Below, piece by piece: positions 1 to 64,000 of a stretch of DNA of 64,000 bases. Numbering within the stretch: position 1 is the first letter of the stretch; the number at the start of each line of letters is the position of its first letter. Source of the stretch: Bispira polyomma. Lineage: Eukaryota. The notes under the pieces were generated by a model. The model was not told the DNA's origin. It ran no database searches and saw only the letters and a program-made list of their open reading frames with translations. The stretch lies in NCBI GenBank assembly GCA_965649765.1, contig OZ287749.1, positions 3,658,001 through 3,722,000 of the forward strand, in the 5' to 3' direction. The translations under genes and the position numbers were made by a program.

Positions 1-1364
1 GTCACAAGTCCAGGTTTTATCCCCATATACAGAAATTACACAGATGTTACACAGAAGTTACACAGATGTTACACACACAGCCTTCACTTGAGTTGAATCT
101 GAGTTTGAGTTTGTTCTGAGAATAACGGGCCCTGGAATCAATGGCACTCAGTTCAAGTCTTTAGACTTCATCATTGTTCACCTACTTGTCTCATTAGATT
201 GTCAATTTTTATTTTATTATAAACAAAAAAGATCTCTTCAAAGGAATTCAAGATTTGGCACCAGAGAAGTATTTGTGTGTTTTAGTAGGTACCACTATAG
301 TTTAGTGTGTCCCAAATTGTAATGTTTACTTGTACTGACAGTGAGATTTTTAGCAAAGGAAACTAAATCAAAAAGAAAAAAATATTGGCAAAAAGTATCA
401 AAAGTTATAAAAAACTTACCGATGTAAAACATAGAATAGTGGGTTTTTTCACTGATATAAAAACCTGATACAGCGGGTTTTTTCCACAGCAGACACAGAT
501 TAAGTGTATTGAAGGTATGTACTGGAGATTGGTGGTCGCTGAGTAAGTATACTAGCTTACTACTTACAGGCTTAGAGCTACTAGCTTCAACATATATACT
601 TGTATAAGTTACACTCAGATACAGACACACCCAAATACGACAAACTCAAATGTCCTCACAAATAGAATTCTTATGTATACATTATTTGTGGTAATAAATT
701 TAACATGAATGTTATATAGATAAACACCAAGTGGCACTACATTATGTAAACTTAATGTTGTACGAGTGCCTTTATTATAAAACCCAACCCATCTAAAACA
801 ACATTTTAAAATAAAAATTGAAATTAAATTAAGAATGCATCCTTAAATATTTACTTTTTTAAATGCTAGAAAAAATGCTACCACTCCAATATTTTCTAAC
901 ACTACATTATTAGAAAATAATGTAGTGACAGTTCAATGGCAATGCATACGGCTTGGGTTTTATAAACAAATAACACTCTTGCCCACTAAAATAAAGGGCA
1001 ACCATAAATGCACATATTTCTTTTATTTTATGTAGTAGTTAAGTCAAGAAGGAAGTTATATTTTCACCTGAGTCCATTGGTTTGTTTCTCAGCAGGATTA
1101 CACAAATAGTACTAATCAAATTTACATTACAAATATGACCAAAATTGTGAAAAAGTGACAAAATTAACAAGAATTTTCTCTTTTTTAAAACATCAGCTCA
1201 CAGTGTGACTGACACCCCTCGGTTTGACCGGTTTGATTGGTTCCACCCAATCTCATGAAGGCATTAAATATTATTTCCAACATAGCGGCACTTCCCAACA
1301 TGGCCGCAACCTTTTGAAAAATGAAAACATTATCAGGCTGTGCCTGATAAAAACAAACACTTAT

Positions 1365-1445
1365 ACACTGGAAGAATTACACTGGAAGAATTGCACTGTA
1401 AGAATTACACTGTAAGAATTACACTGTAAAAATTACACTATAAGC
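1365..1445. repeat. 14-bp tandem repeat x~6
   Basis: Unit acactg(g/t)aagaatt. Confidence 0.9.
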
Positions 1446-2085
1446 ATTGCCTATTTTTTGTAATTCTCTCCAAAACAAAGATGACAATTTCTAACTCTAT
1501 TTATGTCCATATATGGGCATATATTTTGTAAACAACTGGAAAGTATATTGACTGTACAGGTTCTTGTACTATGAGTACAACAGCATGAGTAAAACCTCTT
1601 GTGTACATCATGACCCTGTTATCTGTGTAAAACACAACAGATCCGCTTGGCCACAAATACCTAACAGATGAGAAAAGGTAAACCAGAGGTCCATGACCAC
1701 AGCTCAGGCTGAGTGAAGGTAGTCTCTCCAAGGCGTACATTTAATGTTTTTACTTTTATAGTGCCACAATCGATGGCCAGGCATCCTCTGTGGCACACAT
1801 CATAATCAGAATGCAAAAGCATAATCCAATAGGAGAAAAGAAAAAGACCAGTAGACAAATGTTAATGCGGAAAAGCGAGTTGATGCAAATATGTTGTGAG
1901 TTTTTTTCTGAATTCTGTAATTCTTGTGTCAATGTAGAAAGACTATTCTACTCAGTTTAGCCTGATTTATGGAAGCTGCATTAACATTTTGGTGAATACA
2001 ATAATATCGTGTTGAGTGAGTATATAAGTTTTCCAAAATATATAATTTAGTGATTTAGGATAATATAGTCGGTGTGTCTTCTATA

Positions 2086-2281
2086 TTTCATGGCAGTTTA
2101 TGAGTGTACATTATGTCATGGCAGTCGGTGAGTGTACATTATGCCATGGCAGTGGGTGAGTGTACATTATGTCATAGTAGTGTGTGGGTCTACATTATTT
2201 CATGGTGGTGTGTAATTGTACATTGTTTTATACTAGTGTCTGAGTATACATTATTTCATGGTAGTGAGTGAGTGTGTACAT
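2086..2281. repeat. 28-bp tandem repeat x~7
   Basis: Unit tgagtgtacattatgtcatggcagtggg. Confidence 0.88.
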
Positions 2282-2419
2282 GTAGCCTCAAGTTTACTGG
2301 TAACATAGATAATATAGTTTATTTTACACAGAGCCTAAAAACCAGGCTAACATTTTCTAGCTTCTTGCAATCACAAAGTATATATATATATATATACACA
2401 TACATATATATAGCAGCCC

Positions 2420-2711
2420 TCAGTGTACGTAAATCCAGACCAAGCGAGCAAGTCTGAGTAAATCCTGACTGTAATCTGTAATCATCCGGCAGACACCTGT
2501 CCCTTGATTAGTACTGTGATCCAGATACCATTGTGTTGGCTTAGTTACAGGGACTAGTTCCTAGGATTCTGTCTCTCTCTCTTCTGTCTGGATATCTGTC
2601 CTCTCTGGATCATCCCTGGGACTATTTATAGAATCTGCCTGGAATTGCAAGAATTTTACACCGAATTAAAAGGGGATTTTAATTGAATTTTCTGGGGATA
2701 ATCAATTGACG
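2420..2711 (+). other. Candidate non-coding first exon, possibly of the sHSP gene
   Basis: Follows a TATATA tract, contains no ATG and ends in a consensus donor CG|GTGAGT at 2712. The sHSP ATG lies just after an acceptor and needs an upstream exon. The link between the two is inference only. Confidence 0.3.
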
Positions 2712-4789
2712 GTGAGTAGTTAAAATATAGTGATATCTCCGAAAATGCATGATAGATTATGAATATACTTTATATCATTTCATCAATTTATTTATGAAGT
2801 TTACAATCACAAAAGCACCGTTAATGTTAATTTAAATTCTACAAGGCTTTAAACTATGATATATTTCAATAGTATCACGCAATAAAAATATTTTTATCGT
2901 TTCACAAAATTGTCTTTTTTATCGACTAAACTGGGGTATTGCTACTTCTAACATATAAAAAATGATTTACTTTTTAAAAATAATAATGGATGTCTTTCGT
3001 ATTTTTGTTTATTTTCACCCTGGACGATAAATGGGGTGCTCTCATTCGTGGATAAATATTGATTATTTTTAGGTCTCTAGTTTTCCACCAATCTGAAATT
3101 ATAACACAAACTTAGCATATAAGAATGAAATGTAAACTATTGGCACCAGAGATACACAAAATGCAGTCAAACTAACACGTATTTACGTCTTCATTTTGTT
3201 TTGTTAACATTTACGCTCGTAATATTTCACATAGACAATAAAACGGGCTACAAGATGCCCTCTTGCTGGAATTTCAGAAATATATTTGATTGAAAATAAC
3301 TTGAAAGACAAATTATCCTTTTCATTTCTATATTAAGAACGTTGGTGTGTTGGACAAATTTGATTGTGTGTGTGTAGTTATAATTTTCTTTCATTTAGAA
3401 TATCTTAATTTTTTTTTTTTTTTTTCAATTAGAAACGTTTAAGAAAACTGACAAACATGAATCAAGGGCTTAAAATGTCTGATGTTGGCTGAATTATTTT
3501 TTTTCTTAAAGTACACTAACCACAATTCAGCTTTTGTTGGGTTTTTTTCAAATTATAATTTAAACCCACAAAATTCCTTTAGTTTAGCCTTATTTTTATC
3601 AACCAGTTAATCTATTGGTATCAAATGTTCTCATTTCCCTCTGTGTAAATGTGCATGTATATTGTGTAATTGTTTTAATTGACTTCTCAGCTAAATTCCA
3701 CCAAACACAACGATTAACATTATGTGACCCCCTTGGGGGAATTATCAGGTTAAAATTAAATGGATGAATGACCTTTCTATACAAAGGGATTAATTGATGT
3801 ATTTTTAGATGTTTGTGTTAATTTTCCTCTAAAAAAACAAATAAATAATCACTAATATCATCAGTCTATTGGGTGCATTGTTAAATATCAGTTATAAGGT
3901 CCCAGGTTTAACATTTTTTACTCACTTTGTAGAACTTCTGGCGAGCAAAAATAAATTATTCGCCAAATTGAATAGAGTTATTGTACATTGTTTACACATA
4001 TCGCTGTCAAGTAATACCTTTAAAAACAAACAATTGTAGTGTATTGTGGATTTTTAATGTGACTGATTCTCCTAAAACACAACATCATTTGCTCCATCAG
4101 TAAACTGTCTGCCGTGATATGGCACAAGCTCTGTCATGTATGTGGTTTATGTCAGCAGTAGACATGCTGAAGGTTGGTGGTTTTTACAGAGCAAAAAAAC
4201 CTTAACAAACTACTCTGTTCTGATTACCTCCACTAATGAACTGCCGGGTCATAGTATTACACAAAGACATGTGGAAGCGATGTTAAGCCCAAACTAAACG
4301 TTCTTAGCTTCATTGCATTCTCATTCGGATTGCTGAACCATGACATGGGTTTTTGGTAATGACCATTTGTTCGCCCAAGCTGGACCTTGCCTTTTAGGGG
4401 GGGGGGGGGGGGGGGAGAGAGAGAGAGAGAAGGGCTTGTGAGAAGGAAAATTCCAGAAAAAGCAAGTATCTCAAATAGCTATGTTATTTATTTTTGTGGA
4501 TAGGTTAAAAGGTCAGCTACAGGCTATTCCAGCTTACCCAGACATATAGCCTGGGTAATACACACACAAACATATCACCTGATCAGTTGTTATTGATCAG
4601 GGGTTAATTGTGTGCAGAATGTGTTTTCACTTGCACAGCTGTTTTTCTACACTAAGCAGTGATATCCATGTGTTGGGTCAAAGTAGCCTGTCAAGGCTAA
4701 CTGTAAAAAAACATTAATAAATGTTCACAAACAATCTAATATTTAATGTATACAGACTGTTTGAGACCCTTCTTTTTGTTATTATTATT

Positions 4790-5110
4790 ATACATTTTTA
4801 ACACGCTTTATTGATGTTAGGCTTCTTTTAAAGTGCAACAGCAGAATTAGTAATCCAATCATGTAGTCCATGGACACAGCAAAGTCGTAAGGAAAAATGT
4901 GGGGTGTACATGAGGGAACTAAGCAAGGCAAAAAAGATAGGTTTTAAGGTTTTTTCCCGAAAACCAATAAGTGTTTCTAGTGATCTGACGTCAGCTGGGA
5001 GACTATTCCATAACAAGAGGGCTGCAATGGAGAAAGCTCTAGATCCAGCCTTCTTTAGAAATCGATGTAATTTTACTGTCTTATTAAGAAGGTTGTGACC
5101 ATGACATCAT
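4790..5110 (-). mobile_element. L2-like 3' end fragment
   Basis: FSIAAL.LWNSLPADVRS....GFR..LK motif. Similar pieces at about 8860-9130 and 25040-25350. Confidence 0.7.
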
Positions 5111-8100
5111 CTGGTGATCTTGATATCAAGGTGGTGCTAACCGGATAATTTAAATGGGTGCAGAGCATCAAATCATTTTGTATGCACAAAGTAGTTTCTG
5201 ATCGCTAATCCATATTAAATTGTATAACTCACGGGGATTCCAAAACAATACTTTAGTTTAAGTTTGTCTTGAAGAAATGAACAAAATCAATACTGCAGTT
5301 CTAGTAACTCCAGCATAAACAGTCGTGTTATTTATTTTCTTCATGTGTGCATTGATCTAATAAAAGAACGCCAAAGAAAGACTAGCCCAATCAATTATTT
5401 TCATAGAAAATTTATGACCATTAGTACAATACCTGTTATAACTGTAAACTCACCAAAGGTCAGACATTGGCCAGGTTGCATAAGACCCTGTCTAGCCTTT
5501 CTCAGGGCTTTAGGATTTCAAGGAATAAACCTCTTTGGTCATTGTTGTAAGTGCTCAGAATCCGTATTCATCAAATATCTCATACATTAAAACTTTAACT
5601 TTTGCTAAAAATTCCAATACCACACATACAGGTTTTCATTTTGATTGAATAACCTAAATACATCAGGACACATTTTGAGATGTTAATTTTTTGGTGAGTT
5701 TAAGTTCACCATCTTTATCAAAAGTCTTAAAACTTAAACTCCCGCTTAAACTCCAATCCCACACACATTAATGGACGTTAATTAATGCACATTAATGGAC
5801 CTAGACGCATTTTGAGGATTTTCTTGAGTTTAAGGTTGACATCTTTGATATGAGCCCAGGTCTTCCTTGACCTAAGTTAGAAAGTTGGTCTTGTGTGACT
5901 CTATCATTACTGGTTCAACTAAATAATAACCTTTTTAACAAAGATATGAACAGACAAGTGCTTTCTAAGTAACAATTGTATTGTATTTGGATTGTATTTT
6001 TCATTTTTAACGCGGGTCATTGATGTAAGGGATATTCAGAGCCCAGATTCGATCCTTGCTGCAGGCTTAAAGATTGTATTCTTGGACAAGGTGCAATATC
6101 CTATTGCGAGGGACTGAAGGAAAATATACGAAATATTTTTTGGGTGTTGACTACTTGCCGGCAGACATACTATCTCGGAGCAACAAATTCTGTGACTGCT
6201 AACCGACCACATAGGGATCAATTTTATAAATTTTAAAAAAAAAAAATTGGCAAGAAGAATGTGTAGGTTCACTAAAAAGGCTGGTATATTAAACACAATT
6301 ATATATATTTATAAGAGAGCCAGAAGGAAAGACTGTGCATTGACTACTGTAGCAAACTCGCTGTCGGTTTACCATCCATCAGCTAGCACCTACTACTTGT
6401 TGAGAAAATCCTAATTAAGTGTTTACAGCACATACATACCAAATATTTTAGAAAGCCACTAGGAACAGGAAATAGAATTATATTTCTCTTTTAGACAAAT
6501 GGAAATGAAAAAGTTGATTATTCTTACTATATTTTCAGAATCGTATAGTCTTCCAAAATAAAACAAATTAAATATTTGTACACAATTGCGCCAAAAACTC
6601 TCTTTACACTCGCCCACCAATGCAAGCTTGTCACCAACAAACTCGGCATCAGTCTTTACCAACTAGGTACCAATTTTTCAAATTTTTAGTATTAGGTTAC
6701 AGATAGATGGAGTCACTAAAACACACACCACAGACTAATTCCAGCGTGCAATAACGGCCTTAAGTCTACTTTTCTGAATAGGAGATTCTTCTTTACTAAG
6801 AATTTCCTATTTGCGAAGAACTGCAAAAATATGAAATAATATTTTTCTAGTGACACCTGCTTGCCGACAGACATAGGTTTTGTGGGTAAGAATTGCTGTT
6901 GGCAGCTACCAGACAGCTTAGAAGTCAAAAGGGTTAAGGAAGTGATTCCTATTTGGTTGGGGCTGCAAATATTTGGGAAACTGAATTTTGCATGACAAAG
7001 GTGCTACATTATAGAATTTATAGAATTATTTAGATTTTAATTTTGAATTTAGTTTGGGCTTTAAGGCACTTTTACCAGCTCAGGTCATATGATGACGACC
7101 ATATCCAATTATAGGAGAAACAAGTGCTGAAGCCACTGTTATCCACTGATCTTCGGCAAGTACCTGACAAACTGCCCACGTGAATGAATAAAATGGATGT
7201 GAAATAGGTACCACTGGGCCACTACGGCCATTCGTAGGCCAAGGAAGAAACTAAAAAATCGTTCGAAAGCATTAGAGCAGAAGGGTGGATTCAGAACTTT
7301 TGACACTCTGTCACCTTGGCTGAGGTATGCACTTTACTGAGTGCCCTTCTCAGTGTTTTGACTATGTATGACTAATATCCAGAAGATGAAGCAGGTATGT
7401 CATAAAAAACTATACCGGGAATGTTTGTGTACACATAACTCCCTTTCTTGATAATATGTATAGTTTTAAGCAAAAGATTTAAACTAACTTTAGAAAAGCA
7501 ATGATATTGTGGCATTTGCTGTCCAAAACAACAAGGAAATTAGACAGCAAAGTTTGGATGTTTGGATATGTAGCATAACTTACTTGTCAATAGTTACTAT
7601 TTACTAGCAAGGTATTATCAATAGCTTTTAAATTGTTTTGTACAACATATGATATAATGCTTACTTGTTGAAAACTAGTCGAGAGCTCAATAGAGCGCAT
7701 ACCTCCACCAAGAAACCACACCGACAAAAATATCTTCAAGGATTCGCCCCTTTTTGCTACAATCAGCTGCATAATTGTATAGATTCTGTATTGGGCCGAT
7801 GTCCCATCCCCAACCAAATTTCATGTAAATTGGTTCTGATTTTTTTGTGTAATTCTAATAACAAACAAACATACACAGACGAAAACATAAGTTCCTTAAT
7901 AATAAAACAACAAAATCACCATATTTCCTATTTGTAAGAATATGTACTGTTAACCATTTGTTTATTTTTGGTTTAGATTTTAGGAACAACAGCTAAAATT
8001 AATTAATACTTAAGAGTTTTGTAAGCTGTACATTCTCAAGGCAAATGCTTTAGTACTTTCTTTTAGTACAATTTCGTAGCTTTAGATACAAGTTTGTGTT

Positions 8101-9724
8101 AAACTTTTTGCAGCTGTCTGCATATTTGAGCTTTTTCCATCCTAACCACAAAAAAACCCTTGCTTCGTTGGAGCAAATACAGTACTGTTTGCTAATAATG
8201 CTCAGAGAGCCGGCAAAGTATTGCTTGTTTAACAAGAGCACTCAGTCGACTGCATACCCTTCACCATGTGGGTACAACATCGAAAGGGTCTGTGCAACAA
8301 ATCTAGACCTCTTCAAGTCGGATCTCACATCCACAACGCATGTGTCTAAAAATTCAGTAAGGTACAGTTTGTTTACACACTTAAATAATTCAAAATAAAT
8401 TACCTTTTTTTCAACATCAAGGTGGATAGACTTTCTTCAAGTCCTTTTCTCTTAAGCATTAGCATTATATGAGGGCAGTATGACTTTGAAACTAGATACT
8501 GGTGCTGAGAAAAGTATTTGCACACAGAAGATCTGACCAATTCTCATAGTGGAATCATAATGACGTCCTGCATGGTGGATATGGATAAAATACAAAGACT
8601 TGTGAGCCAGTCTAAATGGTCGGGAAACCAGTACACGGGTGGTGCTGGTTTCGGCCTACCACTGGTCTCAGCCACCTCGATATTTACTTTGTATTGATTT
8701 TACTGGGTACTGTGTACTGAAGCTACTGTTAACAACCTGCTTACAGCAAGTACCTGACAAAACTTTCCCAATAAGAAAAAACAAATGGGTTTCGAACCCA
8801 CATTGGTGAGAGGCCAGTGATTGTGAAGCTAGCACTAGGTTTACCTTACAAATGTAGATTTATTGGTATTGTATTGTATTTTGCATTTTTGATGTACCTT
8901 ATTTATGCGGGAGGCATCTTTAAAAGTACTACAACAGAATTAATTAACCAGTCAAGAAGTCCATAACAAATATAGCCATGGTCTTAAGGGAGTGTGTGGG
9001 GTGGGTGTACAGGGAGAGAACTAAAGGAGGTTAAGTGAGTTTAAAGAGATCGGTGTTAAGTTATTCCTAAACTCAGAAAGTATTTCTAGTGATCTACTTG
9101 AAGACCATTCCATAAGATAGGGACAGCGATTGATTAACACGTCTAAATACCATTATGTAATGTTGGTGTTCTCCACTAATTAACCCGACTGAACTGCCAT
9201 AATAATGTATTTACATGTTTTAAAAGACTCCATATTATTCTTAAATGTCCCTATTTCTTATGGACGACAGTCTTTTCTCTGCACAATTCCACTTTTTGGG
9301 GCTGAAATGAAAAGTTCGTGTATTTCCTGGTGTTTATGTATATTGCCAAACTCATCTCTAGATATTTAGCAAAAAAACTGGACTGTCCATACATTGCTGG
9401 AATACTCCTTAAAATAGAAAATGACTAAATTAAACAAATACATAGAAAAAACGTTGCCCATATTTTATAAATTACTAAACTACTGCTAAAAGACAGTTCA
9501 GCAATAAAAACTTTTAGTTGTGTAACTTTTTAGCTGTTCATATAAAAACAAATATTGAGCAAAAACACTTATCACTTCCAATACAACAGAAAATAGATTT
9601 GCTCAGCAGCAGGGAAGGATTTACAGCCGTTTTCTTATCTATATTGGACTTTTTATGAGGGGTTAGTAATAATACTGCAGATATAAATGTACCTGGAAAG
9701 GTCATCCTATTTACTGGATCAAGA

Positions 9725-10000
9725 TACACATAGACACACTAACAGCCACACACACACTCATATAGACACACACATACACATAGACTTACACACAGCCATA
9801 CACACACAACCACATACAGTCATACATAGTCACTCACACACGCAGCCACACACACACTTACACATACAACCACACATACATAGCCACACACACACTAACA
9901 CACACAGTCACACACACATTCACTCACATAACCACACACAGCCATATACTCAGCCACACACACACACATACTAACACACACAACTACACACGCCAAATCA
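9725..10000. repeat. Degenerate (CA)n microsatellite
   Basis: CA-rich tract; source of the spurious His/Thr ORF. Confidence 0.95.
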
Positions 10001-10159
10001 CAACTGCCACTGTGGACTGATTTATTTGACAACTGTAACAGTTACAGTACCCAGAAATATAGATTATTGTCTTTTATGGCACTTTTCACTGGAAATAGAT
10101 TAGCAGATTATTTTTTGCTAATTTCCTGAGATGGTGCAAATAAATTCGAGAGAACATTT

Positions 10160-10362
10160 AAATTTATTTCGCTTTTTATGTCGTTTTAACAGCTTCGGTC
10201 ATGTAATGGTGGCCAGATTTTAATGGTGGAAGAAACCAGTGCTGAAGCCACCGTAAACCACCAACCTACCTGACTAAACTTACCCACAAGAAGAAACGAA
10301 TAGGATTCGAACCCACATTGGTCAATGATTATTAGCAATCACTTATAACCACTAGGCCACGA
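10160..10362 (-). mobile_element. tRNA-derived SINE
   Basis: Reverse-complement copy. Partial copies also at about 7040-7185, 8700-8835, 15290-15420 and 27030-27170. Confidence 0.75.
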
Positions 10363-13043
10363 CAAACCCCCCCCCCCCCCCCCCCCAGGCTCCCCCTTAA
10401 CCACAAAGAATGATTTTTACTAAAATAAATTGTCAAATAAACATAAATTAGTTGTTGTTTTTTTGTACCAAGTCCACATATTGTACTGTATAGATATTTG
10501 CACTGCCGGGCTGATAGATACACACTGAATGTGGCTGTATATTTGTTGAGCTATTTGCTCATGAAAAAAAGAACTTTTCACATCATCAATATCAACGACC
10601 AAAAAACTGTTGTTGTTTTGTCTCTCATTTAAGGGATAAGAGAACAACACAAATTTAATAACAAAATTTGTCAACAAGCTCTTTAAATACACAGCAAAGT
10701 AATTCATCTGATTATAATTCATGCTGTCTGAAAATATATAGCAGCACAGAAAATGATGGCATAGATGGTATGGTTAAGATCAACATTGCCAATAGCCAAA
10801 GAATGAGTTTTAGTATGACCCTAAAGGTTTGCAAGTTGCATCTTTCACCAATACAGACTTTCTCCCCGCCCCCTAGACAGTTTCACGTTGTGTTAGCACA
10901 CTTTTGACCCTGAGTCTGAGATGTTAATTGGTTAAAGGGCAAGCAAGTTTGTATATATGGATTTGGTGTATGGTATTTTTTGGCTAGTTTTCCCTGCTTA
11001 AGCATGGAATATACATAATAAAACACAAGAACTGCTTCAATAATTCTGCCCCAACTTTCCACTTCGCTTGTATGTGTCAGCCAGGTTTTATCAGAATGGA
11101 ATTATAATTCCAGCTGAGCTGATATCACAAGCTGAATGAGCCTATTTCTGTAATCTTAGCTTCTTTGGTGCATCACAGTCAGTATGCGGATGACTTTACC
11201 TTGATGGCTGCGATATGCTGGAGACCTTAGATTACCAACAACACTAATACCCATATCTAATATATACACACAATATTGACAGTGTATTATAAAAAAATTC
11301 CATTTGCTATTTTAGTATTTACATTGTAAAAGTATTACAATATATCACCATAAGATATACAAGGTATTAATGGAATATTTTAAAATCTCTGATCATATAT
11401 ATATATCTACATTATTTACAATAGTACAGTTCTGTTAAATTAATACATAGTATTATATATATTCATAGAATACCAGGTATAACTGGGTTATTTCAAAATT
11501 AGGAAAATATCAATTAAGGTTAATTTCACTATATTCTGATGATACCTTTGTGATGACTACTGAGTTAAGTACATTTCCTCCTCACTACCAGCTGTTTTAT
11601 GGATAGCACAAGGTTAAAAATAGTCTGGCTTAAGGCTCATGTTTCTCAAGTCAGACACTGTAAGTCTGTAACCACTAACCGCTTGTACATTTAATTCACT
11701 AGAGTCTGCTTCCTTTTTTAGCCCACAAGTATATTACACATATGAGTATATAATGCTAAATTGAGTAAAATGAAATTTGAAATGGTAGCCAGTCTACTTA
11801 TCATCCATGTGTATCTGTAGCAATATCATCAGAGGAAATCGTCTCTCTAACTCCAACTTCTTACTTAAAAAAACTAGCAGTTTCAAAAATCACTTAAAGT
11901 TGCAGCACCTGCCGAATGGAATAGTCTCTTCCTGCCAGTTTTTTTGCACTGAGACAAGGTTTCAAATGATACTGGTCTCAAAAAACTTCTGCCTTAACTT
12001 CAATTTTGCAGGTTACAACTAAGCTCTGATCACGAACCATTTCCGCATATTGGTTAAAAAAACTATAACATTAAGATTTAAATTTAGAGAGTACATTTCT
12101 GACAAAACGTGAGAGCCGTAATCAAGACTATTGCTGAACCTTCCATGTGTGTCAGACTCAAAGATATTCTAACATAAGAAAGCCAGCAGATTTCTTATCC
12201 ACACTGGAGCACCAATAATAATATTAATAGTGTAGTATTGTGATGGGCACCTGCTGTATGTGTGTGTATGAGGCACTTTAGTGTATAGAACTGGATGGAT
12301 TTTTGTGTATATGTGGAGTATATTTTAACACACATATCACAGTGATTGTAAATATTAGAAAAGGTTAGTAAAACTAAAATCTTCTTCAGAAGTCATTTTA
12401 ACCTGGATACATTCTGTTGTCGGAATAAAGAGATTTATCGATAACATTTACAAATTGGGTTAATCATATATTTTTACATGTTCTCGTAGCTCTACTCAAT
12501 TAAATATACTGGCATTACAGTAAATAATTAAAACCAACATATAAAGAGCAGCTCCTGTTATCAAAGCTTGTAATTAAGGAAGATACATTTAAAAAATACT
12601 GGTCTCAATTCGAAAGTGTGTTCATAATAATATTTGATCATAAAATTGCAATGTGTACAGTTATTGTCTTTTTTGTCAATTTTTTCTATTTATCTTGTGT
12701 ATACATGTCACCTTGTCCTATTATTGTCACCTATCTTTCATGTAATTTTATTAATTATTAGAAGTATCTGTAAATAAAAAAATAATAAAAATTACAAAAG
12801 GCAGGAGAGTTTGTAAGTATTCTATAATTATTAATTTCATACTTTTGGGGATCGCTTTAGAGTAATATATATAAAGCGCCATATAAATTTTGTATAATAA
12901 TAATAGATTTGGGTTAAAAGAAACTTAATATATCATGTCTAAGTCCAACCATATTGATGTACCATTAATTATTGTGCACAAATACAAGTAATGATAATTA
13001 TAGATATTTCGGTGTACTTCAAATTTTGCACCTTCCCTGAAAT

Positions 13044-13231
13044 GGGGGCCACGGTGGCCTAGTGGTTAGCAAGCATTGCGCTTCACAATCACTGGTCTCT
13101 CACCTCTGGGCGGCGTGAGTTCCAATCCCGTCGATGCCTATGTGGGAAAGGTGGAAGTTCCAACTACCAGTCCCAATATAACCTAAACAGGTACTAGAGT
13201 GGACGTTAAATATCCCAATTCCCATTTCCAT
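13044..13231 (+). mobile_element. tRNA-derived SINE of the same subfamily as 47002, internally deleted
   Basis: Near-identical head and tail to 47002-47254, lacking about 70 bp of the middle. Probable TSD ctgaaat. Confidence 0.88.
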
Positions 13232-13819
13232 TCTCTGAAATGAGATTACTTGGCATGGCTAAATTTTGTGTTTCACAGAAGACATCTCAGTCGTTCTGCT
13301 CCCAGTTCATCACAATCCACATTCGTGGCATACAAAGCCTAACTCGCTCTATCGAACCAGTTCACTCTGTATATATTTCTAGTCAAGAATTTTCAGATGA
13401 CACAGAACGTTTCAGCCTATTCTTCAGATAGGCCATTGGCCAAAATTCCCAGATGCCAGATATTTCTCCTATATATAACTCTCTGTGTCGCTGTAAATAT
13501 CTCGAGAACTCCTCCTTCTCCTATATATACCTTTCCCTCAATCTCTGTATATATCTCTATACTAACTCTTACTCTATCTATCTACTTTAAGACAGCCATG
13601 TTTTCCGACGAGACTGTCAGCCAGAGTTCACAGATGACTTCGAGCTCTACAATTCTATTTCTTTGTATGTATATTTCCAGCCAGACAAGAACATCAGCCA
13701 GAGTTGTCAGATGAGCCTTAACTTCTCCTACACCTCATCCTATGTATAAACTCTCTCTATCTCTGTTTATATTTTCATATGGACATTAACTTTCACTCGC
13801 TCTATACTTCCAGCCAGCC

Positions 13820-14467
13820 ATGTCTTCAGACAAGACCATCAGCCAGAGTTCTCAGATGAGTCAGAGCTCCTCCTACTCATCCTCCTCTTCCAGCTCCTTC
13901 AGCTCCTCCAAGACCGTGAAGACCAGCAGTACAGTGAAAAGCATGAGCGTTAAGTCGTCCACTGCCTCGAGCTCTGTCAGCATCCGCTCAGCTGGTTCCA
14001 GCTTCGCCGACACCCGCAGCAAGGAGCTTGGCTACGACGTGGACAACAAGATGAAGGAACTGACCACCAAGATGGACAAAGAGATGGATGACGTGAAGAG
14101 GGAGTTCTTCAGGATGACCTCTCTGGAGAGTCTGGAGAGCGCCGACAAGCTGGTCAAGCTGGACAACTCCATGATGACTAAATACATCGATGACACAAAT
14201 AAGGATAAGCTCAAGTTCAACTTTGACGTGGACGAGTTTGAGTCCGAGAGCATCAGCGTGAAGGCAGTCGGCAACCAGGTGGAGGTTCATGCCAAGAAGA
14301 AGAGCAAGAAGGATGGGCAGGAGACCAGCGAGGAGTTTACCAAGGCCTACGAACTCCCAACAAGCGAGGCTATCGACCCCGCCACGGTCACATCCTCGTT
14401 CTACAAAGATGGTGTCTTGACGGTGGAATTACCACTCAATGCGGCTATTACAGAGAAGAAAGAATAA
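13820..14467 (+). CDS. Small heat-shock protein (HSP20/alpha-crystallin domain) with Ser-rich N-terminus, 215 aa
   Basis: GC-rich ORF with GCCATG start context, just after a 3' splice site (ctatacttccag). The C-terminal half reads as an alpha-crystallin domain: LKFNFDVDEFESESISVKAVGNQVEVHAK...EEFTKAYELP...VTSSFYKDGVLTVELP. AATAAA occurs at the stop and at about 14648 and 14709. Confidence 0.93.
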   Translation: MSSDKTISQSSQMSQSSSYSSSSSSSFSSSKTVKTSSTVKSMSVKSSTASSSVSIRSAGSSFADTRSKELGYDVDNKMKELTTKMDKEMDDVKREFFRMTSLESLESADKLVKLDNSMMTKYIDDTNKDKLKFNFDVDEFESESISVKAVGNQVEVHAKKKSKKDGQETSEEFTKAYELPTSEAIDPATVTSSFYKDGVLTVELPLNAAITEKKE

Positions 14468-14963
14468 ACAAGAACAGCAAAGGTTTTTTTTTACGTGGGT
14501 GGGGTTTATTTTATTGATTGTATTTTTTAATCTTTCATCTTCTCTTAATTTGTATATGGAGGTTTCTTTTAACTTTATCTCATCACTAAAGGTATAAAAT
14601 GAAGTGATACAGTGTAAAAATGTGTGTTTTTTCTTCAAGATCTCAGAAATAAATATCGGAGATATCCAGCAATGCATGTAAATGGTGATATACATAAATA
14701 TTATTACAAATAAAAAAAGTGAAAAAAATACAAGCTGCAGAATGTCAACTTAGCCTATTAGTTGACTTTTACATTGAATTTTTGGCATGATTTCTATATG
14801 AGAAGAGTATATTGAAAAACAAGTTTCGGTGTATTTGTTCTAAGATTACAATACTATTAACATTACCACAAATCAATATCTCTTTCAGTATATAGTATTT
14901 ATACTAATTACACAACACAATATAATAGTGTACTTGACATAAGCTACAACATGCATCCTAAAA

Positions 14964-15158
14964 TCACTGCCTATACACAAGAACTGGTACATGTGCATGA
15001 TGGATGACGTAGTCAGACACACTGCCTAATATGGTCCGGCGTACACTACCCATCCCACGAGTCGACATGATGATCATCTTACTGTGCAGGTCCTGGGCAG
15101 CTTTCACCAAGATCTCACCAGGTTTGTGACCATAAAGTGTCTTGTAGGTAACCTGAAT
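14964..15158 (-). CDS. USP-A coding exon 4 (terminal)
   Basis: Acceptor ttgtag; IQVTYKTLYGHKPGEILVKAAQDLHSKMIIMSTRGMGSVRRTILGSVSDYVIHHAHVPVLVYRQ*, a classic USP C-terminus. The four exons sum to 492 nt = 163 aa + stop. Confidence 0.95.
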   Translation of the reverse strand: MQVTYKTLYGHKPGEILVKAAQDLHSKMIIMSTRGMGSVRRTILGSVSDYVIHHAHVPVLVYRQ

Positions 15159-15776
15159 CTACAACAGACACCTTTCTACCATTGAAAGCAAAGAGAGTAT
15201 TATATAAAGATTGCATAACGTGCAATCTATTCTACTACACGTTTTAACATGACATATTGTGAAATAATATAGAGCAATATAGACAGCCAGATTTATTGGT
15301 GAAGGAAATCAGTACTATGAAGTAGCTGGCCAACTGTCCCACACAAAGGAATCAGTGGGATTTGATCCCTCACTGTCCTCAGAGGTCAGAGGCTAATGGT
15401 ATTAAAGTATAGTATATCCCCACTATGCCACTACAGTACTTGTTATTGACAATTACACTCTTGCAGTTCATCTGCTGTTTTAGTACAAAGTCTACAGTGA
15501 ATGCTATGCCTATTATATGTTGATCAATTCAGTGTATACCACTTTAGAGCTACTGTATATCCAGCCTTACTTTTTACCCCACCAAATATATGGCCAGGTT
15601 TTGTCAAAATAAACAGAGGTCCTGGCCTATCGACAACCAATGTCTGTGCATTTTATGTCCTAAGCCAAAATCATCCATGTACTTCCACCCTCGCCCTCAC
15701 CAAAATGAATTCACCCTCTCACCATCACCCCCACAAAAATAGTGTACCAACCCTTACCCCAAGTAGACACTCTTAC

Positions 15777-15883
15777 CCCCAGCTCCTCTGACAGCTGTTT
15801 ATACTTGGCCACCATATAGTCTGTCTCCTCTTTCTCTGCCTGTTTCATCTTCTCCCATTCTCCTGCCGGAAGTTTCATCCCCT
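15777..15883 (-). CDS. USP-A coding exon 3 (107 nt)
   Basis: Acceptor tttcag; (K)GMKLPAGEWEKMKQAEKEETDYMVAKYKQLSEELG; donor GTAAGA. Phases 1 to 0 fit both neighbouring exons. Confidence 0.88.
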
Positions 15884-16639
15884 CTGAAATTAGGTGACAC
15901 ACCTTCACTTACAGAGCGAAATCCATAAAACTTCTAGAGATTTCACTAGATCACTGATTACACAAATTAACTGTAACCTATTTACATATATATATACTGC
16001 TACCCTAATACTGTGCATTGTGAGCATAGTGGTGCAATATATATGGATATACCCAAGATAATGTCTGATTTCGCCTATTTTTCCCAGAAGTATATTTGTA
16101 TTTATTAAATGAATAACTCTTTTATTCACAATAAAATATCTACAATCTTATGCCTATATGAACATTGGCCATTGTCTGGCTAAGTTACATAGTTATTGTT
16201 TAAAAATGTCTGTATGTCCAATATTGTGCCCTGTTATGTCCATTTAGTGCAGGATGACAGTATAGGCTTTATATGTAAGCTTTGGTGACCACGAAATGCA
16301 CAAGAATGAAATTCAAAACTGGACCCTGTGAACAATTATCTGTGATTGTGGGTCAGACTGTGTGTATACAGTGGTTGGGATTGACGTAGAAGTTTTCTAT
16401 TAATGACGATGCTTTGATTTTGACTGACGACGAGGAACAGAGCGGTGACCATTTGCAAAACTTTGCCGATAACTCGGTCTAGAAATAAGTGTGAAAATGT
16501 AAGTGATTTTTGTAATGTTATGTAATGAAAAAAAATCCATAGTTTCAAAATTGCTGTACAAGTATTCTCTAAGTTTCACCATCTGTAGAGTTAATCGGTA
16601 GCACAGTACAGTTACATAATGGGGTTTACATTAAAAATG

Positions 16640-19400
16640 TGGAGTGTGTAGAAACCTTTAAAGAAAATAGGATAGTAAAGGTATGACTTTAAGTTTCTTC
16701 TGAAAGCACATAGGCTTGTTTGCTTGTGAATATCATTGGGCATTTTGTTCTATTGACAAAGAGCTGCACAAAAATCAACCTTCATTTCGGGGGGGGGGGG
16801 GGGGGGGGGGATAAAGTTACAAGTCAAAAGCCTTGATTTGTGATCCTAAGTACATTAGCTAACCAAAAGCACAATAGCTATGAAAGCAATTTAGTTTGAA
16901 GATGATGCAATATTGAACGGAAATCCAGTGTAGATCTTTGAGAAGATGAGTAATATACCAATGGGTATGAACTCTTCGATGAATAATGCGACAAGGGTAA
17001 TTTTAAACCACTTCCTGGATCTTTTGAAGATTAGCCTGACTGACACCATATAAGAGTGAGTAATAGTAATCCAATTGAATACTGACAAGTGCATTAGCCA
17101 CAATGACTGGAGTATCTAGACTGAGATGGAGATTTATTATCTTTCACTCCCTCATATAGTAGGGACAGGATCGGCAGACATTGGGGATATGGTGATTAAA
17201 ACAGTTAGTTGAATTAATAATAATAATAATATCCAGCAATATGATAACAAAGTGTAGGATAGGGTTTATACTAGTATAAATGAATGTGATAAGAAATGGT
17301 AGAGTAGGGCTCATACTAGTATAAATTAATGTGATAGGAAAGTGTAGGGTAGGGCTAATACCAGTATAAATGGATGTTATGGGAAAGTGTAGGGTAGGGC
17401 TCATACTAGTATAAACTAATGTGATAGGAAGGTGTAGGGTAGGGCTCATACTAGTATAAATTAATATGATAGGAAAGTGTAGGGTAGGGCTCATACTAGT
17501 ATAAATGAATGTGACAGGGAAGTGTAGGGCTCATACAAGTATAAATGAATGTGACAGGAAAGTGTAGGGTAGGGTTCATACTAGTATAAAAGAATGTCAT
17601 AGGAAGGTGTAGGGCTCATACTAGTATAAATTAATGTGATAGGAAAGTGTAGGGCTCATACTAGTATAAATAAATGTGATAGGAAGGTGTAGGGTAGGGC
17701 TCATACTAGTATAAATGAATGTGATAGGAAGGTGTAGGGTAGGGCTCATACTAGTATAAATGAATGTGATAGGAAAGTGTAGGGTAGGGCTCATACTAGT
17801 ATAAATGAATGTGATAGGAAAGTGTAGGGTAGGGCTCATACTAATATAAATGAATGTGATAGGAAAGTGTAGGGTAGGGCTCATACTTGTATAAATGAAT
17901 TTGATAGGAAAGTGTAGGGCTCATACTTGTATAAATTAATGTGATGGAAAAGTGTAGGGTAGGGCTCATACTAGTATAAATTAATGTGATAGGAAAGTGT
18001 AGGGTAGGGCCAATACTAGTATAAATAAATGCGATAGGTAAGTGTAGGGTAGGGCTCATACTAGTATAAATGAATATCATAGGAAAGTGTAGGGCTCATA
18101 CAAGTTTTCAGGAATGTGATAGAAAAGTAGCTTTTAAATTAATGTGATAGGAAGGTGTAGGGTAGGGCTCATACTAGTATAAATGAATGTAATAGTAAAG
18201 TGTAGGGTAGGGCTCATACTAGTATAAATTAATGTGATAGGAAAGTGTAGGGTAGGGCAAATACTAGTATAAATGAATGCGATAGGTAAGTGTAGGGTAG
18301 GGCTCATACTAGTATAAATGAATGTCATAGGAAAGTGTAGGGCTCATACAAGTTTTCAGGAATGTGATAGAAAAGTAGCTTTTCACTTTTCTTTGGGTTA
18401 TGGGAATAAATTTTGCTATGTCTCCTGATTAAGTTTCAGTGTATAAAAACTCATTGAAGCCCAAACAGGGTCAATACATGGTGACACCTCTTGGAGAGAG
18501 TAAACAATAATCGAAGAATTCAGAGCATAGGCATAAACTTGTGTGTCACCAGCATAAAAATTATAGATAACTATAAACTTAAAAATGACTTGACACAGAA
18601 GAGTGGTATAAAAGAGTAAAAAGTAATGGACCAAGAGCTGACTTTTGAGAAACACCATAAGGTAGATCAATGGTTTTGTAAGACGATCGTCCAATTTGAT
18701 TCTCCGTTTCTATCATAAAATATCAAATAATCCAATTTAAAACGGTGTAATCTAAGCAAAATCAATTTTTAGTTATGTGGTCGATGGTATCATATACCTC
18801 CAAGAGATCTAACGGAGTCAAAGCCTCAAAGTCATTTTTATCTTAAGCAGAAATGATGTCATTGTTAAGCAGACTGATATGTATGTTTGATTGACCCTGG
18901 TCGGAACTGTTATCACTAATTTAGCACTGCTTTATCAATCAGTTTTATAATTAAACTTTGATTGGATTCCGGGGGATAGTTTTTTAGTACGTTTTAGCAC
19001 ATCTATGTCAGACTTTTTAAAAAACCGACAAACATTGGCAGTCTTGAAACAAGTAGGGGGGCACTCTCCAGAAGGAGTAATCTGGTAGGAATAGGATCCA
19101 AGGCACAAGTGATCATGAAATGAGCTTGGTACATCTGGTGTCTGTTATAGTTTGGATATTTCTAAGGTATGTAACAGAATAATTGGGGCATGGAGCAACA
19201 TATGAACCAATGCTACTAAAACAAGATCTAATTAACTTAACTTTATCAGTAAAAAACCCCAAAGCATTTTTCAAGTCAGGCATATGAGTCGGATAGCTAA
19301 TCTGCAATGAATGTTCTTCATTGAATACTTCCAGCATTTTCTTTCATTATATTTTCATGAAATTAGGGTCTTTTTTACATTTGACCGTAATGGTTTTATA
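16640..19400 (-). mobile_element. Degraded L2-like LINE in USP-A intron 2, interrupted by a 45-bp minisatellite
   Basis: YAGDTQVY (degenerate YADDTQ), LKLN, and a VANALVS..LDY.YSLLYG segment that aligns to 59440-59600. Confidence 0.75.
17250..18385. repeat. 45-bp minisatellite, roughly 25 units
   Basis: Unit ctagtataaatgaatgtgataggaaagtgtagggtagggctcata, with 40-bp variants. Source of the spurious MSPTLHFPITFIYTS ORFs. Confidence 0.97.
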
Positions 19401-20694
19401 GTGGTTCAAGGCCAGTATATACTGTCATTTATTAGCAAGAATATATTTTTAATTATATTATCAATAGTTGGTCGAATATAAAAAAGATCTAATTTCTACG
19501 TAAACCAGAATGGGGTGATTGGCCAATGTAAATCTTGATCAGTTTATTGTAATGTAGAATCAAACCCCAAAGCCTCTTTGAAACTCTCATAAAAATTGTT
19601 TTACGCCCAAGGTTCTTTTAGATAAGGTACTTGCAGCTACTTGGGCAATGCCCTGCTAGAAACAACTTACATAAACATCATAATGTTCTTTTATGTACCC
19701 TTTATAATATGCTGTTATAACGTCCTCATCAATAGAATTACATAAGGTTTGATTTAGTGGAGAAACATTGTTAATAATTATGCAAAGAAGCCATTTGAAG
19801 GATCTTAACTATTCATTACTGGATGCCGAAAACCAAAAATGACCAAAATATCAGTGTTATACTGTAGCTTTGCTACGCAGTGGAGGACCAACAATGCTTG
19901 CTAAATGTGGAGCTAGGTAAATTCATTCACAACAGTATACACTCCAATAATCTACTAAGCCTAGCCATTAACCCAAGTAAGTTCATGTTTCCATGAAGGC
20001 AATATTCTGAGGCGATCAGTCGACGTCAATTTTATCGCTTTCATTGATTTTCACACAACAAATTGACATGCAAATCTATCCAACAGTGGGGTAACGACGT
20101 GTCCTTTAATATAGACACAAACTTCGCAGTTTTGAGCATTCAGAAGATCACTTGGTTGTGGACATTTTAATGGGGGAAAATTCCCAAATGATATGTGGTT
20201 CTATTTTTTTTACGTTTCTGTGGACAGATGACAAACCTTGTGTGACAAGTCTCTATTAGCTGCGATATTGCATGTGACGTATAACTGTAGAAGATGTCGA
20301 AATGGTGAATTTGTTGTCAAGAAAGATGCTCAATGTGTTTCATGTGAATCTGAAGTTAAATTTTAATTGTTTTAAATAGTGACCAATGTCGCCTGCAACC
20401 CCTTTAAACACACTTGCATATCAGAGAGATTTCACACAACCTTTTTTTACGCAAAAGATAAAACCGCATACAATTTTTCCTACCCCACAAATTGTGTGGT
20501 AAACAGCTGAAAACTGTGAAGTTGGTAACTTTCTCAATAAGGCTGTCGTTATACTTTTATTGGATGTATATGAATTTGTATTGTTTCACTATATGACCAG
20601 CATATGATATTCATAAATATCAATAGGCTTTATTACATTTCTTACCACTAACATTAACAAAATCCAATTAGGAATACTTCACGATGATTGTGCG

Positions 20695-20941
20695 TTTTTA
20701 CATTACCGTAACAGCAAACAACGTCTGTGGTAATAGCTCTACATACGGTAATATAGTTTTTACATTACCGTAACAGGACACAATGTTTGTGGTAATAGCT
20801 CTACGTACGGTAATATAGTTTTTACATTACCGTAATAGGAAACAACACCTGTGGTAATAGCTCTACTTACGGTAATATACGTTTTTACATTACAGTAACA
20901 GCACACAACGGCTGTGGTTATAGCTCTACGTACGGTAATAT
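20695..20941. repeat. 62-bp tandem repeat x4, each unit with an internal inverted repeat
   Basis: tttttacATTACCGTAacag...agctctacgTACGGTAATatag. Confidence 0.93.
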
Positions 20942-21000
20942 GAAAATATTGTTGGAAATCTCTACTAATAGACAATACACCATAAGGTGTATGTACTTAC

Positions 21001-21081
21001 TTGAGGTGGTGACTGTGGCCACTTCCGGTACATGGACTAGTATCACGTTGTGGGTGGGTTTGTGTGACGTCTTGGCATACC
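21001..21081 (-). CDS. USP-A coding exon 2 (81 nt)
   Basis: Acceptor cttacacag; GG completes Trp; (W)YAKTSHKPTHNVILVHVPEVATVTTS; donor GTAAGT. Contains the LVHV USP motif. Confidence 0.92.
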
Positions 21082-21394
21082 CTGTGTAAGTAAGACAGTA
21101 CATATAGTGTGAGGCATGTAGGTGTTATTACTACAAAAACAATGTCTACCTCCATAACTTTGTTGACCTGGACTTTACATATAAAGGACAATTATAAAAG
21201 CGTCCAAGTTCTACTATTGCTATATTCTTGTTGGTACATTCCTAAAATAAGGGTATTCTTAACACTATATTTGCAACATAGAAATCAAAACTCTCTGTTC
21301 TCATTTCACTATTCCTTACACTCCTACATTCTCTCAAGCGTCCCACATTTTCTGCATACAATTGTATATATGTGCATATTTTATATACCTCACA

Positions 21395-21810
21395 TTACCC
21401 ACACAGCCTCCAAATACACCCCCACCCCCTCCCATATTTTCCATACACCTGTCCTACTTTTTCCATACACTTTACCCACATTTTCCATACACCCTCCCAA
21501 CCTTTCCCAAAGACCCTCCCACATTTCCCATACACCCTCCAACATATTCCATACACCTTTCCTACATTTTCCACACCTTACTCACATTTTCCCTATATCA
21601 TCTTCACATTTCCAATTCACCTCCACACATTTTCCATACACCGTCCCCATATTTTTCCTATATTCTCCCCACATTTTCCCTATATCCTCCCCACATTTTC
21701 CCTATATTCTCCCTACATTTTCCCTATATCCTCCTCACATTTTCCACACACCCATCCCACATTTTCCACACACCCTACCCACATTTCCACACACCTTCCC
21801 CACATTTTAT
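21395..21810. repeat. C-rich ~21-bp degenerate tandem repeat in USP-A intron 1
   Basis: Repeats of cccacattttccatacac / ccctatatc. Confidence 0.9.
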
Positions 21811-21829
21811 GAATACCCCTGTCACTCAC

Positions 21830-21938
21830 ATTTCAAAGCCTCCTCTGCATTCTTACTCCTATCTACGGCCACTAGAATTGTAGCCTCGCCCTCCACTGGA
21901 GCAGCAGCGATACTCTCGTCACCTGGTGCTGTTGACAT
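21830..21938 (-). CDS. Universal stress protein (UspA family) gene USP-A, coding exon 1
   Basis: MSTAPGDESIAAAPVEGEATILVAVDRSKNAEEALK + T, then donor GTGAGT. ILVAVDxS is the USP beta-1 motif; phase-1 intron. Confidence 0.92.
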
Positions 21939-23037
21939 CTTTGCAGAAATTGGTTTTTGTTTTTTAGTTCCTTTTTCTAGCCACAAATATTTAAGCTTAA
22001 CTCCCAAACAATTATCCAAATCTCCAATAGTAGTTCAAAGTCTGGTTACAGCAAAGTCTCCAACAACAGTCAAATGTCTCCTAAATATACTACTGTACAC
22101 ATACTGGGCTATTTGTACTGAGTACAATGTTCTGATTAAAACAGCAAATCAGGTAACCCAATACCCTTGACCCTGACTGGGTATTTTAGTTGTTTTGATT
22201 TGACTATCACGTACGTCTAGGCTTATCAGCCCTTAACACAGTCTATACATACACAGTCAGCTAAGGGTCGGTCTAAAAACATTTAACATTGCATTTTATT
22301 TATAGCCAAAAGGACTATATTATATTTATTAAATTACCTGTATAAATTATATAGGATGACTACTTGTAAAGATAACTAGATATATTTCAATATTTAAATA
22401 TCTGTACAAGCGGAAAAAAAACTTATAATTAAGTGCCCTCATTAATATTCCTAATTCAAGTGTGTCCTATTTTAAATTATGCATTCGTCTTTTCAGCTGG
22501 ATAATTTATCAACACTGTTGCTACTTAAAAGTCACTATTTGGACTTTGGTACCAGACTATCAATTGAGACACATAACACACACATACACACACAGACATA
22601 CACACATGCTTCACTAAGTATATGCTTCCATGTATCAGAAAAATATCGAACAAGATCAGATATCGTTAGATTTTATGGGTGGCTAAAATAAATCAGCAAC
22701 TGTCTTTGTATGAATCTATCATCTGGCCGATGCCTGGATCAGTGATATACGCTGGCAACCTCTAATCTGCAGAGAGACTTTCTTTGTTTGATAAATTTTG
22801 CTGAATATCTTTTGTCTGTGAATACTTTTGAGAAAATATAATATCTGTTCAATTTACAACATTATGTGATCATTATCATCATACTTTCATGACGCCACAG
22901 TATCACGAGTTATTTTTGGCTATAACGACTTCGGCACTATTTATCACAGTGTCATCACTTTTAAGGTTTAGGGGACAGACAGCAGTCAACAACAATAAAC
23001 AAAAACCCCAACAAGAGTTGTTTTAAAAAAAGACATT

Positions 23038-23292
23038 TGCTCAGTGTGACTGACACCCCTCAGTTTGGCCAGTTTCGATTACTGCCAGTCAATTCATGAA
23101 GGCCTCACATATTATTTCCAACACTGCGGCTGTACCTGATAATTGCCTGATAATATAAATTTGCTACCCCTCAGTTTCGCCAGGTTGATTGCTTCCAACC
23201 AATCCATGAAGGACAATCCATTATGGCGGAACTTTCCAAGATGGCCGTGCCCTTTTCAGAGTGAAAACAATATCAGGCTGCTCCTGATAACA
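23038..23292 (+). repeat. Dispersed repeat, unclassified (other copies at about 1195-1350 + and 37410-37620 -)
   Basis: Shared cagtgtgactgacacccctc.gtttg...catgaaggc...tatcaggctg..cctgataa, with an internal tandem duplication here. Confidence 0.75.
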
Positions 23293-23819
23293 AGTGAGGC
23301 CTAAACTCCTTACACCGGCATAAGTCGGACTTAAAAGTCATTTGGTAAACTAGAGTTCATGCATTTATAAATTACAGTAGCTGTGTATATGTCAAAATCA
23401 ATTTAAATTAATCAAATTAAAATCCAGGCATATTTTAAATCAGCCTGGGCAAAATTGAAACATTTTGGATTTAAGATACACCTGGATTTTAATTTCTCCT
23501 GTGACATATATATGTATATAATTGGCAATGTAAATGTACTGCACTGCAAACAGCAATTCGAATCGAAACAGTGACAAAGAGAAATGATAATCATCTTTGG
23601 GATAACTTGGGAGTTTTTATATCGCGGCCCCCTACTACTGGGATAGGGCCCATTCACAAAAGACGGGTCAATTGAAGTGGTCATCTGTGTCACTATGTAT
23701 CTGATTGTACCAAGAAATCCAAGACTGAAACTGAATCCAGGTCATATGTATTACGAAGTCAATGTGGTATGCAGCACTAGCCCTTAGTGAAAGCAACACC
23801 ATTTGTTTTGTATTTTTCA

Positions 23820-24690
23820 TTTCAACCGCCCTATTGGTGTGTGGCACCGTCTACAACGTAATTTTTTAAACTAAAAACGTTAAAGGATGTAAGGTATAAA
23901 ACCTATCATAAAACAGCTAAAGAATGTGATAATGTTCAAAATAAGGCAAAACGGTTTTTTGGGAGTGTACATAAATTCACGTCTCATGTTGCAATAAATA
24001 GGGAAATGGGGTGGTATCCAAGTAGGCATAGACGATATGTATCCATGCTTAGACTTTGGAATAGACTTATAAAAACATATGAAGACAGGTTATTAAAAAA
24101 AGATCTTTCTCTGGGATAACAATAACTGTAGATAAAACTGGTCAGCGAATATAAAAAATTTATTTAATGTTCTAAATAATGTTCACAAGCATATACATGT
24201 CTTGGTCAGCATGAATGACATCAAACTTAAAAATGTATTTGAGGAAGAATGGAAATCTGAGGTAGACTCTAAACCAAAACTTAGATTGTATCAGAAATTT
24301 AACGGTAAATTGGAACCCGAAAAGTATTTAAAAATACCGTTCAATTTCGTACGGGTGTTCTACCTTTAAGGATAGAAGCAGGGAGATACAATTGGACTAA
24401 GGATGTAATTTTAAGATTGAAAGCTATTCCCTGGAGAACGATTATATCGTGTTTGTAACAGTAATGTAATTGAGGATAAAATACATTTTCTTTGTAACTG
24501 TCCTGCCTATAGCAAATCAAAAGATATTCTATATAATGTTATACAGGAAAGTATCAACTATCAACTATCCCTGATACTGAAAAGTTTGAAACTATTATAA
24601 AACAGTTTGACAAGGCCCTAGCAAATTACTTCAATACATCTTGGAATACACGGCAATCCTTTATCCAAAAATAGTATTATGTAAATGGTA
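23820..24690 (+). mobile_element. Degraded CR1-group LINE 3' region
   Basis: GVHKFTSHVAI..EMGW, LRLWNRLIK, SKPKLRLY.KF and a C-terminal C..C...IEDK.HFL..C..Y motif across frameshifts. Confidence 0.65.
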
Positions 24691-25039
24691 AAAAAAATTG
24701 AACAGAAACTAAATTGTTTTGGTATATATTGTAATGTACATCTCTTGTAAAAATATAAAGTTAAATTTGGTAACATTATGCAAAAAAAATGAAAATGTAA
24801 AATTGATGTGAAATTAATTTGTAAAAATAAAAAGTTAAATTTGGTAGTATAGTGCAAAACAGTGAAAGTGTGATGTTAAAGCAATTGTAGAAAAATAATA
24901 TTCACTTTTTATTGTAATTTTTATTAACTGCAGAATTCTGCAAATGTATTACTCATACAACAAAATTATGTGGTAAATTAAAGTGGCATATAAGCCCATC
25001 TTGGCTGGGCAACACTATTGAAATACTATTTTATTTGTA

Positions 25040-25350
25040 TTTATGTATTAGATAAGTGCATGTCACTGTAATAAATAAACAAATATAAACAACCGAATTA
25101 ATTAACTCATTTATAAGTGCAAACAACATAGCCAGTTTGTAAGAAAGAATGTGGACGTGTACAGGGAGAGAAATAAGAGGGGTAAGCGAGTTTGAAAAGG
25201 TAGGATTTATATTTTTCCTAAACCCGGAAAGTGTTTCTAGCGATCTAAGCTCAACTGTGAGACTATTGCATAACATGGAGGCAGCAATTAATGAAGTTCT
25301 AGATACAGCCTTCTTGGTGGGTTTAACAGAGTAAACAGAAAGTCTCTCTC
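25040..25350 (-). mobile_element. L2-like 3' end fragment
   Basis: Similar to 4790-5110 (NSL..ELRSLETLSGFRK). Confidence 0.7.
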
Positions 25351-25659
25351 CTCTCTTGGGGCTTTACTGAAAAGAAAGAATGTGAATGTCAAGTTAACAA
25401 AATGTTGTTGTTTTTTCATTTGTTGGGTGTTCTGGATGAGGGTACAGTTGAGCAATAGGCTGAGACTCATCACTGCATGTATTTGTTGGTATTGAAAGCT
25501 CTGACATTGACTTCGATCCAGATACTTTAGTTTTATTAAAATTTGAGTTTATACATTTTTGTAACTTATCTAACCATATCTAATCTAGTACTTTTTTGGC
25601 GTTAAAACCCCTGTGCAAGAGAACTCAAAGTATCATAGCATCCTAATCATAGACATACA

Positions 25660-26050
25660 CTTCACAACAAAATTGCATTGCCAAAGTAATCAACAAAAAA
25701 ACACCTATTCCATCAAACCTCCTTAGTCATAGCAAATGCACTCGTAAGCAGTCAATTGGACTACTGTAATTCTCTGTTTCCTAGACTAAAGAAGTACCTG
25801 CTGTAAAGGCTACAATCAAACCAGAATCACCTGTGCAAAAGGCTCCATTGGCTATCTGTCCAGTACTGCATCATTTTTAAAACCAAAGTTACTACATACA
25901 AATCTGTAAATCTATATCAGCCCCCATATCTTGGCTCACTTTTGTCTTTCAGCAGGCTTACCAGGGGAAACAGCATTTTAGTCTCTTTAGAAGTAGCCTT
26001 AAGACCCATCTCTTTACCCTCGCTTACCCTCCAAAGGCATCTTTCTTCAC
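25660..26050 (+). mobile_element. L2-like ORF2 C-terminal fragment
   Basis: ANALVSSQLDYCNSLF and LHWL remnants, similar to 59530-59830. Confidence 0.7.
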
Positions 26051-27660
26051 CACATCACACCGATCGCAAATTTGCTTTGGAAACAGACTATGATTTTTAC
26101 AACTTTGTCAATGAAGTTGCGCTTTAAAAAATGTCTGGCATCAATTAGGTGCGTTAAAAATCTATCATATCATATCATCATATTAGCATTCAGCCAAGAG
26201 AAAAAGGAAGGCTATGTTAGGAATAAGGCTCAAGTATTATTGTACACATTTACACAGCTGTGGCTAACAAACACTACTTTAGTTGAAAACATGAAACATG
26301 TAAGAAGAGGAAATGTTCTTTGCTATCGTGATGTGGAGTGGATAGTTATTTATGTCATATTGTGATATGAGTACATTTTGCTCAATAGAAAGTTCATTTC
26401 GATTACTTCCTAAAAAATGACACTCTTTGACAAAGTTAAGTACCTTTGGAAAGATATTAAACAAACCACCCAACTGGACCAAAAACGGAAGTAGGGAGCA
26501 AAATGAAATGTCACAACAGTTTTTACACTTTTCCTGATTGCAAAAAGATTCTATATGGGGACATCATGATTCAATGCACCGTGAGATAGATAATAGCATG
26601 CTTGTAAGGTAGTTTTAGACTAGGTTGTTGCTGATTAAGGTTGCTGCAGATTAGCACGAGGCAAGTACTAGTGAGACACAAGTAAAAAGTTTGGACACAT
26701 AATATGTGTGTACCTTTGACATACTATCATAAGCAAAGAACTGTAACGGTAATGTTGTTACATTTTACACAATCATTCTCATCTTCACTGACTTCTTACA
26801 GCCAATGGAAAATCAGCACTAAAGTTAATATCCTTTTAAATACACATGAATAAGTACATGCACTAGTAGTGAAATCTCAAAGCATTCACAGTAAATATGA
26901 CAGTGCTCTCATATGTTAAAAATCAGTGTTCATATATCTTTGTGTAAATTACAGGTGGCACTATAATAGATTACTCTCACTCTCCATTATGACAACCAGA
27001 TTCATTGTACTGGGATGTATTTATAACCAGAAACTATCTACCTACAACAAGTACCTGGCAAACTCTCCCACATTTGAAGGAAGCAGTGGGATTTGATCCC
27101 TCACTGTCCTCAGAGGTGACAGGCTATAGAGCTATTAAAGCAGATGCAAATATAACAACTGAACATAGCAAAGTTGGTGTTGCTGCAATTATCAGCATTA
27201 CTGTATTGTGGGATAGGACATTTCTGGAGGAAACAATGATTGTAACTGAGTAAAAGAAGTGTTCACAAATGTATTGGGACGTTTTTATTAATTAATTAAC
27301 ACTGTAAGCACTGTGGTTCATATTTTTGTTAATTAGCAGTTTATGACGTGTTTCCTCTTTTTGTCACAATTACAAAACAAGGAACCACAGCAAATATAAC
27401 AGCAGATTTACAAAAAGCAGAGTGATATTAGCTGTAAGAAAGCCTTGGGAACAGGATATTTTTGGCAAATAACTATTTAAAATACAGTTAATAGGCTTTA
27501 TAGGCCAAGACACCTGCTGACAAATAATTCTCCTCTGGAAATGACTACAGCTGTGTGCCTTGTGGGACTGCTTTGGTTTTTGTTCCATTTGGGAATACTG
27601 CATTTTACTTAATGTTTTTATATTCCCAAAAGCTCCATACATTAATTTACCTTTTATGAT

Positions 27661-28062
27661 TGTCACAAGACAGGGCATATAAGAGATTAGGACCCACGAC
27701 CTCCAGAATCCAAGGCCAACACTCTATCAGGTGAGCTATAAGGGAAAACCCCACTAGCCAAGCCAGCTAGTAGTGGTTTGGACATTTTTGGCGAGTTCTG
27801 TTAGACTATGTGCTCCCCCCTAGCCTAGTGGTTAGGGAGTTGGTCGGATGATCTGGAGGTCCTGTGTTCTATTTCAGGGACCTTCTGCAAGTTTCATTGG
27901 TGGTATAACATCCATGGGTAAGATGTTTACACATGTTTGCCTAGTGGCTCAGATGACCAGTTAAAGTGGCAGTCCTCTCTCATTGGATCCTATTACCAGT
28001 GCAGGGTAAACATCCTTGGAGACGTTGATAAATCCTCAAATCTCCTCTTTAGTTAGGGGAAT
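27661..28062 (+). mobile_element. Candidate TRIM with two divergent tRNA-like units in its LTR (Helenus-type), 3' LTR absent
   Basis: TG...CA segment at 27661-27896 with tRNA-like A/B boxes on the - strand (27684-27738) and + strand (27821-27878), then TGGTGG (PBS-like) and agttagggga (PPT-like). Confidence 0.5.
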
Positions 28063-28700
28063 AACAATAACTGATACAGTTGACTGTTACAGTCAGGAAA
28101 GGATTCATTAGTGCTCTGTATACTATGTACCAAAAATATAATAAATGCACAGCCAACTGGTAACTGAGACTGCAGGCTGAAGTATTACCATTATATCAAT
28201 GTCCAACCAAAAAAGGTTATTTAGCATGCTACTGAGGATAGGATGGAACATTAGAGGGGTTACCATTTTAAGTGCTCATCCGACCCATGGAGTATCTGTG
28301 TATATGGTTAGAAATATCAAAAACTGGGATCAAACCTAGATCCTGTGTTTCCAAGTGAGGATATTTGGGCAGATAGCATATATACTTGATAGAGACAGTC
28401 CATAGATTTCTTGGAGGTAGAGTTTTTGTAATTGACCAAGTGGTCTAGTTTTTTTGCCTGAAGTTATATATGGGGACATTATGGTTCAGTGAACGTGAAT
28501 CCCCATAAAGATTTAAAAAGTTTAGCTTCAGATGCAACCTTAAAGTGTAGATTGCTGTGGATTTACACATGTAGCCTAGAATTGTAGTGTATTTTGCAGT
28601 TTTGAACGCGCCTTATTGATGTGATTATAAACCATGCACACAGTTTGTAATCTGTGAGCATGAATTAATCTGGGTAAAAATATTTACAATGTTCCGTCCA

Positions 28701-29202
28701 GGGCCTGTATTCACTAAAGTCCTTATGCTTAGAATAATATTTTTTGGTATTCACTAAAGTTCTTATACTTAGAATTTTAGAATCAAAGCTCATTCTTAGA
28801 AAATTTTCTAAGAATAAGTAGAAATTCTAAGTATAAGAATTTTTCTAAGAATAATTCTAAGTATAAGAATTATTCTAAGTAAAAGAACTTTGGTGAATAC
28901 CAAAAATTCTTATTCTAAATATAAGAACTTTAGTGAATACGGCCCCTGTCATTCTTATGTATTGCTTTTCACAATTCTTAGTTAAAAAAATTCTTATTCT
29001 AAAAATAAGAAAACAAAATTCTTAAAATAATAAATTTTTTAAGTATAAGAATGATTCTTATTCTAAGTATAAGAATTGTTCTAAGTATCTAAAAATAAGA
29101 AAACAAAATTCTTAGAATAATAAATTTTTTCAGTATAAGAATGATTCTTATTCTAAGTATAAGAATTGTTCTAAGTATAAGAACTTTAGTGAATACGGGC
29201 CC
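28701..29202. mobile_element. Palindromic MITE (28701-28947) plus an adjoining partial copy
   Basis: TIR GGGCC(T/C)GTATTCACTAAAG with about 70-bp inverted arms and internal ttctaagtataagaa repeats. Second right end at 29175-29202. Related end at about 39176. Confidence 0.8.
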
Positions 29203-29279
29203 TGGGCTCCGTACCACCCCGAACAATCCATGTTTTATAACAATTGCCCCCCCCCCCCCCCCCCCCCACCCACCCACCC

Positions 29280-29790
29280 TGAGCCACGTCACGTGATTAA
29301 CGTACAAAACACCCTGTCGTCACGGCAACCATGTCTAAAACCGGTGAACAAACTGTTCTGTGTTGTTAACAGTATTACCAAGCACATTATGCTTTCCCCT
29401 GAACACAATTTTTTATTTCTCCTCACTTCCGCCACTATGCCAATAAACCACAATTTCCACACAGCATTTCTGATGAAGAAACAGTTAGGTTTTTTTTTCG
29501 TCTCCTCACAGAGTTTCCACCAACGCGCATGCGCTGGTAGTATTGATGTTTTTGTTGTTTGTTGAACAGAGGTTATTTAAACGGTATCGAGTGTGTGTTA
29601 AAACTATGTCTTCAGATGGAATAGTGTAACGGTCACGGCGGTACTACGTGAATATATGTACGTGCAGGGTGTACTGATGTAAATGATTGTGTTTACATGT
29701 TGAAGGCTATATCTACACGTGATCTGTCTTTATACCATATACATACGGTACATCAGTTCAACGACATTCATAACAGGGAGACGTGTATAA
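29280..29790 (+). promoter_or_regulatory. Promoter-like motif cluster upstream of USP-B
   Basis: Locally CpG-rich. CCACGTCACGTGAT at about 29284-29297, X-box-like GTCGTCACGGCAAC, ETS-like ACTTCCG, GCGCATGCGC at 29525-29534, and several ACGTG copies between 29645 and 29785. Confidence 0.5.
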
Positions 29791-30071
29791 AATTGCGTTT
29801 CTTTCACCAGTGCAAAGGATATATACCATCAATTTGTGTATTTTTTGGACAAAACAGTATATATATATATATATTTGGGAATAGTTTTTAGTCACAAAGA
29901 ATAAAGGGATATTTATAGTATAACTTATTGATTTGTTTTACATCTCCCTCCGTGGTGTTCCTGCAAATAAGTCTCCATAAACCGTGTAAAAGAACTATAC
30001 TCTTCCAATCACTCATTAATAGTGCTAGTATTACAGGAGCGTCCTGGAATCTGGATAATCACACAAATAAT

Positions 30072-30147
30072 ATGGCGGCCCCTGCTCCAGAGAGAAGCAT
30101 AGCTATAGCTGTGGATGCCAGCGAGCAAGCAGAGCACGCCTTTGACT
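30072..30147 (+). CDS. Universal stress protein gene USP-B, coding exon 1
   Basis: MAAPAPERSIAIAVDASEQAEHAFD + T, donor GTGAGT. Same intron position and phase as USP-A. Confidence 0.9.
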
Positions 30148-30191
30148 GTGAGTAGTATAGAGGGGGTGCTGGTATGTTGTAACAAGTGCCG

Positions 30192-30487
30192 GAGTAGTAT
30201 ATAGTGTGCTTTACATCCCCACCTTACACCACCAGAGTAGTATATAGTATGCTTGACACCCCCACCTTACACCACCAGAGTAGTATATACAGTACTTGAC
30301 ATCCCCACCTTACACCACCAGAGTAGTATATACAGTGCTTGACACTACCACCTTACACTTGTAGAATAGTATATCGTAGGCTTGACACCCCCACTTAACA
30401 CCACCAGAGTAGAATATAGTGGGCTTGACACTCCCACCTTACACCACAAAATTTGTATATAGTGTACTTGATACCCCCCATACACAA
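30192..30487. repeat. 43-bp minisatellite x7 just inside USP-B intron 1
   Basis: Unit gagtagtatatagtgtgcttgacacccccaccttacaccacca. Confidence 0.93.
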
Positions 30488-30613
30488 ATTGAGAAAGGGG
30501 GAGCAAAGGCTACTTCCTGGACAAGACATGGCTTCACAACAAAATCAAACATATAAACTTGTCCTGACACCAACTCGATTTCTCGATTTGATTGTGCAAT
30601 GTCTGTATGCATG

Positions 30614-31386
30614 TGTTACATATAAGGACATTGTGGTATGTTAAAGCACTCTGCTAGAGTGATCTATTTATACAATTGGGGAGACCCCTAAGCTTCTAGA
30701 AGCCAGTTCTATTTTGTTTCTGTTGTTATTAAAGTTGTGTTCATATGTATGACTCATCTCTGGAATGTTCTAGCCATTGCTTACATATTCTAGAGCCTTC
30801 TCCAGTAGTGGTATATATAAGGGTTGACAGCCTGGCCACAGACCAGAGTTAATTGAGTTGGGGTGCTATATGAACTGCTATACTGTGAAACATTTTATTT
30901 CTTTTCCTGTGGATATAAACTGATTACTACATATGTTTTTGTGGTGAACTCATTGGAGTGAACTAGATAAAAGTTGTGGATCTACCAGAGATTGGATTTA
31001 CTGCATATTGGATATTGTTTGCATCCTGGACTGGATAGCTTAGTTGTGCAGACTCTCTGGATATATACATTTTGTGTTCGTGGACACTGAACAGATAACA
31101 GGATACAGGCATTGTGTGGACATTGAGCGGATCTCAAGACAGATTACTGGATACAGTGGACAAACTTGTTTAATTGTTATTTATGTGGACAGGACTGTGG
31201 TCAGGTCAGATTGGTTTCATTATTGTATTATTGTGTGAACTATTAAGGGTATCTCAGTTGACTGTAATTCTGTAATTGTTATTTTATTTGTTAAATAAAT
31301 TTGTTAAGTGAAATTTTTTGTCTTTTCCTGTTACAACCTCCAAGCAACTGGTAATTGCTACCGCGCTTGCTCCCGTGACCGTAACA
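30614..31386 (+). repeat. 5' LTR of the Gmr1-like element (773 bp)
   Basis: TGTTAC...GTAACA inverted termini, TATATATAA at 30812-30820, AATAAA at 31294-31299, followed by the PBS. Confidence 0.85.
30691..30820 (+). promoter_or_regulatory. HSE-like repeats, AP-1 site and TATA box in the LTR
   Basis: TTCtaGAA at 30694-30701, TGACTCA at 30750-30756, GAAtgTTC at 30763-30770, TTCtaGAGccTTC at 30788-30800, TATA at 30812. Confidence 0.6.
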
Positions 31387-31393
31387 GGAAAAT

Positions 31394-31411
31394 TGGGGGC
31401 TTGTCCGGGAT
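31394..31411 (+). other. Primer binding site, tRNA-Pro
   Basis: TGGGGGCTTGTCCGGGAT, one mismatch from the canonical tRNA-Pro PBS TGGGGGCTCGTCCGGGAT. Confidence 0.9.
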
Positions 31412-31497
31412 CCAACCATTTGATCTAACTATTTAATTAGCTTTTTGAAAAATCATTTATTTTGTTTGAAAACATATTACAGTCAACAGTGCTCAAA

Positions 31498-32772
31498 ATG
31501 GCTAGTGCTAAAGAGTTTGTACAGTCACCATCTATTGAGGTTCTAGAAACATTTAAAAAAGATATTTTAATGCAGATAGCACAGGAATTACAGTTAAACG
31601 TGAAAAGGTCAACACGTAAACATGAACTGAAAAGGCTTATTGTTGAACAGTTAGTTGATGAGGACCTTTTGCATGATAATTGTTCAGAAGTGTATAAACC
31701 TCTGCCAATGGAACCTTCTGGGCAATTTGAGATCAGGCGATTAGAAATTGAAAGAGAGCTAAAACTTAAAGAACTTGAAGCTCAGCAACAAAGGCAAAAA
31801 GAAGAGCTTGAGGCTCAAAGGCGAAAAGAAGAGCTTGAGGCTCAAAGGTGAAAAGAAGAGCTCGAAGCTCAAAAATTTGAAAAAGAACTTGAGCTTAAGC
31901 ATGAAAGGGAAATGAAGGCTTTGGAACTCAATGCTCGCCAAATTGCCCATGAAGAGTCCATGGCAACCAAATTTGATTTGGATAAAAATATGCGACTGGT
32001 ACCACCTTTCAACGAGTCCGAAGTTGATAAATATTTTCAACACTTTGAACGAGTGGCTCAAAATTTGAAATGGCCCACAAACCAGTGGCTTTTATTGCTG
32101 CAAAGTGTTTTCAAAGGCAAAGCCCAAGAGGCATATACAGTTTTGCCAATTTCTGAATGTAGAGATTATGACTGTGAAAAATGCTATCTTGAAAGCATAT
32201 GAGTTGGTACCAGAAGCATATCGTCAAAAATTCAGAAATTATTGTAAGCAAGAAAATCAAACTTATGTTGAATTTGCCCATGAAAAAGAAGTGTACTTTG
32301 ACAGATGGTGTAGTTCTAGAGAAGTTGGTACAGACTTTGAAAAGCTTAGGCAAGTCATTTTCATTGAGGAGTTCAAAAGGGGTGTTCGTGATGACATCTG
32401 GATGAACAGAAAGTAGAAAATTTGCAAAAAGCAGCAGCTTATGCTGATGATTATGCGCTGACTCACAAGTCCACTTTTAACAAGAGTAAATCCTCTGGTC
32501 CCACAAAGAAGTTTTATCCTGAAGTAGGAAAGAAATTAGAAAATGTAGCTCCAGAAAAGAGTTCAGATAAGTTTCAAACAACAAATCAGACAATGAGTAA
32601 GGATAGGAAACCTAGGTCCTTTGCTCCTGTGTGCCATTACTGTAAAAAACCTGGGCATGTTATGTCTGACTGTTGGCTCGGAGAGAAAAGGAGGCAACAC
32701 CTAATGCCTTTATTTCTAGCAAATCTAATTGGCGTTCAAATCCCAATAGAACAGAATCTAGTATTGGTTTAG
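31498..32772 (+). pseudogene. gag: Gmr1-like gag (capsid/SCAN-related region and CCHC knuckle), disrupted
   Basis: ATG at 31498. CGA>TGA stop at 31849 inside a 27-bp tandem repeat, then frameshifts. Motifs GKAQEAY, ILKAYELVPEAYRQKFR and CHYCKKPGHVMSDC. Confidence 0.88.
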
Positions 32773-34534
32773 ACAAGTCTGAGATTAGGAATGAGTTCAA
32801 ACCTTTTGTGTCTGAGGGTTTTGTATCCTTAGATAGTAGTTCCAGTCAAGTTCCCATTAGGATACTAAGAGACACTGGGGCTACTCAGTCACTACTTTTA
32901 GAAGGTGTATTGCCATTGAGTGTTAGCACTTCTACTGGTGAGAGTATTATTGCTCAAGGTATTGAAGGAGGTTGTGTAAACATTCCCTTACATAAGGTCA
33001 ACTTAGTATCAGACTTAGTTACTGGTTTTGTTGTGGTGGGTACCAGGCCCACTTTACCCATTAAAGGGGTGTCTTTGCTGTTGGGAAATGATTTGGCAGG
33101 TGGCAAGGTGGTTGCTGATCCTAAGGTTACTTCTAAGCCGATCACTTTGGTTAGCACTGAGAAATTAGAAGAGGTTATTCCTGGTATTTTTCCCTCCTGT
33201 GCTGTGACTCCAGCTATGGCTAAAAAAGCCCAAGAAGAACCAAAAGATTGTAAACAATCTACAGATGTCTTAGTTGATTTATCAGATACATTCTTGAACA
33301 ACTGTGACCATGATGTGCAAAATCATAGTGATATTGACCCTAAAGGTAGGAAAGATTCTGAGAAACAAGACCAATTTGATGATCCAGATGTATCACTCTC
33401 AAAATCAAAATTAATTGTAGAGCAGGAAAATGACCCTGAATTAGCCCCTCTATTCAAATTGGTGTTACCACCAGTAGAGCTAGATAAGGTCCCAGTAGGC
33501 TATTATATCAGAAATGGTGTGCTTATGCGAAAGTGGAGGCCGCCAAGTGTCCCTACCTCTGAGAACTGGTCAATACTTCATCAGATTGTATTACCAAAAA
33601 TGTACCAAAATGATGTATTGAGGTTAGCTCATGAGTCTCCAATGGGTGGCCATTTAGGCATCAACAAAACCTATGGCAAAATAACCAAGCATTTCTACTG
33701 GCCTCAAATCCGGCGCTGTGTGGCAGAATTTTGTAAAACTTGTCACATTTGTCAAGTTGTAGGGAAACCAAACCAAAAGATTCCTGTAGCTCCTCTAAAA
33801 CCCATTCCAGCATTTGAGGAACCATTCAGCAAGGTGATAATTGATTGTGTAGGCCCCTTACCAAAGACTAAATCCAGAAACCAATATCTCCTAACCATTA
33901 TGTGTGCCTCAACCAGATTCCCTGAAGCCATACCTTTGACCAACATGACAGCCCCGAAAATTTCGAAAGCTTTAATCAATTTCTTTACTTTAGTTGGCTT
34001 ACCGAAGGAGATCCAGTCAGATCAAGGGTCAAATTTTATGTCAGGATTATTTCAGCAAGTTGTGTTTCAGTTAGGTGCAGTTAGGGAATCAGTGCCTTTG
34101 AGTTGGTGTTTGGTCATTCAGTCCGTGGTCCTCTTAAGTTGTTGAAAGAAAATTGGTTATCCGAGAACTCTAAGAGCCTAAACCTGTTAGATTATGTTTC
34201 AAAGTTTAGGAGTAGGCTGAAAAAGGCTTGTGAGCTAGCGCAACAAAATTTGAAACATTCTCAGTCAAAAATGAAAATGCTTTATGATAGAAAGTCACAA
34301 AACCGTGTTTTTAAACCGGGAGACAAGGTTTTAGTACTATTACCTGTCCAGGGGAACACGTTACAGGCCAGATATCATGGGCCATACAAAGTGTTAAAGA
34401 GAGTAGGTGATTTGGATTATGTCATTGAAACCCCGGACAGAAGGAAGTCAACCCAACTGTGTCATGTAAATATGGTAAAACCATACTTTGAAAGGGGTGT
34501 GACAAAGCCTGTCATGGCTACTGACTGTGTGTAA
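32673..34534 (+). pseudogene. pol: Gmr1-like pol: protease and integrase, internally deleted
   Basis: LRDTGATQS; AHESPMGGHLG...CKTCHIC zinc finger; IDCVGP and SDQGSNF; GPY module (YHGPYKV). The segment carrying the third catalytic residue is missing near 34080. Confidence 0.9.
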
Positions 34535-36018
34535 TGTGGAAAATGACAACAATCAGGAGCATGAAGCATGGGGTGACACTCCTGATGTTGAAGTTAAATG
34601 TAAAATCAGGTTTGAGTAATTCAGAGATTCTTGCTGATTTGGAAACCAAACTGAATCATGTACCTCCAGATAAGAGAATCCCACTTAGTGAGTTACTCTT
34701 GAAATATAAGTCAGTATTTCCTGATGCCCCTAACAGGACCAATGTACTCATGCATGATGTTGATGTTGGCAATGCCATTCCGGTCAAACAGCACCCATAT
34801 CGTGTAAACCCGATTAAACTTGAAAAATTAAGAAAAGAAGTGCAATACATGTTGGACAAAGATATAATTGAACCAAGTCAAAGTAGTTGGGCATCTCCTT
34901 GTGTTTTGGTCCCGAAGCCTGATGGTTCTATCAGATATTGCACAGACTATAGAAAGGTTAATGTTTTGAGTAAAACCGATTCATTTCCTATCCCAAGAAT
35001 GGAAGACTGTATTGATCGGATTGGTAAAGCCAAATATATCACAAAATGTGACTTATTGAAAGGTTACTCGTGTGTACCTCTTACTGAACGGGCAAAAGAA
35101 ATATCAGCATTTGTAACTCCCGATGGTCTGTATCAGTACAAGGTAATGCCATTTGGCATGAAAAATTCCCAAGCTACATTTCAGAGACTAGAAGGGATTG
35201 AAGTGTATGTGGATGATATTGTCATCTTTAGTGATACTTGGGAAGAACATTTAAAAAGACTTGAACAAGTTCTATTTCAGCTCAAGCAAGCCAACCTTAC
35301 TGTGAATCTATCGAAAAGTGACTTTGTAAAAGCAAAGGTTGTTTACTTAGGGCATGTAGTTGGTCATGGAGTTGTGACACCAATTAAAGCTAAAGTTGAA
35401 AGCATCATTGACTATCCCATTCCTAGAAATAAGAAAAGTTTAATGAGGTTCCTGGGAATGTCAGGTTATTATAGAAAATTTTGTAAAAATTTCTCAGATG
35501 TTACTGCTCCACTGACTGAGCTCTTAAAAAAAACGTAAAATATCACTGGTCTGAAGCTTGTCAAAAAACATTTGACAAAGTAAAAAATATTCTCTGTTCG
35601 GAGCCTGTACTAACTGCTGCAGACTTTAGTAGGCCATTCCAGCTAGCTGTGGATGCCAGTGATGTTGGGGCAGGTGCAGTTTTACTGCAGACTGATGATG
35701 AAGATATTGAACATCCCATTTGTTATTTTTCAAAAAAATTTAACGTACATCAAAAGAATTACTCTACAATAGAAAAGGAATGTTTAGCCCTCATTTTAGC
35801 CATTAAACACTTTGATATATATATATATATCTTCATCATCAAAACCAACTATTGTGTACACAGATCACAACCCTTTAGTATTCTTGTACAAAATGAAAAA
35901 CAAAAACAGACGTTTATTGAATTGGAGTTTGGTTTTGCAAGAATACAGTTTACAAATAGAGCATGTTAAAGGAAAGGATAACATTTGTGCTGATGCTCTA
36001 TCCAGAAGTTGTAGTTAA
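34534..36018 (+). pseudogene. pol: Gmr1-like pol: reverse transcriptase and RNase H, frameshifted
   Basis: CTDYRKVN, DLLKGY, MPFGMKNS, YVDD, YLGH; RNase H DASDVG, EKECLA, TDHNPL, ADALSR. Frameshifts at about 35535 and at a (TA)n run near 35820. Confidence 0.92.
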
Positions 36019-36168
36019 AGGTTATTTTGTATGTTAGTAACTGAAAAGTAAACTTGTAAAACTTAGATGTTTACTTATGGATATTTTATCCTCTATTCGG
36101 GTTGTTTATTTATATTTATCATATACTAAACATTGTACATCTGTTAATTGTCTAAAACATAAATGTTT

Positions 36169-36400
36169 GGGGCCACCTTAGCATTCCACTTTTCAACCAT
36201 TAACCTAATTCACAACTCCTTATCAGATCTTAAGGGTAACCTTAACAGAAAGGTAAAGTGACCTTAAACTCGAAATGTACACTTTAAGGTAGCCTTATTG
36301 TTTGAAGTTAGGCCTACCTTTACTCTTTCACCTTAAGTTGTTATCTAAATTTAATGTTACCTTATTTCATTAACTTAAATTCTTAGTGCTAGGGTGCCCC
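36169..36400. mobile_element. MITE-like element at the point where the Gmr1-like element ends
   Basis: Imperfect TIRs ggggccaccttagca / tgctagggtgcccc, with internal accttaa repeats. Confidence 0.55.
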
Positions 36401-39400
36401 CCTTGGTTCAGTATATGAATAAATGTTAGAATATTAATATAGTGATGAAAACTAATATCCCCACATCCCACAACTCACACATTAGTGTCTAGTATTTACA
36501 GTGTATGTACAGATTTTATAACCAATACAGTCATATTTTAAGATTAAAGTCAGTGGTGTTGAATTGGTCCCAGAGTACAATTTCAACTTGGCCCCGGTGT
36601 CGAGATGGGCCCCCCTACAATTACATTCACTATGTCACTATTAACCCCCGAACTATAAGAAATTACAAGTCACTTTCAAATCACAATTTGTTCTTTATAT
36701 TTTTTCATAGATAAAAATTATATAACAAAATTAATGAAATTTACATAGGATACCTGAACTGCATAACACGTGTTCATAATGAGCCCTACCCGTGATATTT
36801 GTTTGTCGAAGAATAAATAACCTACATTTTGGTATAAAGTCAGGTTATATTTGTATTAACTTCAAAATTCAAATCCACATACACATATTTCAGTCCTTGT
36901 TACCTTATGTGTAAACTTCATAGTGGGGTTCAGTGTCAACTATCATTCGGGATGGATACACCATGCTTATACATTATTTAAGGTACATTTACTTTTCGTT
37001 GGGATTAGAGTCTTTTTTTTTTGTGTACTACTATAAAAAATGTATGCATAACTGAATAACGCTGCCAGCATTTTCAAAAAAGTTCACAAAAGCTCATACA
37101 TAAACTCATTGTCAGAATTAATGCTAATGTAGGACAACCAAAGTTTTCCTAACGTTACTTTTGGTTGACAAGAAGAGTAATATGCAAGGTTATTGCGACG
37201 ATTAGAAAAAAGTAATTCCATTATTCTGAAATCGGTCAAGCTATAAACAGCTATTAGATGTGATTAGGTCGAGGCTAGACTCTAGTGATGAATCACTCCA
37301 TTTCCTGCCGAAAATCCCACTTAAGGTATAACCTAGGATGCTCAGAAATCAAATTATCTGGGTTTTAGCATTCTATATTTTAGGATTGCAGTAAGGCTTC
37401 ACAAGTTTGCTGTTTATCAGGCGCAGTCTAATGTGGTTTTCACTGACAAGGGCCCACTATGGAAAAGGGCGCCAACATCTTAAAAATAATATGTAAGGCC
37501 GTTTTGGAATTGTTGGAAGTAATCATCCTGTCCAAACTGAGGGGTGTAAGATTTATATTATCAGGGGATTATCAGGTATAGCCGCCATGTTGAAAATAAA
37601 TGTAAGGCCTTCATGGATAGTTTGAAAACCTTTTTTCAGACCCCTTGTGCAGAGGGGAGAGATTGCAACCCTCTCACAAGACTTTTTATACAGTAACAAA
37701 AATATATAGTCTTTTATACTAGTAAGGGAAAATACACCATTTTTTATTTACTATGTACATAACAAGAAAGAAGAACATTCATATGGAAACAAATTCAATA
37801 AAGGAAGGAAACAAATTATACGATAGCTTTCCTATAATTCTGTCAAACAATTTTTTTTAATAAATTTTAATTTCTAATGAATATTTTTTTCTTACAATTA
37901 ACTTTAGCAACTAGGATTTGCTCGTCATAGATAGTTTTAGTATTTGGTGTAATTCCATACTGTTTTAACCAGGTGAGTGTCTTGAATTGGAATATATATA
38001 TATAGGTTTTAGTGGATAGAAGAAGAATATTGATTGGAAGTCAGTTGTTATCAGTAATTAGATATCCTAAAATCTGTTCCAATGGACCCAGCATTATATT
38101 AATGACTGGCTTAGTCTGAAAAGAGATAAATTATAGATTCTGGGGAGGATGTACACAGTAAGCGATTAAGAGATGACACTATACCTATTTTATTAAGTAG
38201 TTTATGGGTACCACGAATATGATGCAATATTCTGCACTAAAACGAAATAAGGTAGTCGTCCTGGACTGTTTTAAAACATGTTTTATATGCCTGTTGCCAT
38301 GTACCTTTAGCGATATTTATGTCTCGCTCAACTTTCCATATATTTTTTAAATTGATGTTATAAGCACGTCTTATTCAAGAGTGTGTATAATTGTTTGGCT
38401 CATTGGTTGTGACAGAACAGGACTGACAATTGCTTTGGCCGACAAGGTTGTTGAAACTTAAAAAGATCATCCTTTTATATTTCCTTGCAAAAGGTTGGAC
38501 ACAAGATTTGACTCGTAGGTAGTCCAAAAAATTGGTTTTCAACAGGTTAAATGTTCGTTCTAATTCTCTTTGGCCAATTACATTGCCATTATTGTCAATC
38601 AGATCTCCAACAATAAAGTTTATTCCATGCCTACTTCAATGAGGAAAGTTGAGAGTTGTTTCTGAAATTTTGGGGTTCTACCTAATTATTGAGGTCAGAA
38701 TATCATTGTTGCTCTATATATATACGGTTTATTTCACAAACTTTTGCCCAGAAAGTTAGAATTTCCTTAATCTTGATTCTTAGCCATAGGCCAATAAACT
38801 TTACACGGAGACCTGCATTGACATACAATTAATTCATACAAGTCAGTATTTTATCATTTTTAACACTGCCTAAAGAAGTGACGTAACAATCTCTTTATTT
38901 TTATGTAGTGACTTTCTGAAATATTAGCATTTAATGATAAATATATTTTTTTTAAAAAGAAGTGGCTATAATCATTTGAGAGGGGGGTGTATTACAGATG
39001 CTATGGGTACCTGTCTATTAGACCAGCAATGTGGGTACTAGGGGTACTAGGTTACAAACTGCTGTGTAGTAGCCTAGTAGTTCTAAAGCCTTTCACTTTG
39101 CAATTAATTGCCTCCGACCTCTGAGGAATGTGGATAGAATCTGAATACTGGCTGTCATGCAGAGAAGTACATCAGGCCCCTTATTCACTAACATTCTTAT
39201 TCTTAGAATTTTCTTTAGAGAATTTGTAAGAGTGAGAAAAAATTGCCATAGGAATGCCTTTTGAAACAAACTTTTCCACAAACAGTAGCTCAATACTAGT
39301 CAACAACTAAAATATTAATGCTACCTGGCTGTAGTACCCAATTTGTCAACATTTACTCTGGAAATCTAAATATTCTCTTATTTAGAAATTTAGAAATTCT

Positions 39401-41661
39401 TATTTCTTAGATTTTTTTCTTAGAAAATGTCTGTTTTTTTATAACATTCAAATAATAAGAGTAATTCTAACTGTAAAGTCTGTTTTGTTAGTTTGCGGCA
39501 TATTGTGACCAATATACTTTCCTACATAGCAGTAGTATTTCCCTCATACGCACAGAGGCTCTAGTAGTCACAACATAAACTAAGCTATTGAAAGTGACAA
39601 TCAAACCCCCTAAATAACTCGCACTGAAGCCCAGGATTTTTCTGTTTGGTTATTAGCTATGGCCAAAACAACTTGCATATCACCTGTGTGCCAGCACATT
39701 TCTAAATAACCACTGTATTTTGGTGGAAATTGAGTAGCTTCTGGTTTGTCTAGCTCCTGATAATAGAGTCACCCTCTATCTTGTGACAACAGCAGCAGCA
39801 GTGATTCCACCCCAAAAGGTCAAGGGATTTTGGCTGATTGATCTTAAATGGGGTGTAAAGCAGCTTATTTGTGTAAATTATAACCATTTTCAGCCCCAAA
39901 AAGAGGGGCTTTTCAGCAAGAGAGAATTTCTCTGTCAAAGATATTATAACAATGTCTCCTCCAGAAAAAAAGATGCTTCATTAGTTTGTGAAATCAAATC
40001 CTTGTCCTGTGGTGATGGCTAAATTCAATGTTGTTAAGCAGCACATATACTGATAAAACTCTTAAAGACACTATATATGATAAATATTGAAGTTTATTCA
40101 TCATATTCACAGTACATAAGCATAGTACAATGATATTAATAAGTTTCAAAAGAGAAAAGAGAGATAACAACTACTGATAGAAATTAAAAGAATAGTAAAA
40201 AACAACTACATAGATATATAGTTTACATACTTCTATATACACAATGAACCATTATACATGAAATATGTTAACTATTATAATGGACTTATGACATTTATTA
40301 TATAATTACTGATGTTCACTTCTTGTACAACAATTGTGTTTAGTGTCTCTGAGGTAGATGAGGTCCTTTTTGATGCCAGTCTGGCCTAAATATCATTCCC
40401 TGAATTGTACATCTTATATCTGACTTAGTTTGTTTTGTATTTAGTTTGTTGGTTTTGATGCCGCTTTCAACTGCTAGGTTCATATTGTAATGGCAAGATT
40501 CAACGGTTAAAGCAGTCAGTGCTGAAGCATTGTAAATAACTGGCCTATGGCAAATACCTGGCAAACTGGCATTCCCAAAAACATTCAGTGACATAAAATG
40601 TTGAGTATTCAATCTACAACGTCAATTTTTGGCCATGTTTTGTCCATCCAGACAATACCTCATTACCACATATCAATCAAACAAGATTTCACTTTCAGGT
40701 ACAATTTGTAAAGCCTTCAGAATGCCCAGGTGCTTTCAACTTACACCATACATTGGGTAATAAGTAGTCTACTTAATAATAATCAGTGAGCTTTGATTAG
40801 AGTTAATCTGGATCATTAATTTCAGCAGTCAGATTTAAGCTAATCCCACCCACTAACCCAGACTTGTTTCTGCTCTGTTATCAAATAGACTGTGAAAACT
40901 GATGAAAAAAGCTCACTATGCATATAAACAACACTTTGACTGGGTACCATACTGAGTGTGTTTATAGGAAACACTAAAATTAACACCACATTGGGAGTAG
41001 ACATGTTCTACTTCTGTACATAAACTTCTAATAGTGCTGCAAATAAGTAAATTAGGAAAAGAGTGTTTTTTCCTTGTTTGATATCAGCAGTTTTATAAAC
41101 ATTCTACTAAAATTTATCTCAATTGAGTCATTTTCTATAAATTTTTAAACAGAAATCAAGTTCTGGCTATTTTTACACTAAAAAGAGTACTAGAGTAGAG
41201 TAATGGTGCACGAGTACTCTGGTACAAAACTTTACTACTCGTTGCAACTGAAAGTCCTAAGGGCAGGCTACTTTAGGTGGCTTAATTTAAATCAGTAATA
41301 TTGCAAATTTAGTTATGTAACATCTGTGTATGTCAGCGTGTTAAATACTCAGGCTTCTGGGGTATTTTGTTGTTTTTTTTTTGTTTTTTTTTTTGGGGGG
41401 GAGGTGTTCTTTTTAAAGTGCTATCTTGCAGACCATGTAGGTATTGTCACTAACTTACTCCATTACCAAGGGTAAGATAGGAGTTATTTTCCCTGGTGAT
41501 TACAATATCTCTATAAAGTGCATCTCCTCATACAAGCAATAGGTGTACTTAGACAATATATTGACACCGCCCAAACAATGTTATCTCTGACTCAGAGGCC
41601 TCATATTATCCAATGATACTCAAACTCAACTAATATTAGGACTCTTTGCAACTCCTCGAAG

Positions 41662-41890
41662 GGCTCTGTGGCATAGTGATAAATGTATTCGGCGTCCATG
41701 TCTGAGTTTGAGGGTTCGAATCTTGGCCGCAACTTTGTGGGAAATTGGCAGTTACTTGACAATACATTAGTTTACAGTGCATAATCTTGACCGACTATAG
41801 TATTCACTGCTTTTCCCGATCATTAAAACTGGCCGCCATGATATGACCAAAACAATGTTTTCTAAGCCATGTTAAACCCGAATCGATTAA
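41662..41890 (+). mobile_element. tRNA-derived SINE
   Basis: TGGCATAGTG A box, GGTTCGAATC B box, shared gtgggaaa..ggcagttact core, gatatgacc...gttaaacc tail. Confidence 0.75.
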
Positions 41891-42215
41891 TCTATGGAAC
41901 TCACTGCAGATTGAATTAACCCTAAACTTCTAAGTATTCCTTCAGAAGAGCTTTCAGCGCTGAATTCAAATATTGAGTGAAATGTTACTTTTTTAAATAA
42001 TAAAAAATATTTGAGTGAAGGAGAAATCTAAAAAAATCATATTAAAAGACATTTGAATATTGGGACACAGAAAGAAGTTTAGTTATTAGTATTGGTTTAC
42101 ACCCCAAAACCCAATTCAAAACACTGCCCTAAAAAACAATGCAAAATGATTTTAATCTTGCTTAAACCATGTTGAACTATTTGCAAAGATTTGCAACCCT
42201 CTGGCAGAACGATAA

Positions 42216-43780
42216 TGTAATCAAGCTGATAGAACAGTGTTTACGGGCTTCCAAAGCAGTGCCTTTAACAGTGTAGTAAGTAGTAAAATGAAGCCTTGTA
42301 CTGAATCAGACTGTGAAAACGATGTAAAACAATATCCATAACTGCTTATTTCTGTCACCTCTATAAGATAATAAGTTTTACAAATCCCTGGAAACATCAT
42401 TGCATGTACTTTCAATAGCTAGTTGTATACTTGCGTTATACCAATAAACATGCTTCCTACACTGTAGGTTATAACACATTTTGGCGACAATTATAAACTA
42501 AAACAAGCCTAATGAATAACTGAACTTAGAGGTAATTGAACCAGAATCTTTCAAGCTGAAAGTGATTATTCTCAGTTGGACAAAGATGGTGTAGCTGTGG
42601 TTTATAGAGTTACGAAATTTCATCAATACTTGTTCAGAAGAAAGTTTACCGTGTATACCGATCACAAACCACTCCTGGGACTAGTTGGGTCAAATGCAAC
42701 ACCGGTGATGGCATCTCCTCGAATGCAAACATGGATCTTGTTGTGAGCAGGTTATGAATGTGAAAATTCAGTACAAGCCTGGACGACAGAACAATTACAA
42801 TGCTGATGCCACAAGTAAAAGATCTACCAGTGCCAACTACTAAAACACTTGGACAGGACACCAATAATAGCAAATCACATCATAATGTTAACAACCAGAG
42901 ATACGTTATTGACAAAGGTTTTGTTATACCATTTATTCGTGGCCAGACGATGTTGAAGATTTTCAACCAAAAGGCTTAACTGAGTGTTTAGGGTGGCTGC
43001 TTGCTATGGGGAAACCGTGAAATAGTACCACTTCTGCTGTTCTGCAGGAACTGCATGAAGCACACTAGGTGTGTTCTAGATGAATAATCTAGCCAGAATA
43101 CAGGTCTGGTGGCCTGGCATTGACAGTAAGATTAATGCTTTGCTACACCTGCAAAGAAAACCACTTCACCCATGAAAATGACTAGCAAAGCATTAGGCCA
43201 CACATAGATTATGGCAGTCCTTTTATAGGCAAAAATGTCGATGTGACATCTTAATGGTTGGAAGTTAAGATTGTCAACAAAGCTGATTCACAGAGCACCA
43301 TAAACGTACTGAGGAAGATATTTGCAACCCATGGACTGACAAAAAGAATAGTGAGTGACAATACAGTCAGGACACACAGGAAATCTTTAAGAGGAATCAC
43401 ATCATCCACATTACGTCATCTCCTTACCACCCTGCCAGTAATGGTTTAGCTGAGAATTATGTCCAAATATTCAAGGAATATTTGAAGGAGATAAGTTCAG
43501 GAACTTGACAAACCAAGTTGAGTTGGGATTTTTTCTCCATTATAGGAACACACCACAGTGTACAACCAGTCTCTCATCAGAAATTTTGCTGAATCACAGA
43601 CGGAACACACATCTGCAGTCCTTGTTTCCTAACCTTACTGACAGGGTTCAGTTGAAACAGGAGGAGAAGGTAACGTATGACCGGAAGTATTCAGATAGAT
43701 TTTTTCGATAGTGAAGATGCAGTTTTTGTCCTAAATTATTGCCCTGGACCAAGATTGTTACCAGCAGTAATAGGGAAATC
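42216..43780 (+). mobile_element. Second, heavily degraded Gypsy remnant (LTR, PBS, RNase H, integrase; canonical order)
   Basis: TGTAA...TAACA LTR-like segment at 42216-42476 with AATAAA, PBS-like TGGCGAC at 42482, then YSQLDK...FHQYLF...YTDHKPLLG, WWPGID, IFATHGL..IVSDN and PYHPASNGLAE spread across frameshifts. Confidence 0.8.
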
Positions 43781-45439
43781 CACTTGGTTCAACGTAATGG
43801 TACTTATTAGTATCCAAGTAGTCATTACTAGCTTTTTGGTTAACATATAACACCATAAGTGACGTAATTGTCTTATACTTAGTAAGTCATACGTATGTAA
43901 TTATAAGCTATGTTTACAATGACGTAATGTGCCATTGTAACCTTAAACACTAACAACATGTCTTAGTTGTTATGTAACTCAATGTTATGTAAATAAATGT
44001 TAAAGTAGTGTAGCAGTTAATTAACATCGATGTCTAACAAAATTTAACAATAAATGTATAACAAGTTAACAAACTGTGAATGTAAAGTTATTGTAAAGGG
44101 TAACGAGTAATGTGTTTTAAAATAAAAACTCCAAATATGTTTTACTAAAAACTCTATTTTATTTTTGTCTTCCTTCCTCTCCCTTGGACTGAGTCATACT
44201 ATACATATTAAGAGGGTACAAAACACCAGGTAATGGCACTACTGGGTTTGCTTGACTCATAAAATATGCATTCTATGTAACACTAGAACCTGGTGGTAAT
44301 GGTGTGGACAGAGTAATCATATCTCAGTTACATTACAAGCCACTCTTCCTGGCATTACAGATAACCAATAATACTCACCTCTATAATTGTCTACTAAAAA
44401 TCAATTCTCTCTCTCCGACCCCCACCCACCCCATCCCCATAATGTCAAACCTATGGTTTATGTCTCCTGGTTGTCACTAACAATAAGTTCACCCCCAGAC
44501 TATTAACCCTTGGAACCAGTTTTTCTTTTCAGTGTTAATTGTTATATTGTATCTAACCTTGAATTGGTACAGTTAACCAGCAACAGTAATCACTGGTATT
44601 CTCTTAACTGAAAAGAGAGGTTTGAGGATGACACTATATATTTAACCTCCTCCTGGGGATATGGGGGTAGTATTTAATGACAGATTCAGTGTTAATTGTA
44701 TTGTATTGAAATTTGTACTCCTTTATTATTTTGTGCATTTATCTAACCTTTAATTGGTAAAGTCAACCAGTAATCATTGCTATTCCTATTAACTGAAGAG
44801 AAGAGAAGGTTTGAGGATGAAACCATTTATCAACGTGTTTATTTATCAAAGTGTTTTAACCTGGGGATAGTATAGTACTTAATGACAGATGACCACCATT
44901 TTAAAGTAATCATCCAAGCCACTATATACCTGGTCATCCAAAAATTGGATCAAACCCAGGTCCTCTGCATTCCTAAGTGAGTATATGCGACCTTCCAGAC
45001 CACAGCGGCAGGTGATCCAGAGCATTTCTTTTCACCTACACATGTCACCAGTCTATTGCAGGTTACCTCCTCCAAAACCTTAGTTGGTAACCCATTTTAT
45101 ACTATATACTGGGTAAAGCAATCCATTGGACATCAGTGCTGTAGAGGATGTTCTCATCAAGTTGGCGCTCTAAAAATGCTTCAATTATGATTATTATATT
45201 GTGTTGTATTATGGATTTTAATGTGCTTTATTGATGCTGATTGAGGCATCTTTTAAAGGACAATATTAAAATCAACACAAAGAAAAACAAAGCTGAATTG
45301 TGAGTGTATATAGCCTCCACAAAGCAAACCAGTATGTGTAACAAAGTTTTAGAAGGTGAGACTTAGGTTTTTTCTGAAAACTTTAAAAAGAGGTTATGAT
45401 CTCAGCTCAACTGGGGGTTTATTTATTCTATCACATGGA

Positions 45440-45672
45440 TTTTAGTTGAATTTATTTAGGATTTATGTCAATTTCAAGAGCTTAGGTCATATCTCACTGC
45501 CTAGATTCTCAACGGTTCACGAAACCAGCTCTGAAGCCACTTTAATCTGCCAGCCTACAGCCTGACCAACTTTCCCCACATGAAGGAACAACAGGATTCA
45601 AACCCACACATTAGTGGGAAGCCAGTGATTTAAAGCAGGCGCTTTTATAACCTATAGGCCACCATGGCCCCC
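45440..45672 (-). mobile_element. tRNA-derived SINE
   Basis: Reverse-complement copy of the 56628 family. Confidence 0.75.
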
Positions 45673-47001
45673 TCAAACATAAGGTGGATAACCTCTTTGG
45701 AGGTTGCAAAAGACAAAATTAAAGTAAGGAGGCTGGTTAAGAACCACAGCCTTGAACATTTTTTAAGGTAGTGAATCCGAAACCAGTGGATTTTTTAAGC
45801 AAGCCTGAACATCAGTTCCGAGGTTAAGATGATAAATTACCCCTGCACAACACTTTTTACTTGTTTGACACACTCCTTAAACACTAAAACAAAAATACCA
45901 AATGCAATGGTTCAGTTCCTTGGTTAGGGAGGATGTCTTCGTTTGTTGAGGTAACCGTACAAAAAGAATTACTAGATATATTTAGACATGTTTAAGTAGA
46001 CCTTAACATAAGCATGTGCCCTTAAGGTGCTTTAATTGTAAGGTATTAGCTTTTACCATTATATTCTGTTGTTATTGCTCTCTCATATTTGGTTTACCAA
46101 GAAGTCAATATGGACTCCAGCCAAAATGTTTGGCAAACCTGTAATAATTCCCATGTGAATAAAAAATGATGTTAAGGGTTTTCAGAAAGATCTTTTGTTT
46201 TTGTCTGTGTCCTGTATTTACTTAGAACTGATGCTTCTTCTGTAGACTTGGTAAAGGCTCCAATTTCCTTCTCTCTGCACACACAGAGTGACGCAGTAAT
46301 TGGTTCGCGACATAATTGGGGGTCGATTTTACAAGGAAAGGCTGTCATAGCAAGGAAAGTGAAGGAACATAGCCAAAACTATGATACACAATAACACAAA
46401 CTAACCATTTTGATCAATATTTTTATCCACGAGACACATATATAATGTGCATGAACAGCATGCTTGGGGAAAAGCCACAACAAACATGTGATACACTATT
46501 TTGAGCCTGAAGAACATACTGTTATTGCATTAAAACTTGTACTTATTTTGTGTTTTAAGTTCCTTGTTTATATCTAACAGCTGACATCAAATTGATGGTT
46601 CATGTGAATGACAGAAACTTAGTATTTATCAGACAATGGAAAATTGTTTGACGTTGTGTTACTTTATGAAAGTGCTTAATAAGCAATATATATTGGCATT
46701 CTGTTGTCACTTATTCAAGTTATGCTCTGTATTTACAAATTATAGACATTTGCTTCTACTACTGGCCATGTCACTGAACGTCATAAACGGTATAATGACG
46801 TCATAAAAAATAGCAAAAATTACAACAGAATGGGTTTTGGAAACCTCTTGTATTTTGGTGATTTTCGCCTGTAACATAAAGTGAACACAATTTGCATCAT
46901 ATAGATTTTGAAAAATACACACACATCATGAATTTGTTAATTGAGTGACATGTTATCCAACAACCAGCTTAAGCCATAAACAAGGTTACCTCTTCACTGA
47001 C

Positions 47002-47254
47002 GGGGGCCGCGGTGGCCTAGTGGTTAGCAAGCATTGTGCTTCACAATCACTGGTCTCTCACTTCTGGGTGGCATGAGTTCGACTCCCATCGATGCCTATG
47101 TGGGTGGTAGTTCCTTACTGTGGGCCGCTGGTTTCAGTGCAGAATCTTGATCAACTGTATGCAGTGTTTCCTCCAGCGTTTCCAACTACCCGTCCCAATA
47201 TAACCTACTAAAAGGTACCAGAGTGGACGTTAAATATTCAAATTCAAATTCAAA
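47002..47254 (+). mobile_element. Full-length tRNA-derived SINE with 14-bp TSD
   Basis: A box TGGCCTAGTGG, B box AGTTCGACTC, (ATTCAA)n tail. TSD acctcttcactgac at 46988-47001 and 47255-47268. Confidence 0.92.
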
Positions 47255-47419
47255 ACCTCTTCACTGACCATTGAGTGTTTTCTGCTATAAATGCAGTAAA
47301 AGCCACGGATAAGTTATTTATAAGTTTGGAGACAAATACCACAGGTTGCTGCACACATTCACACCATTCAGCCTACGTTCTCATGTACACTATAACCAAT
47401 GGCCAGAAATGTTATTGAG

Positions 47420-47637
47420 AATTTGATTTTAACCGTCGCTTTCAACAGCTTCGGTCATATCGCGATGGCCATATTTTAATGGTGGAAGAAAGCAGTGCTG
47501 AAACCATTGACCTATGACAAAGTACCAGACAAACTTTTCCCACATGAAGGAATGAACAGGATTCAAACCCACATTGTTGAGAAGAAGCCAGTGATTGTGA
47601 AGCAGGCGCTTCTAACCACTAGGTCACCACAGCCCCT
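47420..47637 (-). mobile_element. tRNA-derived SINE
   Basis: Reverse-complement copy of the 56628 family. Confidence 0.8.
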
Positions 47638-48981
47638 TTCTCCTGCAAAAAAAAATCAATATTTCTAAGCACATATAGATATTTATATATATTCAGGAGC
47701 AAACTCAAGGCACATCTGTTCTGACTGGCTTCTGTTCCCACCTTAGTCAATCTCCCCTACAGATGTCCTTCTAGTCATGACCCGGTGTTTTCCGACTAAT
47801 TATTTGGACAACCAGTGCTTTAGAGGATACTGTATCAATTTGGTGCTATAGCCAATTCATCTATAATATTAACAATACAATTTGACTGTTTGAATGCGTG
47901 AAAAAATCTGGATGTCGCAAATTGCATTCGTTATACATCATAAAGAAATAAAGATAGTTACAGTACAAAAATTCGATGTTGCATATTAGTCGGCCGTCAT
48001 CGCATACATGGGGATGCGGGCTTACGCTTGTTTTACAAGATTGTCAAAAATGTCACTGCTTTTATTTTTTGAGGATTTTAACAAGGCAAAAATCACAAAT
48101 TGCCTACCTTTCATGAAACCTTCATCAATTGGAAAAGGCCTGTTAGTTTTTTGGGGCTTTCAACTTCCATTAATATTTTAACTTGCCAGTGTTTTCTGTG
48201 TCTTCTTATTAACTGAAACTTTTTATGAGAAGTTTTTCTGGTGTTTCCTTTGTGTCATCTAATACGTTACCATGCACACACCCATCAAAAAGAAAAAGGG
48301 TACCGAAAAGGGAAAAATTGGGGAGAGCAAAGATAGATCCTTAGCTAATGAATCCAGAGTATTGAACCCATCAACTAGAACCCTTTATAGCTAAAACACC
48401 TTGCTGACAAAATATGATTTGCAAAAAATGTAAGATGTAATATTTCATTACATGTGCGTATTAATAGCATGAGCTTTTAGGGTCTCCCCTTTGGCTCAAC
48501 TGTTAAGAGTCTGCCTAGTAAGCGGCAGGTCTAGGGATCAAAACCTGTCCAACGTTTATCATGTAACATAGAAATCAACATTTTTTGACTATTGTGTTGG
48601 ACATTTTAACAGATATAACTAGAGGACGTGCCGAAACCTGGTTTATTCCAATTTCTGGTCTAAACTGGTTTTTAACGTCACAAACAAGATGCTTTACATG
48701 TGAAAATGTCAATACAAACTTTGAACCTTTGAAATAGAACTGTTAGTTAATATAGAATACACATATTGTTGAGAAATAAGTGATCTTAATGGGCGTCGGC
48801 AATCAGCTGATGTACGGCGACAATTGACAATTTTTATGTTTTTGCTACCAGGAACGAAACAAATAGTCTTGCATTGCTTACAAAGAAATCAATGAAACCA
48901 ATCAATTTGCCATCGGCTGATCGTCTCAGAAAATTGCCTGCATGAAAACATTCAGTTTAAAATGCCCACTTATTTTTCCAG

Positions 48982-49062
48982 GGTACCTGGAGTCCATCCA
49001 CAAGGACAACAACTATCTGATTCTGATCCATGTGCCAGAACTGCTGGACGGAGAGAGAAACA
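48982..49062 (+). CDS. USP-B coding exon 2 (81 nt)
   Basis: Acceptor tatttttccag; (W)YLESIHKDNNYLILIHVPELLDGERN + A; donor GTGAGT. Same length and phases as USP-A exon 2. Confidence 0.9.
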
Positions 49063-49139
49063 GTGAGTATATTATTCTTATTATTATTACTGGGCATGTA
49101 TAGAGCACCAAATTGATGAGAACATCCTCTAAGGCACTG

Positions 49140-49500
49140 ATATCCAAAAAGGGTAGGTCCATGGGCAGCCAAATGGATGTTACCAAAAAGCATCCACCAG
49201 GGAAGAAAAGTTTTCAGATGGCTTCTGAAATCAGGGATTGTATCCTGTAATTTGACAGTCTGTGGGAGCTTCTTTCATTCAACAGGAGCCTCGACAGCAA
49301 AGCAGGACCTGCCGATTTATCGATTTGGTCGGGTTGAGGAAACAGAGCGGTGGTTTCCCCGGGTAAGACTGCTAGGCTTAATGAGTGAGGATTAATAAGG
49401 AGGTTCGTTGAGTTTGATAGCTTCGAACACAGGAAGCTTGTATTAAGAAAAGAATACGCTTAGTAGCCAGTAAAGTTTGTATATGATGACACACGGCTAA
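49140..49500 (-). mobile_element. L2-like LINE 3' fragment, split by the DIRS (continues at about 55658-55730)
   Basis: Reverse strand aligns to the L2 at 59620-60000 (LHWL.., GR..FAV.AP..W..LP, F...LKT.L motifs). Confidence 0.8.
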
Positions 49501-49518
49501 TTTTATAGCGAAAATTGC

Positions 49519-49710
49519 CCTTACCATTTCCTAACAATAGCTTACGTGTTGGAGCCGTCCAATTCACTGGCCAACGAAGATAAACGTTTTATGCTACCCT
49601 AAGCATAACCAGTGAATTTAAGGTCTGTGTAGTGGACAATGGTCAGTCCCCCCCTTAATAATAAGTCACGTGGGTAGCCAATAGGCGGTAACCTTCATCT
49701 TTTTTTGTTG
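49519..49710 (+). repeat. DIRS left inverted terminal repeat (shared part)
   Basis: Reverse complement of 55423-55615 with two differences seen (C7 vs C8 run, one T/A). Contains GTCACGTG and CCAAT. Confidence 0.95.
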
Positions 49711-49770
49711 GCCGTCATTGTGTATGGACGTACTTTGGAAAATTTTGGAAATATTTTATACTTTGGAATT

Positions 49771-51582
49771 ATGGCTCAAGTAGAAGTTAGTAAAAAGGGG
49801 CAAAGAAGAAGCGTTTATTGTGGTCACTATATGGCAGATTCTGATTTACACAAATACTGTTTGAAGTGTAGAGAGTCTTCTAAGGGTGAGGATTCGTGTG
49901 TCACGGGAACTTCTGCTTGTCAAATATGCGAAATTTCCGAGGAAACGAAGCGTAGTACGAGATCAAAGAAATCTAAAACTAAGAAGGAGATCTCAGCTTC
50001 TTTATCAGTAGCCCCATCGAATCAGCTACCTACAGCTTCAGAGGTTATTGACGACTCCTTGTTGGATGAAGAAGACGCGGTTGCAAGAGCTCGTTCTTTG
50101 TCCATCCCAGGCCCGTCTTCTACTGAACAAAAACTGAATTTAATACTCATGCAAATCTCAGACTTCTCTACCAGACTCAGATCTGTGGAGAATCTGAAGG
50201 ATGTAGCGAGTAATGTCACTAGCAATGGGGTGGATCAGAGTATAACTGCTGACCACGGTTTAACCGTTGATAAGGAGACGAATGTTGTCAAGGAAACGTC
50301 TCGGGGAGATTCTAAATCTCAAAGGCTTAGTTCTGGCTTGTCTACCCGTTCTTCTCGCCCCGCAAACTCCACAGCTAGTCTGTCAGAATTTTCTACGACT
50401 ACTGAGGCAGTTCCAGACAGTTTTTTCTTCAGGAAAAGGAGGCATTCTCCTTCATCAGAGGGTGAACTATCAGATGGTACTGAGAGTCAGGAGAAGGACA
50501 GAGATCAGGAGAGTTCGGATAAAAGACCAAAGTATTTAGACACTATAGACACGTTGAAGAAATGGCTAAATTTAGAGGTTGACAATGTAGACCCTTTAGT
50601 ACCTCCTTCAGTGTTTTCTACCAGAAACCTAGACAAAAGAGTGTCACAAGCCTCTTTGGCCTTGCCGCCGGCTACTGGAATTGTTGACTTGTGGAAGTAC
50701 AAGGAATGTACTGCATCTGGATCTTCCACATCTGACAAACAAACTTCTCGACAACATGCTCCTTTATCTAAGGCACAATTTCTACCATTTGCGAGGCCGA
50801 ATATGAAATGGTACCAGTTGTCTCCACAGCCTTTTTCAGTGTCAGCCCCCAGAGTTCAGGATGGTTTTAAAAATATTGCTACTCTCCCATACCAACCCCC
50901 TACTACTGTATCTGCTCCACTTAAGAGTTACCTGCTCTGGGAAACAGTTAACAGGGAGAATCTTCAGATTCTGAATCATATCTTTTGGTTCAAAAACGCT
51001 GTGGAGAAGGCTTCTGCTGAGATGGGAGTTGAATTGGAAAAGATTAAGTCATCGGAGTCTCAAGAAGACATTGTTCAGAGCTTGGATTACCTTCAAAACT
51101 GTATTCACTTACAAAACTCTGTAATGGCTTGTATGGGCAAGTCATTGGACGATGTACTGGATTCGACCATGACTTTAGCTTCAAACCTACTCTTAAACAG
51201 AAGGGACCATTACCTTAAAATGTGTAACAGGAAGGTAACAGATCAGGACTTAACTGCCTTAAGAAATGCATCGCTCACACAAAAAGAACTATTTTTGCCT
51301 AAAGTTTTAGCTGAGGTAGAGCAGAACTTTATCAAGTGGTCTCAGGTCAGCAGGGAATCAAGAGAACCTGCTTTTAAGAGGCAAAACAGACAAGGTTCTA
51401 CCTCAACAAATTCTGATTCTAGACAGGAATATTATGGAAACAATCACAATAGATATCAGAATGCAGCTTTTAAGTCTAACTCTTTTCGTCCCAACAAAGG
51501 TCAGAATGAGTCGACAAAAAGACAAGGATACCCTACTTCCAGGGGTGCTGCCAGAGGTGGTAGAGGTGGAAGGAGGAAGTGA
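49771..51582 (+). CDS. gag: DIRS ORF1, gag-like (603 aa from the first ATG)
   Basis: Intact ORF. N-terminal Cys/His cluster CGH...DLHKYCLKC...C...CQIC, Ser-rich middle, RGG-rich basic C-terminus. Confidence 0.88.
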   Translation: MAQVEVSKKGQRRSVYCGHYMADSDLHKYCLKCRESSKGEDSCVTGTSACQICEISEETKRSTRSKKSKTKKEISASLSVAPSNQLPTASEVIDDSLLDEEDAVARARSLSIPGPSSTEQKLNLILMQISDFSTRLRSVENLKDVASNVTSNGVDQSITADHGLTVDKETNVVKETSRGDSKSQRLSSGLSTRSSRPANSTASLSEFSTTTEAVPDSFFFRKRRHSPSSEGELSDGTESQEKDRDQESSDKRPKYLDTIDTLKKWLNLEVDNVDPLVPPSVFSTRNLDKRVSQASLALPPATGIVDLWKYKECTASGSSTSDKQTSRQHAPLSKAQFLPFARPNMKWYQLSPQPFSVSAPRVQDGFKNIATLPYQPPTTVSAPLKSYLLWETVNRENLQILNHIFWFKNAVEKASAEMGVELEKIKSSESQEDIVQSLDYLQNCIHLQNSVMACMGKSLDDVLDSTMTLASNLLLNRRDHYLKMCNRKVTDQDLTALRNASLTQKELFLPKVLAEVEQNFIKWSQVSRESREPAFKRQNRQGSTSTNSDSRQEYYGNNHNRYQNAAFKSNSFRPNKGQNESTKRQGYPTSRGAARGGRGGRRK

Positions 51583-53644
51583 CTTGCTGAAGGTAAGACC
51601 CATAATTCCTGGAAGTCGTCTCAAAGGCTTCTGGCAAGTATGGGCAGATTTAAAAGCTCATCCGAGAATTGTCCGGATTCTGAAGGAAGGATATTGCCTG
51701 CCTTTCAAAAATTTGCCTCCTCTGACAAATTTTCCTTTAATAAAAAGCTATTACACAAATTCGCTGAAGCAAGCTGTTCTCGAAGAGGCTGTGCTTCAGA
51801 TGCTTCAAAAGCGGGCAATATCCCCGGTTCAGAAACCGAACTCTCTGGGTTTCTACAGTCGGCTTTTTCTAGTTCCCAAACCGGAAGCGAAATGGCGACC
51901 AGTGATCGATTTGAGTATGGTAAACAAATTTCTCATCGTTCCTACTTTCAAAATGGAAACTGCAGAGGTAATTCGTGCATCGTTACAAAAAGGCGAATGG
52001 GTAGCAAGCATAGATCTCACAGATGCTTACTTCCATGTACCAATTCATCAAAAATCTCAAAAATTCCTGCGTTTCAATGTAGGCGACAAGTCCTACCAGT
52101 TCACTGCACTTCCCTTCGGTATCGCTTCGGCTCCTCTCGAGTTCACTCGGATTGTAAGGGAAGTAAAACTCATTGCTTTATCCAGAGGTATTCGAATTCA
52201 CCAGTACATCGACGACTGGTTACTTCGATCAAAGACAAGAGAAGCTTGCTCTCAAGATATGCTCAGCTTGCTTCAGCTTATTCGGTCTCTAGGTTGGATA
52301 GTCAACCTCAAAAAGTCAGATTTGAATCCAACGCAACAGACAGATTTCTTAGGCTATCGATTCGATCTTCAAAGAGGGCTCGTTTTTCCGACCCAAAAGA
52401 AGATTCAAAAGTTAATTCAATCGGCAGGTTCCCTTTGCGATTGTCGGTTCACAACACCAAGGAAGCTCATGTCCCTCATAGGGGTCATGGCTTCTTTGGA
52501 AAAGATGGTACCACTGGGCAGGATTCACATGAGACCTTTTCAGTGGTTCCTCAGGTCGAGTTGGCGATTTCCCCAATCTCTAGACATCTAAATTGCGGTC
52601 GATCAAATACTCAAACATCACCTTCAGTGGTGGTTGAGTCTAGACAACCTCACAAAGGGTTCTCCTTTGCATCCTCTAGAACACAATGTCCTTCTATTCA
52701 CGGATGCATCGGAGAAAGGCTGGGGTGCCCACCTCAAAGACTTAAAAGCCTGGGGGGTTTGGCAGCCTTCAGAAAGAGGTTTGCATATCAATATTTTAGA
52801 GCTAAAGGCTGTGTTTTTGGCTCTAAAGTATTTTCAAAAAGAAGTTATGGGGCATATGGTCCTCATATCTTCCGACAACTCAACAGTCGTGTCGTACCTC
52901 AACAAGCAAGGGGGTACTCACTCTCTAGAGTTGTGTGTCCTGACCTGGAGGATTATGGCTTGGGCAAATGCCAGAGGAATCCAAATCAGGGCAAAACACA
53001 TTCCAGGGAGTCTGAATGTTATAGCAGACTCTCTGTCCAGGGTGGACAAGACCATTCAGACCGAGTGGTCTTTACATCCTCAAGTGTTCAGAAGGATTTG
53101 TCAAACTTGGTACACCCCAATGGTGGACATGTTTGCGACAAATCTAAACAGGAAGCTTCCAATGTACATTTCCCCTGTCCCAGACAATCAGGCCTGGGAA
53201 ATCGATGCATTGAGCATATCCTGGGAGGCTCTGGACGGCTATGCCTTTGGTCCAGTGGCAATCATCCCAAAGTTGGTACAAAAGATGGTCACCTACAGGT
53301 GCAGCATGATTGTGATAGCACCAGGGTGGCCAGGGATGTCGTGGTTTTGGGACCTGGTCGATCTGTCGACCAGACCTCCACTCCGACTTCCCCTGTGGCC
53401 AAAGTTGTTAAAGCAGCCATTCAGGAACAGATTCCATCAGAATCTGGAATTTCTGAATCTGCATGTGTGGCACCTGGATTCCAGATTCAAGAAACCAGGG
53501 GATTCTCTCAGGAGGTGGCAGACAGAATTAAGGCACCTCAGAGAGCATCCTCAAGGAAGGTCTATGAATCAAGGTGGTCCATTTTTCAGAAATGGTGCAG
53601 AGAGAGTAAGGTGGACTTCTCAAAGCCTTCTATCTCTACCATAG
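51434..53644 (+). pseudogene. pol: DIRS RT-RNase H-methyltransferase ORF, split by one in-frame TAA (52589-52591)
   Basis: ORFs 51434-52591 and 52634-53644 share a frame. RT motifs: IDLTDAYFH, LPFG, YIDD. RNase H: FTDAS, HINILEL, SDN, ADSLSR. MT-like: VDMFAT...YAFGP...IAPGWP. Confidence 0.92.
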
Positions 53645-54540
53645 CTGATTTTCTCATTTACCTGTTTAGAGAAAAAGATCTCAAACCTTCTACAATAGCT
53701 GGCTATAGAACTGCTATTGCAGATGCTTTGGGTTCATCAGGGGAAGCTGTGTCCAAAAGTCTAGACTTGAATAGACTTTTGGCCAGTTTCCATAGAGACA
53801 AACCAGCAGCTAATCGGTCAATTCCTAGTTGGGATCTGTCTCTTGTATTACTTACTCTCACTAAGGCTCCCTTTGAACCCTTAGGTAAGGCCTCTTTGAA
53901 ACTCTTGACCTTTAAGACGGTTTTTCTTATGGCCTTAGCCTCAGGAAGGAGAAGGAGTGAAATCCATTCTTGGACTTTTAACTCCTTCAGTAGGAAAGAT
54001 GACTGGTCAGAGGTGACTTTTTGCCCATCTCCAGCCTTTTTGGCTAAGAATCAGCTGGCTTCAGATGGTCCTTTGACTATACAGCCAGTGGTGATTCCAG
54101 CTTTGAAACCTACTCTAGATCCTTCATTAATTGAGGATAAGTCACTATGCCCTGTTAGATCTCTCAGATACTACCTTGACAGGACTAAGGGTTTGAGGAA
54201 AGGTAAGAACCTTCTGTTCATAGCAATTAAGGAAGGTTTTACTAAGGATATCTCTAGGGTGACTGTATCCTCTTGGATTAAACAGACTGTGATTCTCGCT
54301 TATCAAGTATCCGATAAGGAGACTCAACAAGTTACACAGGTAAAGGCCCATGATGTTAGGTCTATGGCGGCTTCTATGGCCTTTAGAGGCGGAGTGGCTC
54401 TAGATGAGATTTTGTCATCTTGTTACTGGAGATCTCACTCGACCTTTACAAATTTTTATCTTAAGGATGTGTGCTGGCACAATGGGGACATTATCAAGAT
54501 AGGTCCTGTTGTAGCGGCTCAGCATATTGTAAATCTTTAA
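51640..54540 (+). CDS. DIRS tyrosine recombinase ORF with long N-terminal region overlapping RT/RH/MT
   Basis: C-terminal ~340 aa: integrase N-terminal-like region (YESRWSIFQKWC...TIAGYRTAI) and catalytic motifs ASGRRRSE, LAKN, HDVR, W and FTNFYL. Confidence 0.93.
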   Translation: MGRFKSSSENCPDSEGRILPAFQKFASSDKFSFNKKLLHKFAEASCSRRGCASDASKAGNIPGSETELSGFLQSAFSSSQTGSEMATSDRFEYGKQISHRSYFQNGNCRGNSCIVTKRRMGSKHRSHRCLLPCTNSSKISKIPAFQCRRQVLPVHCTSLRYRFGSSRVHSDCKGSKTHCFIQRYSNSPVHRRLVTSIKDKRSLLSRYAQLASAYSVSRLDSQPQKVRFESNATDRFLRLSIRSSKRARFSDPKEDSKVNSIGRFPLRLSVHNTKEAHVPHRGHGFFGKDGTTGQDSHETFSVVPQVELAISPISRHLNCGRSNTQTSPSVVVESRQPHKGFSFASSRTQCPSIHGCIGERLGCPPQRLKSLGGLAAFRKRFAYQYFRAKGCVFGSKVFSKRSYGAYGPHIFRQLNSRVVPQQARGYSLSRVVCPDLEDYGLGKCQRNPNQGKTHSRESECYSRLSVQGGQDHSDRVVFTSSSVQKDLSNLVHPNGGHVCDKSKQEASNVHFPCPRQSGLGNRCIEHILGGSGRLCLWSSGNHPKVGTKDGHLQVQHDCDSTRVARDVVVLGPGRSVDQTSTPTSPVAKVVKAAIQEQIPSESGISESACVAPGFQIQETRGFSQEVADRIKAPQRASSRKVYESRWSIFQKWCRESKVDFSKPSISTIADFLIYLFREKDLKPSTIAGYRTAIADALGSSGEAVSKSLDLNRLLASFHRDKPAANRSIPSWDLSLVLLTLTKAPFEPLGKASLKLLTFKTVFLMALASGRRRSEIHSWTFNSFSRKDDWSEVTFCPSPAFLAKNQLASDGPLTIQPVVIPALKPTLDPSLIEDKSLCPVRSLRYYLDRTKGLRKGKNLLFIAIKEGFTKDISRVTVSSWIKQTVILAYQVSDKETQQVTQVKAHDVRSMAASMAFRGGVALDEILSSCYWRSHSTFTNFYLKDVCWHNGDIIKIGPVVAAQHIVNL

Positions 54541-54548
54541 GTAAGTCT

Positions 54549-54838
54549 AGACTTATTCTGGGTACATTTAGTTCAAGAATACGTCTTTCATATGTGGTCA
54601 TTGTAAAGCTGTCTGAAATAAGTGCTTTTTCATATGATATTTGGGAATATAGACTTATTCTGTGTGCAAATGAATTTTCAAGAATACGTTCTTTGATATA
54701 TAGTCATAGGGAAATTTCAGGAATAGTTTGTTTTCATATGATTTTGTGAGTGTAAACCTGTTCTCTGATCAAGAATATGTTTCTCTGATATGTGGTCATT
54801 GTAAAATTTTCTGCAATATGTGGTTTTTCATATGACTT
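54549..54838 (+). repeat. Three diverged ~102-bp tandem repeats in the DIRS 3' region
   Basis: Recurrent agacttattctg...tcaagaatacgt...gtcat...tttcatatga, starting near 54549, 54651 and 54754. Confidence 0.75.
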
Positions 54839-55264
54839 ATGTTGTTTTTCTTCTGTTTTTAGATGGTTAGATGTCCTCCCTGTAGATACTGTACAAAGGT
54901 TGATTGGTTGTATATTGTACATTTGGATTGGACAATTTATTGAATGTGCATAAATTGAAGATGCATTTGTCTGGAGTGCATAATTTGCTGATGCATTTTG
55001 TTGATGGATTTTGGAGATGCACTGACTGCTTTGAAGTGCATAGACTTGAAGGTGCACCTAGTATTACACAGGCATTCAGGAAGTTGTTAAGGTTGGTGCC
55101 ATACAATTTTCCTGTTTTTTGCTAATTATGATAGTCATTACTTTAACTAAATAGTTTTTCTATCTTAATTCAGTATTATATTATTATTATGTCACTAGGA
55201 ATTACCAGTGAATTTTGCAGTCTGTGTTATGAATACTTTCCCACCTTCCGACATGGCTGTATTC

Positions 55265-55367
55265 AGCTATTGTTAGGAAATGGTAAGGGCAATTTTCGCT
55301 ATAAAATTGCCAAATTTAAAAATTAATTTTAAATTTTATTAGATAATACCTTACCATTTCCTAACAA
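55265..55367. repeat. DIRS internal complementary region (ICR)
   Basis: First half is the reverse complement of the element's left end (aattttatagcgaaaattgcccttaccatttcctaacaatagct). Second half is the reverse complement of the right end. The halves join at about 55307. Confidence 0.95.
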
Positions 55368-55422
55368 GGAAAGTCCCTCCCTACCTTCCCCGCAAGTTAA
55401 GGATTCATTTAAGTCTTTCTTG

Positions 55423-55657
55423 CAACAAAAAATGATGAAGGTTACCGCCTATTGGCTACCCACGTGACTTATTATTAAGGGGGGGGACTGACCATTGTCC
55501 ACTACACAGACCTTAAATTCACTGGTTATGCTTAGGGTAGCATAAAACGTTTATCTTCGTTGGCCAGTGAATTGGACGGCTCCAACACGTAAGCTATTGT
55601 TAGGAAATGGTAAGGTATTATCTAATAAAATTTAAAATTAATTTTTAAATTTGGCAA
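55423..55657 (-). repeat. DIRS right inverted terminal repeat plus 3' extension
   Basis: 55423-55615 mirrors the left ITR. 55616-55657 is the AT-rich extension mirrored in the ICR. Confidence 0.95.
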
Positions 55658-56069
55658 ATTTGTCAAACTTGTACACAATACAGCAGAGGACGTTATTTGA
55701 CTCTTTGGAACCTCGTTATATTCACCTTACTAATACTGTAGATTAAGGAATTGCAATAGTCTAGTATACAGTATACTGGGGCATTGTGGGTAGTTCTGTG
55801 ACCTTGACCCCCAAATTAGTTTATTGTTTTATTTATTTATTATAGTGACATTAATGAGGTTTTTAAAATTATTTAATTTTTCATCTCCATCTGGAAAATA
55901 TGCAAAGTTTGACCAATATAGCAAATTGTATACAGCTTTTTACATTAGTTTTGTTATGGATGAAAGCACATGATTGGTTGTTAGTTGTTTAGTTACTGTT
56001 GAAGTGTGTAACTTGTGCCACTGACTGCTTTATGTTTTTATATGTGATGTCCATATAGATATATATAAT

Positions 56070-56320
56070 ATCTTTATTACCCCATTTAAAGGATTTGATA
56101 AGTGACCTTGTTGATATCAATATATAAGTATATGTACAGATCTTTATTTCCCCATTTAAAGGATTTGATAAGTGACCTTGTTGGTAACAATATATAAGTA
56201 TGTATACAGATCTTTATTTTCTCATTTAAAGGATTTAATAAGTGACCTTGTTGCTATAAATAAATAGATACAGATATTGATCCCTATTTCCTCCGTTTAA
56301 ATTATTTGATAAGCAACTTT
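56070..56320. repeat. 70-bp tandem repeat x~3.5
   Basis: atctttatt..ccatttaaaggatttgataagtgaccttgttg at 56070, 56140, 56210 and about 56280. Confidence 0.9.
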
Positions 56321-56627
56321 GTGCATTACTGTGAATGGGGTTTGGAAACCTCCCCCCAAGACCTTTACACAAAATGCATTACATCACACAGAATCAATTT
56401 TAGTGATTACACATAAAGTAAACACAATTTACATCATTCAGATTTTGAAAAGGACTTTTGCATGAATATTTTCTAAAGCGGAACAAATACCCAACAAATT
56501 GGATATCGCCTTTAAAACATCTCTTACTTCTGTAATTTCTACCTGTTTCTTAAGGGTTAAGATAAATTCTTGCATAACCCTAGCAATTTAAGAGATATAC
56601 TATGTATTCCTTTTCAAGTAACATACT

Positions 56628-56850
56628 GGGACCACTGTGGCCTAGTGGTTTAAGCATCTGTTTCTCAATCACTGGTCTCTTATCAATGTGGGTTTGAATC
56701 CTGTTTGTTCCCTCTTGTTGGAAAGTTTGTTAGTTACTTGCCATATGTTGGTGGTTTACAGTGCTTCAAAACTGGCTTCTTTCACCATTGAATATGATAT
56801 GACCTAAGTTGTTCAAAGCTTCGTGAAAACCCAAAAAAATTCAAATCAAA
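56628..56850 (+). mobile_element. tRNA-derived SINE (related subfamily)
   Basis: A/B boxes, ggaaagtttg..agttacttgcc core, atatgacctaagttgtt...aaacccaa tail. Confidence 0.8.
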
Positions 56851-58629
56851 GAGCACAGTAATTAATTCACAGTTGTAAAGCAGGTGCTTTGAAGCACTAG
56901 ACCACCACAGCCCCTTCCTGCAGTTTACTTGGCATCGGCTTGTAAGAGGAAACGTCAGATGTAGACTTTCTCCCAGAGTCCAAAATAGTTTGCAGAATAG
57001 AAATCTTGATCAATTGCCATGCTCTTAAAAGCAACGTTAGACCCAAAACTAAAAACAAACTCACCATTTCCAAATAAATAATTTGTAAATAAACCATATA
57101 CTTTGCACCAACACAGTAGGTGTATTTCACAGACGAGAATCTGTTTGATCTGTGCAATTTAGATCACAATCTGGATTCGTTGGATTTGCTAGATTTGTGA
57201 AATGCATAAAGTTGGTTTTTAGATTTAAAATGGCTACCAATTATATAGATTTTAATATTACACATTTAAAATAAGGTACACCTCAAGTTCATTTGATAAT
57301 ATTCAAGTTCATTTTCTGTTCTGAATGTATATTTTGTATATTCGACTGTATAAGTAACTCTGTGGGACTTTCTCTCCATTTTTTGCAAAGAATTGTGGGT
57401 AATCCATTCGATTTGAAACCGCTGAACTACCTCTTTAGCAAGATCAACAGATCACTGATCTGGTATATGATTCAGTGCACACACAACAAAATTCGTTGAT
57501 CTACGAATCTAGATTAAACAGATTGTCTCTGTGACATATGCCTTTCAGTTCAAGGGGTGGATGATATCATTTGAGATATGTCTATTTAAAGGACTACTTA
57601 TATATCACTACCAAATGGTCCCCGCTGGGTTAGTTTTATCACCAATAATTGGTCTTCTGGGTTAAGTGAACATTAAACAGTCATAGCATATTACAGTGAT
57701 TCTCTGCAATACAAGACTAAAAGCTAGACTCTTTCCCCACCGCAGTACAAATGGATTAAATCTGAATCAGTTTGTCAGTTTGGCCCATATCAGTTATACC
57801 TGACACTTTTGCTGTAAGTTATTGTCAACCATTTACAGTAGAATCCCCCTGTATTTAGATATGTGTTGTATTGGAAGAAGTAGATCATACATGGAATATA
57901 TACATTCCATAGCACACACGATAGTATGTGTACATTCAATGACCACTTTTTTAAATGTGTACATTTTAATTATTTATCTCTGTAAGTGTATACATTCAAC
58001 ATCTAAAACTGAAAACTAAATTGTACAGACAGAAACAGATGATTACTTGCACAAAAGAGTATTGACACGGAAACAGGCGAAAATGGGCAGAAACACAGGA
58101 TTGCTAGAATGGAAGTAGAAGTTACAGTTGTGATAGGGGAATACTCGGAAATACGGGCGAAAGTTTTGACGTACATTTAAAACATCTCACACAATGGACT
58201 GTAGAAGGCTTTTGAAGGAAGCTGAAGTTCGGGGAAGTTATAGATACGGTTCGCCTTGCTACAAGGCAATGCTCATAACGTCTCTTACCACCTCTCTCCA
58301 TACTATCATAGTACGAATCAAGTGTTAATCTCTATAGGCCACAGAGAAGGCAATTAGTGTGTGTTCTAAATCAGATGCTGACTTGCTGACAAACTAAAGC
58401 CTTCAGCAAGGCTACATACTTAAAGTAAAACCTTTACAAATATCATCACAAGTGAATTGATTCACTGAGGACAGTACACATAAAATGGGTTTTTTTTATC
58501 AAGCCAAATGCAGATGTTTTCCCAAGAGACTTACAAACTTGCTGTAGTGATTAAAGAAAGGAAAGGTTGGGTCTGTTCCTCTGTTGTCTTATATCAACAA
58601 TCGTCATTTAGCGTCCATTGCATGAGAAA

Positions 58630-58812
58630 GGGACTGTGATCGCCTGGTGGTTAGAAATCTTTAGTTTTTAGCTTCACAATCATTGGTCTCTCACCAATGC
58701 AAAGTTTGAATCACTGTTTGTTCCTTCACCTAGGAAAGTTTGCCAGGTACTTGCCACAGGTCAGTGGTTTACATAGTGGCTTCAGCACTAGGGTTTCTTC
58801 CATCATCGAAAC
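58630..58812 (+). mobile_element. SINE 5' part, interrupted by the L2; tail resumes at about 60118-60166
   Basis: Head and core match the 56628 family. The tail tgacctaaactgttg...aaaacccaa follows the L2 (ATT)n. Confidence 0.75.
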
Positions 58813-58814
58813 CT

Positions 58815-60118
58815 TTAAAAGCACATCAGTTCAGATAACAACCAGCAGTGCTCAGGAGATTGTCTTCCATGTGTTGTACAGGCCACCTGATGTCTCAAAG
58901 GCCAAGTTCTTGAATGACCTAGGTCTGTTCCTTGACGTTGCTATTTTGTCAAGCTCTAAAAATATCCTGCTGGGCGATTTTAATTTCCATTTGGACAAAC
59001 AGGATGCCTGGTCACTAAAATTAAATGATACCATTAAACAGTACAGTTTTGTTCAACTGATTAATTCCCCTAAACACATTCACGGCCACACCCTGGATGT
59101 TCTGTGTGTCAGGGAATCCCTTTCGCCAGCCGTTTGCTCAAAAGTTGTAGGTGGTTTAGCAGATCACCTGGCAATCACCTTTACTGTTGCTATTCCAGTT
59201 AAAGAGTTCTGTAATTTCCGACAGGTCAACTTTCAGAGATATCATAAAATAATTATCTCAGACTTTAGGTCAGACATCCTTTGTTCAATATTTTGCAACC
59301 CTGCATAACCTCCTTGTCAAGCATGCTCCATTGAAGAGGAAGAGTGTACCAAAGCATCCTGAGACTGGATTCATAAACAGCAGCATCCTTGCTACAGGTA
59401 AAAAACCTGGGTGTCATCTTTGACTCAGACAACTTCTATAACAACCATATAGCCAAGGTTTGCCGTGCCTGTTACTATCATCTACGTGACTTGTGACGAA
59501 TTTGTATATTTCTTATCACTGATACTGCAGTTCTGGTGGCAAATGCTATGGTCAGTAGTCGCTTGGACCACTGCAACTCTTTACTATATGGGGTCAGTTA
59601 TGCTAATATTGCGAAACTCCAGAGTGTCCAAAATGCTCTCTTTTGCATTGTGTACAGGCTTGACAGATTCAGTCATGTCACCCCCTACCTTCAAAAACTC
59701 CACTGGCTTCCCATTGATCAGCGCATCCTTTTTAAGTACAACCTCCTAGTCTTCAAGGCTATTAACTCCCTACCTATCTTGCTTAATCAAGTCCAGTAGC
59801 CTCACATGTGGAAAAAGACTATCTCTTTCACTTTGCCCTGAACGAAAAATTGGAAGGCGCAGCTTTGCTGTCGCGGCACCGGCAGAATAGAACAGGTTGC
59901 CACAAAATGTCAGATCCCAGCAGACACTATCAGGTTTTTGAAGCCAGCTCAAGACTCACTTGTTTAGATTGGCATATCCCCCACCTTAGTTATTTCCTGG
60001 TTGGCGCTCACTCGGTAACGACCTTTGCTTGATAATGGACAATCCCTTTTTGGAATTCAGCGCATTAGAGGAGTTTTATCGATATATAAATGCTTCCATT
60101 ATTATTATTATTATTATT
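58815..60118 (+). mobile_element. L2/CR1-group LINE remnant: APE endonuclease joined to the ORF2 C-terminus, with (ATT)n tail
   Basis: YRPP, GDFN, HGHTLD and ADH endonuclease motifs, then KNLGVIFD, SRLDHCNSLLYG and LHWLPI. RT core absent. Ends tatataaatgct..(att)n. Confidence 0.88.
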
Positions 60119-61221
60119 GACCTAAACTGTTGTAAGTGACGTAAAAACCCAACTAAATCAAATTCATTGCAGGATAAAACAGGATAGTTCCGTTGTATAT
60201 TGATGGTGTATCATTATATTGATGACCTATTTTAGTTTTCAGTCATTGTGATTGTTTACCTCTCCCTACAATCTTTCCCAGACCCTGACATCAAATAATG
60301 CATTACCTAAGGCATTTGATAGTTAATATACCCGGTTTTTGCTTACTTGAGTTGGTTAGTTGGCCCTAGGATTACATAACAACTTACCTGATTTACATAA
60401 AATTTAGCAGAGGGATATTTTTGGTGAAGCAAATCTAGGTGTCATGGCGGATCAAGGAATTTAGTTCACTTTTGTGGGACTGCACTTGTAGTGCCCATGT
60501 TTTATGCTCTAGTGAGTTATATTCTGATTAGGTGTCTCCCGAACTTCTATTATCCGAAAATTTTATTTTATTGATTGATTTTCACTCTTGGTTCATTGTT
60601 TCATACAGAAAATGTCTCTTCTTTTGTGTTAACCTTCTATTATCCGAACAAAATGTTGATATATTTCCCCCCAACGTGTTCAGATAATAGGGCTGCTACT
60701 ATATCACTATTATATTTGGTTGTCACTATACCTCGGTAGGGTGGTACTTTGATGTTTGAGAATTTTGTAGAAATGTAAATTGATCAAATGGCTGTATCTA
60801 TACTTCACCTGAAATGGTATCACCAGAAGGCTCTTATTATCTACCTTGTGGTAGCTTTCACCAAGGAAATTGCAAATAAAATAAAATGGTTATGAAGATA
60901 ATGTTACTTAAAGTTGCACTGTATATCCAATATCCTGTTTTCAGAGTGAGGGTTATTGATTAAATGCTCATATCACAGTAAATATAGGGGATACAGCCAG
61001 ATGTGTAGGCCATTATTTGAAGTACTTATATGCAAACTTAATCAATATTCATCCTCCTGTAAGACTTGGTGTTCTCCATGAACGGTTATATTATCCGTAC
61101 ATCATTAACATTGGTCGCCATATAAATGGTGTGGTGTACAAATCTTGGCACAGGAAGTTATCTACCAAGTATGCCACTGTGGCAGTAAACTAGAGTTGAA
61201 CCCAGGGGACTCTGGCATCGC

Positions 61222-61330
61222 CAGACTTCCCTAACCACCAGACTTCCCTAACCACCAGCCGTACCTAACCACCAGACGTACCTAACCACCAGACATACCT
61301 AACCACCAGCCGTTACCTAACCACCAGACT
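61222..61330. repeat. 17-bp tandem repeat x6
   Basis: Unit cctaaccaccagacgta. Confidence 0.9.
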
Positions 61331-61866
61331 AACAAGACCATTACATAGTTTGACTCGTTCGGTATAAACAAGATGGCTGTCAACGTGAAAATGGTTTCCG
61401 CTCATTTAAAGGAAAAAGTATTGCAGATGTTTTCACCAAATTTAATACATTGAGTTTATCGTGGGTGATTGATTTAGGGCCTGTTTCTAAAAAAAATGGT
61501 AACTACATCTCTGCAGTGAAAACAGTTTCTGCTCATTTAAAGAAAAATTATTGCAGATATCTCTACACCAAATTTCATACATAGGGCTAATCATAGATGT
61601 AGCTTGTTTTGGGAAAAATTTAGGGCCCGTTCCCAAAAACAAAATGATTACTTTCTGCTCATTTTAAGGGAAAATATTGCAGATAGTTTCCCCAGATTAA
61701 AGGGGGTGGATATTCACACATGACACTATGTTGTATCGTAGAAACAAATGTTGCCTTTTCTGACATCTATTTAGAAATATGTCCCGATTCCGATGGTCTG
61801 CACCAAGTTGGTGCAATTTCTAGTATTATTTCATACCAATGTTGTTGTTCAACACTTTTTAGCTTA

Positions 61867-62309
61867 AGTGAGCGTTTCCATACAGGCAACTTTCTTATGT
61901 GACCAGCCGATGGCGATTCTATCAGTTATTTTATTTATTACCAAGTGTTTCGATATGATCAATGCTGATAGGCGACGGGCAATGTTTACAAGGCAACGGG
62001 CAATGCCAGGCGATTTTTTTCGCGCCTAGTACCGAAAAAATCGCCTGGCATTGCTCGTTGCCTTGTAAACATTGCCCATTTTTTAAAAATAACTTAGAAA
62101 CTACTGAAGCTATAAATTTTATAAATATTTTATCGGGTATATTGCGCTTTTTGTTGCATCAAAATCGGTTGAGACATGGTTAAACTATTCAAGTTTAAAT
62201 AGAGGTATCTATTTTTCTCAAATAATTGTATGGAAACATAAAAATTTTAAATTACCCGTTGGACGTCGGCTGGTCGCCCCAGAAAGTTGCCTGCATGGAA
62301 AGGCTCACT
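61867..62309. mobile_element. MITE with ~30-bp TIRs, TA flanks and a long internal hairpin
   Basis: agtgagcgtttccatacaggcaactttct / agaaagttgcctgcatggaaaggctcact, TA on both sides, and a ~43-bp-arm inverted repeat at 61977-62077. Confidence 0.8.
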
Positions 62310-64000
62310 TAGTAGATATAGAATGTAACACGACAAAATGAGAAATCCTTTTAGGTGGCAGACTGAAAAATCTTAGACAGGTTGATAAATATTATCATCC
62401 TCAGGCCTCTACACTCAGCTAAAGGGAATGTCATTTACTTGTGCTGATTAACTTGTCATCCCGGACTAATGTGGTGTTCAAACTATGATGGTATAGAGAG
62501 TTATGAAAATCGCCTTGCAACACGAGGAACCCCATCTCTAAGTTCCCTTGTTGGCAGTGCAAGGTGAAAGTTTTGGGCAAAGTGGAAAAATGCATTTGCC
62601 TGTTTCCGAGTATTCCCGTATCATTACTGTAAGTATTCCATTCCAGTAATCGTGAATTTTCCACCCGTTTCCATCTATTTTGAAGTAATTTTATATCACT
62701 ACTCTCTGAGTCTTCTGTGCCAGTAAACTTATCTGGACAAATTTCAAGGTGTATATTTCGCCTAGATGGAACAGCCGATATACCATGTAGAAATACACAA
62801 GTTATAAGACCTTTTGATATCACCTACCAATACAGTTAGTGTGAACATGGGCATAAAAATACTCGCTGCACTAATTGTAAATTTGAAACTAGATTTTGCT
62901 AATTTGTACCTAGTGTGTGGCCTGTCTTAGTCATACAGTTTAGTATTAGGTGTTGTAGTGGTACGACAGTTTTGTATTTTACTAAAATGTCATCTAACAT
63001 CCAAGAAGCTTTTCTCTATTGATCAATGGGGGCAATTGAAGTCATTGTTTGACTTGTTTATAGATCAAGGAGCAAGGTTAGGTTAGCCTGGCTAAGGCTA
63101 ACAAATTGTAGGCTTTAAAAACTTCTAGCTGATGGAATATTAATCTTGCTGTAAGGCTCAGGTATGCAGAGATGATTAAAAGAATTTCAAATATGTGAAA
63201 CATTCAATTTAGGACCATGTATTTTCATACAAGCAACTTGATAATTTGCAAATTGGTCACAGCCACTAAGATTATTTGAAACAAGATTTTCAGCAATCTA
63301 ATTAGCAAAGACATAATTTAAGAATAATAATCTATTCGCAGACCAACCGATAGCCTGTATTCTCCAAAGACACTCACACTCAACCTAAAATTCGGGCTAT
63401 TTATAGTGTACATTTAATAAACCTATACTTATGATCGTTCATTTTGATAGAGCTTTCAGTGCTGAATATAAATAATAGTTAATAAATAAGGCCACATAAA
63501 GGCTAAACACTGCGCCAATGACGTGATTGGCCATGAATCAGGGGGTCATCTATCGCCCCCTGTCACGTGACTATACCACACCATTTGCTCACCCCCCCCC
63601 TCCCCTCCCCCCCCCCCCCCCCCCCGCCCGAATTTTTTTTGCCAGATAATTGGCCTCACTCATATTCCCCTGACGCACGCCCCCCTCCTCCCCTCCCTTC
63701 CGCACACACACACACCCATTCTGTCTGTTTTCTCGGGACCTGATCTGCTTCTCCAGACTGGATATTAAGCCCCTGTCTCACTATGGCTGTATGGATAGAC
63801 AATTTGAGATGTTTCTTCTAAGTTTACCTTTCTTTCCTTGCCATCTGTAACTGGCCATAGGTGATGGTTTTAAACATGTTTAAAATTTCGGCCTTGCCAA
63901 AGCGGTAAAGGGTGATAAACTGCCTTCGACCATTTCTGGGTAGTACCGAATTCTATTTTAGGTCTCCCGTCCCCGTAATCGTGTGTTTCTGACTATTTCC

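Follow-up and report, generated by a model that had tools for sequence, protein, structure and literature searches.

The 64-kb stretch of DNA analysed here (hereafter the window, G000:C2:3658001-3722000) carries the long terminal repeat (LTR) of a Ty3 retrotransposon within the first intron of USP-B, a universal-stress-protein (USP) gene, and this locus raises the question of whether the LTR holds a heat-responsive promoter, whether such a promoter belongs to the whole family of the element, and what it could mean for the host gene. An initial annotation had proposed that an AP-1 site, several arrays of heat shock element (HSE) units and a TATA box together form a stress-inducible promoter of a Gmr1-like family, lying inside a stress-gene cluster.

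The window copy is a 3'-truncated, broken Gmr1-like Ty3 retrotransposon in USP-B intron 1. Its 773-bp LTR (30614..31386, + strand, TGTTAC...GTAACA) falls into subfamily A of a Gmr1-like family with a high copy number, is 97.3% identical to its nearest copies and is assigned as the 5' LTR because a primer-binding site comes next (31394..31411, + strand, directly 3' of the LTR). This site is presumably of the tRNA-Pro type; a search for tRNA genes found none. The internal region holds a broken gag-pol in eight frame pieces (31499..36018, + strand), with a SCAN domain, a CCHC knuckle, a protease-like motif, integrase, RT and RNase H, and no env was found in it. Indeed, domain profiles match integrase families at 32670-34531, RT at 34525-35535 and RNase H at 35520-35966, which places the integrase before the RT, in the order PR-IN-RT-RH, and the capsid domain of gag is of the SCAN type (PF02023, E 6.5e-7, 29.5 bits for a cut-off of 27). 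In the accessible part of a recent preprint, Gmr1-like elements are described with a SCAN gag and the order PR-IN-RT-RH (bioRxiv 10.1101/2025.03.03.638093), and the window element resembles them in its SCAN domain, its CCHC knuckle and an integrase preceding RT and RNase H. The initial annotation of a Gmr1-like family in an invertebrate is borne out.

At its end (36019..36085, + strand) the element is truncated, with ~125 bp of internal sequence and the whole 3' LTR missing: likeness to other copies ends at 36085, ~125 nt before the expected start of the 3' LTR. No second LTR was found within the 64-kb window or 30 kb of its flanks, and displacement of the 3' LTR by a nested insertion was rejected on this ground. 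At the level of the family, two LTRs, a primer-binding site, a purine tract before the 3' LTRs and target-site duplications are all present; the duplications measure 4 bp (8 cases) or 5 bp (6 cases) at solo LTRs, among 67 full LTRs, both lengths occurring within one family. The solo LTRs with mixed 4-bp and 5-bp duplications fall among loci L026-L101.

Upstream of the TATA box of the LTR (30812..30819, + strand), the motifs lie where they had been placed, namely a distal two-unit HSE core TTCtaGAA (30694..30701, 118 nt upstream of the TATA box and kept in both subfamilies), an AP-1-type site ATGACTCAT (30749..30757), the two-unit core GAAtgTTC (array 2, 30763) and TTCtaGAGccTTC (array 3, 30788-30800), with the claimed gap of 11 nt between the end of array 3 and the TATA box. 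It had also been stated that a perfect three-unit HSE is absent from all three arrays; this is so, the best match being 8 of 9 positions in array 3. The HSE is nevertheless stronger than the initial annotation held, because arrays 2 and 3, which lie 20 nt apart, keep the same phase and join into a single nine-unit run (30758..30800). Read in 5-nt steps from 30758, its units are CTC, GAA, TTC, GCC, TGC, ACA, TTC, GAG and TTC, and the key G or C is retained in eight of the nine. Within this run, at 30760, stands a complete CTnGAAnnTTCnAG box, which we take to be the Pelham box consensus and which occurs only there in the 64-kb window. With a score of 23.2 it is the top of the 64-kb window (next, 16.8), a value equalled by none of 1000 shuffles, by one of 1000 in a repeat and by one of 82 window tiles, on a simple three-base-unit log-odds model that was devised after the sequence was seen and is not a published HSF matrix. 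The two perfect two-unit cores, taken on their own, are mildly above chance (34 of 1000 shuffles). Transcription is predicted to start near 30840-30845.

The family to which this LTR belongs is large and young. Exact 18-20-mer counts over the genome surveyed (1.035 Gb) gave at least 4,468 LTR copies: 2,025 LTRs of subfamily A with the array form of the window copy, 46 further ones of this subfamily with a perfect three-unit HSE, and 2,397 of subfamily B (exact-mer count), A and B differing by ~7%. From the 11 close pairs among the first 42 LTRs listed, this amounts to at least ~3,300 insertions, or one per ~314 kb. The two LTRs of a pair are 97.4-99.0% alike in the five of 12 pairs that are comparable, and many of the 150 integrase matches scored lie in frames that stay open for >1,500 codons.

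The 14-bp box CTnGAAnnTTCnAG is present in 52 of the 56 rows of subfamily A and in 23 of the 24 rows of subfamily B. Since at 93-97% identity box conservation by itself says little, variants were counted: those common to at least four of 82 copies affect none of the 19 core sites vs 35 of the 173 remaining sites of U3, the 35 including the two spacer bases of array 2 (Fisher p = 0.018), which is modest support, because the core set was chosen post hoc, as was the rule of 50 nt before the TATA box, and the sample is partly array-2-selected (copies among L032-L061 were taken through a pattern holding array 2, which biases them toward its conservation). In subfamily B, one extra base in array 3 shifts the third unit out of phase, and the run scores 14.5 (9 of 1000 shuffles). 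A perfect three-unit HSE in subfamily B, hinted at by a gap-free view of the alignment, was ruled out once the inserted bases were displayed. The putative HSE-TATA promoter is accordingly a family-wide feature, in which an HSE-like array above chance stands 5' of the TATA box and is conserved among copies.

The conservation that had been expected of all the motifs extends to the HSE cores and not to the AP-1 site. Indeed, ATGACTCAT, the only 9-mer of its kind in the 64-kb window, is private to the window copy, where two adjacent bases differ from the other copies; its exact context occurs once in the genome vs 1,104 times with the usual bases, and TGASTCA is found nowhere in the LTR in any of the 82 aligned copies. 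An AP-1 subfamily with other flanking bases was considered and rejected (56 loose matches vs 42 in the control); among 30 loose matches fetched, one belongs to the family and is the window copy, 26 others being judged as matched strings only. A motif unconserved in the family is what the initial annotation had itself named as speaking against its proposal, and AP-1 as a part of the family promoter was not confirmed. The site would have arisen in the window copy alone, after insertion, and its two bases are known from the assembled sequence and not from raw reads. Its gain occurred in 10 of 200,000 neutral simulations, a rate that applies to a motif picked post hoc from many and to a two-base change that may be one event. 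In the window copy, the AP-1 site is an oddity without known role.

The HSP70-family genes of the host served as a control for the HSE-TATA layout. Four of seven upstream regions have a perfect HSE ~10 nt before the TATA box and distal cores 80-105 nt further up, and these HSEs score 14.4 on the scale used for the LTR run; no such promoter was found within the 1.5 kb examined in the other three regions. The two-cluster layout of the LTR, with its distal core 118 nt and its proximal array 11 nt from the TATA box, matches the four HSP70 promoters, which together with the family-wide cores upholds the HSE-TATA unit as the putative promoter of the family. The idea that the LTR took its HSE from an HSP70 promoter was rejected, the best similarity being non-significant (E 0.1-2.7). 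An off-phase 13-nt spacing is seen in all four HSP70 promoters, and one HSP70 distal element (L358:1169-1188) shares with array 3 of subfamily B a 13-nt repeat of TTCTAG-type cores; the L358 element and L081 agree at 16 of 20 bases (E 0.91, non-significant).

On these grounds, the promoter of the family is probably driven by HSF, the LTR array likely binding the host heat shock factor, and heat is likely to switch the family on. HSF trimers would load onto the run at 30758-30800, aided by the distal core, and transcription would start ~30 nt past the TATA box; by analogy with flatworm LTR elements, heat or protein stress of the host could then result in a burst of family RNA, the window copy being a broken passenger in a USP intron. 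The features directly established are the LTR anatomy, the domain order, the copy numbers, the phase of the motifs, their conservation across copies and the likeness to HSP70 promoters. If the family is heat-driven, its thousands of young copies and two HSE-phase subfamilies offer a natural test of array geometry against heat response and copy gain.

An HSF-driven family promoter could also go together with harm to USP-B by the window copy, the sense LTR shortening the USP-B RNA through its poly(A) signal and through promoter competition. Intronic LTRs in sense orientation often cut host RNA short, and the AATAAA signal of the LTR (31294..31299, + strand and sense to USP-B, present in 70 of 82 copies) lies 1.1 kb into intron 1. 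The gene is composed of coding exon 1 (30072..30147, + strand, donor GT at 30148), exon 2 (48982..49064, + strand) and a last exon outside the window (G000:C2:3733132-3733317), and all three exons found keep open frames, which counts against such harm; we regard it as rather unlikely, and it is compatible with HSF-driven transcription of the family and not opposed to it.

An explanation that does compete with HSF control is that short TTCTAG-type duplications in U3 generated the arrays as by-products, or that another factor binds them, in a family that is not heat-driven. TCTAG does repeat several times there, with periods of 13-20 nt, and two of the findings that count against HSF control fit this explanation as well: the perfect three-unit form is rare (46 LTRs vs 2,025 with the form of the window copy), and subfamily B, although it has lost the phase of array 3, is at least as numerous. 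A third such finding comes from distant relatives, three of seven families being devoid of the motif. Chance duplication accounts less readily for arrays sitting immediately before the TATA box, for the two-cluster layout common to HSP70 promoters, for change limited to spacer bases and for the recurrence of the motif in LTRs that do not align, and we consider the by-product explanation unlikely.

The relatives comprise 45 metagenome loci and one locus from a viral collection, which yielded seven distinct families with a scorable LTR, the LTR being absent or too short to score at the remaining loci. The integrases of these seven families are 61-73% identical to that of the window element. In four of them (L111, L112/L180, L114 and L117; integrase 63-68%) an HSE core lies 15-43 nt ahead of the TATA box, with a second cluster further upstream (1-3 of 1000 shuffles each), and the LTRs of L111 and L114 carry perfect three-unit HSEs. 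No HSE core was found within 50 nt before the TATA box in L105, L118 and L131, the first of which (73%) is nearer to the window element than any other of the seven. None of the seven LTRs aligns with the window LTR, nor do the four positive ones align with one another, and a motif kept in unalignable LTRs points to selection on it. In two other families of the same genome that are also tRNA-Pro-primed (gag 22-30% identical), no HSE core was found. In FastTree trees, which contain the homologues found here only and whose weak inner support does not separate ancestry from recurrence, the positives form three lineages (the window family; L111/L112/L114/L180; L117) interspersed with negatives.

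It is possible, though rather doubtful, that the SCAN-gag, integrase-first Gmr1 elements of marine animals inherited an HSP70-style HSE-TATA promoter from an early common ancestor and retained it through LTR turnover, instead of acquiring it several times, and that in this worm the trait has given rise to more than 4,400 heat-shock promoters. If this were true, such a number would suffice to remodel the heat response and to link transposition with warming. The named relatives of the element are from Amphiura, Ptychodera, Holothuria, Pinctada, Paramuricea and Pristis, and recurrence in marine relatives makes ancestral versus recurrent origin testable with public genomes and with heat-stress RNA sets already available for corals, bivalves and echinoderms; this lineage-wide recurrence is the lead most worth pursuing. 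Among the loci fetched after pattern scans of viral and prokaryotic collections, only L180 encodes the element, and further scans yielded no additional relative. Furthermore, head-to-tail Gmr1-like arrays sharing single LTRs, with a period of ~5.8-6.0 kb, were observed at L106-L111 and L128, at L105 and at L112, and an array of the same type lies in the host genome (G000 C4 78183016-78195540).

Heat-induced LTR elements bearing HSEs are already known in a flatworm. According to the accessible part of a study of Macrostomum lignano, four HSE-bearing Ty3 families (Mlig-id115, Mag; id36 and id55, CsRN1; id38, Gmr1/Osvaldo) rise ~250-fold on heat and HSE mutation abolishes the response, two of six HSE-bearing families, both copia, are unresponsive to heat, and experimentally validated HSE-driven LTR activation is limited to ONSEN and Macrostomum (PMC12801592). 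As far as the same part of that article goes, the two cases are alike in that invertebrate Ty3 elements have HSEs upstream of the LTR TATA box and a proposed HSF-driven heat activation; the Macrostomum families have perfect three-unit HSEs, 4-20 copies and a measured induction, whereas in the family described here, for which induction is predicted, the integrase comes first, gag is of the SCAN type, and the LTR, 773 bp long, occurs in at least 4,468 copies and holds a long, imperfect array. The strict HSE pattern given there would miss the window copy. Since id38 is annotated with the standard domain order PR-RT-RH-IN (338-bp LTR) in the portion of the PMC12801592 supplement available, it represents a lineage different from the window family. 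ONSEN (Ty1/copia, Arabidopsis) is similar in that HSEs of its LTR recruit the host HSF, as related in the available part of PMC12801592, and it differs in superfamily and kingdom, and in that binding and transposition are shown there. In Caenorhabditis, as the accessible part of PMC6927752 describes, Helitrons with HSEs likewise form a repeat family that spreads many HSEs across an animal genome; these are DNA transposons, and the rewiring of neighbouring genes was studied there. The accessible parts of PMC8556966 and PMC2900285 make no mention of HSEs in LTRs, and no report of an HSE promoter in Gmr1 elements of the integrase-first type or in LTRs of annelids was found in the literature searched, which was that outside subscription journals. 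What is new here is the HSE in the integrase-first Gmr1 lineage and in an annelid-like host, and possibly also the lineage-wide reach of the HSE promoter.

As regards the position of the insertion, the LTR starts at 30614, that is 466 nt past the USP-B donor GT at 30148 and on the same strand, exactly as annotated. The "stress-gene cluster" consists of one small heat-shock protein (HSP20) coding frame (13820..14467, + strand) and two divergent USP genes, USP-B and USP-A (14970..21938, - strand; exon 1 21938-21830, exon 2 21081-21001, last exon ~15158-14970), in a genome with 20 USP matches. In a protein atlas the small heat-shock protein matches HSP20 clusters only, and six of its 54 homologues carry a species name, all six of which we take to be annelids, so that the host, too, is likely an annelid. 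An 8/9 three-unit HSE-like array lies at 13382-13394, ~440 nt before its start codon. At the density of the family, a copy is expected by chance with a probability of 0.18 per 64-kb window, of 0.13 for the USP-B span and of 0.47-0.94 for any of the 20 USP loci (assumed spans 10-45 kb), and placement in a USP gene is unremarkable because there is about one insertion per 314 kb. A special placement in this cluster was not supported, and the place of the element in a stress gene is probably due to chance.

As the initial annotation had suggested, the host could in principle have co-opted the LTR as a stress promoter or enhancer, the HSE and the gained AP-1 site driving USP-B or RNAs spliced to its exon 2. 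The sense orientation so close to exon 1 (chance ~0.016 for a sense insertion <500 nt from exon 1 at any of 20 USP loci), the rarity of the AP-1 gain, the absence of an HSE core within 1.5 kb upstream of the USP-B ATG and the loss of the 3' LTR, which could allow RNA to read through, fit such a role. So do an ATG and a weak splice donor in the LTR (31183..31210, + strand; GT at 31205, 7/9 consensus), which fit the phase of exon 2 and are in frame on paper, and the clustering of six of the 14 bases rare among 56 subfamily-A copies in 60 bp of the promoter. Co-option is nonetheless very improbable, given that ~3,300 insertions make a hit in some USP gene likely, that the spliced product would lose the 25 residues of exon 1, presumably the conserved start of the USP domain, that the donor and ATG are family-wide (the stretch is identical in 52 of 82 copies) and preceded by two further ATGs, that two of the six bases in this cluster are found jointly in other copies as well, that both the 60-bp interval and the AP-1 motif were selected after the fact, and that the copy is young. 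The link to USP would matter only if a chimeric RNA were found.

Several minor observations concern the USP genes and the rest of the window. Minisatellites (43-bp and 22-bp units) lie directly 3' of the exon 1 donor in both USP genes (30146-30489 and 21409-21829). The three sequencing runs compared cover introns evenly and behave as DNA. In one of them, X3, a contig across USP-B exon 1 (29400-30242) has a depth of 8.4 vs 16-19 for other single-copy pieces, and this halved depth may reflect two alleles near the insertion. A GCGCATGCGC palindrome, which we assume to be NRF1-like, is located within 29500-29560, ~540 nt 5' of the start codon of USP-B, and may act in the promoter of the two divergent USP genes. 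USP-B intron 2 contains a DIRS-like element (49499-55661) with inverted terminal repeats 99% alike (49519-49710 and 55423-55615) and long open frames in which RT, RNase H and, weakly, a recombinase are matched; its 3' region holds, within a short repeat, two of the three perfect three-unit HSE patterns of the window (54672 and 54711). Finally, a fragment at 8054-8395 matches the Pox_A32 packaging ATPase family (E 1.7e-4) and is perhaps a Polinton remnant.

Follow-up and report, generated by a model that had tools for sequence, protein, structure and literature searches.

A weak gag stop codon as the likely route to recombinase expression in DIRS1-like retrotransposons

In a young DIRS1-like retrotransposon from Bispira polyomma, and in 17 relatives from about ten distant lineages, gag and the tyrosine recombinase (YR) gene share one reading frame that is broken by a single weak stop codon. 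The recombinase is therefore most likely made by ribosomes that read through this stop and cross the reverse-transcriptase gene in another frame, although no RNA or protein data were available and readthrough itself remains unproven. The element (49499–55661) lies in a window of 64,000 nucleotides (contig OZ287749.1, assembly GCA_965649765.1), the whole stretch of DNA analysed here. An earlier note had described the shared frame, its TGA-C stop, the long overlap with pol and a 149-nt overlap between pol and gag, and had proposed expression of the recombinase by readthrough. All of its coordinates hold, and the idea survived every comparative test that the note had named as able to refute it.

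The element is bounded by a left inverted terminal repeat (49499–49710, + strand) and a right inverted terminal repeat with its extension (55423–55661, +), where the copies in the genome begin and end, respectively. Two of the inverted-repeat pairs (I1 and I3) give arms of 136 and 63 nt that are 100% and 98% complementary; pairs I1, I3 and I4, which join the left repeat to 55265–55615, are 98–100% complementary. An internal complementary region (55265–55367, +) pairs with 49499–49542 (I4, 100%) and with 55597–55661 (I2, 98%), as is characteristic of DIRS1-like elements. The gag gene (49771–51579, +; frame 0) comprises 603 codons and aligns with the gag of divergent families; substitutions shared among copies fall mainly on codon position 3 (16, 10 and 59 for positions 1 to 3). 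Its frame has stops at 49675, 51580 and 54538 only, so that it is open from 49678 to 54537 except for the TGA at 51580, which is preceded by AAG and followed by C (51580–51583, +). Beyond this stop are 985 open codons, giving a potential readthrough product of 1589 residues, and 19 codons (51583–51639) precede the first ATG of a 966-residue ORF.

The pol gene is in the +1 frame, which is open from 51320 to 53641; its first ATG, at 51434, accounts for the 149-nt overlap with gag. Over 51581–53641 (+), pol contains a conserved N-terminal motif (GSRLKGFW) from 51611, a reverse transcriptase (about 51872–52363), an RNase H (about 52682–53038) and then a possibly methyltransferase-like region. Pfam searches identified RVT_1 (E = 8.5e-23), RT_RNaseH (9.7e-6) and RVT_3 (1.8e-5), but gave no hit for the C-terminal 200 residues of this frame, a region that is nevertheless conserved among families by tblastn. 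A feature missed by the earlier note is an in-frame TAA in pol (52589–52591, +) where 21 other copies have a sense codon; contigs of public sequencing runs also differ from the window at 52589. This copy cannot make full-length Pol. The recombinase, consisting of a SAM-like N-domain and a catalytic domain, occupies 53500–54540 (+, frame 0) including its TAA stop. A weak recombinase N-domain hit (Phage_int_SAM_5) lies at residues 622–693 of the 966-residue ORF, and the AlphaFold2 model is confident over residues 620–935. Residues R144, K176, H277, R280, W303 and Y313 are invariant in alignment A3, there are 10171 relatives at E ≤ 0.001, and no integrase or protease hit appears in any ORF.

The open frame over pol is not a product of chance. 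Shuffling of synonymous pol codons, which preserves the protein and its codon usage, gives 38.4 ± 4.4 stops in the frame of gag over 686 codons (minimum of 23 in 2000 shuffles), whereas none is observed; the third frame has 48 stops against 46 expected. Across six families, the shuffles predict 26–41 stops (s.d. of about 4) and none is observed in any of them, indicating that the frame is kept stop-free by selection. The encoded spacer (51583–53499, +; 639 codons) is rich in Ser (14.9%), Arg (8.9%) and Gly (8.0%), as the earlier note had remarked, but it is not conserved as a protein. Its pN/pS is 1.66 against a related family (L031), compared with 0.27 for the pol frame and 0.18 for the recombinase, and values of 1.66–1.75 reject protein-level constraint. 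Only the within-family count hints at fewer changes at pol third positions (37 of 646 sites against 87 of 812); between families, pS in pol equals pS in YR (0.709 against 0.716). The spacer is also predicted to be disordered, with a pLDDT of 25–42 and no secondary structure over residues 1–618 of the 966-residue ORF. The 'dual coding' of the earlier note thus means a translated spacer and not a second functional protein, although 640 non-conserved residues are an unusual thing for a functional polyprotein to carry.

The 21 other copies in this genome (95–99% identical) all keep TGA-C and the frame, but are too similar to be informative. We therefore compared 17 divergent elements (YR 37–78% identical), leaving out five degraded or rearranged copies (L038, L046, L058, L059 and L062). 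In all 18 elements, representing about ten deep lineages in the tree, gag and YR share a frame with exactly one stop between them. A further sequence, P0215, shows the same frame by its coordinates, while P0181 is an uninterrupted gag-to-YR ORF of 1870 residues. The gag stop is TGA in 15 elements, TAG in three and TAA in none, while the pol and YR stops of the same elements use the three codons about equally (TAA 14, TAG 12, TGA 10). The stop is followed by C in 14 of 18 elements and preceded by AAA or AAG in 11 of 18. CAA/CAG-TTA or CAA-TCA follows in five elements and CTA, CTT or CTG in seven; the exceptions are TGA-T (two elements, in two lineages) and TAG-G (two elements, in one lineage). 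Some caution is warranted, since most of the compared copies come from unannotated assemblies and metagenomes and some may be dead, and the C after TGA is also the third base of an Asp codon (GAC) in the pol frame. Frame sharing could, moreover, be an inherited, frozen trait: given pol at +1, the prior chance that YR shares the frame of gag is about one half.

In one lineage, comprising families L033, L035, L036 and L037, the sequence just after the stop is protein-coding in the frame of gag. The only conserved nucleotide island around the stop in these four families is AAA TGA CAA/CAG TTA C, which fits CARYYA, probably the readthrough context of tobacco mosaic virus. They also encode a block with 13 invariant cysteines in the frame of gag, starting about 50–90 codons after the stop, where TGT/TGC swaps would change the residue in the +1 frame; pN/pS is 0.46 in frame 0 against 1.08 in +1. 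In two of these families no ATG precedes the block: the first frame-0 ATG lies beyond it in L033 (codon 246) and inside it in L036 (codon 138). The block gave no Pfam or Atlas hit and only a poor AlphaFold2 model from four sequences (pLDDT of 44). In the lineage of the window element, pol coding starts about 10 codons after the stop and masks any such signal.

Taken together, these observations lead us to favour, with moderate confidence, a model in which the gag stop is a programmed leaky stop. Most ribosomes would terminate at 51580 and make Gag, while a minority would decode the stop, cross the whole of pol in its alternative frame and reach the recombinase domain, yielding a Gag-spacer-YR polyprotein. 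Pol would most likely be made by a +1 frameshift at or within a few tens of codons of the same stop. This would explain why the YR frame overlaps pol for its whole length. It is the only way to translate a gene lying downstream of pol from one unspliced RNA. The occurrence and frequency of readthrough, the frameshift and the delivery of YR into the particle are inferred, and the tethering of YR to the particle suggested by the earlier note is pure inference. If the model is correct, the 966-residue 'YR protein' called by gene finders would really be the C-terminal part of a Gag fusion, Gag, Pol and YR would all be delivered as Gag fusions, as in retroviruses, and the overlap would be an extreme case of overprinting, with about 2 kb kept open only so that ribosomes can pass.

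The long overlap between pol and YR, with the catalytic domain in the non-overlapping 3′ end, is a known feature of DIRS1-like elements (Poulter & Goodwin, 2005; Piednoel et al., 2011, PMC3266345). The papers that we could read describe it without giving a mechanism of expression, and none proposes readthrough, although prior mention (for example in Goodwin & Poulter, 2001, or the Poulter reviews) cannot be excluded. New here are the frame shared with gag, the single weak stop that is never TAA, the selected stop-free spacer and, in one lineage, a coding domain after the stop with no ATG before it. Half of the 28 DIRS1-like elements annotated by Piednoel et al. (2011) lack a long overlap and must express YR in another way. 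As is probably the case in the Gag-Pol readthrough of gammaretroviruses such as murine leukaemia virus (UAG plus a pseudoknot), a structural gene would end in a leaky stop through which a minority of ribosomes extend it into an enzyme. One lineage has exactly the hexanucleotide that probably serves in tobacco mosaic virus, and most others have UGA-C (several of them UGA-CUA); UGA-C also seems to serve in alphaviruses. Here, however, the extension does not run into the adjacent enzyme gene but crosses it in a second frame to reach a distal one. A conserved stimulatory RNA structure, which would be needed only for readthrough of the retroviral type, was not found: the local fold of the window has z = −1.35, no consensus structure appears in either of two lineages, and the stem-loop predicted for the TAG-G lineage rests on only two distinct sequences.

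Translation of YR independently of gag, from an internal AUG (51640 or later) by leaky scanning, reinitiation, an internal entry site or a subgenomic RNA, with the shared frame a historical accident, seems unlikely but is not excluded. The ATG at 51640 is in a good context (A at −3, G at +4) and every family has some frame-0 ATG upstream of the YR domain. However, no ATG position is conserved; the first lies 13–340 codons after the stop, adding up to 1814 codons without a stop, and the 'start' of the 966-residue ORF is a GTG in L031. A recurrent ATG at codon 104 of the window and L031, matched by a Met in the alignment of L035, becomes Val in L033 and L036, and from our reading of the codons it may be a by-product of a Lys-Trp codon pair in pol. 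An internal start would not require the frame to be stop-free right up to the gag stop, as it is in all 18 elements, and the Cys-rich domain lies before or across the first ATG in L033 and L036. Scanning past a 600-codon gag full of AUGs is also implausible.

Production of YR from a spliced RNA that removes pol and joins part of gag to the recombinase appears more doubtful still. A GGTAAG resembling a 5′ splice site lies 12 nt after the stop in the window and in L031, but is absent in L032 and L039. No polypyrimidine-AG acceptor is conserved in the 120 nt before the YR domain, with none in the window, L031 or L033 and one only in L035 and L036. Splicing would not require 640 stop-free codons, yet six families hold them under selection. 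Contigs from the three sequencing runs that contain the element showed no GT..AG joint over pol, but none of these runs is on record as RNA and the contigs behave like DNA.

It is similarly improbable that the weak stop serves mainly or only as a +1 frameshift site for Gag-Pol, in the manner of the shifty stops of antizyme or prfB, with the frame-0 ORF entered some other way or kept open for a reason unrelated to making YR. This reading leaves unexplained the stop-free frame 0 and the coding domain after the stop, and it does not compete with readthrough, since both events could use the same pause. Pol is at +1 relative to gag, as it appears to be in Ty1 and Ty3, and a slow stop preceded by AAA or AAG is the likely pause site; this part is inference only. 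No known slippery heptamer is conserved, and openness of the +1 frame upstream of the pol motif is no greater than the gag protein sequence alone predicts, so that it does not locate the shift. A more speculative possibility is that the stop is a three-way recoding node, at which termination gives Gag, a +1 shift gives Gag-Pol and near-cognate decoding gives Gag-spacer-YR, setting the ratio of all three products from one unspliced RNA, with the long overlap existing solely as a translated bridge to the recombinase. In favour of a +1 shift, four elements of three lineages have no ATG in the pol frame upstream of the pol motif, so pol also depends on ribosomes arriving from gag, and the motif starts 3–10 codons after the stop in the lineage of the window. 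In all 15 elements with a TGA gag stop the pol frame reads Asp directly after the stop, and two of the elements (L040 and L041) share the +1-frame residues D-Y-L/M-S/A-P at this position.

The segment at 49499-55661 is one copy of a DIRS1-like retrotransposon, with inverted terminal repeats whose long arms are 100% and 98% complementary and an internal complementary region (55265-55367) that pairs with both termini. In the frame of 49771, the only stops between 49675 and 54538 are TGA at 51580 and the final TAA, and this frame holds a 603-codon gag, a TGA followed by C and then 985 open codons. Pfam places RT and RNase H in the +1 frame (51320-53641) and gives a weak recombinase N-domain hit at residues 622-693 of the 966-aa ORF that starts at ATG 51640. 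The numbers given in an earlier note for the 19-codon linker, the 149-nt ATG-to-stop overlap of pol with gag and the candidate 1589-residue readthrough product were all confirmed, but that note missed an in-frame TAA at 52589-52591 in the pol frame of this otherwise pristine, very young copy. The 21 other copies have a sense codon at this position, and the present copy would need Pol supplied in trans if it moved again.

To determine whether the open frame exceeds chance, the synonymous codons of pol were shuffled while keeping its protein sequence and codon usage. Gag's frame should then carry 38.4 ± 4.4 stops over 686 codons in the window and 26-41 in five other families, yet none is observed in any of the six, whereas the third frame has the expected number. 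Selection on the silent sites of pol therefore keeps this frame open. It is already known that DIRS1-like elements can have a long overlap between the tyrosine recombinase (YR) and pol, with the catalytic domain in the non-overlapping 3′ end (Piednoel et al., 2011; PMC3266345); elements without the long overlap must work differently.

The genome (1.04 Gb in 75 contigs) holds a very large family, with more than 10 000 first-look candidates for the YR domain. The 21 near-full-length copies that were retrieved are 95-99% identical to that of the window and all keep AAG/AAA TGA C and the shared frame, although at this similarity the agreement says little. Eight copies have acquired stops in the spacer frame and eleven in the pol frame, as expected for decay after insertion, and none has an indel between 51434 and 53641. 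Substitutions shared by two or more copies follow gag's frame in gag (16, 10 and 59 by codon position) and pol's frame in the overlap (37, 16 and 16). Two copies in this genome (G000:C9:9008459-9009475 and G000:C2:74106724-74107740) have YR-frame open stretches of 1072-1073 codons, longer than the 985 codons that follow the gag stop, and the stop may be lost in them.

A more informative test came from divergent families. A word search and an exhaustive profile search found many YR ORFs of about 950-1100 residues, with the recombinase at the C-terminal end, down to 37% identity. DNA was obtained for 17 usable elements (designated by L numbers) from two assemblies, one Logan contig, one NCBI assembly and several metagenomes, and a YR tree puts them with the window in about ten deep lineages. 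In all 18 elements, the frame that carries YR runs back without interruption to one stop, and that stop ends a 340-850-codon gag-like open frame in the same frame (L049 holds only 18 codons upstream, and the gag of L032 and L037 is broken further up). Two more cases agree: P0215 by its gene coordinates and P0181 as an uninterrupted 1870-residue gag-to-YR ORF; either this copy lost the stop or the family has none. Five degraded or rearranged copies were set aside. No intact element had gag and YR out of frame or a second stop between them, although frame sharing is partly inherited and some of the compared copies may be inactive.

The gag stop of the 18 elements is TGA in 15, TAG in three and TAA in none, compared with ten TGA, 12 TAG and 14 TAA among the 36 pol and YR stops of the same elements. 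Counting about ten lineages instead of 18 elements, the gag stops are eight TGA, two TAG and no TAA, and on the above background we estimate the probability of that many TGA to be roughly 1 in 1000. The base after the stop is C in 14 elements, T in two and G in two, and the codon before it is AAA or AAG in 11. In the window's lineage the context is AAG TGA CTT/CTG, L039 has AAG TGA CAA TCA and L040, L041 and L048 have TGA CTA. L033, L035, L036 and L037 have AAA TGA CAA/CAG TTA C, and in that lineage this 13-nt block is the only conserved island in otherwise diverged flanks. Stop-CAA-UUA appears to correspond to the readthrough context of tobacco mosaic virus, UGA-C and UGA-CUA are probably the leaky contexts of alphaviruses and metazoans, and adenines just before the stop are likely also to favour readthrough. 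However, the C is also the third base of an Asp codon in the pol frame, where GAC makes up 58% of Asp codons, so this base alone is weak evidence. No downstream RNA structure is conserved. In the lineage with AAA TAG GG, a hairpin directly after the stop and a longer stem-loop about 30 nt downstream are predicted (L047:1029-1150 and L051:3985-4106; −35.8 kcal/mol consensus, two compensatory pairs), but only two distinct sequences support them.

The lineage comprising L033, L035, L036 and L037 has 98-156 codons between the stop and the conserved start of pol (VGGRL, +1 frame). Frame 0 there encodes a block of about 77 residues with 13 invariant cysteines (C-x3-CC-x2-C-x2-C ... C-x2-C-x2-C-x5-C-x2-C-x2-C-x2-CC; L033:3767-3997, L035:4118-4345, L036:3678-3911 and L037:3474-3719). 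The block has no Pfam or Atlas match, its AlphaFold2 model is poor and the window's lineage lacks it. The nucleotide changes are TGT/TGC swaps, which are silent in frame 0 but would exchange Val and Ala in the +1 frame. In the Cys-rich block, pN/pS is 0.46 in frame 0 and 1.08 in frame +1, compared with 0.39 and 1.13, respectively, in the C-terminal half of gag and 1.75 and 0.22 in the N-terminal part of pol. The first frame-0 ATG after the stop is at codon 246 in L033 and codon 138 in L036, beyond or inside the Cys-rich block. A conserved protein domain thus lies directly after gag's stop, in gag's frame, and in two of the four families no ATG precedes it; the simplest reading is that ribosomes enter from gag.

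Across the elements, the first frame-0 ATG lies 13-340 codons after the stop and its position is not conserved, and the summed 1814 codons between the stop and the first ATG hold no stop. The corresponding '966-aa ORF' of family L031 starts at a GTG chosen by a prokaryote-style gene caller, and the recurrent frame-0 ATG at codon 104, which we read as a by-product of a Lys-Trp codon pair in pol, becomes Val in L033 and L036. Independent initiation of YR fits poorly, given the missing conserved ATG, the frame being open right up to the stop and the domain that begins before any ATG. In L042, L044, L047 and L051 the pol frame has no ATG between its upstream stop and the pol motif, and in L051 that frame opens only 22 codons before the gag stop. 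Pol therefore also seems to depend on ribosomes arriving from gag, through a +1 shift close to the stop. The +1 frame reads Asp directly after every TGA, and L040 and L041 share D-Y-L/M-S/A-P there, but the site of the shift was not located. A shifty-stop +1 frameshift for pol is compatible with readthrough rather than opposed to it.

Between the window and L031, the 985 post-stop codons align without a gap at 71% nucleotide identity. Across the overlap, pN/pS is 0.27 in pol's frame and 1.66 in frame 0, whereas in the YR domain frame 0 has 0.18. The spacer is Ser/Arg/Gly-rich and basic, and AlphaFold2, given 29 homologues, assigns a pLDDT of 25-42 and no secondary structure to residues 1-618 but a confident recombinase fold to residues 620-935. 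The peptide is therefore a bridge that is only kept stop-free, not a second functional protein. Splicing would make such a bridge unnecessary, and no conserved donor or acceptor was found here, although in the absence of RNA data neither splicing nor independent initiation can be dismissed outright. The comparative evidence thus supports the interpretation of the earlier note that the recombinase is made by readthrough of the gag stop; as translation itself has not been shown, we hold this mechanism to be more likely than not, with only moderate confidence. Programmed readthrough that crosses pol on a stop-free bridge would explain a known oddity of DIRS1-like elements, and we found no paper proposing readthrough for these elements in a literature search that did not extend to the key reviews.

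Summed contig depth over 49690-55660 is about ten times higher over pol, YR and the termini than over gag, which suggests sister subfamilies that share pol and YR but not gag, or many 5′-truncated copies. About 400 nt downstream of the element, at 56070-56300, lie three tandem copies of a 70-nt unit (78-92% identical), and tRNA-like SINE fragments (GGCCTAGTGGTT motif) lie in direct and inverted orientation on both sides of the element, at 47000-47641 and 56625-56919.
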